Origin: Vulcanimicrobiota bacterium
GTDB lineage: Bacteria; Vulcanimicrobiota; Vulcanimicrobiia; Vulcanimicrobiales; Vulcanimicrobiaceae
Assembly (NCBI GenBank): GCA_963830545.1
Contig: CAWHMK010000002.1
Location: 25,749-89,748, forward strand
Reading direction: 5' to 3'
Length of the DNA: 64,000 bases
In this document: piece after piece, positions 1 through 64,000 of the stretch
Layout: the number at the start of each line of letters is the position of its first letter
How positions within the stretch are numbered: position 1 is the stretch's first letter
Notes under the pieces: model-generated
Seen by the model: the letters and a program-made list of their open reading frames with translations, nothing else
The model's database searches: none
What the model was told of the DNA's origin: nothing
Made by a program: the position numbers and the translations under genes

Positions 1-683
1 GTGAACGGCGACGTATTGATTTTCGAGTTCGGGACGATGACGAGGTTTCTCTCGAAATCGCGAATCATGGTGTTGTGCCAATGGATGTCGACTACTTCGC
101 CTTCCGCGAAATCGAACTTGACGTAGTCGCCGATACGCAGCTGCCGTGCGGCGACGATTTGCACGCCCGCGAACAGGTTGCTCAGCGTATCGTTTAGCGC
201 GAGCGCAACGGCCAGGCCCCCTAATCCGAGCGTCGTCAGCAGCGGTGCGATCGCGATTCCGAGCGAACTCAGGACCGTCAGCAAACCAATGATGAGGATC
301 GCGCCTTGGACGAGCGTCGAATACAGCGACACCGAGAAGAGCGTATGTTCCGTGCGCCGGCCGAACGCTTCTATCCATGCGCCGGCGGTGCGCGCGGCAA
401 TCCACATCAGCGAAAACACGAACAATGCGCCGATGGCGCGATCGAGGAAGTTCGCCTCGCGCGCGGAGAGCGTAATATGGTCCATGCCGAGGTAGAGTCC
501 CGCGAGCGCGCCCCATAGGACGATTACGGTCCCGACGATCGACATCATCGTTTCGAGCGCGTGCCAGCCGTGCTTCGAGGTCGTGCGCCGCAGCGGCCGA
601 ACGATCAGCACGTAGGCGATGACGCCGGCGATGATTCCGCCGAGGATCCACGCCAGGGGAAGCATCTGCGCTGCTTTTCCCAT
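1..683 (-). CDS. Mechanosensitive ion channel, MscS family (N-terminal ~227 codons; gene continues past window start)
   Basis: Not in ORF track (no stop inside window). Minus-strand translation from ATG 683..681 gives MGKAAQMLPLAWILGGIIAGVIAYVLIV..., hydrophobic helices, then LGLGGLAVALALNDTLSNLFAGVQIVAARQLRIGDYVKFDFAEGEVVDIHWHNTMIRDFERNLVIVPNSKI, the MscS pore-helix/beta-domain pattern. Confidence 0.8.
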   Translation of the reverse strand, partial: MGKAAQMLPLAWILGGIIAGVIAYVLIVRPLRRTTSKHGWHALETMMSIVGTVIVLWGALAGLYLGMDHITLSAREANFLDRAIGALFVFSLMWIAARTAGAWIEAFGRRTEHTLFSVSLYSTLVQGAILIIGLLTVLSSLGIAIAPLLTTLGLGGLAVALALNDTLSNLFAGVQIVAARQLRIGDYVKFDFAEGEVVDIHWHNTMIRDFERNLVIVPNSKINTSPF

Positions 684-724
684 CGTGGCGGATACTACCC
701 GAAAATGTGCGAGAGTGCCTCTCG

Positions 725-3103
725 CTACGGATCGACGTTAATGGCTAGGCGCGTGTGGCGATTCGCTCGCGCGGCAGGCACTATGCGCTCGCGTATTGCC
801 GCGCGTACCGGTACTGCGTCGCCGGCCTTCAATGCGATGCGAAAGCGCCACTCGTCGTTCAGGCGCGCTATCGGATACGGAGCGGGGCCAAGCACTTCGG
901 CCTGCGGAATCTCTTCCAGCATCTGCGCGTACTGTATGGCCTGCTCGAGTACCTTTGGGCGATCGCGGCCGATGATGCCAAGATAGACAAGCTGCGCCGC
1001 AGGCGGATAACACAGCTCACGCCGCAGCGTCACTTCCGCGTTCGCAAAACCTTCGTAATCGTGAGCGGCGGCGCATACGATTGCCGGATGCTCCGGGCAA
1101 TACGTTTGCACGATGGCCTCGCCGGGACGCGCGCGCCCGCTGCGCCCGCACACTTGGGTCACGAGATCGAACGTCCGCTCTGCCGCGCGAAAATCCGGCG
1201 CGTGCAGTCCGATGTCCGCGGCAATAACGCCGACCAGCGTGACGCTGGGGAAATCCAGACCTTTTGCAACCATTTGCGTACCGACGAGGACGTCTGCGCT
1301 CGTTCCGAATTCGTCGAGCAGCCGCGCATGGTCGCCGATGCGCGTGGTCGTATCGCCGTCCATGCGTACGACGCGCGCGTCCGGATAGAGACGCCGCACG
1401 TCTTCCGCAACCCGCTGCGTGCCCACGCCGAACTCGCGAATCGTTTCGGAGCCGCAGACTTCACACGCCGCCGGCAGCGGCCGCTGCGCATCGCAGTAAT
1501 GGCAGCGCAGCAACCCTTCTGCTCGATGAACGGTGAGCGAAACGCTGCAGCGATTACATTCCGGCACGAATCCGCAAGCGCGGCACAGGATGAAACCCGA
1601 GCTCCCCCGGCGGTTGACGAACAGCACCGACTTTTCTCCGAGTTTCAAACGCTCGCTCAGCGCCTGCGAGAGCAGCGTGCTGAAGATGCGCCTATTGCCG
1701 GCCTCGAATTCTTTGGCCATGTTCACCACGTGCACCGTAGGCAGCGCTTGACCCGTAGCGCGCAGCGGCAGCCTGACGTATTCGATGCGATTGCGCCGCG
1801 CCGCGTCGTAGCTCTCCAATGCCGGGGTAGCACTTCCGAGCACGACCACTCCGCTTTCCAAACGCATGCGCTCGCGCGCAACCGTGACCGCGTGATAGCG
1901 CGGTGCCGAATCCTGCTTGTAGGTCGATTCGTGCGCCTCGTCGACGACGATCATCCGCACGTCGCTCAGCGGCGCGAAAACAGCGCTGCGCGCTCCGACG
2001 ACGACATCCACGTCACCCCGCGCACACGCCTGCCACGCATCGAAGCGTTCGCGCTCCGAGAGCGCGGAGTGAATCACCGCAACGCGCCCGGCGAATGCGC
2101 GCTCGAAACGACGCGCCGTCTGAGGCGTCAACGAAATCTCCGGAACCAAAACGATAGCGCTGCCGCCGGCGCGCAGCACGTGCTTAATCGACTCGATGTA
2201 CACGTACGTCTTGCCGCTGCCGGTGATCCCGTGCAGCAGTGTCTCGTGAAACGCGCGAGCATCGGTGCGCTCCCTCAGCATGGCGATCGCTTCCGCTTGT
2301 TCCGGCGTGGGATCGAATTCCGCCATCGCAACGGGCGTCGCTCGCGCGCTCGAACGCTTCGGGGCCACTTCTTCTTCCCGAATGACGCCTGCGTTGAGCG
2401 CGCGGCTTATTATCGCGGGCGAAAATCCCGCGAGCAACGCGTCGGCACGTGGAACGCCGGGTTGCTGCCGCACGAAATCCAATAGCGCAGCAGCCTTCGG
2501 ACCTCGGATGACGCCGGTTCCGGGCTGGAGCACCTTCACGCGATATTCGTGCGTCCGCGGATCCGCAACGCGCCGTTCGCGCCGGATTTCGCCGCTGCGC
2601 ACGAGGACGTTTACGTGGCGCAGAAGGGTAGATCGGTCGCCGGTTCGGCGCGCGTCTGCATGCCGCAGCAGATGCTCGAGCGCGAAGCCCTCGCGAAAAT
2701 CTTCCCAGATCAGCGACACCAACCGCCCGGGAACGGATGGATAGCGCTGCCGGTTCGGCTCGCCGACGGTCAGCACGAACGTGTCGACGGTACGCGGAAC
2801 CGCTGCGTTCAGCACGACTGCCGTCAGCGCTTCGCCCAGCGTACACACGTAGTAATCGGCCACGAATCGTGCGAGCGCGAGACCGATCTCGTCAAACGCG
2901 CGCGGAACCCGCGGCGCCTCGATGACTTTGCGCAGCGGGCGATCCGACTCTCGCAATTCCGGCGCGGACACCACGAATGCAATTTCCTCGCGCGTACCGA
3001 GCGGAACGCGGACGACGTCGCCGATGCGAAGGCTGAGATCGGCGGCGTCGTAACTCAGCGGCAGATCAAAACGCGACGAGCGGATGGCCGCCAGCGCGTC
3101 CAC
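725..3103 (-). CDS. priA: Primosomal protein N' (replication-restart helicase PriA)
   Basis: ORF 725..3583. Walker A GITGSGKT, DEAH box VVDEAHE, Cys-rich Zn module CRACGFVPECNRCS..CHYCDA..CEVCGS. Start placed at in-frame GTG 3103, 8 nt after the aroB stop. The Arg-rich upstream extension overlaps aroB and is not credible coding. Confidence 0.9.
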   Translation of the reverse strand: MDALAAIRSSRFDLPLSYDAADLSLRIGDVVRVPLGTREEIAFVVSAPELRESDRPLRKVIEAPRVPRAFDEIGLALARFVADYYVCTLGEALTAVVLNAAVPRTVDTFVLTVGEPNRQRYPSVPGRLVSLIWEDFREGFALEHLLRHADARRTGDRSTLLRHVNVLVRSGEIRRERRVADPRTHEYRVKVLQPGTGVIRGPKAAALLDFVRQQPGVPRADALLAGFSPAIISRALNAGVIREEEVAPKRSSARATPVAMAEFDPTPEQAEAIAMLRERTDARAFHETLLHGITGSGKTYVYIESIKHVLRAGGSAIVLVPEISLTPQTARRFERAFAGRVAVIHSALSERERFDAWQACARGDVDVVVGARSAVFAPLSDVRMIVVDEAHESTYKQDSAPRYHAVTVARERMRLESGVVVLGSATPALESYDAARRNRIEYVRLPLRATGQALPTVHVVNMAKEFEAGNRRIFSTLLSQALSERLKLGEKSVLFVNRRGSSGFILCRACGFVPECNRCSVSLTVHRAEGLLRCHYCDAQRPLPAACEVCGSETIREFGVGTQRVAEDVRRLYPDARVVRMDGDTTTRIGDHARLLDEFGTSADVLVGTQMVAKGLDFPSVTLVGVIAADIGLHAPDFRAAERTFDLVTQVCGRSGRARPGEAIVQTYCPEHPAIVCAAAHDYEGFANAEVTLRRELCYPPAAQLVYLGIIGRDRPKVLEQAIQYAQMLEEIPQAEVLGPAPYPIARLNDEWRFRIALKAGDAVPVRAAIRERIVPAARANRHTRLAINVDP

Positions 3104-3111
3104 GCAGCGGA

Positions 3112-4161
3112 CTAGCGGAATTCCTGGCCTCCCGGCGGCGACGCGATGCGTTGCAAAACGGCGCGCACGATGCGGGTGGGAACGGCGACGCCGTACTCTA
3201 CGTCGCCAATCGCGCGTGGCAGAACGAATCGCAGCTTTCCATCCCGCTTTTTCTTGTCGGTGCTCATTGCGGCCAGGATCCTCGACGGCGACTCCCGCGT
3301 CCACACCGGCATTCGCAGCAGCGCGAGCAGCGTCAGCACGCGCAAATGCTCGTCTCGCGAAAAACGGCCGGTGCGCAGCGCAAGCAGCCCGGCCGCGCGC
3401 AGCCCGATGGACACTGCGGCACCATGGGATACGCGATAGTTGGACGCGCGCTCGATTGCATGGCCGAACGTGTGGCCCAAATTCAGCGTTTCGCGAATTC
3501 CGTGCTCGAGGCGGTCGTCGGCGACGATCATACGCTTCACGTTCTGCGCTTCCGCGACGATGGTTAGCCATGGCCAGCGCCAAAAGTCGTGCGGCGCGAG
3601 TGTTTCGAGCGCGTCGAACAAATCGTTGCCTTCGATGACGGCGTGTTTGACGACCTCGGCGAGTCCCTCGCGAAGGTTACGGTATGGTAACGTGCGCAGC
3701 GCGTCGACGTGCGCAAATACGGCAACCGGTTCGCTGAACGTGCCGGCGAGATTCTTGCCGGCCTTCAAATCTACGCCTGTTTTTCCTCCGATTGCGGCGT
3801 CGACCATCGCAACGAGCGATGTTGCCAGATGAATGTACGGCACGCCGCGCATGTAAACGGATGCCGCAAAGCCGAAGAGATCGCTCGCCACGCCGCCTCC
3901 CACGCCGACGATCGCCGTCGTACGGTCCGCCCCGGTGCGTACCAGGGCATCCAGTACGAACTCCAGCGTGGAAAGCCGTTTGCGGCGCTCGCCCAGTTGG
4001 AACGGAAGCAGCGCAATGCGGCCCGGGATTCCGCGTGTCAGCGTACGCGCATATTGCGCTACGTTCGTATCGCACAGCACCGCGTACTGGGGGAGGCTCC
4101 GATCGCGAACGAACCGGCGCAGCGAATCGCGCACCGATTCCTCGACGGCGATCTCCGTCAC
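3112..4161 (-). CDS. aroB: 3-dehydroquinate synthase
   Basis: ORF 3112..4488. GVGGGVASDLFGFAA, AMVDAAIGGKTGVD and NLGHTFGHAIE motifs. Start at GTG 4161 overlapping the aroK stop (GTGA). Confidence 0.9.
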   Translation of the reverse strand: MTEIAVEESVRDSLRRFVRDRSLPQYAVLCDTNVAQYARTLTRGIPGRIALLPFQLGERRKRLSTLEFVLDALVRTGADRTTAIVGVGGGVASDLFGFAASVYMRGVPYIHLATSLVAMVDAAIGGKTGVDLKAGKNLAGTFSEPVAVFAHVDALRTLPYRNLREGLAEVVKHAVIEGNDLFDALETLAPHDFWRWPWLTIVAEAQNVKRMIVADDRLEHGIRETLNLGHTFGHAIERASNYRVSHGAAVSIGLRAAGLLALRTGRFSRDEHLRVLTLLALLRMPVWTRESPSRILAAMSTDKKKRDGKLRFVLPRAIGDVEYGVAVPTRIVRAVLQRIASPPGGQEFR

Positions 4162-4679
4162 AACGCGATGTTTTTCTTGTTCAGCCACTGCGCGATATTC
4201 TCCACGATCTGCGCAGTGCTCATGTCCTCGGCCTCGACCACGAAATCGGCGTGCGAGTAGCGCGGCATGCGCGCGGTGTACAATTCCTTGATCTTGGAAA
4301 GCGAGGGCGCGGGACCGATGAGCGGGCGAACGACCTTGCTGCGCCGCAGCCGCCCCAAAATTTGTTCCGGCGGAACCTTCACGAACACGCGATACGTGCG
4401 CTTCTTCAGCAGCTTCAAACTCTCGTCGTAGGTCACGGCGCCGCCGCCCAGCGCGATGATACCGGGTTCGTCTTCGAGGATGGAACAAATCGCCTCGTAT
4501 TCGTAGAGCCTGAATTGCCGCTCGCCCTGCGCGTAGAATATATCGCTCACGGGGCCATGGCGCGTCACCACGATTTCATCGACGTCGTAAAACTTCAGTC
4601 CCAACCTGCGGGCGAGCTTCTTGCCGATCGTCGATTTGCCGGCTGCCATGAAGCCGGTCAGGGCTACGTGCTTTTTCAT
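4158..4679 (-). CDS. aroK: Shikimate kinase
   Basis: 173 aa with P-loop GFMAAGKSTIGKKLA. Size and position between aroC and aroB fit shikimate kinase. Confidence 0.9.
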   Translation of the reverse strand: MKKHVALTGFMAAGKSTIGKKLARRLGLKFYDVDEIVVTRHGPVSDIFYAQGERQFRLYEYEAICSILEDEPGIIALGGGAVTYDESLKLLKKRTYRVFVKVPPEQILGRLRRSKVVRPLIGPAPSLSKIKELYTARMPRYSHADFVVEAEDMSTAQIVENIAQWLNKKNIAL

Positions 4680-5852
4680 TCACTCTCCGCGCGCACCGGC
4701 GGACGCGCCATCGAATAAAGTTGCAGCGGCGGCGGTGCTGCGACGCAGATTATCGAGCGTCTCTTCAATCGAATCGCCGCCGTACTTTTCGAGTACCGGC
4801 GCCGTGAGCGCAAGGCGAACCATGGCCTCACCGACGACAGCCGCGGCCGGAACCACGCACACGTCGCTGCGCACGATTGACGCGGGCGCAGCGGTTTTCT
4901 CGTGCAGATTCACCGACGGCAGCGCTTTCATCAGCGTGGGAATCGGCTTCACGCTCACGCGCAGCACGATGGCCTGGCCGTTGCTCATGCCGCCCTCGAT
5001 GCCGCCTGCGCGGTTGCTGCCTCGAACGACGTCTTCGTTTTCGAATGCGAAGGTGTCGTGCGCTGCAGATCCCGGACGCGAAGCGAGGTCCGCACCGAGT
5101 CCCACTTCGACCCCCTTCACGGTTTGCATCGCCATCAGTGCGCCGGCAAGTACGCCGTCCAGGCGCGTATCCGGCTGCCGGTTGCTCCCGATACCGGCCG
5201 GAACGCCGTCTATGCGCACCACGTACTGGCCGCCGAGCGTGTCGCCGGCACTCTTCGCTTCGTCGATTGCGGAAATCATCCGCCGCGAAGTTTCCGCATG
5301 TGGGCAGCGCACGTCGCTTTCCTCGACGTCCCCAGGCGAGAACTCCTCGAGCGCAGGCGATTCCACGCTGCCGATGCGGTGCACGTACGACCGCGTCGTT
5401 ATACCGAGTGTCTCCAAAAATTGGGCGCAGATTGCACCGATGCCGACGCGCAGTGCGGTTTCGCGCGCGCTTGCGCGTTCGAGCACGTTGCGCAAGTCGC
5501 GGTGCCGGTATTTCAACGCTCCCGCGTAATCCGCGTGTCCGGGGCGCGGGTTCGTGAGCGGCTTTCCGTGGCCGGTAATCGGATCCATGAGTTCGCGTGC
5601 GTTCTCGAAATCGCGGTTGCGAATCATCAGGGCGATCGGCGAGCCGAGCGTGCACGAACCGCGCACGCCCGCTAAAAACTCGATTTCGTCGCGCTCGATT
5701 TTCATTCGCGCGCCGCGCCCGTGGCCGCCTTGCCGCTTCGTCAGCTCGGCGTTGATTCGCTCGGAATCAAGACGCAACTGCGCGGGAATGCCGTCCAGAA
5801 TACCGACCAGCGCCGGTCCGTGAGATTCGCCTGCGGTCAGATAGCGGAACAT
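4680..5852 (-). CDS. aroC: Chorismate synthase
   Basis: 390 aa. N-terminus MFRYLTAGESHGPALVGILDGIPA and GGMSNGQ motif are typical of chorismate synthase. Confidence 0.95.
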   Translation of the reverse strand: MFRYLTAGESHGPALVGILDGIPAQLRLDSERINAELTKRQGGHGRGARMKIERDEIEFLAGVRGSCTLGSPIALMIRNRDFENARELMDPITGHGKPLTNPRPGHADYAGALKYRHRDLRNVLERASARETALRVGIGAICAQFLETLGITTRSYVHRIGSVESPALEEFSPGDVEESDVRCPHAETSRRMISAIDEAKSAGDTLGGQYVVRIDGVPAGIGSNRQPDTRLDGVLAGALMAMQTVKGVEVGLGADLASRPGSAAHDTFAFENEDVVRGSNRAGGIEGGMSNGQAIVLRVSVKPIPTLMKALPSVNLHEKTAAPASIVRSDVCVVPAAAVVGEAMVRLALTAPVLEKYGGDSIEETLDNLRRSTAAAATLFDGASAGARGE

Positions 5853-5906
5853 CCGCTACTCTCTTGGCGGGCGAACGCGGGCGTCCTACCGGACCGGCCG
5901 CCGCCG

Positions 5907-7121
5907 CTAGGCTTCGCCTTTGATCGCCGGTTTGAGCAGCACCTTGGTATAACCGTCTTTACGCAGATCGAATTTTTCGTATGCGTCCGGCGCGGCTTCC
6001 AGCGGCAGACGATGACTCACCAGGAAACTCGGCTTTGCCAGCCCGGCGACGATCAAATCGCGCAGATATTCGTTGTAGCGCTTCACCGGAGCCTGTCCCA
6101 TCTCGACGGTTACGCCTTTGTTCCACGCCGAGCCAAGCGACATGGTGAATTTGCCTTGCTTTTCTTGATCGGTGACGCCGCGCGGATCTTCTTCGAAGTA
6201 CACGCCGATGAGACCGATGCGTCCCGTCGGATTCACGACGCGAATGCAGTCTTCGAGTATCTGGTTCGGATCCTGCGTCTGTCCGGCCGCATCGTCTTTA
6301 TACGCTTCATAGCCGACTGCATCGATGGCGCACATCACGCCGGGCATTTTGTCGCCGGCGCCCGCGCGTAAATTCTGAACTTGCTCGCGGTGCGGCTTGC
6401 GCAGCTCGATGATTTGCTCCACTGGATCGCTCTTGCTGAAGTCGACGGCAACCGCGCCTTCGATCTGACGCACTTTCTCCAAACGCTCCGGAACGCAGTC
6501 GACGACGTAAATTTCCGCTGCTCCACGAATGCGCGCGCTCAAGGCAGCCATCAAACCAACGGGTCCTGCTCCCCAAATCGCGACGGTGTCGCCGGGCCGC
6601 ACCTGCACCATCTCGGTCGCGTGATATCCCGTCGGAAAGATATCCGCGAGGAGCACGAAGTCGTCTTCCCAGCGATCGTTCGGCGTGCCGGGAAGTTTGA
6701 GCGCGTTGAAATCCGCGTACGGAACGCGCACGTACTCCGCCTGGCCCCCTCCGAACGGGCCCATTCCGGAATACCCGTAGCCTGCGCCGTGACCGTTGGG
6801 ATTCAATGTGAGGCACGCGTTGGTGTACCCCCGATGGCAGTTGAAACAGAACCCGCAGGCGATATTGAAGGGAAGCACGACGCGATCGCCCGCTTTGAGC
6901 GAACGCACTGCCGGGCCGACCTCCTCGATGACGCCAAGGTTTTCATGTCCGAAGACGGTGCCCGCTTCCATAGGCGCGCGTCCTTCGTACATGTGCAGGT
7001 CGCTGCCGCAAATTGCGGCGGTCGTCAAGCGCATCAGCGCATCGGCAGGCTCCTGGATTTTTGGTTTGTCGACTTGCTCGACCGCGACTTTACGGGGTTC
7101 TTTCCAAACAACAGCACGCAT
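5907..7121 (-). CDS. Zn-dependent medium-chain dehydrogenase, glutathione-independent formaldehyde-dehydrogenase-like
   Basis: 404 aa. Catalytic Zn motifs CGSDLHMYEG and GHENLGVIEEVG, structural Zn CGFCFNCHRGYTNAC, Rossmann AIWGAGPVGL. Confidence 0.8.
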   Translation of the reverse strand: MRAVVWKEPRKVAVEQVDKPKIQEPADALMRLTTAAICGSDLHMYEGRAPMEAGTVFGHENLGVIEEVGPAVRSLKAGDRVVLPFNIACGFCFNCHRGYTNACLTLNPNGHGAGYGYSGMGPFGGGQAEYVRVPYADFNALKLPGTPNDRWEDDFVLLADIFPTGYHATEMVQVRPGDTVAIWGAGPVGLMAALSARIRGAAEIYVVDCVPERLEKVRQIEGAVAVDFSKSDPVEQIIELRKPHREQVQNLRAGAGDKMPGVMCAIDAVGYEAYKDDAAGQTQDPNQILEDCIRVVNPTGRIGLIGVYFEEDPRGVTDQEKQGKFTMSLGSAWNKGVTVEMGQAPVKRYNEYLRDLIVAGLAKPSFLVSHRLPLEAAPDAYEKFDLRKDGYTKVLLKPAIKGEA

Positions 7122-7188
7122 CGTCTATCCCTCCAGGGCACAGGTGTTCCCATTTTGGAACGATGCATGCGAGCACTCAAGCGAGACG

Positions 7189-7971
7189 TCAGTCGAACCG
7201 GATGCTGAGCATCGAGACCGATCCCCCGTCTATTCCCTCGACCGGAAACGTTATCTGGTCGCTCTCACGACGCACGCCGAGCACGTACACCAAGGGCAAG
7301 TAGTGATCGGGGGTAGGCGCGGCCAGGAGCGCGTCAGGTCCGATCGATTCGTAATCGACCAAAGGCGCGTCATCTCGTTCGAGCAATAGCTCGCGCACGC
7401 GCTTTTCGAATCGCACTGCCCAATCGAACGGCTCGGCGGGATGACGGCCCCACGCATAAGCGTGCAGATTGTGCACGACGTTTCCGCTGCCGACGATCAG
7501 CACTCCGTCGTCGCGCAGGGGAGCAAGTTTTTTCGCCAAGTCGAAGTGAAACCGCGGCGGTTTGGTTTCGTCGATGCTCAGTTGCACGACCGGCACAACC
7601 GCATCGGGAAACACGTGGGTCAGAACGGACCACGTGCCGTGATCCAATCCCCAACTCTCGTCGAGCGAAACCTCCGCCGGATGCAACATGGCGGCGATGC
7701 GGCGCGCAAGGGCCGGGTCGCCGGGCGCGGGATACGAAGCCTCGAATAGCTCGCGTGGAAAACCGCCGAAGTCGTGAATGGTTCGCGGGTGCGCCATTGC
7801 CGTCACGGCGGTTTCTTCCACATACCAGTGCGCCGAAATCGCGAGAACCGCACGCGGCTTGGGCAAACTGCGGCCGATGGCGTGCCACTTCTTGCCGTAC
7901 ACGTTTTCCGTGATTGCGTTCATCGGATTGCCGTGACCGAAAAAGATCGCCGGCATCGGCGCCTTATTCAT
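7189..7971 (-). CDS. Class III extradiol dioxygenase (4,5-DOPA dioxygenase / YgiD-like)
   Basis: 260 aa. PAIFFGHGNPMNA .. LAISAHW .. GSGNVVHNL pattern of the LigB-type YgiD family. Confidence 0.8.
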   Translation of the reverse strand: MNKAPMPAIFFGHGNPMNAITENVYGKKWHAIGRSLPKPRAVLAISAHWYVEETAVTAMAHPRTIHDFGGFPRELFEASYPAPGDPALARRIAAMLHPAEVSLDESWGLDHGTWSVLTHVFPDAVVPVVQLSIDETKPPRFHFDLAKKLAPLRDDGVLIVGSGNVVHNLHAYAWGRHPAEPFDWAVRFEKRVRELLLERDDAPLVDYESIGPDALLAAPTPDHYLPLVYVLGVRRESDQITFPVEGIDGGSVSMLSIRFD

Positions 7972-7974
7972 ATC

Positions 7975-8523
7975 TTACCGTTGCAGTAACGCCTCGATGT
8001 TGAGTTCTATGCGCACTTCGTCGCTGACCACGACGCCGCCCGTTTCGAGCGCGGCGTTCCAGGCCAAACCGAAATCTTTCCGGTTGATGGTCGTGTGCGC
8101 GCTGTAACCGACGCGCTGTCCGCCCCAGGGGTCGCTGGCGCGGCCCTCAAAACTCGCGGCCAACGCGACCTGGCGCGTAACGCCGTGGATCGTCAGGTTT
8201 CCGTGCACGGTGAAGTCGTCGGGCGCGCCCTCGATGCGGGTGCTATCGAAGGTGAGCGCCGGGTATTTTTCGACCTCCAAGAAATCGGCGGACTTCAGGT
8301 GGGCATCGCGCTGCTCTTCGCGCGTGTCGATGGAAGCGGCGTCAATCGTTACGTTGACGGCGCTGGGCAAGTCGCTGTCCGGGAGGACTTCGATGCTTCC
8401 CTGGAAGGCGGCAAAGCGGCCGCGCACTTTGGTGATCATCAGGTGCCGGACGACGAATTCGACCGTAGTATGGCCCTGATCGAGGGAGTAGGTGAGCTTT
8501 TCTTGTGTTTCCGTGGTCGTCAT
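7975..8523 (-). CDS. YceI-like polyisoprenoid-binding protein
   Basis: 182 aa. HTTVEFVVRHLMITKVRGRF .. LTIHGVTRQV .. FGLAWN matches the YceI family pattern. Confidence 0.8.
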   Translation of the reverse strand: MTTTETQEKLTYSLDQGHTTVEFVVRHLMITKVRGRFAAFQGSIEVLPDSDLPSAVNVTIDAASIDTREEQRDAHLKSADFLEVEKYPALTFDSTRIEGAPDDFTVHGNLTIHGVTRQVALAASFEGRASDPWGGQRVGYSAHTTINRKDFGLAWNAALETGGVVVSDEVRIELNIEALLQR

Positions 8524-8591
8524 GATACAGTCACTTTTACATACCTACTTACAGAACACAAGTACGCACCCGAAAGTAGCCAAGTTACCAC

Positions 8592-8981
8592 ATGGAAACC
8601 AAGACCCTCCCGCTTCCCAGCGACGCCGACGTTTATCAGGGCGACTGCCCGACCCGCACGATCCTCGACCGCATTGCGGACAAGTGGACGACGCTCATCA
8701 TCGGCATACTCGCGCAAAGCGAGCGGCGACGTTTCAACGAGCTCAAACGTCTGATCGGCGGAATCTCGCAGAAGATGCTCACTCAGACCCTGCGCGATCT
8801 CGAGCGCGACGGTTTGGTAGAACGCACGATGTACGCCGAGATTCCGCCGCGCGTGGAATACGCGCTCACACCGCTCGGCAAAACCCTCTGCGAACCGATC
8901 GGCGCGCTCACGCAATGGGCGCACGATCACATCGGCGAGGTCAGGCAAGCCCAGTCGGACTTCGACGGCAAAGCCCGCTGA
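8592..8981 (+). CDS. HxlR-family winged-helix transcriptional regulator
   Basis: 129 aa. CPTRTILDRIADKWTTLIIGIL .. FNELKRLIGGISQKMLTQTLRDLERDGLVER. Divergent from the yceI block. Confidence 0.85.
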   Translation: METKTLPLPSDADVYQGDCPTRTILDRIADKWTTLIIGILAQSERRRFNELKRLIGGISQKMLTQTLRDLERDGLVERTMYAEIPPRVEYALTPLGKTLCEPIGALTQWAHDHIGEVRQAQSDFDGKAR

Positions 8982-9021
8982 ATACTTGAAACAGTCGTTT
9001 CATTTATGATAAAGTACGCGT

Positions 9022-9616
9022 ATGTCGCGTCCTCCAGACGAAAAACGGCGCGCGGAGTCTGCTCGAGCGCATCGTCGATTACATCTACGCGCATGGAGTT
9101 TCGCAGCTCTCCCTGCGTCCGCTCGGTGACGCAGTAGGCTGCAGCCCGCGTCTGCTGCTCTACTTCTTTTCTTCGAAGGAAGAGTTGCTCACCGAAGTGC
9201 TCGCGGCAGCCGGAGCGCGGCAGCGCAAAATCATTGCCGGCCTGAAGTTGGACCAAATGGCAACGCCGCGCGCGGCGTGCCGCGAAATTTGGCAAGCCAT
9301 TAGCAGCCCAAAAGACGAACCGCTTTTCCGGCTCTTCTTCGAGGTGTACGGACTCGCGCTGCAAGATCGTAAACGCTACGCCAAGTTTCTGGGGCGTGTC
9401 GTCGCCGACTGGCTGCGCTTTATCGCAGAGCCGCTGGAGCGCGCCGGCTGGCCGAAACCGGAAGCCCAGGCGCACGCGACGGTTTTGCTCGCGGGATTTC
9501 GCGGATTTCTCCTCGATCTCTGCGCGACGCGCGATCGGCAGCGCGTCAACCGCGCCGTGGAATTGTGGCTGCAAATGCTCGACGATGCTTCACCGCACAA
9601 GGATATCGCCTCATGA
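9022..9616 (+). CDS. TetR/AcrR-family regulator (reading frame interrupted near 9041..9057)
   Basis: ATG 9022 (MSRPPDEK..) and ORF 9185..9616 are one protein in two frames. The +1 frame from ~9056 reads SLLERIVDYIYAHGVSQLSLRPLGDAVGCSPRLLLYFFSSKEELLTEVL (TetR HTH). Length 595 nt = 3n+1. Stop overlaps the MFS start (ATGA). Confidence 0.7.
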
Positions 9617-10872
9617 GCAAACGACAAGGCGCACTCGCATTCATATTGATCACGGTTTCGTTCGACATGCTCGCGTTCGGCATTCTCGCGCCTGTCTTGC
9701 CGAAGCTCGTCCTCACGTTCTTGGGCGGTCACATGGCGGACGCAGCAAAGTGGTTCGGCATATTCGGCACGGTGTTTGCGCTGATGCAGCTCGTCTTTTC
9801 GCCCGTGCTCGGCATGCTCTCCGATCGATTCGGCCGCCGGCCGGTGATCATTCTTTCGAATCTCGGGACGGGATTGGATTACATTATCATGGCGATGGCG
9901 CCCACGATTTGGTGGCTCTTTCTCGGACGCGTGATCGCAGGTCTGACCACGTCGAGCATTACCACGGCCTATGCCTACATCACGGACGTAACCTCGCCTG
10001 CCAAGCGGGCCGGCGCGATGGGTATGGTCGGCGCGGCATTCGGCATCGGCTTCATCGTCGGTCCCGCAATCGGCGGCGTGCTCGGGAACATCGATCCGCG
10101 CCTGCCGTTTTGGGTCTGCGCCGGCCTCAGCATTGCGAACGCGCTCTACGGCTTCTTCATCCTGCCCGAGTCGCTCAAGCCCGATCATCGTCAAACGCAG
10201 TTTGCGTGGAAACGCGCAAACCCGTTAGGCGCGCTCAAACTGCTGCGCTCGCACCCCGAGCTCGCCAAACTCGCCGTCATCAACTTCATCGAATACGTGG
10301 CTCACGAAGTTCTGCCGGTGGTATTCACCCTGTACGTGATGTACCGCTACAAGTGGAATCTCGCACAAGTCGGATGGTCGCTCGCGGTGGTAGGCCTGAG
10401 CATTGCCGTCGTGCAGAGCGTTGTGATGCAGCCCGTCGTCTCACGGCTCGGCGAACGGCGCGCACTCATCGTGGGTTTGGTATTCGGCACATGCTCGTTT
10501 GCACTGACGGGTCTTGCGTCCAACGGCATCGTCGTACTTGCCGCGATCGTGCTGATGGCGCTGTGGGGCCTCGCGGGGCCGTCCGCGCAGTCGCTGATGA
10601 CGCACCGCGTATCGGTAAAGGAGCAGGGCGAATTGCAAGGCGCGCTCGGCAGCATGCGCAGCACTGCAATGCTGATCGGCCCCGGCCTATTCTCCGCGAT
10701 GTTCGCGTATTCAATAGACGTGAAAGCGCATGCATGGCAAGTGCCCGGCGCGGCGTGGTTTTTGGCGGCTTTGCTGCTCGCCGTTACCGTTGTACTCGCG
10801 GTGAACGTAGGAGAGCACCAGGGATCGCGCGGACATGGGACGGCCGGGTCACACGCGGTTGCAGCCGACTAA
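9613..10872 (+). CDS. MFS efflux transporter (DHA1/TetA-like)
   Basis: Start ATG 9613 (MSKRQGALAFIL..). About 12 hydrophobic segments. MFS motif A GMLSDRFGRRPV. Confidence 0.85.
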   Translation: MSKRQGALAFILITVSFDMLAFGILAPVLPKLVLTFLGGHMADAAKWFGIFGTVFALMQLVFSPVLGMLSDRFGRRPVIILSNLGTGLDYIIMAMAPTIWWLFLGRVIAGLTTSSITTAYAYITDVTSPAKRAGAMGMVGAAFGIGFIVGPAIGGVLGNIDPRLPFWVCAGLSIANALYGFFILPESLKPDHRQTQFAWKRANPLGALKLLRSHPELAKLAVINFIEYVAHEVLPVVFTLYVMYRYKWNLAQVGWSLAVVGLSIAVVQSVVMQPVVSRLGERRALIVGLVFGTCSFALTGLASNGIVVLAAIVLMALWGLAGPSAQSLMTHRVSVKEQGELQGALGSMRSTAMLIGPGLFSAMFAYSIDVKAHAWQVPGAAWFLAALLLAVTVVLAVNVGEHQGSRGHGTAGSHAVAAD

Positions 10873-10891
10873 CGTACCTGGCAAGCATGTT

Positions 10892-10918
10892 TTGGCGATA
10901 CGTCGCGCGTGGTATACT
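10892..10918 (+). promoter_or_regulatory. Candidate extended -10 promoter
   Basis: TTGGCG (10892..10897), 15-nt spacer, TGgTATACT (10910..10918). Pattern match only. Confidence 0.3.
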
Positions 10919-10964
10919 ATCCGCGTAAGTAACGCGAGAGGTTAGTCCAATGGCGTAGCTTAGC

Positions 10965-10997
10965 GGCCGTGGTTATCGACCACGGCCTTCTCTTTTT
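10965..10997 (+). terminator. Intrinsic terminator-like stem-loop
   Basis: GGCCGTGGT-TATCG-ACCACGGCC followed by TTCTCTTTTT. Lies 16 nt upstream of the GTG at 11013. Confidence 0.7.
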
Positions 10998-11012
10998 GGG
11001 TATTCTGCCCGC

Positions 11013-11945
11013 GTGTCCGATCTCTACGATGCCGTCGTCGTGGGCGGCGGCGCTGCAGGCTTGAGTGCAGCGCTCACCCTCGGTCGCGCATGCCGCCGTA
11101 CGCTCGTGCTCGACGAGGGCCGTCCGCGCAATGCGGTCGCCGAACGCATGCACGGAATGATCTCGCGCGACGGCATTCCGCCGCTCGAGCTGCTCGCCGT
11201 AGCCCGCGCCGAACTCAACCGCTACGAAAACGTCGGGTTCGTTCCGGCGCGTGTGGATGCGATATCAGGCGAAGCCGGAGCGTTCGAGGTGCGCGCAGGA
11301 GATTCCGCGGTCTATCGCGCTCGAAGCGTGCTGCTCGCCACGGGCGTGTACGACGCGCTGCCAGCGATCGAGGGATTGCAGGAGGCGTGGGGCCGCACCG
11401 CGTTCGTGTGTCCGTACTGCGACGGATGGGAAATGCGCGGCAAGCGCATTGCGGTCGTCGGCGACGGAACGAAAGCCGTCGAGCTGGCCTGCGAATTGCG
11501 GCAGTGGAGCCGGGACATCATCGTGTGTGCGCAAGGACACGATGCGCTCGATGCGGACCATCTGGAATGGCTGAAAGCAACGAATACGCCTCTCGTGGTG
11601 CACGCGATTCGGCGCATTCACGCGAGCGAGGGAAACGTGCAGCGCGTCGAGTTCGAAGGGGGCGAGGAGGAACGCTGCGATGCGATCTTCTTCAGCGCGC
11701 CGCTTCGTCCGCGCTACCCGCTCGTCGACATGCTCGGATGCAAGCTCCGTCAGGATGGCGAAGTCGAGATCGACGAGCGGGGCCGCACGTCCACTGCCGG
11801 CGTCTATGCCGCTGGAGATCTCGTCACGACGGTGCATCAAGTCGTACTTGCTGCGGCAAGCGGCGTTTGCGCGGCGATGGCCCTCAACGAAGATCGCGTT
11901 CGCGAAGAGGCACGCGCAGCCGTCCGCCACACGCTAGACCGCTGA
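11013..11945 (+). CDS. FAD/NAD(P)-dependent disulfide oxidoreductase, thioredoxin-reductase-like (CPYC redox motif)
   Basis: 310 aa from GTG. DAVVVGGGAAGLSAA, FVCPYCDGWE, second Rossmann IAVVGDGTKAVELA, GVYAAGD. Confidence 0.8.
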   Translation: MSDLYDAVVVGGGAAGLSAALTLGRACRRTLVLDEGRPRNAVAERMHGMISRDGIPPLELLAVARAELNRYENVGFVPARVDAISGEAGAFEVRAGDSAVYRARSVLLATGVYDALPAIEGLQEAWGRTAFVCPYCDGWEMRGKRIAVVGDGTKAVELACELRQWSRDIIVCAQGHDALDADHLEWLKATNTPLVVHAIRRIHASEGNVQRVEFEGGEEERCDAIFFSAPLRPRYPLVDMLGCKLRQDGEVEIDERGRTSTAGVYAAGDLVTTVHQVVLAAASGVCAAMALNEDRVREEARAAVRHTLDR

Positions 11946-11970
11946 GCTGCCGACGCCGTTTAATCGCACT

Positions 11971-12576
11971 ATGCCCGGGTACGCCGAATCCATGGCAACG
12001 ACAAATCGGTTAGAAGGCATGCGCGTGGCTATTCTCGCGGCCGACATGTTCGAGCAAGTGGAATTGACGCAACCGCGCGAAGCATTGCAGGGTGCGGGCG
12101 CGCAGACGGTGCTCGTTTCGCTGAAAGACGGCGAGGTGCAGGGCGCCAATCACCATGACAAAGCCGACCGCTTCCCGGTAGACATGACGCTGGATTCCGC
12201 GAATCCGGAGCAGTTCGACGCCCTCCTGCTGCCGGGTGGTGTCGCAAATCCGGACCAGCTTCGAATGAATCCCAAAGCCGTGCAGTTCGTAAAATCGTTT
12301 TTCGACGCCGGCAAACCGGTTGCGGCGATCTGCCACGCACCGTGGACGCTCGTCGAGGCCGACGTCGTGCGCGGCCGGCGTGTCACGTCCTGGCCGTCGC
12401 TGCAAACCGATCTTCGCAACGCCGGCGCGAATTGGGTCGACGAAGTCAACGTGACGGATCAAAACCTCACGACCAGCCGAAAGCCCGACGACATTCCGAA
12501 ATTCAACGAAGCGATGCTGCGCCTTTTCGAGGCATCGCGAACGCGAGGCGAACTGCAGCAGATGCAGCGCACGTAA
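11971..12576 (+). CDS. DJ-1/PfpI family protein
   Basis: VAILAADMFEQVEL, LLLPGG, nucleophile elbow AAICHAPW. ATG 11992 (MATTNRLEG..) is an equally plausible start. Confidence 0.85.
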   Translation: MPGYAESMATTNRLEGMRVAILAADMFEQVELTQPREALQGAGAQTVLVSLKDGEVQGANHHDKADRFPVDMTLDSANPEQFDALLLPGGVANPDQLRMNPKAVQFVKSFFDAGKPVAAICHAPWTLVEADVVRGRRVTSWPSLQTDLRNAGANWVDEVNVTDQNLTTSRKPDDIPKFNEAMLRLFEASRTRGELQQMQRT

Positions 12577-12611
12577 GAACTACAGCATAGCGCACCTCCC
12601 CGAGACGATAA

Positions 12612-12639
12612 GGGGGACTCGCGACCGGGCGAGTCCCCC
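12612..12639. other. GC-rich hairpin (11-bp stem)
   Basis: GGGGGACTCGC (12612..12622) pairs with GCGAGTCCCCC (12629..12639), 6-nt loop. No clear U-tract on either strand. Lies between convergent pfpI-like and pilQ genes. Confidence 0.5.
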
Positions 12640-12652
12640 TGGGTGGAAATTC

Positions 12653-12802
12653 ATGGACCGCAATCTCGGCGCTCCGAATCGCCGCATACCTCCCGACGTT
12701 CAGCCGAAAGGCTCGACCAGCCGCGATCTCGAGCGCGAGGAAGAGCAGGATCGCGATGGCACGCCGGAGACGTCCGACGTTTCAGAACCGGATTATGACT
12801 GA
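12653..12802 (+). CDS. Hypothetical small acidic protein (49 aa)
   Basis: Below ORF-track cutoff. ATG 12653 with GGTGGA 6 nt upstream. MDRNLGAPNRRIPPDVQPKGSTSRDLEREEEQDRDGTPETSDVSEPDYD. No recognisable family. Confidence 0.3.
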   Translation: MDRNLGAPNRRIPPDVQPKGSTSRDLEREEEQDRDGTPETSDVSEPDYD

Positions 12803-12814
12803 CCGCAGTCGGCA

Positions 12815-14200
12815 CTAATGGGTCGGCGGCGGTGTATTCGGAAAAATGACGTGGGGCGTGATGAGAAAAACGACCTCGTCGCGCGTACGCGTATGCTCGC
12901 GGTTCTGAAAGATCTTTCCGAAAACGGGAATGTCCGCCAGAAACGGAATTTTCGTCACCGTTTGTGAGTCGATGTCGCGAAGCAGGCCGCCCAGCACGAT
13001 GGTCTGATTGTCCTTGACGCGCAAGGTCGAATCGACTTTGCGATTCGCGATCACGGGATACCCGCCGACGAAGCCTTGAATTGCGCTGTACTCCGGATGC
13101 ATCTCCGCGGTAACGCTCCCATCTGGGCCGATCGTCGGCGTCAGCCTCAGCTTCACGCCGACGTCGACGAATTGCACTTGCTGCCCGCCCAGCCGGGCAT
13201 CGTAGTACACGACCGGATACGTTTGCCCGATGAGCAAGTCCGCTTCTTTATTGTTGATCGTCACGAGCTTCGGCGTGGCCAGAATTTGCGCGCGGCCTTG
13301 GCTCACGAGTGCATTGAGCGTCGCATTCACGGCGATGGAGTTGTGGGCGAAGGCGTACGTGGCGGCACCGCTTATGGGCTGGCCGGACAAATCGTAGCCG
13401 CCGAACTGCACGCCGACGTTGCTCTGCTCGTTGATGGGTTCGATGTCCGCCACTCGAACCTCGAATAAGACTTGCGGACTTGGAACGTCCATGCTGCGCA
13501 GGAATTGTGCGGCGGAGTGCTGCGTCTCTTCGTTGCCGCTGACGACGATGGCATTCTGCGCGTCGTCGGCGACGTACGATCCGTCCGGAAGCACCCCTTT
13601 GAGCGCCGAATCGACCTCGGATGGTTTGAGATACCGCAGCTTGTAGACGTGAGCCAAGTTTTCCGAACCGGCGGCGTACGCCGGTTCATCGAGCGCCGCC
13701 ACCAGTTGTCGTGCGCGCACGATCGTGTCGGCGTTGCCCGTAACGATCACGCTTGCGGTCCGCCGATCTGCTACGATGACGGTGCCGTCCGGAAGACCCG
13801 AAGCGATCTCTTTGGAGACGTCGCCGGGGCTCGCATGCGAAAGCCGGAGGACAACTGTCTGAGCGCCTTGCGGATCGCCTTGGCCGCCGTAGCGCCGGTT
13901 CATCGAATCGCTGCTTCCGATGATGAGAATGCCGTTCTCGCGGCGCACTTGCAGGTCGTGGGACTGGACCAGCGCGGTAAGTGCATTCTCGAACGTCACG
14001 TCGTGCAGGTGCAAGGTAACCGTTTCGGGTTTGATTGATGAATCGGCAACGACGTTCGTGCCGGACTGCGCGGCGAGCAGCGCTATGACGTCGGCAAGCT
14101 GTGCGTCCTGGACGTCGATGCTGATGCGGGCACTTTGAGCGCCGCACGGAAGTCGAACGGCAACGAGCAGCGCGGCCACTGCCAAAAGCTTGCGCATCAT
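12815..14200 (-). CDS. pilQ: Type IV pilus secretin
   Basis: Start ATG 14200 (MMRKLLAVAALLVAV signal) overlapping the upstream stop (ATGA). Secretin C-domain ATPKLVTINNKEADLLIGQTYPV .. KIPFLADIPVFGKIFQ. Confidence 0.9.
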   Translation of the reverse strand: MMRKLLAVAALLVAVRLPCGAQSARISIDVQDAQLADVIALLAAQSGTNVVADSSIKPETVTLHLHDVTFENALTALVQSHDLQVRRENGILIIGSSDSMNRRYGGQGDPQGAQTVVLRLSHASPGDVSKEIASGLPDGTVIVADRRTASVIVTGNADTIVRARQLVAALDEPAYAAGSENLAHVYKLRYLKPSEVDSALKGVLPDGSYVADDAQNAIVVSGNEETQHSAAQFLRSMDVPSPQVLFEVRVADIEPINEQSNVGVQFGGYDLSGQPISGAATYAFAHNSIAVNATLNALVSQGRAQILATPKLVTINNKEADLLIGQTYPVVYYDARLGGQQVQFVDVGVKLRLTPTIGPDGSVTAEMHPEYSAIQGFVGGYPVIANRKVDSTLRVKDNQTIVLGGLLRDIDSQTVTKIPFLADIPVFGKIFQNREHTRTRDEVVFLITPHVIFPNTPPPTH

Positions 14201-14685
14201 CGACGGGGCACGTCTAAAGCGAGCACTTTCCCGTTCTGCAGGCGCACCCCGGCGCGGTCTATGGCCAACACACGCTCGCCCCCGATCGTATCGCCGACGC
14301 CGATGACGCGAACCTGCGATCCGTCGTCGATCAATGCGCGCGGCGATGTGCCGGAAACGATCGCTTTCACCAGCGGATTCAGGGGAACCGTAAAGCCAAT
14401 CGGCTGTCCTCGCGTTACATGCATTCCGACAACCGGAACCGCTGGGTCGGTCTGCGAATACGACGTCGTCTCCGGCACGAACGGATCTCGTGCGACGTTG
14501 ACCGGCTGCGCCTTCCACGTTGCTGTCAGTGAAGGCGAGTTGAAACGCTCGTTCAGCACGCTGCGGCGGTCTGCGAGTTCAAACGAAGAACGTCCGGCAA
14601 GCGGCGCAAGGCACAGCGGTATCGCGCACAGGAACGCAGACAGCTGCAGACAACGCCTGCGCAGCGGATCAGGGAGCGGTCGCAA
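14197..14685 (-). CDS. PilP-like periplasmic pilus alignment protein (positional call)
   Basis: TTG 14685 preceded by AAGGAGG (14698..14692). Signal-like LSAFLCAIPLCLAPLAG. Beta-rich C-terminus GDTIGGERVLAIDRAGVRLQNG. Sits between pilO-like and pilQ. Confidence 0.5.
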   Translation of the reverse strand: MRPLPDPLRRRCLQLSAFLCAIPLCLAPLAGRSSFELADRRSVLNERFNSPSLTATWKAQPVNVARDPFVPETTSYSQTDPAVPVVGMHVTRGQPIGFTVPLNPLVKAIVSGTSPRALIDDGSQVRVIGVGDTIGGERVLAIDRAGVRLQNGKVLALDVPRR

Positions 14686-15271
14686 CGCGCACCTCCTTAT
14701 GTGAATCGGTTCGCAATCGGTACAAGGTCGCGTGAATCGTCGCGTCCAGACGCGGGTCGGAAGCATCTTGGCGGCCTTCTCGGTCGACCATCATCTCTGT
14801 GTCCGAAACGTCTATCAACGTCGAATGATGCGACAGATCTTCGACCAAGCGCAGCAGACTGCGAAACTTCCCCTGCGCGCGAATGGTCAGCCCGGTAGCG
14901 TCCAGTCCCTGGACGGGAAGCGCTCCCGCCGGCACTGGTTCCACCCCAAGAACGGTAGTTTTCAAACTCGCAGCCGACCTTTGCAGCGCGCCAAGAAAAT
15001 CCGCGGTCGTCCCCGAGAGCGTGACGTCGCGAGATATGCGCGCAAGGTCCTCGTCTGCTTGCACTTCGATCTCGTGCAAGCCGGCAGATTCTCGTATGAG
15101 CCGCGCATCTGCAAGCGTTTCACGGTACAGCGTTTCCGTACGCGCGTAGGTCGACGTAATAGCCGCCTGGTAGCGCGATTGCACCAACCAGGATCCGCCG
15201 CCCAGCGCGCAGAGCGCAAGTAACCACACCGCTCGAACGTCGTCTCCAGCGCGAGGACGCAACCCGAGCAT
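14669..15271 (-). CDS. PilO-like pilus assembly protein
   Basis: 200 aa with N-terminal TM (VWLLALCALGGGSWLV), then a coiled segment. Position after the pilN-like gene, 1-nt overlap. Confidence 0.6.
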   Translation of the reverse strand: MLGLRPRAGDDVRAVWLLALCALGGGSWLVQSRYQAAITSTYARTETLYRETLADARLIRESAGLHEIEVQADEDLARISRDVTLSGTTADFLGALQRSAASLKTTVLGVEPVPAGALPVQGLDATGLTIRAQGKFRSLLRLVEDLSHHSTLIDVSDTEMMVDREGRQDASDPRLDATIHATLYRLRTDSHKEVRVATAP

Positions 15272-15828
15272 CAGCGTGCCGCCTCGTCGAGGTGAATCAG
15301 ATAGTTTATCGACGCGAGTCCCGCCGCGGGTTTATCCAGAGTGGCATTCACCAATCTCGGACTATGTACGTTTTTCGCGTGCATGAGTCGGTGCATCACC
15401 GCGCCCAGCACGATCAGATCCTTGGCCTGACCAGAGAGCGCCAGACCATCGTCCTGGTGCGAAATACCGGTCAGCCACGCGTGCGCGGGCAGATCGTTTG
15501 CAATCTCGGCCAGCATGCGGGCATCGGCATCGCCCGATGCGGCGATGCGCCGAATGCCCCGATCGAGGTTCGCCGCGGCGCGAACACGCTCGTAATAGAC
15601 ATTTTGCGCCGCGAGCGCAGTCTGCGCGCGATCGTAGCGCAGTTCGTAAACGGCCTGGACGGCCGCGGCCTCGCGCAAACGGCAAGCCTCAATACTCCAG
15701 GCCCCGCAGACGATCGTCATTGCGCCGGCCAGCGCAAAGAGCGCCGCATGAAATCGCTCGGGAATGTGCGCTTCCAGCAAACGGCTCAGAAAAACCGGCC
15801 GCGCGGCGTGCAGGTAATCGAAACGCAT
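15271..15828 (-). CDS. PilN-like pilus assembly protein
   Basis: Start ATG 15828. Single TM (FHAALFALAGAMTIVCGAW) followed by a coiled-coil. Position after pilM. Confidence 0.65.
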   Translation of the reverse strand: MRFDYLHAARPVFLSRLLEAHIPERFHAALFALAGAMTIVCGAWSIEACRLREAAAVQAVYELRYDRAQTALAAQNVYYERVRAAANLDRGIRRIAASGDADARMLAEIANDLPAHAWLTGISHQDDGLALSGQAKDLIVLGAVMHRLMHAKNVHSPRLVNATLDKPAAGLASINYLIHLDEAAR

Positions 15829-15830
15829 CG

Positions 15831-16781
15831 TCAATTTACACTCCAAAGCGCAAGCCCGGCGGCAAGCGTCCAATCGGGCGCGCTGGAACGAACGACGTCT
15901 TCCGGGTACATGCCGCCTCGCAGCGTGTCGCACACGGGAATTTCGCAATGCGCTCCGGTGGCGAACTCCAGGTCGGCGGCAAGGCCGGTAAGCCTGGCTG
16001 CATTTCCTACCAGCGCAACGCGGCTTACGATCTGCGTCGTTCTGGCCTGCTGAATCAGCGCACCAATATCCGAGAGCAGCGCGGTTCGCGCCCCTTCACC
16101 CCCGCCGGCGGTGCCCAAAATCCGCTTACGTTTTTCGGCGGTGCGTTCGTCCAGTGAAAGTTCGCGCTCGATCCCGCGCGTTACGTCGGCGCCTCCGGCG
16201 TATGCTTGCAGCGTCACCGGCGCGTGCGCCGTGAGAACGTGTAAACTCGTGCGCTGGTGGCCGACGTCGACGATCGCGTGGAAGCCGGGAAGAGCTCGCG
16301 CCAAAGCGCACGCTTCGTGATCGATCGCCACGACCTTCAGCCCTGCCGCGCGGAGAGCGGCTAGGCGGAAAGCGAGAGCCGAGGCCCGAGCGATTCCCAG
16401 TGCCCAGAGACCGGCGTTCGGATCGATCGGATGGACGCGCACGACGCTCTCGTCGGCTGGATAGTCGACGTAACGTGCGGCTTCAAAGCGAGCCGCGCGC
16501 TCGCGTTCCATGCTGGTCATCTTCGGAAACGTGACCGCCCGGAGGAGCGCGTCGGGTTCTCCAAGTGCGCAGACGCAACGCCGCTGCGCGGTGCCCAGCT
16601 CCCGCAATGCGTCTTCGAGGACCGCGGCAACGTATTCAGGCTCGCAATTCACGAACGTGGACGAGGCTGCGGCATCTCGAACCACGACACGGCGAATTCT
16701 GGCCGCTTCGCCCGCGTACTCCGCCTCGCATACGCGAATTCGCGTTGTTCCCAGGTCGATTCCGAGGGGGAGACGGCGCAT
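15831..16781 (-). CDS. pilM: Type IV pilus assembly ATPase-fold protein PilM
   Basis: Start ATG 16781. Actin-like fold LGIDLGTTRIRV .. VVAIDHEACALARAL .. ALVGNAARLTGLA. Confidence 0.85.
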   Translation of the reverse strand: MRRLPLGIDLGTTRIRVCEAEYAGEAARIRRVVVRDAAASSTFVNCEPEYVAAVLEDALRELGTAQRRCVCALGEPDALLRAVTFPKMTSMERERAARFEAARYVDYPADESVVRVHPIDPNAGLWALGIARASALAFRLAALRAAGLKVVAIDHEACALARALPGFHAIVDVGHQRTSLHVLTAHAPVTLQAYAGGADVTRGIERELSLDERTAEKRKRILGTAGGGEGARTALLSDIGALIQQARTTQIVSRVALVGNAARLTGLAADLEFATGAHCEIPVCDTLRGGMYPEDVVRSSAPDWTLAAGLALWSVN

Positions 16782-16783
16782 CT

Positions 16784-17401
16784 TCACAGCGGTTTGCCGT
16801 GGAGCACGACGAGGCTCATCCCTGCTGCCAAGTATGGTGCGAATCGTATCTCCGTTTCGCGGGTTGCTCTGCGGCTCGCCAACAGATACGACGCATACAC
16901 GCCGCCGATGACGAACGCGATGCCGATAGCCTCCATCCCGGGCAGCGCGCCTGCCGCGCCGCCGATGCAGCATCCGAGTTTGACGTCGCCTAGCCCGATT
17001 CCGCGCCCGCGAGTAATCGCGTACAGCGCCGCAAGGACGCCGCCGCCCGAAGCCGCCCCCACGGCGAATCCTTGCGCATCGTGCGCGAAAAGCGACACGG
17101 CGAGCATCGCGAGCACGCTGGGAAGCGTGACGGCGTCAAAGACGTATCCGCACGCGACGTCGCACGCGGCACCCACGACCACGGCACCGAACCCGGCGAT
17201 CAGCAGTGCTTCCGCGAGGGAATTCGGCGTCACGAGCACAGCGATGCAGCCGATGACCGTTCCGGCGAGCAATATCGCAAGTCGCATCCCGCGAAACACG
17301 GAGAAATGCAATCCATACTGCCTGCCCGCAATAACGCCGGCCGTCACGTAGACGCCGTTTGCGATTAGGACGCAGGAGAGGAGCAATGCCGTGTGCGTCA
17401 C
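16784..17401 (-). CDS. Prepilin peptidase (A24 family), short form without methyltransferase domain
   Basis: GAACDVACGYVFDAVTLP and GLGDVKLG catalytic-Asp motifs. 205 aa from GTG 17401 (GTGA overlap with upstream stop). No N-terminal Cys-rich domain. Confidence 0.8.
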   Translation of the reverse strand: MTHTALLLSCVLIANGVYVTAGVIAGRQYGLHFSVFRGMRLAILLAGTVIGCIAVLVTPNSLAEALLIAGFGAVVVGAACDVACGYVFDAVTLPSVLAMLAVSLFAHDAQGFAVGAASGGGVLAALYAITRGRGIGLGDVKLGCCIGGAAGALPGMEAIGIAFVIGGVYASYLLASRRATRETEIRFAPYLAAGMSLVVLHGKPL

Positions 17402-17937
17402 GTACGCCGGTCCTTCAATGCAATCAAGGCGGGAACGTAGTGGGGCCGCATCCGTAGCGCTGCTCGCCACAAGGCAACAGCTGCCGCATGCCGTCCCTGC
17501 CGCTCGGCAGCCCACCCGGCGAAGACGTAATTTTCCGACGAATTTGTAACACGTGCAGAGCGCTCGAAGTCGGCCTGCGCGAGCGCGTACCGTCGCGCGT
17601 GCAGATAGCATAAAGCGCGATCCGCGAGGAGCAGTGCATCGTTTTGATTCACGTCCAGATAGCGCGTCGCGACGGCAATCGCATGTTCGAGCGCGTGTGG
17701 CGAACGCGACTGCATGCTGACGAAAACGTAACGATCTGCTGCAACTTGCGCACCGGGAAAAATGGACAGCGCGCGACGGTACCGTTCGAGCGCCTGCAGA
17801 ACGCTTCCGCGGTACAGGTACTCGTCTCCGCGCACGACGAGCGCCTCGGCTATTTCGCGTCGAAACATCAGTGCGGCGACACACAAGGAGACGATCGCGA
17901 TCCCGAGACGCCGGCCGCGCGAAAACTCGCGGTTCAT
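17398..17937 (-). CDS. Membrane-anchored TPR protein (possible PilF/PilW-type assembly factor)
   Basis: ATG 17937 (ATGA overlap with ccdA stop). TM LGIAIVSLCVAALMF, then TPR-like repeats (ALERYRRALSIFP, AVALWRAALRMRPHY). The functional call is positional. Confidence 0.6.
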   Translation of the reverse strand: MNREFSRGRRLGIAIVSLCVAALMFRREIAEALVVRGDEYLYRGSVLQALERYRRALSIFPGAQVAADRYVFVSMQSRSPHALEHAIAVATRYLDVNQNDALLLADRALCYLHARRYALAQADFERSARVTNSSENYVFAGWAAERQGRHAAAVALWRAALRMRPHYVPALIALKDRRT

Positions 17938-18593
17938 GCGAGCACCGCATAGTAGCCGGATAGCGCGAGCATCAGCGTCGCGCTCACGACCCCGGCGGCT
18001 TGAGCCACTGCGCGCCGCTGCAGCAACATAGTCGTGGCGTTCACACCGAAAGCAGCTGCCGCGATCGGCAATGCATGACCGAGCGAGAAGCAGGCAAGTA
18101 TCGCGCTTCCGTAGGCGATGCTGCCGCTGGCAGAGGTGTATGCGAGAATGCCGAGCACGAGAGGCGTGCAGCATGGAGAAACGACGAGCGCAAACGACGC
18201 GCCGAGCAGCAACGAACCGCCGGCACCGACGTTTTTGCAGCGCTGCAGATGGCCGCACGCTTCGGGTTCTCGCCAAAGCGTCACGAGGCCACCCGCCGCA
18301 AGGGCAGCCGCAACGAGGATGTAAATGAACGCCGAATATTTGCCCGCCGCGCTCAAAAGCGTCGACAGCACGCCGAACGCAGCATACGTCAGCGTCAAAC
18401 CGGTAATAAAAAAGAACGCAAGGGAACGCGCTTGCGCGGGAGTTTTCCCCGCGGTTAATCCGGCGATCGCGATAAACCGCGGCGCGACGCACGGACCGAG
18501 GCTCGAGAGTGCGCCGGCGGAAAACGCGAGCGGCGCCGCATAGACACTGCGGCTGCTGACTGCGGCGAGCCCCTGTGCGATCGGGTCGAACAC
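17934..18593 (-). CDS. ccdA: CcdA/DsbD-family transmembrane thiol-disulfide transporter
   Basis: 219 aa, about 6 TM. The two conserved core cysteines are present (SLGPCVAP, VVSPCCTPL). GTG 18593, 1 nt after the pilin stop. Confidence 0.8.
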   Translation of the reverse strand: MFDPIAQGLAAVSSRSVYAAPLAFSAGALSSLGPCVAPRFIAIAGLTAGKTPAQARSLAFFFITGLTLTYAAFGVLSTLLSAAGKYSAFIYILVAAALAAGGLVTLWREPEACGHLQRCKNVGAGGSLLLGASFALVVSPCCTPLVLGILAYTSASGSIAYGSAILACFSLGHALPIAAAAFGVNATTMLLQRRAVAQAAGVVSATLMLALSGYYAVLA

Positions 18594-18594
18594 G

Positions 18595-19065
18595 TCAGTT
18601 CCCCTGGCCCGACGCGGTCGTCATGCCCCCGGAATTATCGTATTTGATCGTCGTGTTCGCGGTAACCCCGGCCGGCTCGATCGACTTGAGCGTAGCGGGA
18701 TCGTGCGTGCCTGGGCACCAGATCTGATAGGACCAGACCCCGGAGGAGTCTTCTTGCGCCGTCACTTCGTCACTCCCGGACCCGGCGGGGTCGACGGGAT
18801 TTTGATTCCCCATGTACGTTGCCAAACCAGCGATCGCGTTTACGGGTGTCTGCGAAGCGATAGGGTAGGCTTCGTTGTCGGTGTAATACAATTCCATCGC
18901 GGTAGCGATCGTCTTCATGTTGCTCATGCAGGCCGATGTCGCCGCCTGCGCTCGAGCGTGCGTGAAATTCGGAATCAGTATCGCTGCGAGAATCGCAATG
19001 ATCGCGACGACGACCATCATCTCCAACAGCGTAAAACCGCGCTGAGCTTTCATCGATTGCTGCAT
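18595..19065 (-). CDS. pilA: Type IVa (pseudo)pilin
   Basis: Class III signal MQQSMKAQRG|FTLLEMMVVVAIIAILAAILIPNF (Gly-1, Phe+1, Glu+5). 156 aa. Cys46 and Cys117. SD GGAGG upstream. Confidence 0.9.
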   Translation of the reverse strand: MQQSMKAQRGFTLLEMMVVVAIIAILAAILIPNFTHARAQAATSACMSNMKTIATAMELYYTDNEAYPIASQTPVNAIAGLATYMGNQNPVDPAGSGSDEVTAQEDSSGVWSYQIWCPGTHDPATLKSIEPAGVTANTTIKYDNSGGMTTASGQGN

Positions 19066-19091
19066 GGTGCCTCCGAATCGTCAGTGCCCGT

Positions 19092-19763
19092 TCAAGCAGT
19101 CTTGGGGACCCAAACAGGTTGCATCTTTCGAAGAGCGGCTTTGTGCAACCGCGAAATGTGGCGGCGGGAATATCCCATGCGTTGCGAGAGCTCGGCTTGG
19201 CTGTAGCCGTTGCCGTAAAGCGCCAAGATAATCGTCCGCTCCGTCTGCGTGAGGCACGCCAGGGCCGCCTGAGCCATCAACCGGTCCTCACGCTCCTCCA
19301 GCGTGTAACTGTACGGGCCTAGTTCGTGCGGTTGCAACCGGTCGAGCGATTCAGGCACGGCTTGAGCGCGATAACGGGAAAGATCCTCGACCTCCCGAAG
19401 CGTGAGCTGCAAACGGTCTGCAACTTCATACATGCTCGGTTCTCGATGAAGTTCTGCGACCAAACGGTCGTGCATAACCTGATAGCGGCGGTCCAAGTCG
19501 CGAAGCCGCCGCGGTGCCCGCACCAGTCGTTCGTGGTCGCGAACGTAATGCATCAGTTCGCCGACGACGAATAGCCATGCGAACGCCTCGAACGGCGTTC
19601 CCGGCCCCTCGTCGAAACGATCGCAGGCTTTGATGAGGCCGATCGCCGCAATCTGCTCGAGATCGGCGCGATCCGCTCCACGCCGGCAGAATTTTCGCGC
19701 GCCCCGAGCGCAGAGGTACTGATATTCTTCGAAAAGCCGGTCCCGGTTCTCTCGTGCAATCAT
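19092..19763 (-). CDS. Sigma-70 family RNA polymerase sigma factor, group 3 (SigB/SigF/FliA-like)
   Basis: 223 aa. Region 2 DLEQIAAIGLIKACDRFD..FEAFAWLFVVGELMHYVRD. Region 4 HTH YSQAELSQRMGYSRRHISRLHKAALRKM. ATG overlaps the pilC stop (ATGA). Confidence 0.85.
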   Translation of the reverse strand: MIARENRDRLFEEYQYLCARGARKFCRRGADRADLEQIAAIGLIKACDRFDEGPGTPFEAFAWLFVVGELMHYVRDHERLVRAPRRLRDLDRRYQVMHDRLVAELHREPSMYEVADRLQLTLREVEDLSRYRAQAVPESLDRLQPHELGPYSYTLEEREDRLMAQAALACLTQTERTIILALYGNGYSQAELSQRMGYSRRHISRLHKAALRKMQPVWVPKTA

Positions 19764-20981
19764 TTCATATTTCCAATCAGGGTGTAGAGTGGGATGAAAA
19801 TAGCCGCGACGATAAAGCCGACGGCACCTCCGAGCAGTACGATCATCGCTGGTTCCAGCAGCGATCCAAGCGCACTGAGTAGCGTCTCGACGTCGAGATC
19901 GTAGTAATCGGCAACGCGCAGCAGCATAGCGTCCAGCTCGCCCGTTTCTTCGCCGACGCGAATCATTTGAACGAACATGGGCTCGTATAACCCGGATTGC
20001 GCAAGCGGCTCGGAAACGGAAGATCCTTCGCCGAGCGCGTCACGCAACTCGGCCATGCTTCGCCGCAGTGCCGCGCTGCCAAGCCCGCCGCCGACGACGC
20101 CGAGTGCTTCTACCAAGCCGACTCCCGAGCGCAGAAGCGTGCCGAGCGTCCTCGCAAGGCGAGCGACGTTCGCCTTTTTCGCAATCGCGCCGGCAAACGG
20201 CAACGAGAGCGTCACCGCCTCGATTGCCGCACTTCCGCGCCGATCGTTTCGCATCGTTGCGAAAGCAGCCACCGCCGCCAGCGAACAGACTGCCGTACAA
20301 ATCCACACGGCAGGGGAACTCAGTGCCGTGCCCGCTTCGATGAGCGCGGCGGTGATCGGCGGCAGCGGAACGCGCATCTCCGCGTACATGCCGCGAAACA
20401 TCGGAACGATCGTGGTCAGCAAGAAGATGACGAGCGCACCTGCCGCGCACGCAACGGAGGCGGGATATGCGAGCGCAGCAACCACGCGTTTGCGAATGGC
20501 GCGATCGCGTTCCAGTAACGTCGCTATGCGTTCCAGGACCTCCTCGAGAATGCCGCCGAGGCTCGCCGGCTCTGACCATGGCAACGAAGGATTGCGAGAA
20601 CGCTTTCGGATGCCGCGCCATCGCCTCGCTTAGCGGAAGCCCGTTTTCGATGTCGCTGAGGACGAAGCACAAAGACTCGCGCAGCCGCGAATCAGTGCAT
20701 GCCTCGATCGAGACCTCGAGCGAGCGCCTCAGCGGCACTCCGGCGCCGGCCATCGTAGCGACGGACCGGAAAAAGGTCACGAGACTTTTTTGCGAAGCGG
20801 TGCCTGCATGCAGGAGCGCTGTTGCCCGCCCGCGCGCGCTCGCAGCGTGCTCGAACGAGGTGACGTACAGCGCCCGCGTCCGTAAACCGGCAAGGGCGGC
20901 CGAGGCAGAGCCTGCTTGGATGGTGCCGCGAACGAACGCGCCCTGCATCGTGCGCGCGGTGTAGTAGTACGTCCAGTCCAC
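19760..20981 (-). CDS. pilC: Type IV pilus platform protein PilC/GspF (frame interrupted near 20560)
   Basis: ORF 20040..20981 gives the N-part up to ..FVAMVRAGE. ORF 19760..20584 gives ..SLGGILEEVLERIATLLER.. through to the C-terminus. Together 1222 nt = 3n+1. Confidence 0.85.
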
Positions 20982-20983
20982 TG

Positions 20984-22066
20984 TTAGGCCGTGCTTCGAT
21001 CCGGGGGTCGAACGTCGGCGGGGCGATCCGTAGCCGATCGCGCCGCTTCCAGCGTTATTTCGTGCAGCGCCGCCAGATCGGTCAAATGCGCTTCGAGCGT
21101 TTGCATCGCGCTCTGACGGCTGGTGGAAATGATGTTGCGTATTTGGTGCGTCTTACCGTCCCGGATGACCGTCCTGATTGCGTCGTTCGCAACGAGCACT
21201 TCCGCGGCGCATCTGCGCCCCTGTCCCGCTGCACGCGGCACCAGCCGCATGCAGACGACGCCGACGAGCGTTTGCGCGAGTTGCATGCGAACGAGATCTT
21301 GGGCTGCGCTTTCGAATACACCGACGATGCGATCCACTGTTTGCGCCGCGTCACCGGTATGTAAGGTGCTGAGCACGAGGTGACCTGTTTCCGCCGCAGT
21401 GAGCGCCGCGCGCATCGTCGCGGCATCGCGCATCTCGCCCACGAGTATGACGTCCGGATCGCTGCGAAGCGCTCCGGCTATTGCCCTTTCGAAGCTCCCG
21501 ACGTCGCATCCGAGTTCTCGCTGATCGATCACCGACCGATTCGACGCGTGCTCGTATTCGATTGGATCCTCAATGGTGATAATGTGCCGCGCACGCGTGC
21601 GATTGATCGATTCGACGATGGCAGCCAAGGAGGTCGATTTTCCACTGCCCGTCGGTCCCGCGAAAATCACCAGCCCTTGTCCTCTGCCGGCCCACTCGGA
21701 AACAACCGCCGGCAGATGCAGATCTTCCAAATTCGGCACGCCGGGCGAGAGCATGCGTATAGCTAAACACGTTCCGCGCGACGTGCGGTATGCGTGTACT
21801 CGGATGCGGCCGGCTTCGCCCTGCCTGCGGGTAATCGTGGCATCTCCGCTGTTTTCCAGCCGTCTGCGCGCCGCGTCATTCAGCAGCGAGGCGGCGACAG
21901 CGTCCACTTCCTCACGGCTGGGCACGATCGTCGGCTGCGCTTCGAGCGCGCCGTCGATTCGGAGAACCGGCGGAGTGCCCGCGGACAAGTGCACGTCCGA
22001 AGCGCCGCGCAAACGCGCGATACGAAATATCTCATCCAAACGGATCGAGGCGAGCGCAGCCGTCAC
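20984..22066 (-). CDS. pilT: Type IV pilus retraction ATPase PilT
   Basis: Start GTG 22066 (GTGA overlap with pilB stop). GASDVHLSAGTPPVLRIDG, Walker A GPTGSGKSTSL, Walker B ILVGEMRD. 360 aa, no T2SSE_N domain. Confidence 0.9.
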   Translation of the reverse strand: MTAALASIRLDEIFRIARLRGASDVHLSAGTPPVLRIDGALEAQPTIVPSREEVDAVAASLLNDAARRRLENSGDATITRRQGEAGRIRVHAYRTSRGTCLAIRMLSPGVPNLEDLHLPAVVSEWAGRGQGLVIFAGPTGSGKSTSLAAIVESINRTRARHIITIEDPIEYEHASNRSVIDQRELGCDVGSFERAIAGALRSDPDVILVGEMRDAATMRAALTAAETGHLVLSTLHTGDAAQTVDRIVGVFESAAQDLVRMQLAQTLVGVVCMRLVPRAAGQGRRCAAEVLVANDAIRTVIRDGKTHQIRNIISTSRQSAMQTLEAHLTDLAALHEITLEAARSATDRPADVRPPDRSTA

Positions 22067-23524
22067 GCGGCGTCCTCGACGACGAGCACTCGCTCCAATT
22101 CTTCGAGCGACGTCTCGCCTGTCTGTGCGAGATGCAGCCCGTGCGCGATCATGGGTTCGTAACCGCTTTGACGTGCCGCCTCCCCAAACTCGACGCTCGA
22201 CGAACCATCCGCTATCAATCCGCGCAGCATGTCGTTGATGAAGACGCACTCGAACAGTGCGAGCCTGCCGGTGTAGCCCGTTCCCGCGCAAACGCCGCAG
22301 CCTGATGCGCGGTATACACGTGTGCCTGCGTGCAGGCCGAGCTCGCGGGCGCTCGATGCCGGAACCTCGCACGAAATCCGGCATCGCTCGCAAAGCCGGC
22401 GTATCAATCGCTGGGCAATGATTGCCGAAAGACCCGCAGCGATGGTGCGGCGCGAAACGCCGAGTTCGACCAGGCGTTCAACCGCCCGCGGGGCGTCGTT
22501 ACTGTGAAGCGTCGTGAGAACGAGCTGACCGCTCAGCGACGCAGCCGCCGCAACGGAAGACGTTTCCTGGTCGCGCATCTCACCGACCATGATCACGTTC
22601 GGATCTTGCCGCAAGAACGCGCGAAGTGCCGATGCAAACGTGACCCCGGCCCGCACGTTCACCTGCACTTGAGCGACGCCCGGTATTCGCACTTCGACGG
22701 GGTCCTCGACGCTGCACAGGTTTTGCGAATCGACGTTGCGTTGCGCCATCGCAGCGTACAACGTCGTGGTCTTACCGCTTCCGGTAGGACCGCAGGCAAC
22801 GACGAATCCGTGCGGAGCATGAATTGCGCGGGCAAAGCGCTGCAGCATACCCTCAGGCATGCCGAGCGATTCGATGCTCGGAATACCGGCGTAATGATCG
22901 AGTAACCGCAGGACGAGCTTTTCACCGTGAATGGTCGGCATGGAACTCACTCGCGCCTCGATCGATCGACCGTTGCGCTCGATTGCGTAGCGTCCGTCCT
23001 GGGGCTGGCGCCGGTCCGCGATATCCATGCCGGCCAGCAACTTCACGCGCGAAACGACCTGGCCGTACAAGTCGGCGGTCAACAGACCGGATTCGAGCAA
23101 AATGCCGTCGACGCGTTGACGAACGCGGCCGCCTTTACGCGTGGGTTCCACATGAATGTCCGACGCGGCGCTTTGCACCGCACGCTCGTGAATGTCATCG
23201 AGTGCGCGAATCGCCGGAGCATCGTCGCCGCGAGCTGCGACCTCGCCGCTCCACGCGTATGCTTGTGAAAGCTTTTCGTGAATCGCTTCGCGCGAGGCAA
23301 CATAAGTCTCGCACGTGCATTCCGGTCACCAGCCGTACTCTGTCTATCACTTCGCGATCGCTCGCATCCGGCAGCGCGATCGTCAGTTGATTGCCGTCGC
23401 TGGAAAGAGAGAGCACGTCGTGGCGCAGCGCCAGCGACCGCGGAATCCGCCGCAGCGCATCGGCGTCCGGTACGACGGACGCCAAATCAATGGACTCGAA
23501 TGTCCCCTTGTCGATTGCAGTCAC
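22063..23524 (-). CDS. pilB: Type IV pilus assembly ATPase PilB/GspE (frame interrupted near 23310)
   Basis: N-domain ORF 23195..23524 (LALRHDVLSLSSDGNQLTIALPD) plus ATPase ORF 22063..23178 (GPTGSGKTTT, VIMVGEMRD, tetracysteine CERC..CGVC). 1462 nt = 3n+1. Confidence 0.85.
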
Positions 23525-23557
23525 ACCCGCCCCTCGCTGGTTTCGACGACAAACGGC

Positions 23558-23580
23558 TTGGAAACATATACCGTTTCCAA
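23558..23580. promoter_or_regulatory. Perfect 8-bp inverted repeat in pilB 5' region
   Basis: TTGGAAAC-ATATACC-GTTTCCAA, 34..56 nt upstream of the pilB GTG, in the relatively AT-rich 216-bp divergent intergenic region. Confidence 0.3.
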
Positions 23581-23740
23581 GGCCGATAGCAAGTTTTTAC
23601 CACATGATGTCAATACTTCGGTAACATTTCGGGCACCGAGGCCCTTAATGTCCGGCTTCTGAGCGATGCGGGCACCTGCGTTCAGATCGATTCGGTCCGC
23701 GTTCAACGCATTTGCGGCTCTATAAGGGAATACACGCGGT

Positions 23741-24631
23741 ATGCGAAAGGCCCATGTCATCTGCAGGCTCAGCTCTCGGCACGGTCTGGAATACTACCAG
23801 CGTCTCCAGCGCGAGCTCCCGCCGCGCGGGGTCGAGATTACCGAAGCGCACATGGTCCGGCGCCGAAAAGCGCTGAAAAAACGCATTCGGCAAGCGGTGC
23901 GGTCGGGTGCGCGGCTCATCATCGTCATAGGCGGAGACGGCACCCAGACGGCTGCCGTCGCCGAACTCGCGCACACGGATTGCGCGCTGGGAGTCGTGCC
24001 CGCGGGCACCGGGAATAGCTTCGCTTTCAGCCTGGGGATCAAGGACGATCTCGACGCCGCGATCGACACGATCGCCGAAGGGCGCGAGATCCGCGTCGAT
24101 GTCGGCATCGTCAACGGCACGTATTTCGCCAACTTCGCGAGCATCGGATTGATTGCCGACGCAGCGAATCGCACGCCGCGCGGGCTCAAGCGCGTGATTG
24201 GGCCGGTCGCGTACGGAATAGCGGCCATTCAGTCGCTCCTGCACGACCGGCCGTTCGAACTGCGTGTGAAATGGAAGCGCGAAACCCTGAAGATCGTCAC
24301 GCATCAAGCGATCGTCGCGAGCGGACGGTATTTCGGGTGGCAGCCGCTCACGCCGCAGGCGACGCTGCGCAGCGGCGATCTCGCTTTTTTTGCGGCGGAA
24401 GGCGATAAACCCCAAGACGTGATCGCCACGAATGCAGCGCTGTTGCGCGGAGGCCAAACCGAACTGCAGAACGCGCACTATTTCTCCGCGCCGAAAATCA
24501 CGGTCAAAGCCAAACCGAAACAGCCGCTCAACATCGACGGGCACGCGCTAGGAACGACGCCCGCGAAGTTCAGCATCGCACCCAAAGCGCTGCGGGTGCT
24601 CGTACCGCAGGACTTCCGTCCCCACACGTGA
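23741..24631 (+). CDS. Diacylglycerol/lipid kinase (YegS/DAGK catalytic family)
   Basis: 296 aa. IIVIGGDGTQTAA and VVPAGTGNSF motifs. Confidence 0.85.
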   Translation: MRKAHVICRLSSRHGLEYYQRLQRELPPRGVEITEAHMVRRRKALKKRIRQAVRSGARLIIVIGGDGTQTAAVAELAHTDCALGVVPAGTGNSFAFSLGIKDDLDAAIDTIAEGREIRVDVGIVNGTYFANFASIGLIADAANRTPRGLKRVIGPVAYGIAAIQSLLHDRPFELRVKWKRETLKIVTHQAIVASGRYFGWQPLTPQATLRSGDLAFFAAEGDKPQDVIATNAALLRGGQTELQNAHYFSAPKITVKAKPKQPLNIDGHALGTTPAKFSIAPKALRVLVPQDFRPHT

Positions 24632-25242
24632 CGCTGGAACTGCGGCTCGGCGGCGTTGCGCTTGCCCTGTTCGCGCTGTTCGTGGCAGTCGGGTTACGTG
24701 TCGCGAGGCGTCCGCTCGGCCCGCTCGACGCGCGCGCTGTGTGTTTTCGCGGACAACTGACGCCGCTCGCTCTCGTGTTTACGATGTCCGGGCGTTCGCG
24801 CGCGCTCACGTCGGCATGCATCGTCGCGATCGCGATGTACGCAGCGCTGCGCCTGCCAATCGCAATTCCAATCGCCATTTCGGCTTCACAACTCTTCTCG
24901 CAACTCACCGTCGAATTTTCGAAAACCTTGTTCAAGCGTATTCGACCGGATTATTGGCTCGTGGGGTTGGACGCGGGCCATTCCTATCCGAGCGGGCACG
25001 CCGTTACGGCGATCGTCTTCTTCATGGGGTGGGCGCTCGTCGTTGCCTTAGGTACGTTGCCCGCCCCCGTAAAAACCGTGTTCGTTACGGTGTTTGCGCT
25101 TTGGGCTCTGGCGATCGTATGGTCGCGCTTGGCGCTCGGCGCGCATTACTTGTCGGATGTTTTTGGCGGAGCGTTGTTCGGCGCCGCGTGGCTGTGCATG
25201 GCATTCACGCTTTCGACGCGGGTTTACGACGTTCTCAGATAA
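24628..25242 (+). CDS. PAP2-family phosphatase
   Basis: KTLFKRIRP, YPSGHA and SRLALGAHYLSD (the three PAP2 motifs). GTG 24628 overlaps the upstream stop (GTGA). Confidence 0.85.
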   Translation: MTLELRLGGVALALFALFVAVGLRVARRPLGPLDARAVCFRGQLTPLALVFTMSGRSRALTSACIVAIAMYAALRLPIAIPIAISASQLFSQLTVEFSKTLFKRIRPDYWLVGLDAGHSYPSGHAVTAIVFFMGWALVVALGTLPAPVKTVFVTVFALWALAIVWSRLALGAHYLSDVFGGALFGAAWLCMAFTLSTRVYDVLR

Positions 25243-25260
25243 CACGGGTAAAGAGAGCAG

Positions 25261-26547
25261 GTGATCATCCGGACGCTGGGATTGATCGTGGGCGGCGCTT
25301 GCTCGGCCATCGCGGCCGCAGCGCTCGTACGCGCCGCCACCGTCGCCGTAAGTTCGCCCGAGGATTGGACGCAGTTCCGCCTTCAAAGTTCGAACAACGT
25401 CGCGATGCCGGGCACGCTGCGAACGCAGTGGCGCAAGATCATGGATGGTCCGTTTTCGTCCTCACCGGTTATCGCCGGCGGCGTGCTGTACGTCGGCGAT
25501 AACAGCGGACGGCTCAGCGCGATCGATCCGAAAGATGGCCGCACGCTCTGGACCTATCGAACGAAGAATCCAATCATGTCGGCCGCAATCGTGTACGGCA
25601 ACGCAGTCATCGTCGGCGAAGGCGACGAAAACAGCCCGCAAGGTTCTTCGCCGTCACACCCGATTCGCGTCGGCCAACCGCCGAGCGCGCTCATTGCGCT
25701 CAATCGCCGCAACGGCGCCGTTCTTTGGAGCGTGCCGTTGCAGGGAAGCGGAATGCCGACGCCTGCCGTCGTCGACGGTGTGCTCGTGCATCATGACGGC
25801 GCCGGCCACGTCATGGGAATCGATCCGCTCACGGGCCGCGTGATCTACGATCGGAATTTACACTCGATCGCGTCGATGGCGGACGCGTTGCCGATGGGGC
25901 ACGGACGGTTCGTTACGACCGGCGTCGACGTTGATGCAGTCTGGCTCCTCGATGCAAAGGATGGATCGGTCGTCTGGAAATCCGCATTCGCTCCGGTCGC
26001 CTCCGGCACCGGCGATTGCCCGCCCGTGACCGACGGAGCGCGAGTTTACTGCAATTACGTCATGCCGCCGTCCAGCGCAACGCCCGTTCAAACCGAACGC
26101 ATGGCAAAATTCCGCGCGTACGCGATCGATGCGCGAACCGGCAAGAAAATTTGGGACGTGCTGCTCGAACAGGGTCCGCTGCCCAAGCGCAACGAGGCGG
26201 CGATTCCGCTGCTCGCGGAGGGCACCCTGTACATGGGAAGTTCCGTGGACTCCTGGCTTCACGCGATCGACCCAAAGAGCGGTGCGATGAAGTGGCGCTT
26301 GCGCACGCATGGCGCCGTGAAAGGCGGCATCGCAGAAGCCGGCGGAACGCTGTATTTCGGCGATCTTTCCGGTTACCTGTGGGCGATCGACGCAGCGAAC
26401 GGCGCAGTCGTCGGCGTGAAGAACATGCGCGCCGCATTCAACGTGGGCTCGCCGATTATCGCGGGACAAACGCTGATCATCGGCACGCAGGGCGGCTCTC
26501 TACTCGCGCTCCCTCTTTCCGAAATCCGTTCCGCTCGCGACCCGTAG
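25261..26547 (+). CDS. PQQ-like beta-propeller repeat protein (secreted)
   Basis: 428 aa with N-terminal signal. Repeated G.LY.GD..G.L.AID...G...W units (GVLYVGDNSGRLSAIDPKDGRTLW, GTLYFGDLSGYLWAIDAANG). Confidence 0.75.
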   Translation: MIIRTLGLIVGGACSAIAAAALVRAATVAVSSPEDWTQFRLQSSNNVAMPGTLRTQWRKIMDGPFSSSPVIAGGVLYVGDNSGRLSAIDPKDGRTLWTYRTKNPIMSAAIVYGNAVIVGEGDENSPQGSSPSHPIRVGQPPSALIALNRRNGAVLWSVPLQGSGMPTPAVVDGVLVHHDGAGHVMGIDPLTGRVIYDRNLHSIASMADALPMGHGRFVTTGVDVDAVWLLDAKDGSVVWKSAFAPVASGTGDCPPVTDGARVYCNYVMPPSSATPVQTERMAKFRAYAIDARTGKKIWDVLLEQGPLPKRNEAAIPLLAEGTLYMGSSVDSWLHAIDPKSGAMKWRLRTHGAVKGGIAEAGGTLYFGDLSGYLWAIDAANGAVVGVKNMRAAFNVGSPIIAGQTLIIGTQGGSLLALPLSEIRSARDP

Positions 26548-26554
26548 AGCCCAA

Positions 26555-27907
26555 CTAGTAATCCGTATCCGCGGGCTGGTCGTCGGTCATGTCTTGAAAA
26601 AACGCCGCTTGCCGGAACGTGTCCACGGGTCTGAACGGACCGGGCTGCTGCGTGAAGTCGAAACAATCCCGCAGCGCATCCGATCGTTCGTCGGTGGTGT
26701 GCAGTGACGGCAAATCGAACGCGGTCTCCGCGAATTTTATGATGCTGCCGAATTCGTGCTGGACGTGCGAAACGTAGTGCCGTTTGGCCCACGGTGAAAT
26801 GACGAGCATCGGTACGCGAAACCCGAGTCCCATACGATCCAGTTGCGGGGGCTTTACGTGGTCGTACCAGCCGCCCCAGTCGTCCCACACGACGATGATC
26901 GCCGTCGAATTCCATAGCGGACTGTGCCCGATAGTATTGACGATCGATGCAACCCAGTCCGGGCCGTATACAGCCCCTTCCACGCCTAGATCGCGTGGGC
27001 TGCGCTGAACCGGAAAAGCATGATCCGAATTGCGGGCAGTCGGTACCACCCACGTGATGTTCGGCAAGTCGGCGCGGCGCGCATCGCGCAGAATCTGCGT
27101 CTCCGGTGAAATCACGTTCGCCCAGTACGGCGAATAACGAATGTGCCGGATCGCATCGAACGCCGACCAAATGTTGCCCAATTCGTCCAGACCGGGTGCG
27201 TAATAACGCCACGTGACACCCAGGGGCATTGCGATGTCGGCAAGCGTCTCGAAATTGTAACAGGGCCAAGGTCCCGGAACCTCGCTGCCGTCCGGCGCGA
27301 TCATCGTCACGCGCGCCGTCAGCGGCGAGTCGCACCCCCATGCGAAGCGCGTGGTTTCCATTTCATTGGGATTGTTCGCCGCAAATTCCGACTGCCCGGA
27401 AATCAGATACAAATGTGCGGGAAACGTCGGGCCGGTGTTCGATTGAAACATGCGGTCGCCAAACGTGTACTCTTCGCCGAGTTCGAAGTACGGTTCGACT
27501 TCGCGCCGAGGGACGTACGCGTACGCAAAATCGGGGTCCTGCCGAGGCAGCGTGTCGACGCGATCCCATCCGTCCATGCGTCCGTCGTCGTATTCCTGAA
27601 CGAATGCTTTGTGCTGATGGTCTACGTCCGCTCCGTATGCCAAACTCACCGGATGCAATTTCACCGGCCCGTTGTGATCCACTCCGTAGTCGGCCGTGTC
27701 GGCGCCGGGAAAGCCGTGAAACAGGTTGTCAACGCTGCGGTTTTCTTGGATGACGATCACGATGTGCTTGATGTGTGCCCGAAGTTGCGTCATGTAGTCG
27801 TACTCGGCGCGACGCTGTACGTTGATGGGTTTTCCGAGCGCCGGCGCCGCGCAGCACAAGGCGCAAATCATCCACGGCGCGGACAAGAGCCATCTGCGAT
27901 AGTTCAT
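26555..27907 (-). CDS. Phosphoesterase family protein (phospholipase C / AcpA-like acid phosphatase)
   Basis: Start ATG 27907 (MNYRRWLLSAPWMICALCCAAPALG signal). IKHIVIVIQENRSVDNLFHGFPG is typical of the Pfam Phosphoesterase family. Confidence 0.8.
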   Translation of the reverse strand: MNYRRWLLSAPWMICALCCAAPALGKPINVQRRAEYDYMTQLRAHIKHIVIVIQENRSVDNLFHGFPGADTADYGVDHNGPVKLHPVSLAYGADVDHQHKAFVQEYDDGRMDGWDRVDTLPRQDPDFAYAYVPRREVEPYFELGEEYTFGDRMFQSNTGPTFPAHLYLISGQSEFAANNPNEMETTRFAWGCDSPLTARVTMIAPDGSEVPGPWPCYNFETLADIAMPLGVTWRYYAPGLDELGNIWSAFDAIRHIRYSPYWANVISPETQILRDARRADLPNITWVVPTARNSDHAFPVQRSPRDLGVEGAVYGPDWVASIVNTIGHSPLWNSTAIIVVWDDWGGWYDHVKPPQLDRMGLGFRVPMLVISPWAKRHYVSHVQHEFGSIIKFAETAFDLPSLHTTDERSDALRDCFDFTQQPGPFRPVDTFRQAAFFQDMTDDQPADTDY

Positions 27908-28806
27908 CGAGATGAGTGTACCCGTTTGCGATCGGGGCGTTCCTTCAAGACCTTGGTAAAATCGGCGCCGGCCAGTACGACGGATGCGGAGTAATAAAGC
28001 CAAAGCAAAACGGCGATAACCACGCCGACGTCCGCGTACGGCGAGCGCGCGTCCATTTGGCCGAGATAGACGGAGAGGGCGAACTGGCCGCGCTCGTACA
28101 GCACGGCGCTAATGAACGCGGCGATCCAAACCTTTCGCCACGGAACGTCGACGGGCGGCAAATACGCGAAGATGAAGAGAAAGACGAACGTGAGCACGAG
28201 GATGGTCGCGCCGATGACGAGCGACTGATAGAGCACGCCCTGCAGCATGGTCAGGTGATGCGTGTGCTCCGTGAGTGCATGTACGGAGGCGCCGGCGAAA
28301 AGCAGAACGACCAGCACGAACGTGAGTAGATAGATCGCAGCAAATTGCGGTGCGTGGCGTTTGGCGTCTTTTGCCGCGCCGCGTTGCTCCCAAACCACGT
28401 CGAGTGCCTGCTGCGTCTGGAATGCAGCAGCAGTTACCGCGATAAGAAATACAATTGCACCGGCGGCGAGCGCAATCCATGCATCGTGCCGTGCGGCCGC
28501 TTCTCGTAAAATGCCCTCGAGCATCTGTGCGTTGTGCGTTCCGGCGACGTGTCGGGTTTGGCCGCGTGTCTGCTCTGCGGCGGCTCCACGCCCGCCTACG
28601 TGAGACGCAACATACACGGCAACCAGCCCCAAGCCCGCCAGCGCAAGGGCGCCGTAAAACGCCAGCGACGACGCCATCTCTGCGGAACGATGCGCCCGCC
28701 ACTCGTGCGCCGTGAGTTGAAACATCTTCCAAACCGTTCGCGCCAAACTCCGCAGCATACCGGCACTATTCCCGGAATAGCGGCCGACGCGAAACGCACT
28801 ACGCAC
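27904..28806 (-). CDS. YihY/BrkB family membrane protein
   Basis: 300 aa, multi-TM. AEMASSLAFYGALALAGLGLV is a typical YihY N-region. Stop overlaps the downstream start (ATGA). The start (GTG 28806 or a later ATG) is uncertain. Confidence 0.75.
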   Translation of the reverse strand: MRSAFRVGRYSGNSAGMLRSLARTVWKMFQLTAHEWRAHRSAEMASSLAFYGALALAGLGLVAVYVASHVGGRGAAAEQTRGQTRHVAGTHNAQMLEGILREAAARHDAWIALAAGAIVFLIAVTAAAFQTQQALDVVWEQRGAAKDAKRHAPQFAAIYLLTFVLVVLLFAGASVHALTEHTHHLTMLQGVLYQSLVIGATILVLTFVFLFIFAYLPPVDVPWRKVWIAAFISAVLYERGQFALSVYLGQMDARSPYADVGVVIAVLLWLYYSASVVLAGADFTKVLKERPDRKRVHSSR

Positions 28807-28811
28807 CTATG

Positions 28812-28836
28812 AAAAAAGACCGGGCTGCTGCCCGGC
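28812..28836 (-). terminator. Intrinsic terminator after ftsZ
   Basis: Minus strand reads CCGGGC-AGCA-GCCCGG followed by TCTTTTTT, about 25 nt after the ftsZ stop. Confidence 0.6.
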
Positions 28837-28862
28837 CTTTCCGAGAATTTCGATCTTCGTCT

Positions 28863-29936
28863 CTAACCGCGGTAGCGTAAGAACGCGGGCACCTCGATGT
28901 CGTCCATGTTGAGCGGCGCAACCGCGTCGATCTTCGTTTCGGCGAAATTGAAGCCGCTGCTCGCGCGCGCGTAGCTGCGCGATTGACCGAAACCCGCAGC
29001 CAGCACCGTGACGCGGACCTTGCCCGTCATCGTTGGGTCGATACTTGCGCCGAAGATGATCTGTGCGTCGTTGTCGACCGCGCGGCTGATCATTTCTGCC
29101 GCTTCGTTGACTTCGTACATCGCCATGTCGGAACCGCCCGTGATATTGAATATCACGCCGCGCGCGCCTTCAATGGTCGTCTCGAGCAGCGGCGAGGCGA
29201 TCGCCTTTTGCGCTGCGTCGGCCGCGCGATGCTCGCCGGAACCTTCGCCGATGCCCATCATCGCGCTTCCGGCGTCGGTCATAATCGTCTTGACGTCGGC
29301 AAAATCCAGATTGATGAGACCCGGCTGCGTAATCAGATCGGAGATACCCTGAATGCCCTGACGCAGCACGTCGTCGGCGTACGAAAACGCCTCGTTCAAC
29401 GGCGTGCGCTTCTCGATGACTTGCAGAATACGCTCGTTCGGAATCGTGATGAGCGTATCGACTTTGGCTTCAAGTTCAGCGATCCCGTGCTCCGCCGCCT
29501 GCATGCGTTTGCGGCCTTCGAACGCGAACGGTTTGGTAACGACCGCAATCGTCAGCGCTCCCGTTTCTCGCGCGATCTCGGCAATCACCGGAGCGGCTCC
29601 GGTGCCGGTGCCGCCGCCCATGCCCGCAGTGATGAACACCAAATCCGCGCCGTCGATAATCATTGCAAGATCTTCGCGCGAGTCTTCGGCCGCTTCTCGC
29701 GCAAGCGTCGGATTCGCGCCGGCGCCCAACCCTCGCGTGAGGTTGCTGCCTATCTGTACGGTGTTCTCGGTGAGCGCGTTGCGCAGCGCCTGCACGTCCG
29801 AATTCACCGCGAAGAATTCGACGCCGGACAAGCCGGCCTCGACCATGCGGTTTATCGCATTGCAGCCGCCGCCGCCGACGCCGACCACTTTGATCGTTGC
29901 CGCGTGTTCCGGAACGTAGCGCTTCGCATCAGCCAT
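28863..29936 (-). CDS. ftsZ: Cell division GTPase FtsZ
   Basis: ATG 29936 preceded by [19 protein letters not shown], tubulin signature [14 protein letters not shown]-terminal peptide DIEVPAFLR. Confidence 0.95.
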
Positions 29937-29977
29937 GGTGAGGATATCCTCCGTAAAAAGTGAGGGTTGGTTCCGAT

Positions 29978-31195
<1,218 letters not shown>

Positions 31196-31418
31196 TCTAC
31201 CGGCGCTCCGCTGAACTTTCGGCTGGCATCAACTCTCCCAGGGGCATCCCCAACATATTGTGTGCGGCTTAGCAAAACCCTACTACGTATAGCGGGTCTT
31301 GGCAAGGATTTCCAAAGGTTAGGTGGGCGCTGCGGCACTCCTTGCGAGCAACCTGTGAGCAAGCAAAACCGCGCGAGGATTCGACCGCTAGCGAAAAAAA
31401 AGGCGCACGGGAGGGTTC

Positions 31419-31982
31419 ATGCTGCAGACGCTGTTGTTTTTTCACATCCTTGCGGTCGTCGGGCTTTTCGTCGCTATGTCGCTCGAGCTTATTGCCACGG
31501 CGCGCGTTCATCGCGCGATTACGCTTGCGGAGGTGCGCGCAGCTACACTCAATACGCCCGCGATCGGACCGATCATGGGCCTTTCGACGCTGCTGCTCGT
31601 GGCTATGGGCATTTCGATGATTTATGCGGGCGGCTTCGGATGGAGGCCCGGCTGGATCGCCGCCGTCTTCGTGCTGACCGTCGTCCTTGCGATCCTCGGG
31701 CCGCTGGTGAACGGGCGAAAGGCCCAAGCGCTCTATGCCCTTGCCCTTGCCGCGGGCGAGGGTCCCATTACGGCGGCCGTCGACGCGGCGCGTCGCGATT
31801 GGCTCTTCAATTACATGCTGTGCGCAACGTTCTTCGAACTCATCGCCGCACTTTACGTGATGGTGACCAAGCCCGATCTCGGGCCTTCGGTATGGATCAT
31901 CGTCGCCGCGGCGGTGCTGGCGGCAGCGCCGGCCTCGCTGCTGGTGCGCCGCAACCTCCCGGAGGTATCGACCGAAGCGTAG
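31419..31982 (+). CDS. Hypothetical integral membrane protein (4 predicted TM helices)
   Basis: 187 aa. Hydrophobic segments LLFFHILAVVGLFVAMSL, IMGLSTLLLVAMGISMI, WIAAVFVLTVVLAILGPL and WIIVAAAVLAAAPASLL. GGGAGGG SD upstream. Confidence 0.6.
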   Translation: MLQTLLFFHILAVVGLFVAMSLELIATARVHRAITLAEVRAATLNTPAIGPIMGLSTLLLVAMGISMIYAGGFGWRPGWIAAVFVLTVVLAILGPLVNGRKAQALYALALAAGEGPITAAVDAARRDWLFNYMLCATFFELIAALYVMVTKPDLGPSVWIIVAAAVLAAAPASLLVRRNLPEVSTEA

Positions 31983-32029
31983 GCATTTCGGCTTAATTTT
32001 TGGAGGCCCGCGCCGACATACAACACGAT

Positions 32030-34115
32030 ATGGTTCAGAAGCGCACGAGTCTCGAACGCGGGCTTACTTTTTCCTTCCTCATCGTCATCGCCATCGTAGC
32101 GATGTCCATACCGGTGATGGTTTGGGCAATGAGCGGCGTTACCACCCAAGCTCAAGTGCTGCACGACACGATCATTCGCGGCGAACTCGCGTATGTAAAG
32201 GTCGCTTCGGACGCGGATACGCTGCGCGCGGCGTCGATTGATGCGGCGACGAACGCCAATCCGTTCAAAGCTGCTGCTTCGCTCGCCAAAGCCAAGGCAA
32301 TGGTCGCGCAGTTTCCCGACGACGCCCGCAAGATGGGCGACATGACCGCAACCGACGCGGCGATCAAACCGCTCGTCGAACGGTTCGTCGGCAAAAAGGA
32401 CGCGAGCACCGGCGCGGTGAGCGGCGGCAGCGCGAGCGCGTATGACTTTCAGGCATTGGCCGGCGTTGGGCTGCTCGCGCAAGGCAAAAAGGCCGAAGCG
32501 CTCAAGCAGGTTCAGGGGATGGCGGCGGCGGCATTCGAGCAGCAAAGCGCCGACGGAGATGCGCTTCTGAGCGCGCTCAAGAGGAATTCGGACGAACGAT
32601 TCGACGAGCTGCTGCAAGCGCGCACACTTGCGCTAGGTCTCTCGGTCGCGAGCGCGATTCTCGCCGCGCTCGTGGCGTTCGTCGCGATGGCCTGGTTCCG
32701 GCGCAGTATGAACGCGGGACTGGGGCGCTGCCTGGACGTTTTCGAATCCATGGGCCGCGGAGATCTCACGGCGCGTGTCGGCTGGCACGGCGGCGATCTG
32801 CTGGGACGTCTGGGTTCTGCGGTCGATCAACTGGGCGAGCGTCTCTCGCAGATTATTTCGACGATTCAGCACGCCGTAATGACAGTCCAAACGGCCAGCT
32901 CGCACACCAACGACACCAGCTCGCCAAGTCGAAGCGCGCGTTGCCGAAGAACTCGCGACGCTGGCCCGCGCGGCAGAATTTTCAACCTCCGTACGTGGTA
33001 CTGCCGGCACCGTCGCCGACAACGCCGAGCAAGTCGCGCGCCGGGTAACGGACATATCCAGTGCAGTTGCGGAAATGACGGCATCGATTCAGGAGATGGA
33101 TCAAAACCTCTTGAATCTCGCGACCGTCGTCGAGCAAGCGGTCGCGAACACGCAAGAGATGTCGGCTTCCATCGTGCAGGTTGCGGGCAATGCGGAGCGC
33201 GTTCGCCAAGAATCGACCAGCACGGACAAACAAGTCCGCGAAGGCCGCAACGAGGTTACGCAGCTTTCCAAAGGCATGTCGAGCATTAGCGACACCGTCG
33301 CCGACGTCGTTACCGAGATGCAAAGCCTCGACCAAGCCTCACGCCAAATCGGTGAAATTCTGGGCCTGATCGAAGAAATCGCCGACCAAACCAATTTGCT
33401 CGCGCTCAACGCCGCAATCGAGGCGGCTCGCGCGGGCGAGCACGGCCGCGGTTTCGCCGTCGTCGCGGACGAAGTGCGCAAACTGGCAGAAAACTCCGCG
33501 AGTTCCACCAAGCAAATCGGACAGCTCGTCGCAGACATCCAGCGCCGCACCACGGCGGTGCTCGAGCGCACGGCTCGCGCGAACAACCTGGTTCAGAATA
33601 ATGCCGCTTCCGCGCGCACGGTCACGGACATGATCGAAACGATCAGCCGGCGGGTCACCGAGATGGCTCAGCTGGTCAGCGAAATCAGCGTCGCGACCAC
33701 CGAACAGGCGCGGGCTTCCGAAGAGCTGGCCAAGGCGAGCGAGCAAATGGGCGCAATGACGCACGAAGCCGCGGCGACGATGCGCGAGCAGGCCATCACT
33801 TCGAACCAAATTCTCGAAAGCGTTTCCGAAATCGAATCCCGCACGGGCCAAGTCGCGCAGGCCTCACAAGAGCAGCAAATCGCCATCGAGTCTCTGGGTC
33901 AAACCATCGGCCGGACCTCGGAATTGGGCCGCGAAAACTCCGGAGCGGTGACCGAGGTCGCCGGACAGACGTCCGACGTGCTCTCGGAGGCGTCATCTCT
34001 GCAAGAACTCGTGGGTCAATTCCAGGTTGCCTCGAACGGCCGGCCCGCATTGAGCGACGAAGAAAAAGCCCGTCAGTCGCTGGAAGACCAGGGGTCCCTT
34101 GCGCTCTCATCGTAG
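32030..34115 (+). CDS. Methyl-accepting chemotaxis protein (frame interrupted near 32924)
   Basis: TM, periplasmic domain, TM, HAMP, then signalling domain [38 protein letters not shown]. ORFs 32000..33289 and 33075..34115 join via a +1 change. 2086 nt = 3n+1. Confidence 0.85.
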
Positions 34116-34183
34116 CCTAGAAAGTGGCACAGTGGAGTGCCCGTTCGTTTATCGCTCTTCTCGGCAAATCTAACGGAGACATC

Positions 34184-34471
34184 GTGCGTACACTATTGCC
34201 CTTGCTTGCACTCATTGCGGCGTTGGCCGCACCCGCCGTCGCGACGGCCGGCAATACCGTGGACCCCTCACTCATTCCGGATGGCACCTATACCGCCACC
34301 GTGGAAAAGGTCGTAGATTCCAAACACATCCTCGTCAAACTCGACAACGGCATGGAAGCGAATCTCACGACGAACCGAAGCAACGTGGACTTCAGCAAAA
34401 TCGCACCCAACGACCACATCATGATGTCGCTCATCAAGGGGCTCGTCGCGGTCTACGCCAAAAAGAGCTGA
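34184..34471 (+). CDS. Small secreted hypothetical protein
   Basis: GTG 34184 after GGAGA. Signal peptide VRTLLPLLALIAALAAPAVATA. 95 aa with no recognised family. Confidence 0.5.
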   Translation: MRTLLPLLALIAALAAPAVATAGNTVDPSLIPDGTYTATVEKVVDSKHILVKLDNGMEANLTTNRSNVDFSKIAPNDHIMMSLIKGLVAVYAKKS

Positions 34472-34493
34472 ACCCGGTTCAACGCAATTCCAA

Positions 34494-34520
34494 CGGCCTC
34501 GCAATCGCGAGGCCGTTTTT
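34494..34520 (+). terminator. Intrinsic terminator
   Basis: CGGCCTCGC-AATC-GCGAGGCCG followed by TTTTT. Lies between convergent genes (34471 end on plus, ftsQ end 34552 on minus). Confidence 0.7.
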
Positions 34521-34551
34521 GCGCGCAGCACGCCGGATTTGCGGAATTCGC

Positions 34552-35295
34552 TCAGTGTTTGTAAACGACCACCGGCGTTCCGGGCGCGCGCAGATCGACC
34601 GCTGCCAGTTTTTTGCCGGTTGCGCTTATCTGCGAAATGATCGGATCGATGAGCGGCGTCTTCTTCGACAAGTCCGCATCTTCGCCGAGCAGCAGCCGGA
34701 TATTGCTTCGTGTGACGGCGACCAAATCGCCGAACCGATCGTAGTCCAGCGACCTCGCGGCGACGTGCGCGCGCGTCAGCGCGCCGTAGTCGTCGCACAG
34801 CCGCCGGACCTTGCCGTCGCGCACGAAGCCGCCCGGCGGCGGAACGCGCGCGTTTTTCGAAACGATCAGCGGCAGCGATCCGCCCACATTCGGCTGCCCC
34901 AGCACGCGAAGGTCGCGATCGACGAGGACGCGCGTTCCCCGGCCTTCGAGGATCGCGAACGGCAAACGCTCCGTAACGGCGATCCGCACCGAAGCGGGCA
35001 GAGAACGCCGTACGCGCGCACTGTTCACGTACGGAATCGTTTCGATGCGCGCCGCATCCGCGCGAACGTTCTGCAGCCAGACGTTTTCGTGAGGCGCTAT
35101 TTGCGCGCGCGATAAAATTTCCGCGGTCGGAACCAGGCGATTTCCGCTCACAGTCACCGTTCTCGGATAAAAACCCGGCCACGTCGCCGCGTAACAGACA
35201 GTAGCAATCGCAGCGACGGCGAGCACGAGGATCGCAATCCAAAACGGACGCAAGCGCGCTGCCGGTGATTTGCGCCGGCGTTTTGACGTGGTCAT
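34552..35295 (-). CDS. ftsQ: Cell division protein FtsQ/DivIB
   Basis: ATG 35295 (ATGA overlap). Basic tail, one TM (FWIAILVLAVAAIATV), POTRA-like VTVSGNRLVPTAEILSRAQI, then the FtsQ beta domain. Confidence 0.75.
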   Translation of the reverse strand: MTTSKRRRKSPAARLRPFWIAILVLAVAAIATVCYAATWPGFYPRTVTVSGNRLVPTAEILSRAQIAPHENVWLQNVRADAARIETIPYVNSARVRRSLPASVRIAVTERLPFAILEGRGTRVLVDRDLRVLGQPNVGGSLPLIVSKNARVPPPGGFVRDGKVRRLCDDYGALTRAHVAARSLDYDRFGDLVAVTRSNIRLLLGEDADLSKKTPLIDPIISQISATGKKLAAVDLRAPGTPVVVYKH

Positions 35296-36095
35296 GTTGC
35301 GAGCACGAACCGTTCCAAGGCTTCGGCGACGCCGTCGTTTTCCACGTCTGCAACGATCGCGTCTGCGACTCGTTGCAGTTCGGCCGGCGCGGAGCCCATC
35401 GCGACGCCGAAACCGGCCGCCTCGAGCAGCGGCGCGTCGTTCCAGGAATCGCCCACGGCGAGGACCTGCTCCATGGGGATGCCGAGATGGCGCGCGACGA
35501 TCTGCAGCGATTTGCCTTTGTTCACGTTGGAGTTCATCACTTCGATGAACCAAGGAATACTCCGCGTAACGTAGGCGCGATCGCCGCAAAGCGCCTGCAC
35601 GCGCGGCAGATGCTCGACGACGACGTCGGGCTCTGCGATGATACACGCTTTGGTTGCGTCCCAGACCTCGAACTGCCCCGCTAGCGACGGCACGACGATC
35701 GGTTCCACTCCGGAAATCGTTGCGTACAAGTCGGAATACCGGTTGCGCTGCTCGCAATAATAGCGGTCATTGGCATAGAGTTGGATATGCAGGCCGTTGC
35801 GGTGCGCGTAGGCGTTGAGTTCGAGCGCCTGCGCGTTCGGCAGCGGCACGTCGGAAAGCACTTCGTCAGTCTGCGGATCGATCACCGCTGCGCCCTGATA
35901 GCACACAACCGGCGCACTGAAATGCAGCTGACGCACGAAGGGAAGCGCCGCGCGATACATGCGCCCTGTCACGATGCAGCCCTCGACGCCGCCCCGGCGC
36001 ATCTTCTCGATGGCGGAAAGCACGCGCGGACGCAGCAGCAGCTCCTCGCCCAGAAGCGTTCCGTCCAAATCGAACGCGACGAGTTTATATTTCAT
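35292..36095 (-). CDS. Cof-type HAD-IIB phosphatase
   Basis: MKYKLVAFDLDGTLL (motif I) .. GDSWNDAPLLEAAGFGVAMG (motif IV). Start overlaps the hisD stop by 11 nt. Confidence 0.8.
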   Translation of the reverse strand: MKYKLVAFDLDGTLLGEELLLRPRVLSAIEKMRRGGVEGCIVTGRMYRAALPFVRQLHFSAPVVCYQGAAVIDPQTDEVLSDVPLPNAQALELNAYAHRNGLHIQLYANDRYYCEQRNRYSDLYATISGVEPIVVPSLAGQFEVWDATKACIIAEPDVVVEHLPRVQALCGDRAYVTRSIPWFIEVMNSNVNKGKSLQIVARHLGIPMEQVLAVGDSWNDAPLLEAAGFGVAMGSAPAELQRVADAIVADVENDGVAEALERFVLAT

Positions 36096-37392
36096 CTTGC
36101 CGCTCGGAACACCGCAAAAGAGCGCTTCGGGCATGTTGCGGTAGTCCTTCGAAATGTGCGAGTGCCGCAAGCGTCCGCGCGTCGGCCGCCATGCGTTCCG
36201 GGCTATTTTCCACGACGCTGAACGACCGCATGAAATCGTCCGTTCTCAGCCCCGACGAGAACCGCGCCGCGCCCGAGGTCGGAAGCACGTGATTGGTGCC
36301 GGCGATGTAGTCGCCGGCCGCGACCGGCGTATGCGGGCCGACGAAGATCGCACCTGCGCGGCGAATGTGCGGCAAGTACGCTTGCGGATCGGCGACGTAG
36401 AGCGCCAGATGCTCGGGAGAAAAGCGTTCGATGACGCGAAACACCTGTTTGCGTTTTGCGGCGTGCACGAGATAGGCGCCGTGCTCGAGGACCCGCGCGA
36501 TGATTTCGCCTCGCGGGAATGCCTTCACGTCCGCATCCGCGAGCTGTTGCGCGCAGGCTTCAAGAATCTGCCGTGATTCCGAAACGACCGCGACGCGCGC
36601 GAGCGGATCGTGCTCGGCCTGCGCGAGCAGTTCGGCAACGATCAGGCCGGCGTTTGCGGATTCGTCCGCGACGACGAGCACTTCCGAGGGTCCCGCCAAT
36701 CCGTCGATGCCGCAGACTCCGAAAACTTGACGCTTTGCCTCGGTCACCCAAACGTTGCCGGGCCCCACGATCTTGTCGACGCGTGCGATAGACTGTGTTC
36801 CGTATGCTGCCGCTGCGATCGCCTGCGCGCCACCTACGGCGTACAGTTCGTCGACGTCGCAGAGCCAGCAGGCGAAGAGGACGGCAGGCGCGATACGCCC
36901 GTCACGCTGCGGCGGCGTCAGTACCACCGTCCGCGAGACGCCGGCGATCCGGGCCGGAACGACGCACATGATGACGGACGAGGGCAGCGCTGCAGTTCCG
37001 CCGGGAACGTACGCTGCGACCGAATCGAGCGGAGTGCGCCGGAATGCGTACTTCGTTCCGTCGCCGTCCGTATATTCCACGTCCGGATGAAGCTGGCGCC
37101 GGTGAAACTGCTCCACGCGCTCCCGCGCAAGTGCCAAGGCCTCGACGATCTCGTGAGGTACGAGCGTTCGCGCCTGCTCGAACATGGGAATCGGAACGCG
37201 CAATTTACTGATGTCGTACGTCGGATCGTCGAACCGGCGCGTGTATGCGACTATCGCCGAATCGCCGCGCGCGCGCACGTCCGCGACGATCCGGGCAACG
37301 CCGGCACTCACATCTGCGGGGGGATCCCAGGCGCCGCAATACAAACCCGCGAGCGCGTGGCGATCGAGTGCGCTAACGATGGAGAGCGTCAT
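36085..37392 (-). CDS. hisD: Histidinol dehydrogenase
   Basis: 435 aa. AVGGAQAIAAAAYGT, GPGNVWVTEAKR, AGPSEVLVVAD, QAEHD. Confidence 0.95.
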   Translation of the reverse strand: MTLSIVSALDRHALAGLYCGAWDPPADVSAGVARIVADVRARGDSAIVAYTRRFDDPTYDISKLRVPIPMFEQARTLVPHEIVEALALARERVEQFHRRQLHPDVEYTDGDGTKYAFRRTPLDSVAAYVPGGTAALPSSVIMCVVPARIAGVSRTVVLTPPQRDGRIAPAVLFACWLCDVDELYAVGGAQAIAAAAYGTQSIARVDKIVGPGNVWVTEAKRQVFGVCGIDGLAGPSEVLVVADESANAGLIVAELLAQAEHDPLARVAVVSESRQILEACAQQLADADVKAFPRGEIIARVLEHGAYLVHAAKRKQVFRVIERFSPEHLALYVADPQAYLPHIRRAGAIFVGPHTPVAAGDYIAGTNHVLPTSGAARFSSGLRTDDFMRSFSVVENSPERMAADARTLAALAHFEGLPQHARSALLRCSERQDEI

Positions 37393-38023
37393 GCGCGGCC
37401 TCTCCGACGCGGTCGATCAAATTTCGAAGCTGCGTATATTTCGCGCGAAACCGGACCGGATTGACGACGAGCCGGGCCGTGGACGACGCGATTTCGTCGA
37501 CGACCACCATGTCGTGTTCGCGCAGGGTGTTGCCGGTGGCGACGAGGTCGACGATGACGTCCGAGAGGCCGACGAGCGGACTGAGTTCCACCGAACCGTG
37601 CAGCGCGATGATCTCGCACGGTAAATCACGCTCGGCGAAGTACGCTTGCGCAGATCGTTTGAATTTCGTCGCGACCCGCAAAAAAGTCGGATAGCGCGCG
37701 CCGAGATGATAGTCGTCGCTGCGGCGCGCCGCAACGACGAGCGTACACGCGCCATACCCCAGGTTCGCGACCTCGCTAACCGAACGATCAGTTTCCCAAA
37801 GAACGTCCTTGCCCACGATGCCGCAATCGGCGGCGCCGAACTCAACATAGGCGGGGACGTCGGCAGGACGGAGCAGCAGCAGTTCCGCTTTACCGTCTTC
37901 GCTCATCACGGTCAGCCGCCGCCCGGTCTCCACCGGAACCTCGATGCCTGCCCGCCGCAAACGGGCCGCGGTATGCGCGTACAGCGATCCTTTCGGCACG
38001 GCGATCACGAGTCGCTCACTCAA
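37373..38023 (-). CDS. hisG: ATP phosphoribosyltransferase, short (HisZ-dependent) form
   Basis: 216 aa. LVIAVPKGSL .. DLVATGNTLREH. No C-terminal regulatory domain. Confidence 0.9.
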   Translation of the reverse strand: MSERLVIAVPKGSLYAHTAARLRRAGIEVPVETGRRLTVMSEDGKAELLLLRPADVPAYVEFGAADCGIVGKDVLWETDRSVSEVANLGYGACTLVVAARRSDDYHLGARYPTFLRVATKFKRSAQAYFAERDLPCEIIALHGSVELSPLVGLSDVIVDLVATGNTLREHDMVVVDEIASSTARLVVNPVRFRAKYTQLRNLIDRVGEAAHDALHR

Positions 38024-39155
38024 GGACGATCTCCTCGATGCGGTCTTCCGTCACGAGGATTACGCGCGGAATTCGTTTGTGAGCCGCATAAGCGAGGACT
38101 GCATCACGATCGAGCCCCCGCACCTCCAGGCGCACGCGCAAGCCTTTTCGCCGCTCCCGCGCGGCAATCGTGTCCGATCCGCTGACCAGCACGTCGACTT
38201 CGTTGCGCGGCCGTTCGTCGACGCGCCGGCGTTCGAGTGCGAGAAGGATGCGCTCGACGCCAACCATCCAACCGATCGCGGGAACGTCGAAGCCGAAACG
38301 CGGAAGCAGCGAGTCGTAGCGGCCGCCGCCGCAAAGAGAGAACCCCAAATCCGAGATATAGCCCTCGAAAACGAATCCGGTGTAGTACTCGAGATCGCGC
38401 AGCAGCGCAAAGTCGACGTTGATCCGCTCGCGGTACCCGAGCGCGGCGGCGCGATCCAGTATCTGCTCGAGGCGAGCGAGTGCCGCAACGGATTCCGGCG
38501 TTTCGCACATCGAACGCATCATATGCACGACCTCGATGCGGCCGCGCGTCATCGCGAGGCGGCGGATCGTCTCGTCTTCCATGGCGACGACGTTGCGGTC
38601 GGCGATCAATTGCTTGTAACGCCGCAATCCTTCGCCTTCGTGCCCAGCGCCTTGCAGAACTCCGTCCACGATAGCGGCGTCGTTCACGTCGAAGCATGCG
38701 TCCGTCAGGCCCACGGCGTCCAGCGTTTCTATGGCCATGAACAGCGCTTCGGCTTCGGCATCGACGCCGGCGGCGCCGATCAGTTCCGCGCCGGCCTGCG
38801 TGAATTCACGCATGCGACCGAGCTGCGGTTCTTCGTAGCGGAAACCGGTCGCGACGTACGAAAGCCGCTGCGGGAGCGTCGCATTTCGCAAACGAGCGGT
38901 GACGACGCGCGCAATCGGCGTCGTCATTTCGGTGCGCAGGGCGAGTTGCGATCCGAGCGGATCGGTGAAACGGAAGGTTTGCTGCATCAGTTTCTCACCA
39001 AGTCCGCGTTCGAGCGATTCATAGCTCTCGAACGTGGGCGTGAGCATCTCCGCGTAAGACCACGTACGGAACACGTGCCGGATCGTTTCCTCGATTTCGC
39101 GCTTGAACGCGAACTCTTGCGGCAGCCAGTCGCGCACGCCCGCGGGCAGTCTCAA
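38016..39155 (-). CDS. hisZ: ATP phosphoribosyltransferase regulatory subunit HisZ
   Basis: Class II aaRS-like: LPAGVRDWLPQE .. FRYEEPQLGRMREFTQAG. Tentative TTG start at 39155 after GAAGGTG. The ORF-track extension to 39272 overlaps dnaE. Confidence 0.8.
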   Translation of the reverse strand: MRLPAGVRDWLPQEFAFKREIEETIRHVFRTWSYAEMLTPTFESYESLERGLGEKLMQQTFRFTDPLGSQLALRTEMTTPIARVVTARLRNATLPQRLSYVATGFRYEEPQLGRMREFTQAGAELIGAAGVDAEAEALFMAIETLDAVGLTDACFDVNDAAIVDGVLQGAGHEGEGLRRYKQLIADRNVVAMEDETIRRLAMTRGRIEVVHMMRSMCETPESVAALARLEQILDRAAALGYRERINVDFALLRDLEYYTGFVFEGYISDLGFSLCGGGRYDSLLPRFGFDVPAIGWMVGVERILLALERRRVDERPRNEVDVLVSGSDTIAARERRKGLRVRLEVRGLDRDAVLAYAAHKRIPRVILVTEDRIEEIVLE

Positions 39156-39192
39156 CCCGCACCTTCTGCAGCTACGCGAAACTCCGGCATCG

Positions 39193-42100
39193 CTATTCGG
39201 GTGAGCCCTCCGAGACATTGGCGGATCCGAACACGCGAGCGAGTTCCGATCGCACGCGAGCGTCCGACGCAATGCCGCGCGGCAAGCGATGCGTACGGCT
39301 TCCTATGCGCGCCATGACCGGGACGGTGCCGGGCCACTCGTCCAGAATTGAAGCGAGCCGATCGACTTGTTCGCGACTGGATACCTGAACGTGCCAACCG
39401 GCGGGCGTACCGGTATAAGCCGGGCGTTCGAACGCAATCACTTCGTTCGCGCTCACCGAGAGTTCGACCGGAGCGTCTTCGCCGTTGTTCGCACCGCGGC
39501 GTTCGCGCATGCGCAGCCGGCCCTTCACGATGAGAATCCGGTCCTGTTCGAACAAACCGCTGACTTGCGGATAGAGCTTCGAGAATACGACCACGTCGAT
39601 CATTCCGGTCGTGTCTTCGAGCTGGGCAATCAGGATCTGCTGCCCCGCTTTGGTGAGCGTGCGCCGCACCGACGTAATCATGCCGGCGATCGTGACGAAG
39701 CTGTCGTCTTCACGCGCGCGCAGATCTTTGACGGCGGCGGCGCCGGTGCGCGAAAGCGCGTCGGCGACGTCGGCGAGAGGATGGCCGGAAACGAATATTC
39801 CGAGCGTTTCCTTTTCCCATTGCAGCGTCTGCATCGTATTCGGCGGCGGTAGGGACGGCAGCGTCGGGCTGAGCGCGTGCGCGACCGCCGGCGCCTCGCC
39901 GAACAGCGAAACCTGCCCCATTTCCTCGTCGCGTGACTCGGCTGCCGCAATATCCATCGCTGTTTCGAGCGCCGCCATTTTTTGCGCCCGATTGCCCGGT
40001 AAGCAATCCAGAGCGCCGCATTTGACGAGCGCTTCGAAGACGCGCCGGTTTACCTGTTTGGTGTCCACGCGTTTCGCGAGATCGAAGAGATCTTTGAACG
40101 CGCCGCCGGCCTCGCGCGCGTCCAGAATCACCTGCACGGCGCCCCCGCCGACGCCTTTGATCGCCGCAAGACCGAAACGAATCCGGTCGCCGACCACCGC
40201 AAAATCCGTGCGCGACTGGTTCAGATCCGGCGGCAGCACGGATATGCCCAGTTTCTTGGCTTCCTCGACGTACTCGACCAGTTTGTCGGTCCGCTCTTTC
40301 ACCGACGACATCAGCGCGGCGAAATACGGCAACGGCTGATTCGCCTTCAGATAAGCAGTTTGATACGCGACCGATGCATACGCCGCGGCGTGCGACTTGT
40401 TGAAGCCGTAGCCCGCGAAGGGTTCGATGAACTCGAAGATTTTCGCCGCGAGATGCTCGTCGATGTCCGAGTGCTCTTTGCACCCTTTGATGAACTTCTC
40501 GCGATAGACGGGAATTTTGTCCTTCTGCTTCTTTCCCATGACTTTGCGCAACTCGTCGGCTTGCCCCATGCTGAAGCCCGCCACGTCGCGAGCCATCTGC
40601 ATGACTTGTTCTTGATAGCATGCGACGGAGTACGTTTCCGAGAGGATCGCCTCGAGTTTGGGATGCAAATAGGACGGCTTTTGGCGTCCGTGCTTGACTG
40701 CGACGTAGGTGGGAATCCACTCCATCGGACCGGGCCGGTATAACGCAACCAGCGCGATGATGTCGTTGAAATCGGAAGGGCGCAGCTTCCGTGCAGACGC
40801 GGACGTACCCTTCGGATTCCAGTTGGAACACGCCCATGGTCTCGCCGCGCGAAAGCATGTCGTACGTGCGCCGATCGTCCTCGGGAATATGCGCGAGGTC
40901 AAAGTTCGGGTCGGTCGTGCGCCGGATTTCGTCGACGGCATTCTTCATGACGGTCAGGTTGCGCAAACCCAAGAAGTCCATCTTGAGCAGCCCGATGCGC
41001 TCCGCCCACACCATGTCGTACTGCGTGTTCACGCCCGTATCGCTTTTGGCCAGAGGCGCGTATTCTACCAGCGGCCCGGGCGAGATCACTACGCCCGCTG
41101 CATGGGTGCCGGCGTTGCGCGCCAAACCTTCGATAACTTTTGCCGTATCGAGCAGGCGGCGGATCTCGGGCGACATCGCATACAGGCTTTTCAATTCCGG
41201 AATTTGCTCGAGTGCTTGCGCGATGGACATGCCGCCGGGACCGGAGGGAATCAACTTTGCAACCCGGTCGACGTCGGGCAGCGGCACCGCAAGCGCGCGC
41301 CCGGCGTCGCGAACGGCCGCCCGCGCAGCCATCGTGCCGAACGTAACGATCTGCGCAACGCGGTCGGCACCGTACTTTTCCGTGACGTACTTAATGACTT
41401 CGTCGCGCCGCTCGACGCAGAAATCCGTATCGATATCCGGCATCGAGATGCGCTCCGGATTCAGAAAGCGTTCGAAGAGCAGATTGTACTTGAGCGGATC
41501 GAGGTCCGTGATCTTCAAGCAGTATGCGACGACCGAGCCGACCGCGGAACCGCGGCCCGGCCCGACCGGAATGTCATGATCCTTTGCGTATTTGATGAAA
41601 TCCCACACGATGAGGAAGTACGACGCGAAGCCCATCTTCAGGATGACGTCGAGCTCGTATTCGAAGCGCTCCCGCAAAGATGCGTCGTTTGTTGAGCGCT
41701 CGACACCGTACCGGTCGGCCAGTCCCCGCTCGCACACCTCGCGCAGATATTCTTCTGCGCTTTTTTCTTTCTGCGGCTCGTCTTGAGGCACCGGAAACGC
41801 CGGCAGATGATAAATCTTCTCGGGAATACGGATGTCCACGCGTCGCGCGATTGCGGCCGTGTTTTCGCACGCTTCCGGAAGATCGGCCCAGAGCTCGCGC
41901 ATCTCCGCGTCGCTCTTCACGTAGAACTGATCGGAGTAGAACTTCATCCGGCTGCTGTCGGAAACGGTCTTGCCGGTTCCGATGCAGAGAAGCACGTCGT
42001 GCGCCGGCGCGTCGTTCTGAACCAAGTAGTGCGAATCGTTGGTCGCGACGAGCGGAATGTGCAACTCGCGTGCGACCTTCACGAGCCCTTGGTTGATCAC

Positions 42101-42640
42101 TTCTTCTTCCGGCATTCCGTGGCGCATCACTTCGATGTAGAACCGGTCGCCGAAGATGTCGTGGAACGTTTTCGCCGCATCCCGCGATTTCTCGTAATCG
42201 TTCTTGAGCAGCGGCGAGGCCACCATGCCGGACATGCACCCGGATAGGACGATCAGTCCGCGGTTGTGCTTTTCCAGCAGATCCAGATCGATGCGCGGCT
42301 TGTAGTAATATCCCTCGAGGAAGCCCTTGGAAATGAGGGCCGTTAAGTTTCTGTATCCCTCGACGTCTGCGGCCAGCAGCGTGACGTGGGCTTCCTCCCG
42401 AACGGTGCGGTCGAAGCGTCCGCGCGGCGCGATATAGGCCTCGCACCCGATGATCGGGGTGAGTTTGAAATCGCGCGCAGTGTAGTAAAATTCCATGGCG
42501 CCGTACATGACGCCGTGGTCGGTCAGTGCAACGGCGGGGCTGCCGTCTTCGGCGGAACGCCGGCAGAGCCCGTCGACGCGGCAGGCTCCGTCCAAAAGCG
42601 AGTACTCACTGTGGACATGAAGATGAACGAACTGACTCAC
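39193..42640 (-). CDS. dnaE: DNA polymerase III alpha subunit (frame interrupted near 40800)
   Basis: PHP domain MSQFVHLHVHSEYSLLDG, polymerase core, and OB domain. ORF 39710..42640 is valid to ..GVFQLESEG. ORF 39193..40941 is valid from ..KLRPSDFNDIIALVALYRPGPM. 3448 nt = 3n+1. Confidence 0.9.
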
Positions 42641-42711
42641 CGGACGGTTTTTTCGACCCTTTGCTTCGGCACGTAAAACTAAAGAAACGGACAGATTAAG
42701 ACGTTACAGTA

Positions 42712-43887
42712 TTGGTGGGCTTGAACCTGTCCCCGGCGGGCGCCCAACCCGTCCAAGACGCCCCGGAAAAGGCCGAACTCCTCGCCGAGATCGAGCGCCT
42801 GCGCTCGCGTATTGCCATGATCGAAGCCGAACGCGACGAGTACGCGCAGCAGAATGCCGAACTGTTCGTGCTTCAGCAAGTTTTCTCCACCATCAATTCG
42901 ACGCTCGACATCAACGACATCTTGTCGATGGTGCTGCGCGGCGTAACCGAAGCGCTGAAGTTCCGCCGGGTCATCCTCTTCGACGTCGACGAACACGGCA
43001 ACGTCGTCCGGCGGTTGGAAGGCGATGCGAACGGCACCGTGGTCCATTCGTCCGACGCATTCGACTTTCTGCCGAACTCGACGCTGCACGACGTCGCGCA
43101 CGGTGTGCTGCAAGTTGCGTTCGGGCACGAATCCGATCCGGATAAACCCCTCTCGGACACCGAAGGTTCCTATTGCGTGGCACCGCTGGTCGCGCGCGAC
43201 ATCGTTCGCGGCATGCTGTACGTCGATCGCCCTCCGGGCGATGAGGTGAGCGAGAACCAGCTCCGCGTCCTCTTGGATTTTGCCGCGCAAGCCGCCATAG
43301 CCGTTGAAAACGCGCGCTTGTACGAAGAGACGCGCCGCCTGCTCGAAGAAACGCAGCGCCTGGCGCTCACCGATACGCTTACCGCCATTCCTAACCGTCG
43401 CGCGCTGGATGAAATGCTCGACCGCGAATTGCACACGTCCGAACGGTACGACACCCCTTTTGCATTCATCATTTTGGATCTGGACGATCTCAAGAAGATC
43501 AACGACTCCGGCGGCCACAGCCTAGGCGACCTGGCGCTCAAGCGGTTCGCCAACGTCTTGAAAAAGACGGCGCGTAAAGGCGACATCGTTGCCCGCTACG
43601 CCGGCGACGAATTCGTCGTCGTCATGACCAAAACCGATCGTGAAGCGGCCGAACGCGGCGTGGAGCGCCTTCTCTCGGCACTGCGCCGGAACGGTTTGCA
43701 AACGTCGATCGGCGTCGCGATGTTTCCGCTCGACGGCATCGACGGTCAAACGCTTTTTTTTGCCGCCGACGAAGCGCTGTATCATGCCAAACAGAGCGGC
43801 AAAAACGCGTTTCGTTTCTTCGATCGCAAGAGCGCCATCGCATTGAAGGCGAGCGCCTTGGGCGCCGCATCGGCGGAAGCGGACTAA
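42712..43887 (+). CDS. GAF-GGDEF diguanylate cyclase (AGDEF variant, intact RxxD I-site)
   Basis: Coiled N-terminus, GAF-like middle, then LTAIPNRRAL .. FIILDLDDLKKINDSGGHSLGD .. RKGDIVARYAGDEFVV. Confidence 0.85.
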   Translation: MVGLNLSPAGAQPVQDAPEKAELLAEIERLRSRIAMIEAERDEYAQQNAELFVLQQVFSTINSTLDINDILSMVLRGVTEALKFRRVILFDVDEHGNVVRRLEGDANGTVVHSSDAFDFLPNSTLHDVAHGVLQVAFGHESDPDKPLSDTEGSYCVAPLVARDIVRGMLYVDRPPGDEVSENQLRVLLDFAAQAAIAVENARLYEETRRLLEETQRLALTDTLTAIPNRRALDEMLDRELHTSERYDTPFAFIILDLDDLKKINDSGGHSLGDLALKRFANVLKKTARKGDIVARYAGDEFVVVMTKTDREAAERGVERLLSALRRNGLQTSIGVAMFPLDGIDGQTLFFAADEALYHAKQSGKNAFRFFDRKSAIALKASALGAASAEAD

Positions 43888-44042
43888 CGCCAACAATCAA
43901 GCAAGAAGGCGTTAAGTTTCGCACAACTCCGCCTTTCCTGGGCGCAAATACTCACGACGCACGCTTGCCTGTTTGTTACGATGCGAGCAATGACGGCGGC
44001 GCACTTTACAGCGCAGCCCGATTTGGATGTCGGGGGGACATC

Positions 44043-44417
44043 ATGAACGACAGAAAACGCGCGACGTACGAACGCCTCGTTCAAGCCTCGCTTCTGATCG
44101 AAGAAGCGGGCCAGGAGGCTTCGCGCGCGGCGAACGTCGCCGCAAACGCGCGCCAACCCATCGCTCGCATCGCCGAAAGCGTGCTCGAATTGCACGAGCT
44201 CGCATCTGCGCTCAATGAAATTTGCAGTTCCGCGGACGCACTGTATCCGCGCGTGGCTGCCCGATTGGGTAACGCTTCGCGCGTTGCGGGACGGCTTGCC
44301 GGCACACTTCTGACGGAAGTGAATCGCGCTCAAGCCGGTTTGGATAAAATGCACCTCTCCGTCCGCAGGTCCTCAGAATGTACGCAAGAAGCATCCAGCC
44401 TGATCAAAGTAGCGTGA
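44043..44417 (+). CDS. Hypothetical all-helical protein (124 aa), paralogue 1
   Basis: ATG 44043 after GGGGGGA. Ala/Leu/Glu-rich helical sequence with a single Cys in SSECTQEA. No recognised family. Confidence 0.5.
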   Translation: MNDRKRATYERLVQASLLIEEAGQEASRAANVAANARQPIARIAESVLELHELASALNEICSSADALYPRVAARLGNASRVAGRLAGTLLTEVNRAQAGLDKMHLSVRRSSECTQEASSLIKVA

Positions 44418-44827
44418 ACAGCGCAGCCCTCGTCACCGAATTGCTGCAGGCGCTCGTGGAATCCAGTACGGCCGGCGATCAAGCCGCTTCGAAACTCGGC
44501 GAGGTGCTGCGCTCGAACGAAATGTCCAGCGAACAGGCGCTTACGGTCGAGCGCGTTTTCAAGGCGCTTCGCGCGCATTTCGAAGGTCTCGCGCAAGTGC
44601 ACGAGTCACTGGCGCCCTATCTCCCACCTGAGCAAGCGGCACAGCTGCACGCGGCCGTCGTCGAGTTGCGAGGCAGGCTGGGGCTCGCCGCCGGCGCGTT
44701 ACGCCGGTGGAATCTCGGCGCGCAATCCTGCACGGAAACCGCTCGCCAAGCCAGCACGACGATGACGTCCGTTCGTACGACCCTCACCAACGCGATCCAC
44801 GCAGCCGAACAGATTCTCGTCTTTTAG
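44414..44827 (+). CDS. Hypothetical all-helical protein (137 aa), paralogue 2
   Basis: GTG 44414 overlaps the upstream stop (GTGA). Shares ALYPRV/LAPYLP, RVAGRLAGTL/RGRLGLAAGAL and SECTQEA/SCTETA blocks with 44043..44417. Confidence 0.5.
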   Translation: MNSAALVTELLQALVESSTAGDQAASKLGEVLRSNEMSSEQALTVERVFKALRAHFEGLAQVHESLAPYLPPEQAAQLHAAVVELRGRLGLAAGALRRWNLGAQSCTETARQASTTMTSVRTTLTNAIHAAEQILVF

Positions 44828-44861
44828 AGCGGACCGCTCGCCCCCACCTGACTAAGGTCGT

Positions 44862-44890
44862 TTGGGTACCGTAAACCGGAGTAGTATAAA
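44862..44890 (+). promoter_or_regulatory. Candidate sigma-70-type promoter of the sdh operon
   Basis: TTGGGT (44862..44867), 17-nt spacer, TATAAA (44885..44890). Lies 60 nt upstream of the sdhA GTG. Confidence 0.35.
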
Positions 44891-44950
44891 GAAGCAAAGC
44901 TCTTATACGCCTCCGCCTTTCCACGGCGTCGAGGGTACGGAAAGGTCCAC

Positions 44951-46637
44951 GTGATCAAGCACGACGTCGTCGTCATTGGTGGCGGCTTGGCCGGCATGCG
45001 CGCTGCGGTCGAGGCGGCAGAGCGCGGTGCCGACGTCGCCATCGTCAGCAAGATGCACCCGGTTCGCAGCCACTCGGGCGCGGCGCAGGGCGGCATCAAC
45101 GCCGCTCTCGGTAACCGCGAGGAAGACACCCCGCAGAACCACGCCTTCGACACGGCCAAGGGTTCCGATTATCTGGGCGATCAAGACGCGATCGAAGCGA
45201 TGTGCGAGGACGCACCGCATCAGATCATTTGGCTCGAGCATCGCGGCTGCATCTTTTCGCGGCTGCCCGACGGACGCATCGCGCAACGTCCGTTCGGCGG
45301 GGCGGGAGCGCCGCGCACGTGTTACTCCGCGGACGTCACCGGACTGGTCATTCTGCACACGCTGTGGGAGCAGCTCGAACGCTTCAACGTAAAAGTGTAC
45401 GAGGAATACTTCTGCACCGCGCTTTGCATCGAAGACGGCGCCGGCGCGGGGGTGGTCGCGTACAACATGCGCAATGGCGAACTCGAGCTAATCAACGCGA
45501 AGGCCACCATCTTCGCCACAGGCGGTGCGGGCCGCATGTACGCGAAGACGACGAACGGATACGCTTCCACGGCCGACGGATTGGGCATCGCGTTCCGCGC
45601 CGGCATACCGATTATGGACTTGGAATTCGTGCAGTTCCATCCCACCTCGCTGAAAGAGAACGGCGTGCTGCTCTCCGAAGCGGCCCGCGGCGAAGGAGCG
45701 TATCTGCTGAACGCGAGCGGCGAGCGCTTCATGTTCAAGTACGCGCCGAACAAAGGCGAACTGGCTTCACGCGACGTCGTCTCTCGGGCCGAATGGACGG
45801 AAATTCTGGAGGGCCGCGGCGTCGACGGCTGCGTACTGCTCGACCTGCGTCACTTAGGCCGCGAAAAGATCCTCGAGCGTCTTCCGCAAATCCGCGAACT
45901 CGCGCTGGACGCGACCGGTAAAGACGCAATCGACTCGCCCATTCCGATTCTACCCGGCATGCACTACACCATGGGCGGCATCGAAACGGACATCAACGGG
46001 GCAACGCGCGTCCCCGGCGTTTATGCCGCGGGTGAATGCGCAACGCCGAGCGTCCATGGTGCGAACCGCTTGGGCGGCAACTCGCTTCTCGAAACCATCG
46101 TCTTCGGTTCGCGAAGCGCAAAGCACGCCATCGAGTACATCAAGTCCGCCGGTGAGGTCCCCCCCTCGGAACGCACGCTCCAGCAAGAGAAAGACCGCTT
46201 GAACAAGTGGCTCTCCAAGAGCGGCGGCACGCGCGCGCCGCAGTACCGCGCGGCAATGAACCGCACGATGAGCGAGAACTGCTTCATTTTCCGCAACGAG
46301 AAACAGACTTCAGACGGCCGTCGACGAGCTGCTCGAGATTCGCAAGCAGTTCGACGAAAACGTCTACGTGATGGACAAATCCAAAACATTCAACACTGAT
46401 TTGGTCAACACGATGGAGACGGACTTCCTCATCGACGCAGCGATGTGCGTTGCCAACGGTGCGCTTGCGCGCAAGGAATCCCGCGGAGCACAGGCTCGGA
46501 CGGATTTCCCCGAGCGCGACGACGAAAACTGGATGATCCACACCCTCGCATGGCGCCGGGACGGCCGTAACCCCGAACTCGACTACTCGCGCAAAGTCAC
46601 GATCACCAAGTGGCAGCCGCAGGTCAGAACGTACTGA
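44951..46637 (+). CDS. sdhA: Succinate dehydrogenase/fumarate reductase flavoprotein subunit (frame interrupted near 46305)
   Basis: VVVIGGGLAGMRAA. FAD-attachment His in RSHSGAAQGGINAAL. ORF 44951..46399 is valid to ..FIFRNEKQ. The +1 frame continues LQTAVDELLEIRKQFDENVYVMDKSK.. into ORF 46368..46637. Confidence 0.9.
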
Positions 46638-46639
46638 GA

Positions 46640-47602
46640 ATGGCGAAAATCAAACTCGACATCTTCCGCTTCGACGAAGCCGTCGACGAGGTTCCTCACC
46701 GCGACGTCGTCGAGGTGGATATTCCGGAAACGACGACTGTGCTCGACGCGCTCGAGGAAGCGAAGGCGCAAGTCGATGGCTCGATCAGTTTCCGGCGGTC
46801 CTGCCGCTCGGCGATCTGCGGATCGTGCTCGATGAACATCAACGGCGTTACCGGACTTGCGTGCAAGACGCCGTGCAACACCGTCATGGATCGCGAAGGC
46901 GAGATTCATATCGACCCGATGCCGAACTTCCAGCCGATGCGCGACCTTGTCGTGCACATGGATCCGTTCTGGGACAAATACACCCGGCTCAAACCCTACC
47001 TGCAGCCTGCCGACAAAGACGAGCAGCATTCGACGGAACGCCGCGTAAGTCCAGAAGACATGAAGAAACTCGTGGATGTCGCGAATTGCATCATGTGCGC
47101 GACGTGCTATGCGCTGTGTCCGGTCGTCAGCGTCGATCCCGCGTTCGCGGGACCGGCGGCAATTGCGTACGCCTACCGCTTCATCGAGGACGTGCGGGAT
47201 GGCGAGCGCTCCGAACGCCTCGCGCAAATCAACGAAGACTACTTGTGGTTGTGCGCACACTGCTATGCGTGCTCGTACTGTCCGAAACACGTAGACCCGC
47301 ACTGGCGCATCGTCGACGTCAAGCGCGCCACCATCAACGATCGCGTCATGCTGAACGAGCGCGGACCGCGCCACGCGCTCATCGTCAACAAGACGATCCG
47401 GCAAACCGGTATGCTTGCCGAGACGGAAGTGGTTCAGGGCACCGTCGGCCGCTTCAACATTCGCGGCGTGTTGAAAGTCGCTCCACTCGCATTACGCATG
47501 GCGGCCAAAGGCAAACTGCCGCCGCCCTTCGTCAAACCGATCCCGAAAGTCGACGAAGTGCGCACCATATTCCAGTCCTTGGAGGTCCCGGTCAGTTCAT
47601 GA
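46640..47602 (+). CDS. sdhB: Succinate dehydrogenase iron-sulfur subunit, non-classical
   Basis: Start ATG 46640. 2Fe-2S CRSAICGSCSMNINGVTGLAC, 4Fe-4S CIMCATCYALCP, and a third cluster motif CAHCYACSYCP carrying an extra Cys. About 95-aa C-terminal extension. Confidence 0.9.
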   Translation: MAKIKLDIFRFDEAVDEVPHRDVVEVDIPETTTVLDALEEAKAQVDGSISFRRSCRSAICGSCSMNINGVTGLACKTPCNTVMDREGEIHIDPMPNFQPMRDLVVHMDPFWDKYTRLKPYLQPADKDEQHSTERRVSPEDMKKLVDVANCIMCATCYALCPVVSVDPAFAGPAAIAYAYRFIEDVRDGERSERLAQINEDYLWLCAHCYACSYCPKHVDPHWRIVDVKRATINDRVMLNERGPRHALIVNKTIRQTGMLAETEVVQGTVGRFNIRGVLKVAPLALRMAAKGKLPPPFVKPIPKVDEVRTIFQSLEVPVSS

Positions 47603-47726
47603 TCACGAATCGCACACGCGCAACCTCGGGGAGAGTTCCCGCTTGCAGACCGGACATCCGGCGCGCGATGGAGGGGGCCCCGGCTATGCCGGGGGGCGCG
47701 GAATCTCGGATGGAGCGCCTGTAAAA

Positions 47727-48677
47727 ATGAGCACTACGTTACTTCCGGAAGAGCAGCCGAAGAATCTTCACCGGCGTTCCAACAGTTCGGAGAGCAAGCG
47801 CTACGGGTTCTTTCCGGGATGCGTCGCCAAAGAGTCGTGCAAAGAGCTCTTCAACTCTACCATGCTTCTGGCGGACAAACTGGGCATCGAACTCATTGAG
47901 CTCACGGCAGCGTCGTGCTGTGGTGCATCGGTGGTCAACGACACGAATCGCGACATCGCGCGCGTGTTGAACGCGCGCACGTACGCACAGGCCGAAGCAC
48001 TCGGCTTGGACGACGTAATTACGATTTGCTCGACGTGCACCGGCCACATGCGCGCTGCGAATAAAGAGCTGCTGGACTCGGAAGAGCGCCTGAACCACGC
48101 GAACGCGATCCTGGGCAAGTTCGGCGCGAAGTATAGCGGCAACGTCATGGTGCGCCACCTTCTTTGGCTGCTCATCGACGACATCGGTCTGGACAACCTG
48201 CGCGGCATGGTGGTTCGCCCGCTCAACGGGCTAAAGGTTGCGCCGTTCTACGGCTGCCACATCATTCGGCCCGAAAGCGTGAACGGCTGGGAGTCGTCGC
48301 GCAATCCGCACTCGCTCGAAGACATCGTCGACGCGCTCGGCGGAGAACCCGTCGACTACGCGGGCAAAACGCGCTGCTGCGGCTTCCACATCCAGCTCGA
48401 AAAAGACAATGTGGCGGCATCGATGGTCGGCCAGAATATGCGCATGGCAAAAGATAAAGGAGCCGAGGCGGTTATAACGCCATGCCCGCTATGCCATCTC
48501 GCGTTAGACGGCTATCAGCAAGATTCCGCGTCGCGCTGGGGCCGCACGGACCTTCCGACGTTCCACTTGCCGCAGCTGGTCGCGTACGCGCTCGGCGTTC
48601 CGGCTGAAAAGCTCGGGCTGAACAAGCACCTCATCGATCCGCGAGGCATCATGGTGGAGCGCGACCTCATCGCGTAG
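47727..48677 (+). CDS. sdhE: CCG-domain protein (HdrB/GlpC/SdhE-like), putative third SDH subunit
   Basis: Start ATG 47727. Two Cys-rich CCG units: GCVAKESC..SCCGAS..CSTC and GCHIIRPE..RCCGFH..CPLC. Confidence 0.8.
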   Translation: MSTTLLPEEQPKNLHRRSNSSESKRYGFFPGCVAKESCKELFNSTMLLADKLGIELIELTAASCCGASVVNDTNRDIARVLNARTYAQAEALGLDDVITICSTCTGHMRAANKELLDSEERLNHANAILGKFGAKYSGNVMVRHLLWLLIDDIGLDNLRGMVVRPLNGLKVAPFYGCHIIRPESVNGWESSRNPHSLEDIVDALGGEPVDYAGKTRCCGFHIQLEKDNVAASMVGQNMRMAKDKGAEAVITPCPLCHLALDGYQQDSASRWGRTDLPTFHLPQLVAYALGVPAEKLGLNKHLIDPRGIMVERDLIA

Positions 48678-48686
48678 GCGTTCGCG

Positions 48687-48908
48687 CTAAGCGCTCACCG
48701 CGTTCTGAACCACGACGTGGACCGAGGCGACTCGGTCCGCTTCGATCTCCATCCGCTCGCCGTCGAAGACGATAATGGACTCTCCCTTGCGCAGCGAATC
48801 CAGCATGGCTTCGCGCATGAAATTTGCCATCTGCGCCTGATTGAAGCATTCGGTTATGGCCCGTCCATCGACGAGCGTAACGGTCAGCTCTGCGGGAAAG
48901 CGACTCAC
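48687..48908 (-). CDS. Hypothetical small protein (73 aa)
   Basis: ORF MSRFPAELTVTLVDGRAITECFNQAQMANFMREAMLDSLRKGESIIVFDGERMEIEADRVASVHVVVQNAVSA. Composition is protein-like, unlike neighbouring shadow ORFs. No family recognised. Confidence 0.45.
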   Translation of the reverse strand: MSRFPAELTVTLVDGRAITECFNQAQMANFMREAMLDSLRKGESIIVFDGERMEIEADRVASVHVVVQNAVSA

Positions 48909-48929
48909 GATATCATCCCTCCGGTAGGA

Positions 48930-50612
48930 TTGGAATATTCCCGCCGCTTCAATGGACTACACGTCCGGAAAGCGAAGCTCGAGCACGTGCAGCGGTTCGA
49001 TCGCGACGTTGAAACGCTCGCGGCCTCCAAGGGTGCTTGGGCTCGGCTGCCTATCGAGCGAAAGATCGTGATGCTCGAGGTGCTCAAGGCATCGGTTCAC
49101 GCCGCTGCGCCCGAATGGGTCGCCGCGGCCGCGAAAGCGAAAGGCCTTCGGCCCGACTCGCCGCTCCGGGGTGAGGAATGGATTTCCGGCCCCTGGGCCG
49201 TCCTGTACGCCGTAAACCGCTATCTTCGGACGCTGCGCGCAATCGCGAGGCGCGGCGCGTCACCGATTCCCAAAGCAGCATCGCATGCGAGCGGCCGCAC
49301 GGTTCTGAAAGTGTTTCCGCACTCTTTGTACGACCGCGCGCTGCTGAGCGGCATATCCGCGCAAGTGTGGTTGCAGCCCGGCGTGACGCCGCAAGACGCG
49401 GCTCGCGAGGCCGCTCCGTTTTATCAGCAGCCGCGTGCCGAAGGCAGCGTCACACTCGTACTGGGCGCCGGCAACATTTCCAGTATTCCTCCGCTGGACG
49501 TCTTGTATAAGTTGTGCGGCGACGGAAGCGTCTGCATGCTGAAAATGAACCCGGTCAACGACTACCTCGGCCCAATTTTCGAGCGCGTATTCGGGGCTTT
49601 CGTAAACGCCGGCTATCTTCGTTTTGCATATGGGGGAGTGGACGCCGGCAGGTACCTTTGCGCGCACGAACTCGTCGACGACATTCACATCACCGGAAGC
49701 GAGAGCACGTACCAAACGATTCTCGCGAACATGACGACGCGTAAGCCGATGACGAGCGAGCTCGGCAACGTCAGTCCGACCATCGTCTTCCCCGGCCCCT
49801 GGAGCGACGACGACGTCAGCTTCCAGGCGGAAAACATCGCGAGCCAAAAAGCGCACAATGCCGGCTTCAATTGCATCGCTTCGCAAGTGTTGATAGTACC
49901 TGGCGCATGGAAACACACGCCGGCGCTTCGGGAACGCATCGGGGGCGTGTTCGAACGGATGGAGCAGCGCCCGGAGTATTATCCCGGCGCTTCCACGCGG
50001 CGCGCACGGCTCGCGGGAGACGGCAAAGATCTGCGCACCATCGTTCTCGCCGATCCTGCGCAGAGCGAACATCCGGCGTTTACGACGGAAGCATTCTGCG
50101 GCGTGCTCGCGAGCGTCGAGCTTCCCGGCGGCATACGGCAGTACGTGCGAGATGCCGTCGCTTTCGCGAACGATCGGCTGCACGGTACGCTGGGCGTAAA
50201 CCTCGTCATTCATCCGGCGACGATAAAAGAACATCGTGCCCTCGTCGACGAGGCCATCGCAGAGTTACGGTATGGATGCGTCGCCGTGAACGGCTGGACC
50301 GGCATCGGATATTTTCTCACCGAAACGCCATGGGGCGCGTATCGTGGAGAAACGACGCGGGGCACCGCAAGCGGTACCGGCGTCGTCCATAATTCTTATT
50401 TTCTCACGCGAACGGAAAAGAGCGTCATATACGCGCCGTTCGCGCCCTTTCCGCGTAGCGTCCGCGGCGGTGAATTGAGCTTCCTTCCGCGGCCGCCGTG
50501 GTTCGTTACGAACTCGATGCAAGCGGAAATCGGTCGCGCACTGTGCGACTTCGAACTCGCGCCTTCACCTGGCCGGGCGATGCGCGTCGCCGTGCTCGCG
50601 ATGCGCGCGTAA
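48930..50612 (+). CDS. Aldehyde dehydrogenase superfamily protein
   Basis: ELGNVSPTIV (catalytic Glu region) and AGFNCIASQVLIV (catalytic Cys). The start is uncertain: TTG 48930 was chosen because the ORF-track start 48717 overlaps the antisense small gene. Confidence 0.8.
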   Translation: MEYSRRFNGLHVRKAKLEHVQRFDRDVETLAASKGAWARLPIERKIVMLEVLKASVHAAAPEWVAAAAKAKGLRPDSPLRGEEWISGPWAVLYAVNRYLRTLRAIARRGASPIPKAASHASGRTVLKVFPHSLYDRALLSGISAQVWLQPGVTPQDAAREAAPFYQQPRAEGSVTLVLGAGNISSIPPLDVLYKLCGDGSVCMLKMNPVNDYLGPIFERVFGAFVNAGYLRFAYGGVDAGRYLCAHELVDDIHITGSESTYQTILANMTTRKPMTSELGNVSPTIVFPGPWSDDDVSFQAENIASQKAHNAGFNCIASQVLIVPGAWKHTPALRERIGGVFERMEQRPEYYPGASTRRARLAGDGKDLRTIVLADPAQSEHPAFTTEAFCGVLASVELPGGIRQYVRDAVAFANDRLHGTLGVNLVIHPATIKEHRALVDEAIAELRYGCVAVNGWTGIGYFLTETPWGAYRGETTRGTASGTGVVHNSYFLTRTEKSVIYAPFAPFPRSVRGGELSFLPRPPWFVTNSMQAEIGRALCDFELAPSPGRAMRVAVLAMRA

Positions 50613-50617
50613 AAAAC

Positions 50618-51337
50618 TTATTGCACGTTGACGGGAATCGACGCTACGGCGCCGCTCTCTTCTTTCACCGTGACGGTGCACGAACCGCGCGAAACCGGAG
50701 CGGCGCTGTAGGTCGCGGAATTTTCTCCGGATGCGGCAAGCGTGACGTTTGCGATGCCGCTGCACGCGTCTCGCTCGGAGAAAGCGGCAACCGCCGCGGA
50801 ACTTTGCACGAGGAAGAGTTTGGCCTCCCCGTTTATCGCGAGGTTGAGCGGCCCTTGCGGCGAGACGGCGATCGTCGCGCGACCGGAAGATGCATTCCCG
50901 GAGGCGGACTGCGCGCTCAGCGTTTGACCTGGCCGCCATACCGCTCCGTCGGTAAAACGCACGGAGTCGACTTTGCAGGTGACGTTGGGAGAAACGAACG
51001 CCGGCAGCACGAATGCCTGGCCGGCACCGTTGCGGTATTTGTGAGTGATCTCGATGCCCGGAGAAAACGTTCCCACATCGCGGATGACGAACGTCTGTCC
51101 ATTTGAATCGACGGCGAAATTGATCAGATCCGCGGTTTTCGACGATTCGTTCGTGAATTGAATCTGGATGCCGTCGCTCGTGGAGGCGACGGGAACGCCG
51201 AAGAGGGTTTGCGTGCCGGACGAAAGCATCGGCGCGCAGCTGTTCACCTGTACCGGCGGCGAGCTGGTATCCGCCGTAGCGGATCCGAACAGCGGCAGAA
51301 TGGCGATGAGACAGCCGGCCGGAACACCCTTGCGCAT
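50618..51337 (-). CDS. Secreted hypothetical protein
   Basis: 239 aa. Signal peptide MRKGVPAGCLIAILPLFGSATA. Ser/Thr/Val-rich, beta-type composition. Confidence 0.6.
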   Translation of the reverse strand: MRKGVPAGCLIAILPLFGSATADTSSPPVQVNSCAPMLSSGTQTLFGVPVASTSDGIQIQFTNESSKTADLINFAVDSNGQTFVIRDVGTFSPGIEITHKYRNGAGQAFVLPAFVSPNVTCKVDSVRFTDGAVWRPGQTLSAQSASGNASSGRATIAVSPQGPLNLAINGEAKLFLVQSSAAVAAFSERDACSGIANVTLAASGENSATYSAAPVSRGSCTVTVKEESGAVASIPVNVQ

Positions 51338-51349
51338 CGTAAAAACATT

Positions 51350-51751
51350 CTACGCCCGCTCTCGAGCTCCGTTCTGGACCGAGAGTTCCCAACGGTATCC
51401 GTCGGGATCGTGGAACCAGAGGCCCATGTGAGCAGAGCCGGACGCCTCGGGTCCAATCTCGTCACCGGGATCCTCGAGTTCCACGCCGTTCTTCTTCAGC
51501 GTTTCCAATGCGTCGCGCAGCGCTTGCATATTCTGCAGGTGAAAAGACATGTGATCGAACGTCTCGGGATGCGGCGTGCCTTCGTGCAGCACGATCGTGA
51601 CCTGCTCGTTCGAGAGGCCGACGCCGCCCTCGAACCGGAAGATCTCCTCCAAGTCGAAATTCTTCTTCCAAAACGCCGCACAGGCATCCGGTTCTTTCAC
51701 CGCGAGGCCGAAATGCCCAACCGCGCCAAGTTTCACCTTCGTCATGAGCAC
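51350..51751 (-). CDS. VOC/glyoxalase family protein
   Basis: 133 aa. GHFGLAVKEP .. DHMSFHLQN .. WFHDPDGYRWEL pattern. Confidence 0.8.
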   Translation of the reverse strand: MLMTKVKLGAVGHFGLAVKEPDACAAFWKKNFDLEEIFRFEGGVGLSNEQVTIVLHEGTPHPETFDHMSFHLQNMQALRDALETLKKNGVELEDPGDEIGPEASGSAHMGLWFHDPDGYRWELSVQNGARERA

Positions 51752-51870
51752 CTTGTACCCGCTGCGCGGGACGCAGCTCGGTTTGCTGCGGCAATAATTG
51801 CTCTGGTGCTCGGTCTTGCCGCTTGCGCTTCACCCGCGCACGACGGCGGGTGCGGTACTGCCCGCCCTGC

Positions 51871-52392
51871 TTAGTCTCGGAGAATGTCCGTGGACGTCTT
51901 CTCGTAGCGCATGAGATCGCGCTTGTATGCGCGCACGATCCGATCGTAACGCATTTCCAAATGGTTTGCGAGGGCGACTGAGCGCGAATTCATGCGATCG
52001 ATCAGGGCGTAGAGCCGAGCGATTCGCAATTCGGCGAAAGCGTACGCCAGCACGGCGCGAGCGGCTTCGATCGCGTACCCATGGCCGTGATACGCGCGGT
52101 TGAAAATCCATGCGATTTCCACGTCCGGCTCGTACCCCGGAATTTGCGTGACGCCGCATTCGCCGATGACGCGGTGTTCGGCTTTGTGCAAGACCGGCCA
52201 GATGCCGTACCCTTGCCGCTCGTCGCGTTCGGCCATTCGCTGAACGAGACGTTCGGTTTGTTCGCGATCCAGCGCGCCGCACGGAATGAAGCGCATCGTC
52301 TCCGCATCGCCGTAAATGGCAAATGCGTCGTCGAGGTCGCGCGGCAGCTGCCATTTGCGTATCAGCAGCCGTTCGGTTTCGATGAAACTCAA
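51871..52392 (-). CDS. GNAT N-acetyltransferase (RimJ/RimL-like)
   Basis: 173 aa. ETERLLIRKW .. WPVLHKAEHRVIGECGV .. HGHGYAIEAARAVLAYAF. Confidence 0.8.
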   Translation of the reverse strand: MSFIETERLLIRKWQLPRDLDDAFAIYGDAETMRFIPCGALDREQTERLVQRMAERDERQGYGIWPVLHKAEHRVIGECGVTQIPGYEPDVEIAWIFNRAYHGHGYAIEAARAVLAYAFAELRIARLYALIDRMNSRSVALANHLEMRYDRIVRAYKRDLMRYEKTSTDILRD

Positions 52393-53540
52393 CGAACGCC
52401 CGCGGCTCGAAGCATCTGCATCACGCGATCGACCGGTAAACCATATACGGTGACGCCTCGTTGTCCGGTCATCGTCTTCGCACTGAATAGCGCGTCGTAA
52501 ATGGCCGCCTCGGTCGCTTCGGCCGTCGCGCGATAGACCGCGTTGAGCGTATCCTCATTTTCGGTAATGTGGTTCGCAGGCGGCGAAATAGTGAAATTTC
52601 CGGCGTGGTTGAAGACGTAGCCGGTGCTGAACGCGAGGAAGAGATCGCCGCTGCCGACGTCGCTCGTCAATCCCGTGCGGGCCATTCCTAGACCGGCACG
52701 CAGCGCAACCGCGCGCAGCTGCCGCGAATCGAGCGGAGCGTTCGTCGCGACGACGATGATGATGCTTCCCGAGGCCATTCTTCCGTGGAGCGAGACGCGG
52801 TGCGGAAACGTCATCCGGTATTCGTTCTTGAGCCGCTCGCCGACGTGTACGCCGTCCACGGTCAGCTGTTCGCGCGTCGATCCGGTGTTGTCGTTGACCA
52901 GCACGCCGACCGTATAGCCGCCGAGATCTTTCGGAATCACGCGCGACGCGGAACCGATTCCCGCTTTGAACCCGAATGCTTTCATTCCGGTGCCCGCACC
53001 GACGCTGCCGCGCTCGAATTGCCCGGGCCTGGCGGAATTCAGTAAACGCAGGACGTCGCTCGCGCCGACCGCGCGCGCCTGAATGTCGTTCAGCAATTGG
53101 TCGTCGCATTCCGCGACGACCGGAAGGGGCACGTCGTCGCTTCGCCCGACTTGCGGATGTTTTTCGATCTGCCAACTCACGACGCCGTCATCGGCGCGGC
53201 CGATGTCGAGAGTATCGGTGAGAACGATCGGCTCCTCGAGATAACCCGACTCGTTTATCCAATGCGTTCCCGTCATCTCACCGTTTCCGTTGAACGGCAC
53301 CGCGGCCGCTGCGACTTTGCGATCCCACGGGTCGGCGTCAGGCAGAATCGCCGTCGCACCCGTGCGGATGCTTTCGCCCTCGACTTTGGTCACATGCGAA
53401 ACCATCACGCCCGGAACGTCGGTAATACCGTCGAGCGGCCCGGGCGGGTACGATCCGAAACGGAATGGTATCGCCGCCGAGGCCGCCGTTCCGGCGGCAA
53501 GCAGCAGCAAACAGAAAAATCCGGCAATGACGCGTCCCAT
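52389..53540 (-). CDS. P1/S58 family peptidase (DmpA-like aminopeptidase)
   Basis: 383 aa with signal peptide. GITDVPGVMVSH .. IIIVVATNAPLDSRQL .. GSGDLFLAFST. Confidence 0.8.
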   Translation of the reverse strand: MGRVIAGFFCLLLLAAGTAASAAIPFRFGSYPPGPLDGITDVPGVMVSHVTKVEGESIRTGATAILPDADPWDRKVAAAAVPFNGNGEMTGTHWINESGYLEEPIVLTDTLDIGRADDGVVSWQIEKHPQVGRSDDVPLPVVAECDDQLLNDIQARAVGASDVLRLLNSARPGQFERGSVGAGTGMKAFGFKAGIGSASRVIPKDLGGYTVGVLVNDNTGSTREQLTVDGVHVGERLKNEYRMTFPHRVSLHGRMASGSIIIVVATNAPLDSRQLRAVALRAGLGMARTGLTSDVGSGDLFLAFSTGYVFNHAGNFTISPPANHITENEDTLNAVYRATAEATEAAIYDALFSAKTMTGQRGVTVYGLPVDRVMQMLRAAGVR

Positions 53541-53628
53541 GGCGCACGATTAGGCCCATCGGCCAAGAAGGCCCTGCAGGCTCGCTCTAGCGCCTTACCT
53601 AAGTGATCGACTTTACTTGTAGGGGAGT

Positions 53629-55200
53629 ATGGCCATACTGACGGTTCCGGAGAAGTTCAAAGCCGCTCACGTCTACGAGAACCTCTCGACCGCCGAGCTC
53701 GTCGAACACGCGCTTCGCCGTGGCGAAGGCGTGCTCGGAAACGAGGGACAGCTCATCGTCGACACGCGTCCCCACACCGGCCGCTCGCCCAAGGACAAAT
53801 TTTTCGTCAGAGAACCGTCGAGCGAGGCTCATATCGATTGGGGCGACACCAATCGCGCCATCGAACCTCACGTGTTCGAAGCGCTCTGGGATCGCGTCAA
53901 CTCGTACCTCTGGGAGCGTGAGGTCTACTCGCTGGACTGCTACGTTGGAGCGGACGAAAATTATCGCCTGCCGGTTCGCGTCGTAACCGAATTCGCGTGG
54001 CATAATTTGTTCGCGCGCGATCTGTTCATCGTGCCGGATTCCGTGCCGAAAGACTTCGCGCCCGAATTCACCGTCGTCGACGCCGCGCTTTTTCAAGCCG
54101 ACCCGCAGCGCGACGGCACCAATTCCTCGACGTTCATCCTCGTGAACTTCGCGAAGCGCCTGATCCTTATCGGCGGCACGCGGTACGCCGGTGAAATCAA
54201 GAAGTCCGTCTTTACGATCATGAATTACTTGCTGCCGCTGCGCAGCACGCTGCCGATGCATTGTTCGGCGAACGTCGGAACCGGCGGCGACGTTGCGATT
54301 TTCTTCGGCCTTTCGGGAACCGGAAAGACGACGCTTTCCGCGGACGCGCGTCGCCCGCTGATCGGCGACGACGAACACGGCTGGTCGGCAAACGGCATCT
54401 TCAACTTCGAAGGGGGCTGCTATGCGAAGGTGATCCGCCTCTCGCAGAAAGCCGAGCCGGAAATTTGGGCCGCTTCCCATCGTTTCGGTGCGGTGCTGGA
54501 AAACGTCGCGTACGATGAGAACACGCGCGTGTTGGATCTGGATTCGGATGCAAAAACCGAAAATACGCGATCGGCGTACCCCATCGACTTCATCCCGAAC
54601 ATCGTCGCCGGCAGCAAAGGCGATCACGCGAAAACGATCGTCATGCTCACTGCGGATGCGTTCGGCGTATTGCCGCCCATCGCCAAGCTCAGCAAAGAGC
54701 AGGCGATGTACCACTTCCTTTCGGGCTACACCGCGAAAGTGGCCGGCACCGAGCGCGGCGTAACCGAACCGCAAGCAACCTTCTCGACGTGTTTCGGCGC
54801 TCCGTTCATGGTGCAGCATCCGACCGTGTACTCGCGCCTGCTCGGCGAGCGCATCGACAAGCATCGCGTCCAGTGCTGGCTCATCAACACGGGCTGGAGC
54901 GGCGGTCCGTACGGCGTCGGCAAGCGCATGGCGATCGGCTACACGCGCGCGATGGTCAATGCGGCAATTGAAGGCGCGCTGTCCCGCGTGCAATTCGAAG
55001 ACGAACCGTTCTTCGGGCTCTCGATCCCGCTGCAAGTTCCGGGCGTTCCCAGCGAAGTGCTCGATCCGCGCAACGTGTGGCTCGACGGCGCCGCCTACGA
55101 CGCCCAAGCGAAAAAACTCGCTTCGCTCTTCGCCAAGAATTTCGAGAAGTTCGAAGCGCACGCCGCCCCGGCGGTTCTCGCCGCCGCGATCAAGCCGTAA
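53629..55200 (+). CDS. pckA: Phosphoenolpyruvate carboxykinase (ATP)
   Basis: 523 aa. Kinase-1a [31 protein letters not shown]. Confidence 0.95.
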
Positions 55201-56338
55201 GCGAGAGCGCCCGCATTATCGGGCGGTAGATCATCGGAACTTCCGTCAGCACCGGAACGATCCGTTCGCGCGCCGCGCGCAGTAGCGGACTGGGCGTTGC
55301 CAGCACTCGCGTGAGGAGATCGGTTCGCCGCAGAACGCCTCTTGCAACGGCTAGCCGTTCGCGCTCGTAGGAGTCGAACAGCGAGGACTGCGCCTCGCCG
55401 CAAGCCACGCGCGCCAGTTTTTCGGCAAGACTCCACGCATCGTGCAGACCGATGTTCATGCCCTGGCCGCCGACCGGACTGTGGGTATGCGCGCTATCGC
55501 CGGCGAGAAAAACGTTTTCGCGGCGCATCGCGCTCGCCAGCCGCCGCTGCACGCGAAACCGGTTGCTGCAAACGACCCGCTCGACGACGGTGTCTTCATA
55601 TCGTGCCTGCGTCAGACGCTCTTGCAGCCAGTCAACTTCCGCGTACTCGGGCAAATGTTCGCCCGGCGCGATGACGACGACGCGTCGCAGGCCCTCGTTC
55701 ATCGCAAACATCGTCACCACGCCACGCTCGTGGACGTGTACGCGCGCTTCCGCGGACTTAATCTCCGTGCGCAACTCGACGTCGCAAAGCAGCGCGCTTC
55801 CGGGGTAGGAATTTCCCAAGAACGCGATTCGGGCGAGCTCACGTACGGTGCTGTGGACTCCGTCGCATCCGACGACGAACCGTGAATGCATAGTGCGAGT
55901 GTCGCCCGCCGCTTCTCGTATGACGGTTTCCACCGCGCCGGCGCGCTGCTTCAAACCGGCGAGTTCGGCACCGTACCGGACGCGGCCGCCGAGCTGGAGG
56001 AGCCGCGCCTCCAGCAGCGCCTGCGTCTTCCACTGCGGAAGAATCGTCACGTATTTGTAGTCGCCGCCGAAGTGCTGGAACGACACGAACGCGGACCGGT
56101 ACGGCGTAACGAAACGCACTCCTTCGATCCGATTTGCTGCGCTCAAGACCTCGGATACGAGATCGGCGCGACTGAAGAGGCGCATCGTGCCCGGCATGAT
56201 TGCCAGTGCTTTCGAATGTGCCGCCGGCGAATTCGAACGCTCGATCACCAGGCACTCGCGCCCACGCCGCTGCAGTTCCGACGCGAGAAAAAGTCCCACC
56301 GGCCCGGCGCCGACGATGAGCGTCTCCGCATATTCCAC
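55190..56338 (-). CDS. FAD-dependent aromatic-ring monooxygenase family protein
   Basis: [39 protein letters not shown]. Convergent 11-nt overlap with pckA. Confidence 0.8.
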
Positions 56339-56772
56339 TAAGTTTGCTCGCCGATTCCGACTGCTTTGAACAGAATACGTTTAGGGCGCCCTCCGTCGAA
56401 TTCGCCGTAATGAACGCGCTCCCAGGTGCCGAGATCGAGTTTGCCGCCGGTGACGGGTACGATGATTTGGTGCCCGAGCAGCATGCGCTTCAGATGCGCG
56501 TCGGCGTTGTCTTCTCCCGTGAGATGATGCTTGTAGTCCGGCTTGCGCGGCGCCAAATCCTCGAGCCACTCCATGATGTCTTGCCAGAGTCCGGATTCAC
56601 GATCGTTGACGAAGATGCTTGCGGTTATATGCATCGTGCCGACCAGAATGAATCCGTCGAACAGCCCCGCTCTCTTGCGTACCCCTTCGACCCGATCGGT
56701 GACGTCGAGTATTTCGTACCGGCTTTTCGTCGTGATAGTCTGATGCTCGGTGTGTGCGATGAGATCTTTCAT
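56338..56772 (-). CDS. yjbQ: YjbQ/UPF0047 family protein
   Basis: 144 aa. HITASIFVNDRESGLWQDIMEWLE .. HLKRMLLGHQIIVPVTGGKLDLGTWERV. Confidence 0.85.
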   Translation of the reverse strand: MKDLIAHTEHQTITTKSRYEILDVTDRVEGVRKRAGLFDGFILVGTMHITASIFVNDRESGLWQDIMEWLEDLAPRKPDYKHHLTGEDNADAHLKRMLLGHQIIVPVTGGKLDLGTWERVHYGEFDGGRPKRILFKAVGIGEQT

Positions 56773-56844
56773 GCGTTTCTAAGCATATTCTCCGGCGCCG
56801 TGCGTTATCGTGAAGTCGTCCTTCCTCCCACGGAGTTTTAACTT

Positions 56845-57273
56845 GTGAAAACCCTTCGGTCTCTTCTTCTCCCGGCGGCGCTGGGCGCCGCTTTACTCGC
56901 TCCTGCGGCTGCTTTTGCGCAGCAGTCCGGGCAAGCGCCTGCGCCCGCCGCCGGCGCACCGGGCACGTATTCGCACCATGGCCACGGCCACGGATTCATG
57001 CGGCTGATGCGCGGCGTCAATCTGAGCACTCAGCAGAAAACGCAGATCAAACAGATCATGCAGCAGTACCGCCAAGCCCATCCGCGCGGCACCCAAATGG
57101 ACCTTCAGTCCCGCCGGCAATCACGCACTCAGTTGCGGCAGCAGATCATGAACGTCCTTACCCCGCAACAGCGCGCGCAAGTGCAGCAGAACGAGCAGCA
57201 ATTCCGCCTTCAGCGGCAGCAGCGCGGCCAAGACGGGTCCGCGCCGTCGGCTCAATCCTCACCGAATCCCTAA
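56845..57273 (+). CDS. Spy/CpxP-like periplasmic protein (LTxxQ motifs)
   Basis: GTG start, signal peptide, HHGHGHG, LSTQQKTQI and LTPQQRAQV repeats, Gln-rich. Confidence 0.7.
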   Translation: MKTLRSLLLPAALGAALLAPAAAFAQQSGQAPAPAAGAPGTYSHHGHGHGFMRLMRGVNLSTQQKTQIKQIMQQYRQAHPRGTQMDLQSRRQSRTQLRQQIMNVLTPQQRAQVQQNEQQFRLQRQQRGQDGSAPSAQSSPNP

Positions 57274-57295
57274 ACTGGGAAGCTTCACTCCTCGG

Positions 57296-57334
57296 GCGGA
57301 GCGGTCGCAGCGGCGGCGGCTCCGCTTTTGTTTT
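57296..57334 (+). terminator. Intrinsic terminator-like element
   Basis: GCGGAGC .. GCTCCGC stem followed by TTTTGTTTT, 23 nt after the stop at 57273. Confidence 0.55.
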
Positions 57335-57429
57335 GCGGCGTTGGCTTTCGCCTGGTCGGTACGTACGTTCGACCGTTCCCTGCCGGGTGTCCGAATGACT
57401 TGTGCGGCATTCTCGCGTAGTTGCGTGGG

Positions 57430-58678
57430 ATGACGAGCGGCGATACCCTCGCAATACTGGTCGGCGGCGGCCCGGCCCCCGGGATCAACGGCGTCATCGC
57501 CGCTGCAACCATCGAAGCCATCCACAGCGGCTTACGCGTCGTCGGCATCTACGACGGCTATTATCACATCGCAAGAGGCGACACGTCGCACGTCGTCGAG
57601 CTCGGCATCGAAGACGTGTCGCGCGCGCACGCATCCGGCGGATCGATCTTGCGTACGTCGCGCACCAATCCGGCGAAAGATGAAACGACGCTGGCACAAT
57701 GCGTTCGCGCCCTCACGAACATCGGCGTGCGTTATCTCATTGCCATCGGCGGCGACGACACGACGTATGGTGCGACGCGTATCGCTCAGCTCGCGCAAGG
57801 GCGCCTCGGCGTTGCGACGGTTCCGAAAACGATCGACAACGATCTCCCGCTTCCCGACGACTCGCCCACGTTCGGCTTCGAAACCGCGCGCTCGGTCGGC
57901 ACGGGCATCGTCGAATGCCTCATGGAAGACAGCCGCACGACCGGGCGTTGGTACTTGGTCGTCAGCATGGGCCGCAAGTCCGGTGCTCTCGCGCTCGGCA
58001 TGTGCAAATCCGCCGGCGCCGAGCTTGCAGTCATCCCGGAGGAGTTTCCCGGCAATGAGATCGACCTCGACGCGGTTGTGGACACGATCGTCGGTTCTAT
58101 CCTCAAACGCAAAGCCGCCGGCAGCAACAACGGCGTGGCGGTGATCGCCGAAGGGATTGCGGAACGCCTTTCCGAGAGGCAGCTCGCGGCGTTCGCAAGC
58201 GTCGCGCGAGACGCGTACGGTCACATCCGCCTTGCCGACATTCCGCTCGGCGCCGTGCTTCGCGATGCCGTTCGCGCGCGACTCGGCGAACTCGGAGTCG
58301 AGACGACGATCGCGACCAAGGACATCGGTTACGAGCTTCGTTGTGCCAAACCGGTTCCGTTCGACCTCGAATACACGCGAACGCTTGGATACGGCGCCGT
58401 CCGGTATCTGCTGGGCGGCGGCAGCGGCGCGCTGATAGCGCTTTCGGGCGGACGCGTCATTCCGGTCCAGCTCGCGGAGTTGCGAGACGCGGCAACAGGA
58501 CGGATACGCGTGCGCATGGTCGACGTGAACGCCGAACCGTATTCCGTCGCTCGAAAATACATGACCCGGCTGGAACCCGACGACTTTCGCGAACCGCGGC
58601 CTGTCGCAAATAGCGGCCTTTACGAACCTGACGGCGGCCGAATTCCGCGAAAGATTCGAAAACGCCATGTTGGTGTGA
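57430..58678 (+). CDS. pfp: Pyrophosphate-dependent phosphofructokinase (frame interrupted near 58586)
   Basis: GGGPAPGINGVI. GGDDT (Asp where ATP-PFK has Gly104) and PKTIDND (Lys at Gly124) form the PPi-type signature. The C-terminus is restored in the +1 frame (..DDF|ANRGLSQIAAFTNLTAAEFRERFENAMLV, stop 58676..58678). Confidence 0.85.
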
Positions 58679-58679
58679 C

Positions 58680-59984
58680 GTGCTCGAAAGATCGGCAGTA
58701 CCGCTTCTTCTTTTCGCGCTCTGGCTGACTGCATGCGGCGGCGGCTCTTCCTCGGCCGCGCCCGGAACGCAACCCTCGATGCCGCCGTCGATATCGCCCA
58801 TATCGCCATCTCCGGGAAACACGGCCCAGCCGCAAAGTTGCACTTCGAACAGCACTCCCGCGCCGACGCCGACACCTGCGGGCCCCTCTGCGCAACCCGC
58901 GTCCGGATTGACCGTTCCTTCCGGCTTTTCCATTCAGATCGTCGGACATGTCGGCGGAGCACGCGAGCTCGCCGCCGCGCCGAATGGAGATCTCTTCGTC
59001 GGCACGACGGGTTCGAGCGTCTACGTCATTCAGAACGCGGAAGGCCAGGCCGCGTACCCGGCTGTTTTCACGAACGTCGGCGATTCGCCCGCGGCCGGCG
59101 TCGCGCTCTCGCTGTCCGCGCCGAATTGTGCGATGTACGTGGGCGCGCAGTTCGGCGTGTATCGCATTCCGTACGTCGTCGGCGACGAGGTTGCGCCGGC
59201 GGCACCAGAAAAAATTGCGAGCGTGCGTCCCGGCGGAAGCGGCGATCATTCGACGACGTCGGTTGCGGTGGCGAACGGCGTGCTCTATGCAAGCGTCGGC
59301 TCGTCCTGCAACGCCTGCAGCGAAACGGATGCGACGCGCGCAACCATTCAGCAGATGCAACTGGACGGCAGCGGAATGACGGCCAAGGCGATTCACATTC
59401 GCAACGCTATCGCGCTCGCCGTGAATCCCGCAACCCAAACGCTCTGGGCAGGCGATGCCGGACAGGATTCGCTGCCGGCGGGCCACCCGTACGAGTTCTT
59501 CGACGCAGTCACGCTGCACTCGGGAACCGCGGATTACGGCTGGCCTGACTGCGAGGAGAACCGGCACGCGTACACGCCCGGCGCGAACTGCAGCAGCACC
59601 GTCGTTCCGATCGTGGAATTTCCCGCGTACGAAACCATCATCGGCGCCGCATTCTACCCGGCGAACCAATCGGGAACGTACGCATTTCCGGCGGCCTATC
59701 GAGGCGGCGCCTTCGTGGCGATGCACGGCTCGTGGCATCAGGACGGCAGCGGAAAATACGTTTCACAACCGCGTGTGGCGTATGTTCCGATGAACGGCGA
59801 GGGGCCCGCGAGTGCGGTGAACTGGAGCGACCCGGCGGCTCAATGGAGCGACTTCGTGAGCGGTTTTCAGCTCCCGGACGGCACGACGAGAATCGGACGG
59901 CCGACCGGCATCGCGATCGGCCCCCGCGGAAGCTTGTTTATCGCGGACGATCAAACGGGAAATATCTACCGCATACGTCCATGA
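58680..59984 (+). CDS. Glucose/sorbosone dehydrogenase-like beta-propeller lipoprotein
   Basis: GTG 58680. Lipobox LWLTAC, Pro/Ser/Thr linker. ARELAAAPNGDLFVG, IRNAIALAVNP, ADYGWPDCE. Confidence 0.75.
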   Translation: MLERSAVPLLLFALWLTACGGGSSSAAPGTQPSMPPSISPISPSPGNTAQPQSCTSNSTPAPTPTPAGPSAQPASGLTVPSGFSIQIVGHVGGARELAAAPNGDLFVGTTGSSVYVIQNAEGQAAYPAVFTNVGDSPAAGVALSLSAPNCAMYVGAQFGVYRIPYVVGDEVAPAAPEKIASVRPGGSGDHSTTSVAVANGVLYASVGSSCNACSETDATRATIQQMQLDGSGMTAKAIHIRNAIALAVNPATQTLWAGDAGQDSLPAGHPYEFFDAVTLHSGTADYGWPDCEENRHAYTPGANCSSTVVPIVEFPAYETIIGAAFYPANQSGTYAFPAAYRGGAFVAMHGSWHQDGSGKYVSQPRVAYVPMNGEGPASAVNWSDPAAQWSDFVSGFQLPDGTTRIGRPTGIAIGPRGSLFIADDQTGNIYRIRP

Positions 59985-61075
59985 TAACTGTTCCGCCCGC
60001 ATTTACCATCGCGCAGATTGCCACCGTCGACGGCGCGCGTGAATTGGCTTTCTCGCCGAACGGCGATCTCTACGTCGGCACGCGGGGAACGCGCATCTTC
60101 GTCGTCCGGCGCGCGGAGAACGCGCGGCCTGACGCGCCCACCGTTTACGTTACCATCGACGACGCGCCCGATGCGGGCGTCGCCTTTTCCGCAGGCGTCC
60201 TCTACGTCGGCACCCAGCACGCAGTCTGGCGCGTGCAGAACGGACGCGCGACGAAACTTGCGTCGGTGCGAAGCGGCAGCCCGCCGCCCGGCAGCGACGG
60301 AGACGTGCACACGACGACGTCGGTTGCCGCAACCGGCGCAGCGGTCTACGCAAGCGTCGGATCTTCGTGCAATGCGTGCGTCGAAACGGACCGGACGCGC
60401 GCAACCGTCGGCAAAGTACAAGACGGGCGGTATCTGCCGATTGCAAGGCGCATTCGAAATGCGATCGCCCTGACGATCGATCCGCAAACGCGCGCGCTCT
60501 GGGTCAGCGATGCCGGGCAGGACGAGCTTCCGCCGGGACATCCGTACGAATTCTTCGACGACTTAACGGCTCAAAGTCTCCCTGCCGACTACGGCTGGCC
60601 GTTCTGCTATGAGAACCGCCGCCACAAACCCGGAACGAACCAGAACTGCACGCATGTTGCGTTACCGCAGATCGTCTTTCCACCGTACGAAACGCCGATA
60701 GGCGCGATCTTCTATCCCACCGGTGCGCGTGGCCGCTATGCTTTTGCGCGGCAGTACGCCGGTGGCGCATTTATCACGCTGCACGGCTCATGGCACGGTC
60801 CGGCGCAGGGTCTTTCCGGTTATCAGCCGCCGCTGGTCGTCTTCGCGCCCATGCGCGACGGAAGGCCCCTGCACTCCATAAATTGGAGCAATCCGGGCAC
60901 GCAGTGGACGCAATTCGTGGGCGGCTTCCAGGCCGGCGGCTCCATCGATCGCCTCGGACGTCCGACGGGAATCGCGGTCGGGCCGGAAGGCGATCTGTTC
61001 GTGAGCGACGACCAGACCGGCGCGATTTACCGTATTCGGCCCAAGCCGGATCCTACGGCTTCAGGCCATCGATGA
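59981..61075 (+). CDS. Glucose/sorbosone dehydrogenase-like beta-propeller, paralogue without signal peptide
   Basis: ATG 59981 overlaps the upstream stop (ATGA). ARELAFSPNGDLYVG, IRNAIALTIDP, ADYGWPFCYE. Confidence 0.75.
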   Translation: MITVPPAFTIAQIATVDGARELAFSPNGDLYVGTRGTRIFVVRRAENARPDAPTVYVTIDDAPDAGVAFSAGVLYVGTQHAVWRVQNGRATKLASVRSGSPPPGSDGDVHTTTSVAATGAAVYASVGSSCNACVETDRTRATVGKVQDGRYLPIARRIRNAIALTIDPQTRALWVSDAGQDELPPGHPYEFFDDLTAQSLPADYGWPFCYENRRHKPGTNQNCTHVALPQIVFPPYETPIGAIFYPTGARGRYAFARQYAGGAFITLHGSWHGPAQGLSGYQPPLVVFAPMRDGRPLHSINWSNPGTQWTQFVGGFQAGGSIDRLGRPTGIAVGPEGDLFVSDDQTGAIYRIRPKPDPTASGHR

Positions 61076-61995
61076 AGCTTTGAGCGCGCGCCATACCGTC
61101 GTTGTCGTTCTGGATTTTGTACTGCCGAAGCGCCTCTCGCGCGTCGTATCGAGACTTCATCCGCTTTCGCGAGTTTATTTTCGATTTGCGCGCGCAGCAG
61201 CAGCGCGTCGGCATCGTGAGGATAAGCCGACATGTAGTCGTCGATTTGCGTGAGCGCCTCCGTATAATGCTGGTCGCCGTACTGCGTCATGCTCAGCCAA
61301 TAGTGCGCGCCCGTGAAATTGCGATCGATGCTCACGGCTTTTCCCAAGTCGGCGGCCGCGTCGTTCAGGTCGCTTTGGCGATACGCGCTTAGCCCACGGT
61401 AGAAATACGCATTTTCCTCGCCTGGAACGAGCGCGATGACCGCGGTGCAGTCTTTGCGCGCGGCGTCGTAGCGGCTCGTTCCGAAGTTAGCGCGGCAGCG
61501 CGCGAGCAGCGCTCGCGGATCGTTCGGATCGATGGCCACGACCTGCCGCGCATCGGCCAAGGCGAGTAGGTATTCTCCGAGGAAAAAGTAGGCTCGCGAA
61601 CGCGCTCGCAAAGCCAGCTCTCGGCTCGTATCCAAACTCAGCGCTTTCGTACAATCGGTTACGGCGCTGTCGTATTGCTCGAGTTCGTTCCGGGTATCGC
61701 ACCGTGTGGCGTACGCATATGCGTAGTCCGGATTCAACTCGATAGCCGCATTGTAATCCAGCAGTGCTGCCGTCGGTGCGCCATTCGAATCCTTCGCGTC
61801 CCCGCGAAGCACGAGCGCCTGGACGTTTTTCGGATCGGTGTGGAGCACCTGGTCGAGAATCTCGATCGCACCTTTGTAGTCGCGCTTGTCGAATAATGCC
61901 TGCGCTTGATCGACGCTCGGCGCGCACATGGCGCGCCCCGCTGCGCATGCGAAAAACGCGGCGAAAACCGCGGCTGCTATCACCCGTCTTTTCAT
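61053..61995 (-). CDS. Secreted TPR-repeat protein (frame interrupted near 61150)
   Basis: ATG 61995 (MKRRVIAAAVFAAFFACAAG signal). Multiple TPR units. The ORF tail after ..KADEVS is Arg-rich nonsense. The +1 frame gives YDAREALRQYKIQNDNDGMARAQSFIDGLKP, stop 61055..61053. Confidence 0.65.
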
Positions 61996-62056
61996 GAGTG
62001 GCCCTTCGCTTGCTTGCGATTGAAGCCCCGCCGCCCGCGGTGGGTACGAACCGCCC

Positions 62057-62245
62057 ATGGCTGAAATATTTGGTAAAGGCGGAGAAACGGTCCCCGTAAG
62101 CGGCTACTACGAATGTTCGGACTGCGGTCATCGCGAGGAGTTCCGCCGCGGCTCGGCCTTCCCGCCGAATCATCATCAGGACAAACCATGGTCGCTCTAT
62201 CAAGCGACCGAAGATCTGCCTGCGCAGCAGTCCGCTAAGGACTGA
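62057..62245 (+). CDS. Hypothetical small protein with a single CxxC
   Basis: 62 aa. MAEIFGKGGETVPVSGYYECSDCGHREEF... Protein-like composition, no family recognised. Confidence 0.45.
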   Translation: MAEIFGKGGETVPVSGYYECSDCGHREEFRRGSAFPPNHHQDKPWSLYQATEDLPAQQSAKD

Positions 62246-62882
62246 TTGCGCGCTCGACCGCGGCGCGGATTTGCGGGTACGCGCGCTGCGCGATCTCGGC
62301 GTAACCGAAATCGTTCGGATGGTAGCCGTCGTCGCACAGGTATTCCATCCCGGCGTAGAGCGGCGCGCTGGTGAATTCGAACATGTCGATGAACCCGTCC
62401 CCACGCACGTTCGCTATTTCGCGCATGCGGTCGTTGAGTCGCGCGCACAGACGCTGAATCGGGGCCTTCAACAAGCGCGGAACGCCAACCGTGCGCGTGA
62501 CGTCGGGCATACCTCCGGCGACGACCTGAGCGCTCGGCGCCGCTGCATGAATCGCAGCGAGTAATCCCCGGAACCGGCGCGTGATGACGAGAACGTCACG
62601 CGTATACCGCAGATCGTTTGCGCCGGCGATTACGAGCACGACGTCCGCGGAAATCCGTCGTAGTTGCGGGACCTGATGGCGCAGGACGTCCGCCATCGTG
62701 GAATGCGGGATCGCGAAATTGAAGAGCGAGCTTGCGGGGCGCTCTTCCCGCAACTGCGAGTGCAGCCGGTGTGCCATGCCCGTCTCGCGAGCGGAGGCGC
62801 CGAGCCCATACGCGAGGCTGTCGCCCAAAACTGCCAGCGCGAGCGGCGCGGGTTCCCTACGTGGCTGCGGATAAGCGTGCAT
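62235..62882 (-). CDS. SGNH/GDSL hydrolase
   Basis: AVLGDSLAYG (block I), IAGANDL, DDGYHPN (DxxH). Start ATG 62882 is preferred over 62981. Confidence 0.7.
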   Translation of the reverse strand: MHAYPQPRREPAPLALAVLGDSLAYGLGASARETGMAHRLHSQLREERPASSLFNFAIPHSTMADVLRHQVPQLRRISADVVLVIAGANDLRYTRDVLVITRRFRGLLAAIHAAAPSAQVVAGGMPDVTRTVGVPRLLKAPIQRLCARLNDRMREIANVRGDGFIDMFEFTSAPLYAGMEYLCDDGYHPNDFGYAEIAQRAYPQIRAAVERAISP

Positions 62883-63013
62883 CGGCGCCTGACTCCCCTT
62901 TACAATATCGTCCCCGCCGGAGCCTCGATTAATCCTAGGACTTTCGACCGGCTCATGCCCGACGATCGGCGGGAACGGCATCTCCGGCGCTGAAGGTTCG
63001 CGCGGAGGGAACG

Positions 63014-63280
63014 ATGCAACACGATGATCGGAAACTAACGCGCGCCGATGTGCTCAAACACATCGTCGTCCTGCCGGCGCTTGCCGGTGCGCTCGCCGCC
63101 GACGCAGCCTCGGTCGCCTTGGCGGCCGACAACAAGAAGCAATTTCACTACCAGGACAAGCCCGCAAAGAACGGCGAGCGGTGCAGCGGGTGCCGCTTGT
63201 TCAAACCGCCGGCCTCGTGCAAAGTCGTGACCGGCACCATAAGCCCCCACGGCTGGTGCGTCGCCTGGACGAAGAAATAA
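63014..63280 (+). CDS. High-potential iron-sulfur protein (HiPIP)
   Basis: 88 aa with N-terminal export-like region. Four-Cys pattern CSGCRLF..SCKVV..HGWCVAW. Confidence 0.85.
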   Translation: MQHDDRKLTRADVLKHIVVLPALAGALAADAASVALAADNKKQFHYQDKPAKNGERCSGCRLFKPPASCKVVTGTISPHGWCVAWTKK

Positions 63281-63303
63281 GCGGCGCGGCGCAGGGCGAA
63301 TGC

Positions 63304-63333
63304 AAAAAGCCCGCGGTCGTTCGACCGCGGGCT
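63304..63333 (-). terminator. rrn operon terminator (hairpin shared with the convergent HiPIP gene)
   Basis: GCCCGCGGT .. ACCGCGGGC stem. On the minus strand it is followed by TTTTTG, 14 nt after the 5S end. On the plus strand the tail is weaker (TCGTTGTATTT). Confidence 0.7.
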
Positions 63334-63346
63334 TCGTTGTATTTAA

Positions 63347-63462
63347 TCTGGCGCCGACCTACTTTCGAGGGACCCTGCGGTCCGACTATCATCGGCGCTG
63401 GCGGGCTTAACTGCCGTGTTCGGGATGGGAACGGGTGGAACCCCGCCGCTATGAGCGCCAGA
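63347..63462 (-). rRNA. rrf: 5S rRNA
   Basis: Minus strand UCUGGCGCUCAUAGCGGCGGGGUUCCACCCGUUCCCAUCCCGAACACGGCAGUUAAGCCCGCCAGCGCCGAUGAUAGU..GGUCGGCGCCAGA. Terminal helix I pairs, and the loop C/E consensus is present. Confidence 0.9.
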
Positions 63463-63555
63463 AACCTGATCCCTCCGTCGCGCCGAGCCGGAGCTCCAGG
63501 CTGCGACGAAGGAAAGCTGCGTAGAGAAGAACTTCCAGTGCCAGACAGAGGAAGC

Positions 63556-63952
<397 letters not shown>

Positions 63953-64000
63953 CGCGTCATTCCACCGTTCCCGATGGCGCAGACTATATCTTCACCTTTC
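63953..64000 (-). ncRNA. 3'-terminal segment of a group I intron interrupting 23S rRNA (continues beyond window)
   Basis: Minus strand GAAAGGUGAAGAUAUAGUCUGCGCCAUCGGGAACGGUGGAAUGACGCG. It contains the group I S element AAGAUAUAGUC, a GNRA-capped hairpin CCAUCG-GGAA-CGGUGG, and a terminal G abutting exon C2501 (E. coli numbering). Confidence 0.65.

Follow-up and report, generated by a model that had tools for sequence, protein, structure and literature searches.

The window, a 64,000-nt stretch of the 95-kb contig C2, carries a type IV pilus (T4P) operon on its reverse strand, with a sigma factor gene placed between pilC and the gene of the major prepilin (Table 1). The gene comes from an uncultured soil bacterium of Eremiobacterota, a phylum from which only one member has been cultured. 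A plasmid nature of the contig was considered and discarded, since it ends in 16S rRNA sequence that is also present on contig C1.

Two genes of the operon are frameshifted in this assembly. In pilB, a +1 frameshift at about 23305-23308 (mapped against the PilB of the same genus) lies between the parts for the N-terminal and ATPase domains, and in pilC another +1 frameshift is found at about 20561 (mapped against the PilC of locus L020). Frameshifts were also found in dnaE, in an sdhA-like gene and in an MCP gene of the window. We rejected pseudogenization of pilB and pilC, because dnaE and the sdhA-like gene are interrupted likewise when compared with a same-genus genome; given the state of dnaE, the two frameshifts are most probably assembly indels.

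Table 1. Features of the pilus operon and its upstream region, with positions in the window.
Feature	Position	Strand	Evidence
DAGK_cat/YegS-type lipid kinase gene, divergent	23741..24631	+	Pfam DAGK_cat 80 bits, YegS_C 52 bits
Second motif copy, GTCCGG-N14-GGGCAC	23650..23675	+	Regex match C2:49398; faces the divergent lipid kinase gene
Conserved element TATTGACA-N3-TGTGGTAAAAA, presumed primary operon promoter	23594..23615	-	Invariant in 10 aligned pilB upstream regions
pilB (extension ATPase), first gene of the operon	22063..23524	-	Pfam T2SSE 362 bits
pilT (retraction ATPase)	20984..22066	-	Pfam T2SSE 157 bits; position syntenic in relatives
pilC (platform protein)	19760..20981	-	Pfam T2SSF, both halves
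ATGA overlap of pilC stop and sigma start (translational coupling)	19760..19763	-	Read from the sequence
SigF-type group-3 sigma factor gene	19092..19763	-	223 aa; domains, tree, orthologues at the same position in relatives
-35-like hexamer GTCCCC, predicted pilin promoter	19104..19109	-	Within the last sigma codons; 23-site motif
-10-like element GGGCACT, predicted pilin promoter	19083..19089	-	17 nt before the pilin ATG
Major prepilin, 156 aa, G|FTLLE	18595..19065	-	Pfam N_methyl 40 bits; SD GGAGG 19070..19074
Downstream genes, same transcription unit as the pilin gene	12815..18593	-	Pfam; order kept in family f1
ccdA/DsbD-like gene	17934..18593	-	Pfam DsbD_TM
TPR protein gene	17398..17937	-	Pfam TPR
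Prepilin peptidase-like gene	16784..17401	-	Pfam Peptidase_A24
pilM, pilN, pilO, pilP-like, pilQ	distal part of 12815..18593	-	Pfam PilM_2 among operon matches

The sigma gene and its protein

The start codon of the sigma gene (19763..19761) shares bases with the TGA stop of pilC (19762..19760). Its own stop codon, TGA (19094..19092), is separated from the pilin ATG (19065) by a gap of 26 nt (19091..19066) containing GGAGG (19074..19070). These are the junctions described in the first-pass annotation, which had placed a 223-aa group-3 sigma factor between pilC and the pilin gene, and both the ORF and the Pfam and NCBIfam matches agree with it, with the T2SSF domains of PilC upstream and the N_methyl prepilin downstream.

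In the encoded protein, Pfam Sigma70_r2 (47 bits) and Sigma70_r4 (46 bits) are above their cut-offs, and Sigma70_r3 reaches 21.2 bits (cut-off 25.3), covering only profile positions 11-44. Region 1.1 and the long N-terminus are missing, as expected for group 3. The best NCBIfam model is TIGR02980 (SigB/F/G), aligned end to end (positions 2-223 of 227) with 148 bits, followed by SigF NF005644 (106 bits) and FliA/WhiG TIGR02479 (79 bits), all three scores being below the respective cut-offs of 234 and 261 (both curated) and 189.6 bits. The nearest solved structures are PDB 8x6g chain H (E 4e-30) and 1l0o chain C (E 4e-19).

Profile scores are not decisive on SigF membership, since the Eremiobacterota proteins score higher with TIGR02980 than with NF005644, and a tree was therefore needed for the placement. 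In a careful IQ-TREE analysis of 93 sequences (supports as UFBoot/SH-aLRT), the pilus sigma factors of Eremiobacterota group with the SigF-type proteins of Cyanobacteriota (99/99), as the sister of the SigF clade and not nested inside it. The cyanobacterial members of the tree have 403-410 bits on NF005644. Canonical SigB proteins of Eremiobacterota form a separate clade (99/98); the paralogue of this kind in the present genome has 288 bits on TIGR02980 and is part of an rsbV-rsbW-sigB operon (C1:1331412-1332947). Being sister to the SigF clade, the pilus sigma would have, as a pilin sigma, a function of a known kind.

Conservation of the arrangement

The order pilC-sigma-pilin, or a sigma gene just upstream of pilB, was found in 33 of 36 loci of relatives (27 genera, 3 families of Eremiobacterota), and the linkage recurs in roughly 45 of the 80 independent loci from GTDB. 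Every locus of families f1 and f2 in which pilC adjoins the sigma gene has the -4 ATGA overlap; in family f3 the two genes are separated by 1-19 nt, with no overlap. In Cyanobacteriota, pilT-pilC-sigma is present in 23 of 30 loci; the order occurs in non-photosynthetic members, and psbA was missing from all 10 genomes with this order that were tested. The conserved synteny and overlap uphold the view that the sigma gene is integral and translationally coupled to the pilus operon.

In a derived clade of Eremiobacterota, the sigma persists although the pilus genes are all gone (5 of 5 genomes lacking pilC, plus G021). There, the stand-alone gene adjoins aroC and has its own sigma-A-like promoter (TATTGCGC...TGGTATATAAC). 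Since all pilus genes were lost in this clade, its sigma must have other targets, and given this retention at an unrelated locus the sigma of Eremiobacterota is not strictly pilus-only. The sigma gene, pilC and the pilin gene are jointly missing from four genomes (G001, G004, G010 and G018). We do not count this as independent evidence, since the genes share one operon and a similar number of absences is to be expected from the incompleteness of MAGs; that three of the four genomes still have the GGGCACT element before a minor prepilin gene leads to the same conclusion.

A promoter-like motif before the pilin gene

Motif discovery upstream of the pilin gene yielded a shared bipartite element, GTC(T/C)nn-N14-GGGCA(C/T)T, built from 23 sites in 22 genomes. 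Its copy in the window (19109..19083, reverse strand) runs across the sigma stop codon, shortly before the pilin gene. In an out-of-sample test, the PWM matched 16 of 29 loci, against 9 matches in 434 kb of background; no match was found in the 7 loci where sigma is upstream of pilB. For 34 of 53 loci, the core GGGCA[CT] is present in the 104-nt stretch leading up to the Gly codon of the prepilin (expected 0.055 per locus, about 3 in total). The motif lies entirely between genes in families f2 and f3, where its spacers are unrelated in sequence; in family f1 its -35 half is within coding sequence.

The heptamer GGGCACT has only 162 occurrences in the 5.8 Mb of the genome, both strands included, yet all 3 prepilin genes, two of them unlinked to the operon, have it 9-20 nt upstream of their start codons. 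For one unlinked minor prepilin, the distance is fixed at 9-10 nt in 8 orthologues, which have no SD. A genome-wide scan with the -35/-10 PWM gave 121 matches, no better than the 111 of the reversed-sequence control, and we set aside the prediction of a regulon from it as uninformative for a single genome. From this sequence evidence we infer that the element directly before the pilin gene is a cognate-type promoter read by the embedded sigma.

Other kinds of signal were also considered. The TGGCAC/GGGCAC element does not suit sigma-54, as the sequences inspected have neither the GG-N10-GC spacing nor a TTGC -12. A sigma-28 promoter was rejected because GCCGATAA does not occur between sigma and pilin with up to one mismatch. 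An Rfam search for riboswitches in the long pilin leaders of class-level relatives gave no matches.

Upstream of pilB, the conserved element is not of the GGGCAY type and the pilin-promoter PWM has no match there. The second motif copy belongs to a block whose reverse complement is kept in 6 genomes of 2 genera, always with the N14 spacing, and the divergent lipid kinase gene that it faces is a candidate second target. On the coding strand, neither the region upstream of pilB nor those of the stand-alone sigma genes showed a motif copy that would suggest autoregulation. Additional GGGCACT sites precede genes for putative lipoproteins and secreted proteins.

A proposed feed-forward circuit and its alternatives

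We suggest that the gene probably encodes a SigF-type sigma factor that serves chiefly the prepilin genes and acts as a feed-forward amplifier inside the T4P operon. The primary promoter upstream of pilB would give a pilB-pilT-pilC-sigma transcript, from which translation of the sigma would be coupled to that of the platform protein, its start overlapping the pilC stop. Together with core RNA polymerase, it would fire the internal GGGCACT promoter and raise transcription of the pilin gene, as SigF does with pilA1 in cyanobacteria. Pilin is required at a far higher copy number than the pilus motor. The ccdA-TPR-pilD-pilMNOPQ genes and the unlinked minor prepilins would be raised as well, and probably also the divergent lipid kinase gene. 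In such a circuit, bulk pilin would be made only while the assembly platform is being made. In favour of this reading, the canonical SigB paralogue has an rsbV-rsbW operon of its own, and distinct GTTT-N-GGGTAT sites are found elsewhere in the genome. Points that speak against it are the profile scores below the curated cut-offs, the 7 loci with sigma upstream of pilB and no PWM match, the genome-wide scan, the lack of autoregulatory motif copies and the derived clade that has the sigma but no pilus.

The first-pass annotation had proposed a feed-forward or checkpoint circuit. The feed-forward part fits the conserved coupling and the cognate-type promoter before the pilin gene, and the checkpoint part found no evidence. 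In a checkpoint like that of FliA, the sigma would be held by an anti-sigma factor which the completed pilus machine exports or sequesters. This idea comes from the analogy with flagellar assembly alone, to which can be added several orphan RsbW-like and STAS genes elsewhere in the genome. As the annotation had stated, the window has no anti-sigma or STAS gene: six-frame genome searches revealed no RsbW-type kinase (HATPase_c_2) on contig C2, whose sole STAS gene (C2:16403-16711) is outside the window. No adjacent or exported anti-sigma candidate was found, none being conserved beside the sigma in more than 100 related loci, and the conserved extra operon genes (CcdA-like and TPR) have no anti-sigma domains by Pfam. 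Three cyanobacterial studies of SigF and pilA1 also report no checkpoint of this kind (PMC2532724, PMC6495340, PMC7690835). We regard it as extremely unlikely.

More room is left for a sigma with a wider role at the cell surface or under stress, its place in the operon serving only to time its expression and the GGGCAY sites being read by the RsbV/RsbW-controlled SigB paralogue or another sigma, although we consider this rather unlikely. The -10 of the motif, GGG(C/T)A(C/T), is close to the SigB-type GGGTAT, so that on sequence grounds it could be read by the canonical SigB. The maintenance of the sigma beside aroC in pilus-less lineages and the sites before lipoprotein and secreted-protein genes point in the same direction, and in Synechocystis the exoproteome and exopolysaccharide are likewise influenced by SigF (PMC7690835). 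Furthermore, GGGCACT is kept before the minor prepilin orthologue in three fragmented MAGs (G001, G004, G010) where no pilus sigma, pilC or pilin was detected. Either the operon contig is missing from these bins or another sigma is used. However, the three MAGs are 82-94% complete, the missing genes are of one operon, so that a single lost contig suffices, and incompleteness by itself would account for about 4 absences in 41. Genomes that truly have no pilus also lack the minor prepilin. The phylum-wide linkage of sigma, pilC and pilin, with the orthology to a sigma for which pilA1 is a proven direct target (PMC2532724), favours a direct link.

Read-through of one transcript from pilB to pilQ could be the only source of the pilin, without an internal promoter. 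The motif could then be conserved coding sequence of a C-terminus, or a site of RNA processing or protein binding. The junctions are indeed tight or overlapping along the entire operon, in loci L025 and L029 the pilin start even shares bases with the sigma stop (ATGA/GTGA), and the -35 half is coding in family f1. Nevertheless, this is very unlikely, considering the wholly intergenic motifs of f2 and f3 with their unrelated spacers, the leaderless-promoter geometry of the -10 heptamer before the unlinked prepilin, and a bipartite N14 architecture that matches SigB/F-type promoters.

Evolution and significance

It is conceivable, if somewhat short of probable, that SigF is an ancient pilin sigma whose gene once stood fourth in a pilB-pilT-pilC-sigF operon, in the last ancestor that Eremiobacterota and Cyanobacteriota shared. 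The embedded, coupled form, with an obligate loop from motor and platform to sigma and pilin, would then be ancestral, photosynthetic cyanobacteria with their unlinked sigF would carry a dispersed descendant of it, and the pilus-less Eremiobacterota would have re-purposed the sigma. The linkage of sigma and platform genes, shared with non-photosynthetic Cyanobacteriota, would offer an evolutionary explanation for the otherwise unexplained link of SigF and pilA in cyanobacteria.

To our knowledge, SigF of cyanobacteria and WhiG of a few actinobacteria are the only cases in which sigma control of the major pilin has been characterised, and the present data would extend the SigF-pilin module to Eremiobacterota. 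The predicted element GTC(T/C)nn-N14-GGGCA(C/T)T is directly testable and can be used for annotating pilin regulons in MAGs. As a circuit design, a machinery operon would carry the sigma for its own high-copy subunit, which would keep prepilin from building up without the processing and assembly machinery; in Synechocystis, accumulation under these conditions is harmful (PMC8546353).

Comparison with known systems

The likeness to FliA-FlgM, where a sigma also stands within the gene hierarchy of an appendage and the filament subunit gene is a late target, is limited to the feed-forward order, as the family and the promoter differ and there is no FlgM-like exported anti-sigma here. SigB/SigF partner-switching modules are closer in profile (TIGR02980 being the best) and in promoter architecture (GTTT-N14-GGGTAT type). 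However, rsbV-rsbW adjoin sigB in those modules, while the pilus sigma has no adjacent kinase or STAS antagonist and falls in a different clade from the SigB of its own genome.

The first-pass annotation had considered pilin transcription to depend on sigma-54/PilSR or the housekeeping sigma. This is incomplete, given that SigF transcribes pilA1 directly in cyanobacteria (PMC2532724, PMC6495340, PMC7690835) and WhiG drives T4P clusters in actinobacteria (PMC8325347). WhiG/sigma-28 of Rubrobacter and Actinoplanes (PMC8325347, PMC12871210) is likewise a group-3 sigma driving promoters inside a T4P cluster in Terrabacteria. It belongs to another subfamily, for which the window sigma remains at 79 bits against a cut-off of 189.6, and it reads a TAAA-N15-GCCGATAA promoter, whose -10 is not present before the pilin gene here. 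WhiG is also controlled by the c-di-GMP-armed anti-sigma RsiG, of which no counterpart was seen.

The closest system is the cyanobacterial SigF (Synechocystis slr1564; Nostoc punctiforme; NF005644), a sister clade with the same domain layout, although the window sigma has 106 bits on NF005644 and the true cyanobacterial members 403-410. In Synechocystis, SigF transcribes pilA1 directly and stringently from a TAGGC/GGGTAA promoter (PMC2532724), and in Nostoc pilA is the only motility gene with stringent SigF dependence (PMC6495340). Both promoters have a G-rich -10, GGGTAA with an upstream TAGGC in cyanobacteria and GTC(T/C)(A/G/C)n-N14-GGGCA(C/T)T here, with differences in the -35 and in the spacing; a Sericytochromatia genome has GTTTAG(GC)-N13/14-GGG(A/T)A. 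Autoregulation of SigF was shown in Synechocystis, in contrast to the present operon, upstream of which no motif copy was found on the coding strand. Finally, sigF of photosynthetic cyanobacteria is away from pilus genes (8 of 8 loci), whereas in the window the sigma is the fourth gene of the operon and overlaps the pilC stop.

Position of the sigma gene in the pilus operon

The operon runs on the minus strand in the order pilB-pilT-pilC-sigma-pilin-ccdA-like-TPR-peptidase-pilMNOP-pilQ. The source names on the homologues (Baltobacteraceae, Vulcanimicrobiaceae) place the organism in Eremiobacterota, whose sole cultured member moves by type IV pili (PMC9758169). The first-pass annotation had described the sigma ORF as a group-3 sigma gene translationally coupled to pilC, and its coordinates, ATGA overlap and 26-nt gap proved accurate. 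In Pfam, Sigma70_r2 (47 bits) and Sigma70_r4 (46 bits) are over the cut-off and Sigma70_r3 is sub-threshold (21 bits); of the flanking ORFs, T2SSF (PilC) lies upstream and a prepilin with N_methyl downstream. The subfamily had been left to profile searches, which put SigB/F/G TIGR02980 first among the NCBIfam models (end-to-end alignment, 148 bits vs a cut-off of 234), with FliA/WhiG at 79 bits. Same-genus orthologues have 236 aa; the window protein is 13 N-terminal residues shorter (19724-19763, a deletion of ~39 nt), the ATGA overlap with pilC being kept.

We located the best sigma homologue in 36 relatives of the same class, from 27 genera and 3 families (f1, f2 and the class-level relatives, f3). 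It lies between pilC and pilin in ~29 loci, directly upstream of pilB in 4, and apart from pilus genes in the remaining ones. Scanning GTDB species representatives with a profile built from the sigma orthologues returned 80 loci, almost all from Eremiobacterota, ~45 of them with full or partial pilus synteny. The embedded position pointed out in the first-pass annotation is thus conserved. All f1 and f2 loci having a pilC-sigma junction show the 4-nt overlap between sigma start and pilC stop; f3 has a gap of 1-19 nt.

Some loci show other arrangements. In L033, L034 and L040, with sigma before pilB, the DNA between the two appears by eye to encode a lytic-transglycosylase-like protein, and the pilin directly follows pilC without a GGGCAY motif. 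In L025 and L029 the stop codon of sigma and the start codon of pilin overlap (ATGA/GTGA), and some database proteins of 382-388 aa (P0115, P0118) join sigma domains with the prepilin N_methyl motif. Gene-calling read-through, frameshifts or real fusions may account for these cases.

One-base frame changes relative to a same-genus genome occur in five genes across ~60 kb of the window. Since so many genes are affected, the essential dnaE among them, this points to indel errors of a long-read assembly rather than pseudogenes; the dnaE, sdhA-like and MCP frameshifts alongside speak against decay of pilB and pilC. Contig C2 (95 kb), on which the window lies, terminates in 16S rRNA sequence (C2:94251) identical to a copy on the main contig (C1:5180), and so belongs to the chromosome. 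The assembly breaks at rRNA repeats, and the pilus-operon segment could easily be missed by short-read bins.

Features of the sigma gene, the candidate promoters and the frameshifts (window coordinates unless a contig or relative's locus is named)
Feature	Position	Strand	Remark
Sigma ORF	19092..19763	-	223 aa
Sigma ATG	19763..19761	-	ATGA shared with TGA of upstream pilC, 19762..19760
Sigma stop TGA	19094..19092	-
GGAGG	19074..19070	-	inside 26-nt gap between sigma and pilin
Major pilin gene (next ORF, prepilin)	start 19065	-	one of three prepilin genes of this genome
GTCCCC	19109..19104	-	window copy of motif, then 14-nt spacer
GGGCACT	19089..19083	-	17 nt before pilin ATG
477-aa prepilin-like gene	C1:2718698-2720131	+	outside window, unlinked; GGGCACT 9-10 nt before start
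180-aa prepilin-like gene	C1:841395-841937	-	outside window, unlinked; GGGCACT 9-10 nt before start
Second full motif copy, GTCCGG-N14-GGGCAC	23650..23675	+	kept in six genomes
DAGK/YegS-type lipid kinase gene	23741-24631		divergent, faced by second motif copy
TATTGACA-N3-TGTGGTAAAAA element	23594-23615	-	upstream of pilB; invariant, common to ten genomes
Hairpin after this element	23560-23578	-	GGAAAC-ggtatat-GTTTCC here; sequence varies between genomes
Long pilin leader	L048:3079-3260, L052:7702-7885, L053:7735-7900, L051 ~8435-8610
pilB frameshift	~23305-23308	-	one surplus base
pilC frameshift	~20561	-	one surplus base
dnaE frameshift	~40766-40788		vs same-genus genome
sdhA-like gene frameshift	~46305		vs same-genus genome
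MCP gene frameshift	~32919		vs same-genus genome

A shared motif before prepilin genes

Motif discovery upstream of the pilin gene, which the first-pass annotation had proposed, gave a shared bipartite element. It was recognised by reading the sigma-pilin junctions of relatives as GTC(T/C)nn-N14-GGGCA(C/T)T, a candidate promoter. The window copy spans the sigma stop codon. In f2 and f3 the entire motif is intergenic and the spacers are unrelated, so coding constraint cannot explain it. A PWM from 23 training sites, tested on 29 further loci, matched the short region before pilin in 16 of them, vs 9 matches over 434 kb of other same-strand sequence; GGGCAC, TGGCAC or GGGTAC is still there in most of the remaining loci. 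Of 53 loci, 34 have GGGCA[CT] within the 104 nt that precede the Gly codon of the prepilin, vs ~3 expected.

The most telling test of the motif comes from unlinked genes. A regex scan recovered only three real prepilin genes in this genome. Each has GGGCACT upstream, 9-20 nt from its start codon, even though both strands of 2.9 Mb together contain only 162 copies of the heptamer. GGG(C/T)ACT keeps a fixed distance of 9-10 nt to the downstream start codon in eight orthologues of the 180-aa gene, with no SD present, the geometry expected where a promoter yields leaderless mRNA. The lipoprotein gene adjoining the 477-aa gene also has the full motif (GGGCACT at C1:2721431, minus strand). From its conserved motif copy, the DAGK/YegS-type kinase gene may belong to the pilin regulon too.

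Between the GGGCAT promoter and the pilin, class-level relatives have a conserved leader of ~140 nt (…CCGGCGCG…ACGCACGACGCGAA…GCGGCGCGCGGCCGTCTG…). As these leaders had no Rfam match, they may represent a structured 5' UTR not described before.

Relationship to cyanobacterial SigF

A second sigma of this genome, a canonical SigB/F/G paralogue scoring 288 bits, is encoded in a classical rsbV(STAS)-rsbW(kinase)-sigB operon. The pilus sigma has no rsbV/rsbW-type neighbours, and no RsbW-type gene was found on its contig. One locus of the GTDB scan is a Sericytochromatia MAG with pilB-pilT-pilC-sigma, from the phylum Cyanobacteriota. Sampling of 101 genomes of this phylum for the best sigma homologue placed it after pilT-pilC in 23 of 30 loci, and a photosystem reaction-centre gene was absent in all 10 tested genomes with this linkage. 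Photosynthetic Cyanobacteriota hold bona fide SigF (403-410 bits on NF005644), which lies away from pilus genes in 8/8 sampled loci; psbA, checked in 4 of these 8 genomes, was present in all 4.

In a careful IQ-TREE analysis (93 sequences, LG+C20+F+G4; UFBoot/SH-aLRT), the Eremiobacterota pilus-type sigmas (51 sequences, 99/91) and a Cyanobacteriota clade that includes true SigF (28 sequences, 96/99) group jointly (79 sequences, 99/99). Canonical Eremiobacterota SigB (8 sequences, 99/98) falls outside this joint clade, and a quick tree grouped it with sigmas of other phyla. By these clades, the embedded sigma is the Eremiobacterota counterpart of cyanobacterial SigF, a sister group and not a member by curated score. 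A Sericytochromatia genome has GTTTAG-N14-GGGAAG and GTTTAGGC-N11-GGGTAT before two pilin genes; these sites bridge to the Synechocystis TAGGC/GGGTAA promoter, with a spacing ~2 nt different.

A feed-forward model and its alternatives

We propose that a primary promoter upstream of pilB, where ten genomes share the invariant TATTGACA-N3-TGTGGTAAAAA element, would drive pilB-pilT-pilC-sigma, with sigma translated in step with PilC. The sigma holoenzyme would then fire the internal GGGCACT promoter and also the unlinked prepilin promoters. Such a feed-forward amplifier would restrict supply of the high-copy subunit to times of platform production. The circuit suggested in the first-pass annotation is partly supported: gene order, coupling geometry, orthology and the conservation and placement of the motif are shown, and from them we infer that this sigma reads the promoter, that an internal transcript exists and what the circuit would be good for.

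In principle, the canonical SigB paralogue could read the GGGYAY -10 instead of the embedded sigma, although separate GTTT-N-GGGTAT sites stand before other genes. In its favour, three fragmented MAGs (G001, G004, G010; 82-94% complete), in which no pilus sigma, pilC or pilin was found, keep GGGCACT before the minor prepilin. We think that the operon contig is missing from these bins, since the absent genes all belong to one operon and ~10% absences are expected.

Other observations do not fit this model. The PWM had no match in seven loci with sigma before pilB and pilin directly after pilC, and no autoregulatory copy of the pilin motif was found. In a derived clade, nested within the pilus-linked sigmas in the tree, sigma adjoins aroC and has its own TATTGCGC...TGGTATATAAC promoter; T2SSF was absent in 5/5 of its genomes. 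The single-contig genome G021 keeps sigma beside a pilB remnant, and the minor prepilin is absent in the pilus-less genomes tested (G021, G018, G041-G043). In pilus-less lineages sigma must serve other genes. Within the derived clade (L073-L117, e.g. L079:7800-8702), sigma stands beside aroC-aroK-aroB, with an N-terminal extension, the promoter conserved and a leader hairpin.

Comparison with known systems

The premise of the first-pass annotation that pilin genes are known to rely on sigma-54 or the housekeeping sigma only is incomplete, since control of pilin and pilus genes by SigF (PMC2532724, PMC6495340) and WhiG (PMC8325347) is described. In Synechocystis, SigF transcribes the pilA1 promoter directly and exclusively, with core elements TAGGC (-32) and GGGTAA (-12) (PMC2532724). 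Of the Nostoc punctiforme motility genes, pilA alone depends stringently on SigF, and it ranks among the genes with the highest expression (PMC6495340). The harm done by unprocessed prepilin is shown by suppressors of a pilD deletion, which map to sigF (PMC8546353). In actinobacteria, pilus clusters are driven by WhiG via TAAA/GCCGATAA promoters (PMC8325347). Four features appear to be new, as we did not find them in the literature searched: such a sigma outside Cyanobacteriota, a sigma embedded in the operon and translationally coupled to pilC, the pilus-sigma linkage in non-photosynthetic Cyanobacteriota, and a promoter overlapping the 3' end of the sigma's own gene.

The embedded sigma is not of the sigma-28 kind, and it differs from SigB/F/G in scoring below the curated cut-off and lacking partner-switching neighbours. 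It does not reach the score of the curated SigF model either, but it belongs to the sister clade of cyanobacterial SigF and would work alike; Synechocystis SigF also serves other genes, like the sigma of pilus-less Eremiobacterota.

Follow-up and report, generated by a model that had tools for sequence, protein, structure and literature searches.

The yeast mitochondrial LSU ω intron, with its I-SceI gene, sits at L2449. The classical group I introns of bacterial 23S rRNA genes are found at L1917 and L1951 in Coxiella burnetii, at L1931 in Simkania and Thermotoga, and at L1917, L1931, and L2593 in cyanobacteria (Haugen et al. 2007, PMC1995217). [quoted passage not shown] 2024, PMC11270868). 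The same portion of that text names positions 1917, 1931, 1952, 2593, 2604, and 2657 and refers to sites 23IS9-11 without giving positions. Position LSU/2500 is already a known group I site: introns assigned there to subgroup IA3 (IA3.2, IA3.3) have been described in archaeal metagenome assemblies (Nawrocki, Jones & Eddy 2018, PMC6125680).

The window analyzed here, a stretch of 64,000 nucleotides, ends, with a probability that we put at roughly 0.93, in an IA-type (probably IA3) group I intron that interrupts a high-GC bacterial 23S rRNA gene at U2500/C2501, in the peptidyl-transferase center. This intron is a new host-lineage member of the known LSU/2500 group I introns, real but ordinary. 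Related introns at the site, hereafter the L2500 family, were collected from genomes and metagenomes. Among the matches listed and the metagenome scan, the nearest relatives of the window are L035, L009, and L119, all with complete introns between U2500 and C2501.

Comparison with the described systems places this family as follows. I-SceI of the yeast ω intron belongs to the same endonuclease family as the ORFs of the long L2500 members, but at another site and in another host; in contrast to the ω intron, neither the part of the intron in the window nor L035, L009, or L119 holds an ORF. The archaeal LSU/2500 IA3 introns share the insertion site and P7.1/P7.2 with the L2500 family (PMC6125680). 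Compared by description, they span ~800 nt, whereas the ORF-less bacterial relatives found here measure 281-334 nt (PMC6125680). Their hosts are archaeal, whereas the host of the window is bacterial, given that the bacterial LSU model scores best and that the relatives are Eremiobacterota. As in the L2500 family, ORF-containing and ORF-less versions of CPR 23S introns occur at one site, although the CPR endonucleases that paper names at 23S sites are LAGLIDADG_1 and those of the L2500 family are LAGLIDADG_2 (PMC11270868). Many CPR MAGs carry this same L2500 family among the matches listed here, whereas the host of the window is non-CPR. The classical introns and the L2500 family are alike in being of the self-splicing type and in lying in the conserved core of bacterial 23S rRNA; cyanobacterial L2593 introns have P7.1/P7.2, like the L2500 relatives, and L009 adds an intron at L1931, a classical site (PMC1995217). 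L2500, however, is absent from that compilation, and the classical introns mostly carry single-motif LAGLIDADG genes. Our literature search, which had limited coverage, found no paper on introns in Eremiobacterota rRNA and none naming L2500 in bacteria.

The rRNA genes at the end of the window lie on the minus strand. The 3' exon of the 23S gene (63555..63952), with numbering anchored on E. coli, runs from C2501 to the 3' end, thereby comprising the 3' part of domain V together with domain VI (Rfam LSU_rRNA_bacteria, 411 bits), and contains the sarcin-ricin loop at 63799..63786. It is followed by a full-length 5S rRNA gene (63346..63462; Rfam 5S_rRNA, 98.3 bits) and, directly after this, by a 12-bp GC-rich palindromic hairpin (63307..63334) and a minus-strand T-run. 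This hairpin is likely the terminator of the operon. The terminator scan listed it on the plus strand only; the minus-strand T-run is visible in the sequence and falls just under the T-run criterion of the scan.

The bacterial LSU model gives the 23S exon its best score. The Rfam match to bacterial LSU rRNA spans 63555..64000 on the minus strand, its alignment becoming confident at CGAUGUCGG and not before. A local scan of the last 101 bases assigned 63952..63900 to LSU model positions 2527-2579 with a posterior of 1.00 and found nothing rRNA-like 5' of 63952, as stated in the initial annotation, which had 23S homology stop at 63952/63953; the exon resumes with CGAUGUCGG, at Rfam model position 2527. 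From C63952 to the sarcin-ricin sequence AGUACGAGAGGACC at 63799 there are 153 nt, a spacing identical to that in one E. coli 23S gene. Upstream, the E. coli copy compared falls 8 nt short of the reference numbering; positions were anchored on the sarcin-ricin loop, which we take to be 2654-2667 in standard E. coli numbering, including A2660 and G2661. With the loop starting at 2654, the 153-nt spacing sets the junction at U2500/C2501, the site that had been assigned at the outset. Homology to 23S rRNA ends exactly at C2501 (63952), and the insertion lies between U2500 and C2501, in the peptidyl-transferase center of the 23S rRNA. Since C is the first base of the introns in relatives, a junction at 2501/2502, one base later, is formally possible. 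This placement was rejected, as it leaves C at both -1 and ω; a U at -1 together with a G at ω is obtained from 2500/2501 alone.

The last 48 nt of the intron occupy 63953..64000 on the minus strand, as judged from Rfam Intron_gpI, from a family covariance model (R1, described below), and from the relatives; the remainder lies past the window edge. Read 5' to 3', this tail begins with GAAAGG (63995..64000), which aligns with the 3' strand of P8 in L035, L009, and L119 and whose partner strand is outside the window. J8/7 and the 3' strand of P7 follow as AAGAUAUAGUC (63982..63992), which agrees exactly with Rfam's group I consensus and in which the P7 3' strand UAGUC (63986..63982) bears the C of the guanosine-binding G-C pair. 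Next comes GCG (63978..63980), the 5' strand of P9.0, which pairs with CGC at 63956..63954 and shows paired changes in relatives. The P9 hairpin, CCAUCG-GGAA-CGGUGG (63962..63977), has 6 bp, one of them U·G, and a GNRA loop. The 3' strand of P9.0, CGC (63954..63956), stands directly before ωG (63953). This G closes the intron at the 3' splice site, immediately ahead of CGAUGUCGG, and 25 related introns have their terminal G aligned with it. In the exon, GAUGU (G2502-U2506, 63947..63951) is, by homology, the putative P10 partner of the guide segment ACAUC of the relatives. The window accordingly holds a J8/7-P7 3' element with the C of the G-binding pair and an ωG preceded by P9.0 and P9. The initial annotation had read an S element (J8/7-P7) at 63992..63982, a P9-like 6-bp GNRA hairpin at 63977..63962, and an ωG directly before the exon. 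All three were recovered, the first as an exact consensus match with no second copy in the window, the hairpin with covariation in relatives, and the last as G63953.

To delimit the family, one genome per GTDB species was scanned with a pattern in which 15-45 bases separate AAGATATAGTC from 26 exon positions, 23 of them specified. The scan retrieved at least 118 loci in at least 118 species with AAGAUAUAGUC, 15-45 nt, and then CGAUGUCGG. In 96 of the matches listed, the 5' exon TTGGCACCT was found 260-868 nt upstream, delimiting complete introns. Hosts among the matches listed include about 20 Eremiobacterota/Vulcanimicrobiota MAGs, four of which are complete chromosomes, as well as Actinomycetota, many Patescibacteria, Gammaproteobacteria-labelled MAGs, and two Coxiella-like endosymbionts. 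A metagenome scan with a clade-specific 53-nt pattern yielded one contig, L119 (soil), a close relative with a 281-nt intron. L035 (Eremiobacteraeota MFD09603.bin.2.176), on a 703-kb contig, carries a 334-nt intron; it matches the window at 96.2% identity along a 708-nt stretch covering the 3' end of 23S, the spacer, and 5S, and the protein-coding DNA next to this stretch is ~75% identical. For L009, a complete 3.56-Mb chromosome, the identity is 95.1%, and a 290-nt intron sits in a complete 23S gene (2661 bits). In these three relatives, 281-334 nt separate the 3' exon from the 5' exon ..UUUGGCACCU upstream of it. The rRNA and its flank point to Eremiobacterota as the most likely source of the window.

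The relatives also bear on the exon itself. At position 2510, A63943 pairs with U63875, where the consensus is C-G, and cmscan flags no mismatch. The same A-U pair is common to L035, L009, L119, L055, and L026 and is absent from other intron-family hosts. The C2510A change, which had been annotated together with a compensatory partner, is therefore part of a lineage-specific compensatory pair common to the Eremiobacterota relatives. Apart from this pair, the 3' exon is conserved and intact.

Several taxon labels among the hosts call for comment. L073:95-874 and L074:3425-4204 (-) have identical 780-nt introns and identical 400-nt 3' exons, yet the former is labelled an "Undinarchaeota archaeon" MAG and the latter a "Planctomycetia" MAG. 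Most likely, this is one rRNA contig binned twice, and the taxon labels of MAG rRNA contigs should therefore be read with caution. Eremiobacterota-like sequence was also seen under the labels "Acidoferrum" (L059) and "proteobacterium" (L022).

The 11-mer AAGATATAGTC at 63992..63982 occurs once in the 64-kb window, with a chance expectation of 0.19 matches per window at one mismatch or fewer. Alone, it is weak evidence for a group I intron. In a 101-base search, 64000..63961 aligned with the last 41 positions of Rfam Intron_gpI (213-253) at 17.3 bits (E 0.01). The gathering threshold of RF00028 (50 bits) is reached neither by this 40-nt fragment nor by the complete L009 intron (21.3 bits). Given that the same general model awards 79 bits to a second, different intron of L009, RF00028 is simply weak for the L2500 family. 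Owing to this insensitivity, we used instead R1, a covariance model built from 22 complete related introns, with the window left out, and including 8 exon bases. Searched against both strands of the whole 64-kb window, R1 gave one match, at 63945..64000 (-), with 63 bits and E 1.1e-18, covering model positions 254-309 of 309 and cut at its 5' end by the window edge. The 48 nt, first annotated as the 3' end of a group I intron, thus align with the end of Intron_gpI and far more strongly with R1.

The R1 score is partly circular because the family was retrieved with a motif present in the window and because the model holds 8 exon bases. Agreement at unconstrained positions and in helices is independent of this circularity. 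At positions that the search pattern leaves free, the window matches L035 at 8 of 8 nt before the motif and at 28 of 29 between the motif and the exon. Over the whole tail, 47 of 48 positions are identical; the one exception is in P9, where the window has U·G in place of a U-A pair. At the level of sequence, we take the decisive evidence to be these unconstrained 8 nt and 29 nt, matching the complete intron of the closest relative among the matches listed. The tail, the junction, and membership of the family are all observed in the window itself.

The fold was derived from an alignment of 22 short related introns, with the window left out, using RNAalifold followed by curation to a 76-pair structure. 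It comprises P1, P2, P3, P4, P5 with an extension, P6, P7, a P7.1/P7.2 region, P8, P9.0, and P9. Across the curated 76 pairs, 97.8% of cells hold standard pairs, and 42 pairs have changed on both sides. None of 500 column shuffles reached any of five measures, and sliding the 3' partners by 1-3 columns left pairing at 33-44%. P1 of the relatives, CACCUC/GGGGUG, has the U2500·G wobble in 22 of 22 introns and an invariant guide sequence, GGGGUG. P7 (GACUG/UAGUC) is invariant, and P8 shows compensatory changes at 7 of 9 pairs. P9 is paired in 100% of cells in the 22 relatives, with compensatory changes at five of its six pairs; among the 119 tails listed, 98 have all six pairs and 20 have five, in 59 distinct stems with GNRA loops throughout. 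P9.0 is kept through changes from GCG/CGC to ACA/UGU, and its two ω-proximal pairs are formed in 94-96% of the 77 distinct tails among the matches listed. P10 joins ACAUC, 5' of the guide sequence, to GAUGU of the 3' exon, the relatives starting with CAACAUCAGGGGUG. RNAalifold also proposed GAUAU/AUGUC pairs between J8/7 and the 3' exon; these were rejected, since the columns are all invariant and the pairs conflict with P7 and P10.

Between the 5' strand of P7 and the 3' strand of P3, the P7.1/P7.2 region has a hairpin with varied stems right after GACUGA, as well as a 6-bp helix that covaries, with compensatory changes at 5 of its 6 pairs, and encloses another hairpin. The presence of P7.1/P7.2 in the relatives indicates subgroup IA. 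Within it, IA3 is the probable assignment, a label taken from that given to LSU/2500 introns in PMC6125680.

Taken by analogy with the relatives, the genome upstream of the window edge would be expected to contain an exon ..GGUUUGGCACCU, a guide region like CAACAUCAGGGGUG, and a P3-P8 core. The rRNA operon would be transcribed together with the intron. The guide GGGGUG near the 5' end of the intron would, by homology, pair with CACCU of the exon, and U2500·G would mark the 5' splice site. Attack after U2500 would then come from an external guanosine held by the G-C pair of P7. In the second step, ωG (63953) would take the place of this guanosine, with P9.0 and P10 (ACAUC/GAUGU) positioning the 3' splice site, and ligation of U2500 to C2501 would restore canonical 23S rRNA. 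Given that the ribozyme lies in the strand that forms the peptidyl-transferase center, every ribosome of the organism presumably needs accurate self-splicing.

Three other explanations were weighed against a group I intron that splices. The intron end could be genuine in a gene that is not intact upstream, either because the rRNA operon is a relic or truncated or because the assembly is broken or misjoined within the intron, such that no functional spliced 23S would arise. The window does stop 48 nt into the intron, and rRNA operons are frequent assembly breakpoints. However, the tail and exon are near-identical to intact loci on long contigs or complete chromosomes (the 703-kb contig of L035 and the 3.56-Mb chromosome of L009), and the exon, the 5S gene, and the terminator-like hairpin are intact and conserved. 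At 63952/63953, moreover, the sequence shows no change of character beyond the expected exon-intron boundary. We give this explanation a slight chance.

It is more improbable still that the intron is complete but is retained, or is removed without ligation, so that the mature 23S carries it or is fragmented at the peptidyl-transferase center. Relatives conserve the determinants of splicing (P1 U·G, guide sequence, P10, ωG, P9.0, and the G-binding pair) and show covariation, and the site is on a strand lining the peptidyl-transferase center, where, judging from ribosome structure, 300 additional nucleotides would probably not be tolerated. A precedent comes from Simkania, for which Everett et al. 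reportedly described an unspliced 23S group I intron in 1999.

That the 48 nt are not group I at all, but an RNase III-processed intervening sequence, the end of an IS element, a group II intron, or a chance resemblance, is effectively refuted: a Rfam score under threshold and the chance expectation of 0.19 for the 11-mer alone are set against an E value of ~1e-18 with the family model, 47/48 identity to the tail of a complete, covariation-supported group I fold, and the placement of bacterial 23S intervening sequences, which replace hairpin tips such as that of helix 45 (PMC4990558) and not position 2500. An RNase III intervening sequence was rejected as a candidate in its own right, the insertion lying in the single-stranded core segment 2500/2501 and carrying group I helices. 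Neither group II nor IS features were found, and the Rfam scans matched no other family.

With a self-splicing group I intron at U2500/C2501 as the preferred reading, its size and coding content can be estimated from the family. The introns of L035, L009, and L119 (281-334 nt) contain no ORF. Going by these three closest relatives, the intron of the window probably measures ~280-335 nt and lacks a homing-endonuclease gene. Long family members (780-868 nt) carry ORFs of ~190-210 aa; L100:127-950 is one such version, and L004, L037, L062, L073, L080, L082, L086, and others also belong here. Three of the long-version ORFs were scanned, and all are LAGLIDADG_2 (Pfam E 1e-38 to 1e-40). Among solved structures, the best match of the ORFs of the L2500 family is I-SceI (E 1.5e-10). 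ORF-containing introns (e.g., L100) and ORF-less ones both occur within Eremiobacterota. The existence of long members with an ORF and short members lacking one agrees with the usual cycle, in which an intron homes and later loses its ORF.

Within the clade, intron identity follows exon identity with a Spearman coefficient of 0.74 over 253 pairs, some of the exon comparisons being disturbed by further insertions. As a rough test, this correlation is consistent with mainly vertical descent of the L2500 intron in the Eremiobacterota clade. A bolder, composite proposal strikes us as rather unlikely, though worth stating: that the L2500 intron is fixed and vertically inherited in a large part of Eremiobacterota, a free-living, non-CPR phylum (20 or more species-level genomes, with intron divergence tracking rRNA), that assembly of the peptidyl-transferase center depends on self-splicing, and that about half of the family has A for the terminal G.

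The interruption has practical consequences. The 23S gene is probably not broken, and if the intron goes unrecognized, rRNA predictors and 23S-based analyses will cut the gene short or mis-score it. The family extends the host range of 23S group I introns to a non-CPR soil phylum, Eremiobacterota. The initial annotation called group I introns rare among bacterial rRNA genes, a remark that is correct for cultured bacteria but dated as a general statement, with at least 118 species here and hundreds of introns in CPR (PMC11270868). The collected family, drawn from at least 118 species and including members that carry LAGLIDADG_2 genes as well as members that lack them, could serve as a resource for the study of intron gain and loss, and its A-ended subset could help show how group I introns manage in the absence of ωG.

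This subset is sizable. Among the complete L2500 introns listed, 45 of 96 end in A rather than ωG (..GUA directly before CGAUGUCGG), as do 40 of 77 distinct same-length tails. Examples are L006:1636-1974 and L109:6723-7170 (-), along with about 43 other loci, and most of these introns start with U. Their catalytic core is unchanged, including the P7 G-C guanosine-binding pair, and P10 (AUAUCG/CGAUGU) and P9.0 put the splice site at the same phosphate. Alternatively, these introns might use the G two nucleotides upstream, leaving a UA insertion in the 23S rRNA. The hosts are CPR MAGs, Gammaproteobacteria-labelled MAGs, and a complete Coxiella-like endosymbiont genome (L109). An intron of C. burnetii, Cbu.L1917, was reportedly described by Raghavan et al. 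in 2007 as one that "lacks the canonical omegaG"; it is said to end in A and still to splice. To our knowledge, this is the only known precedent for an ω other than G, and our literature search found no report of terminal-adenosine group I introns.

Some hosts of the family have more than one 23S intron. In the Coxiella endosymbiont of Ornithodoros amblus (L010:5322-6295), an L1917 intron ending in ..UUAG is followed by a 14-nt exon, AACGGUCCUAAGGU, and then by an L1931 intron that appears A-terminated (..GAUUAUA directly before AGCGAAAUUCC). The same 23S gene also holds an L2500 intron of 832 nt, and no ORF reaching 100 aa was detected there. L009 carries a second group I intron, at L1931 (L009:3713-4019; Rfam 79 bits), and its 23S gene has extra sequence of roughly 75 nt near E. 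coli 270-290 and roughly 190 nt near 1390-1590. By analogy with L009, the 5' part of the 23S gene to which the window belongs, which lies outside the window, may have similar interruptions.

Away from the rRNA operon, two adjacent ORFs on the plus strand of the window, 58680-59984 and 59981-61075, overlap by ATGA. They share the segments ..NGDLFVGT.., HPYEFFD, DYGWP, and RPTGIA.GP.G.LF..DD.TG.IYRIRP, a resemblance that suggests a tandem duplication. The first of the two (58680-59984) has a lipoprotein-like signal (LTAC).
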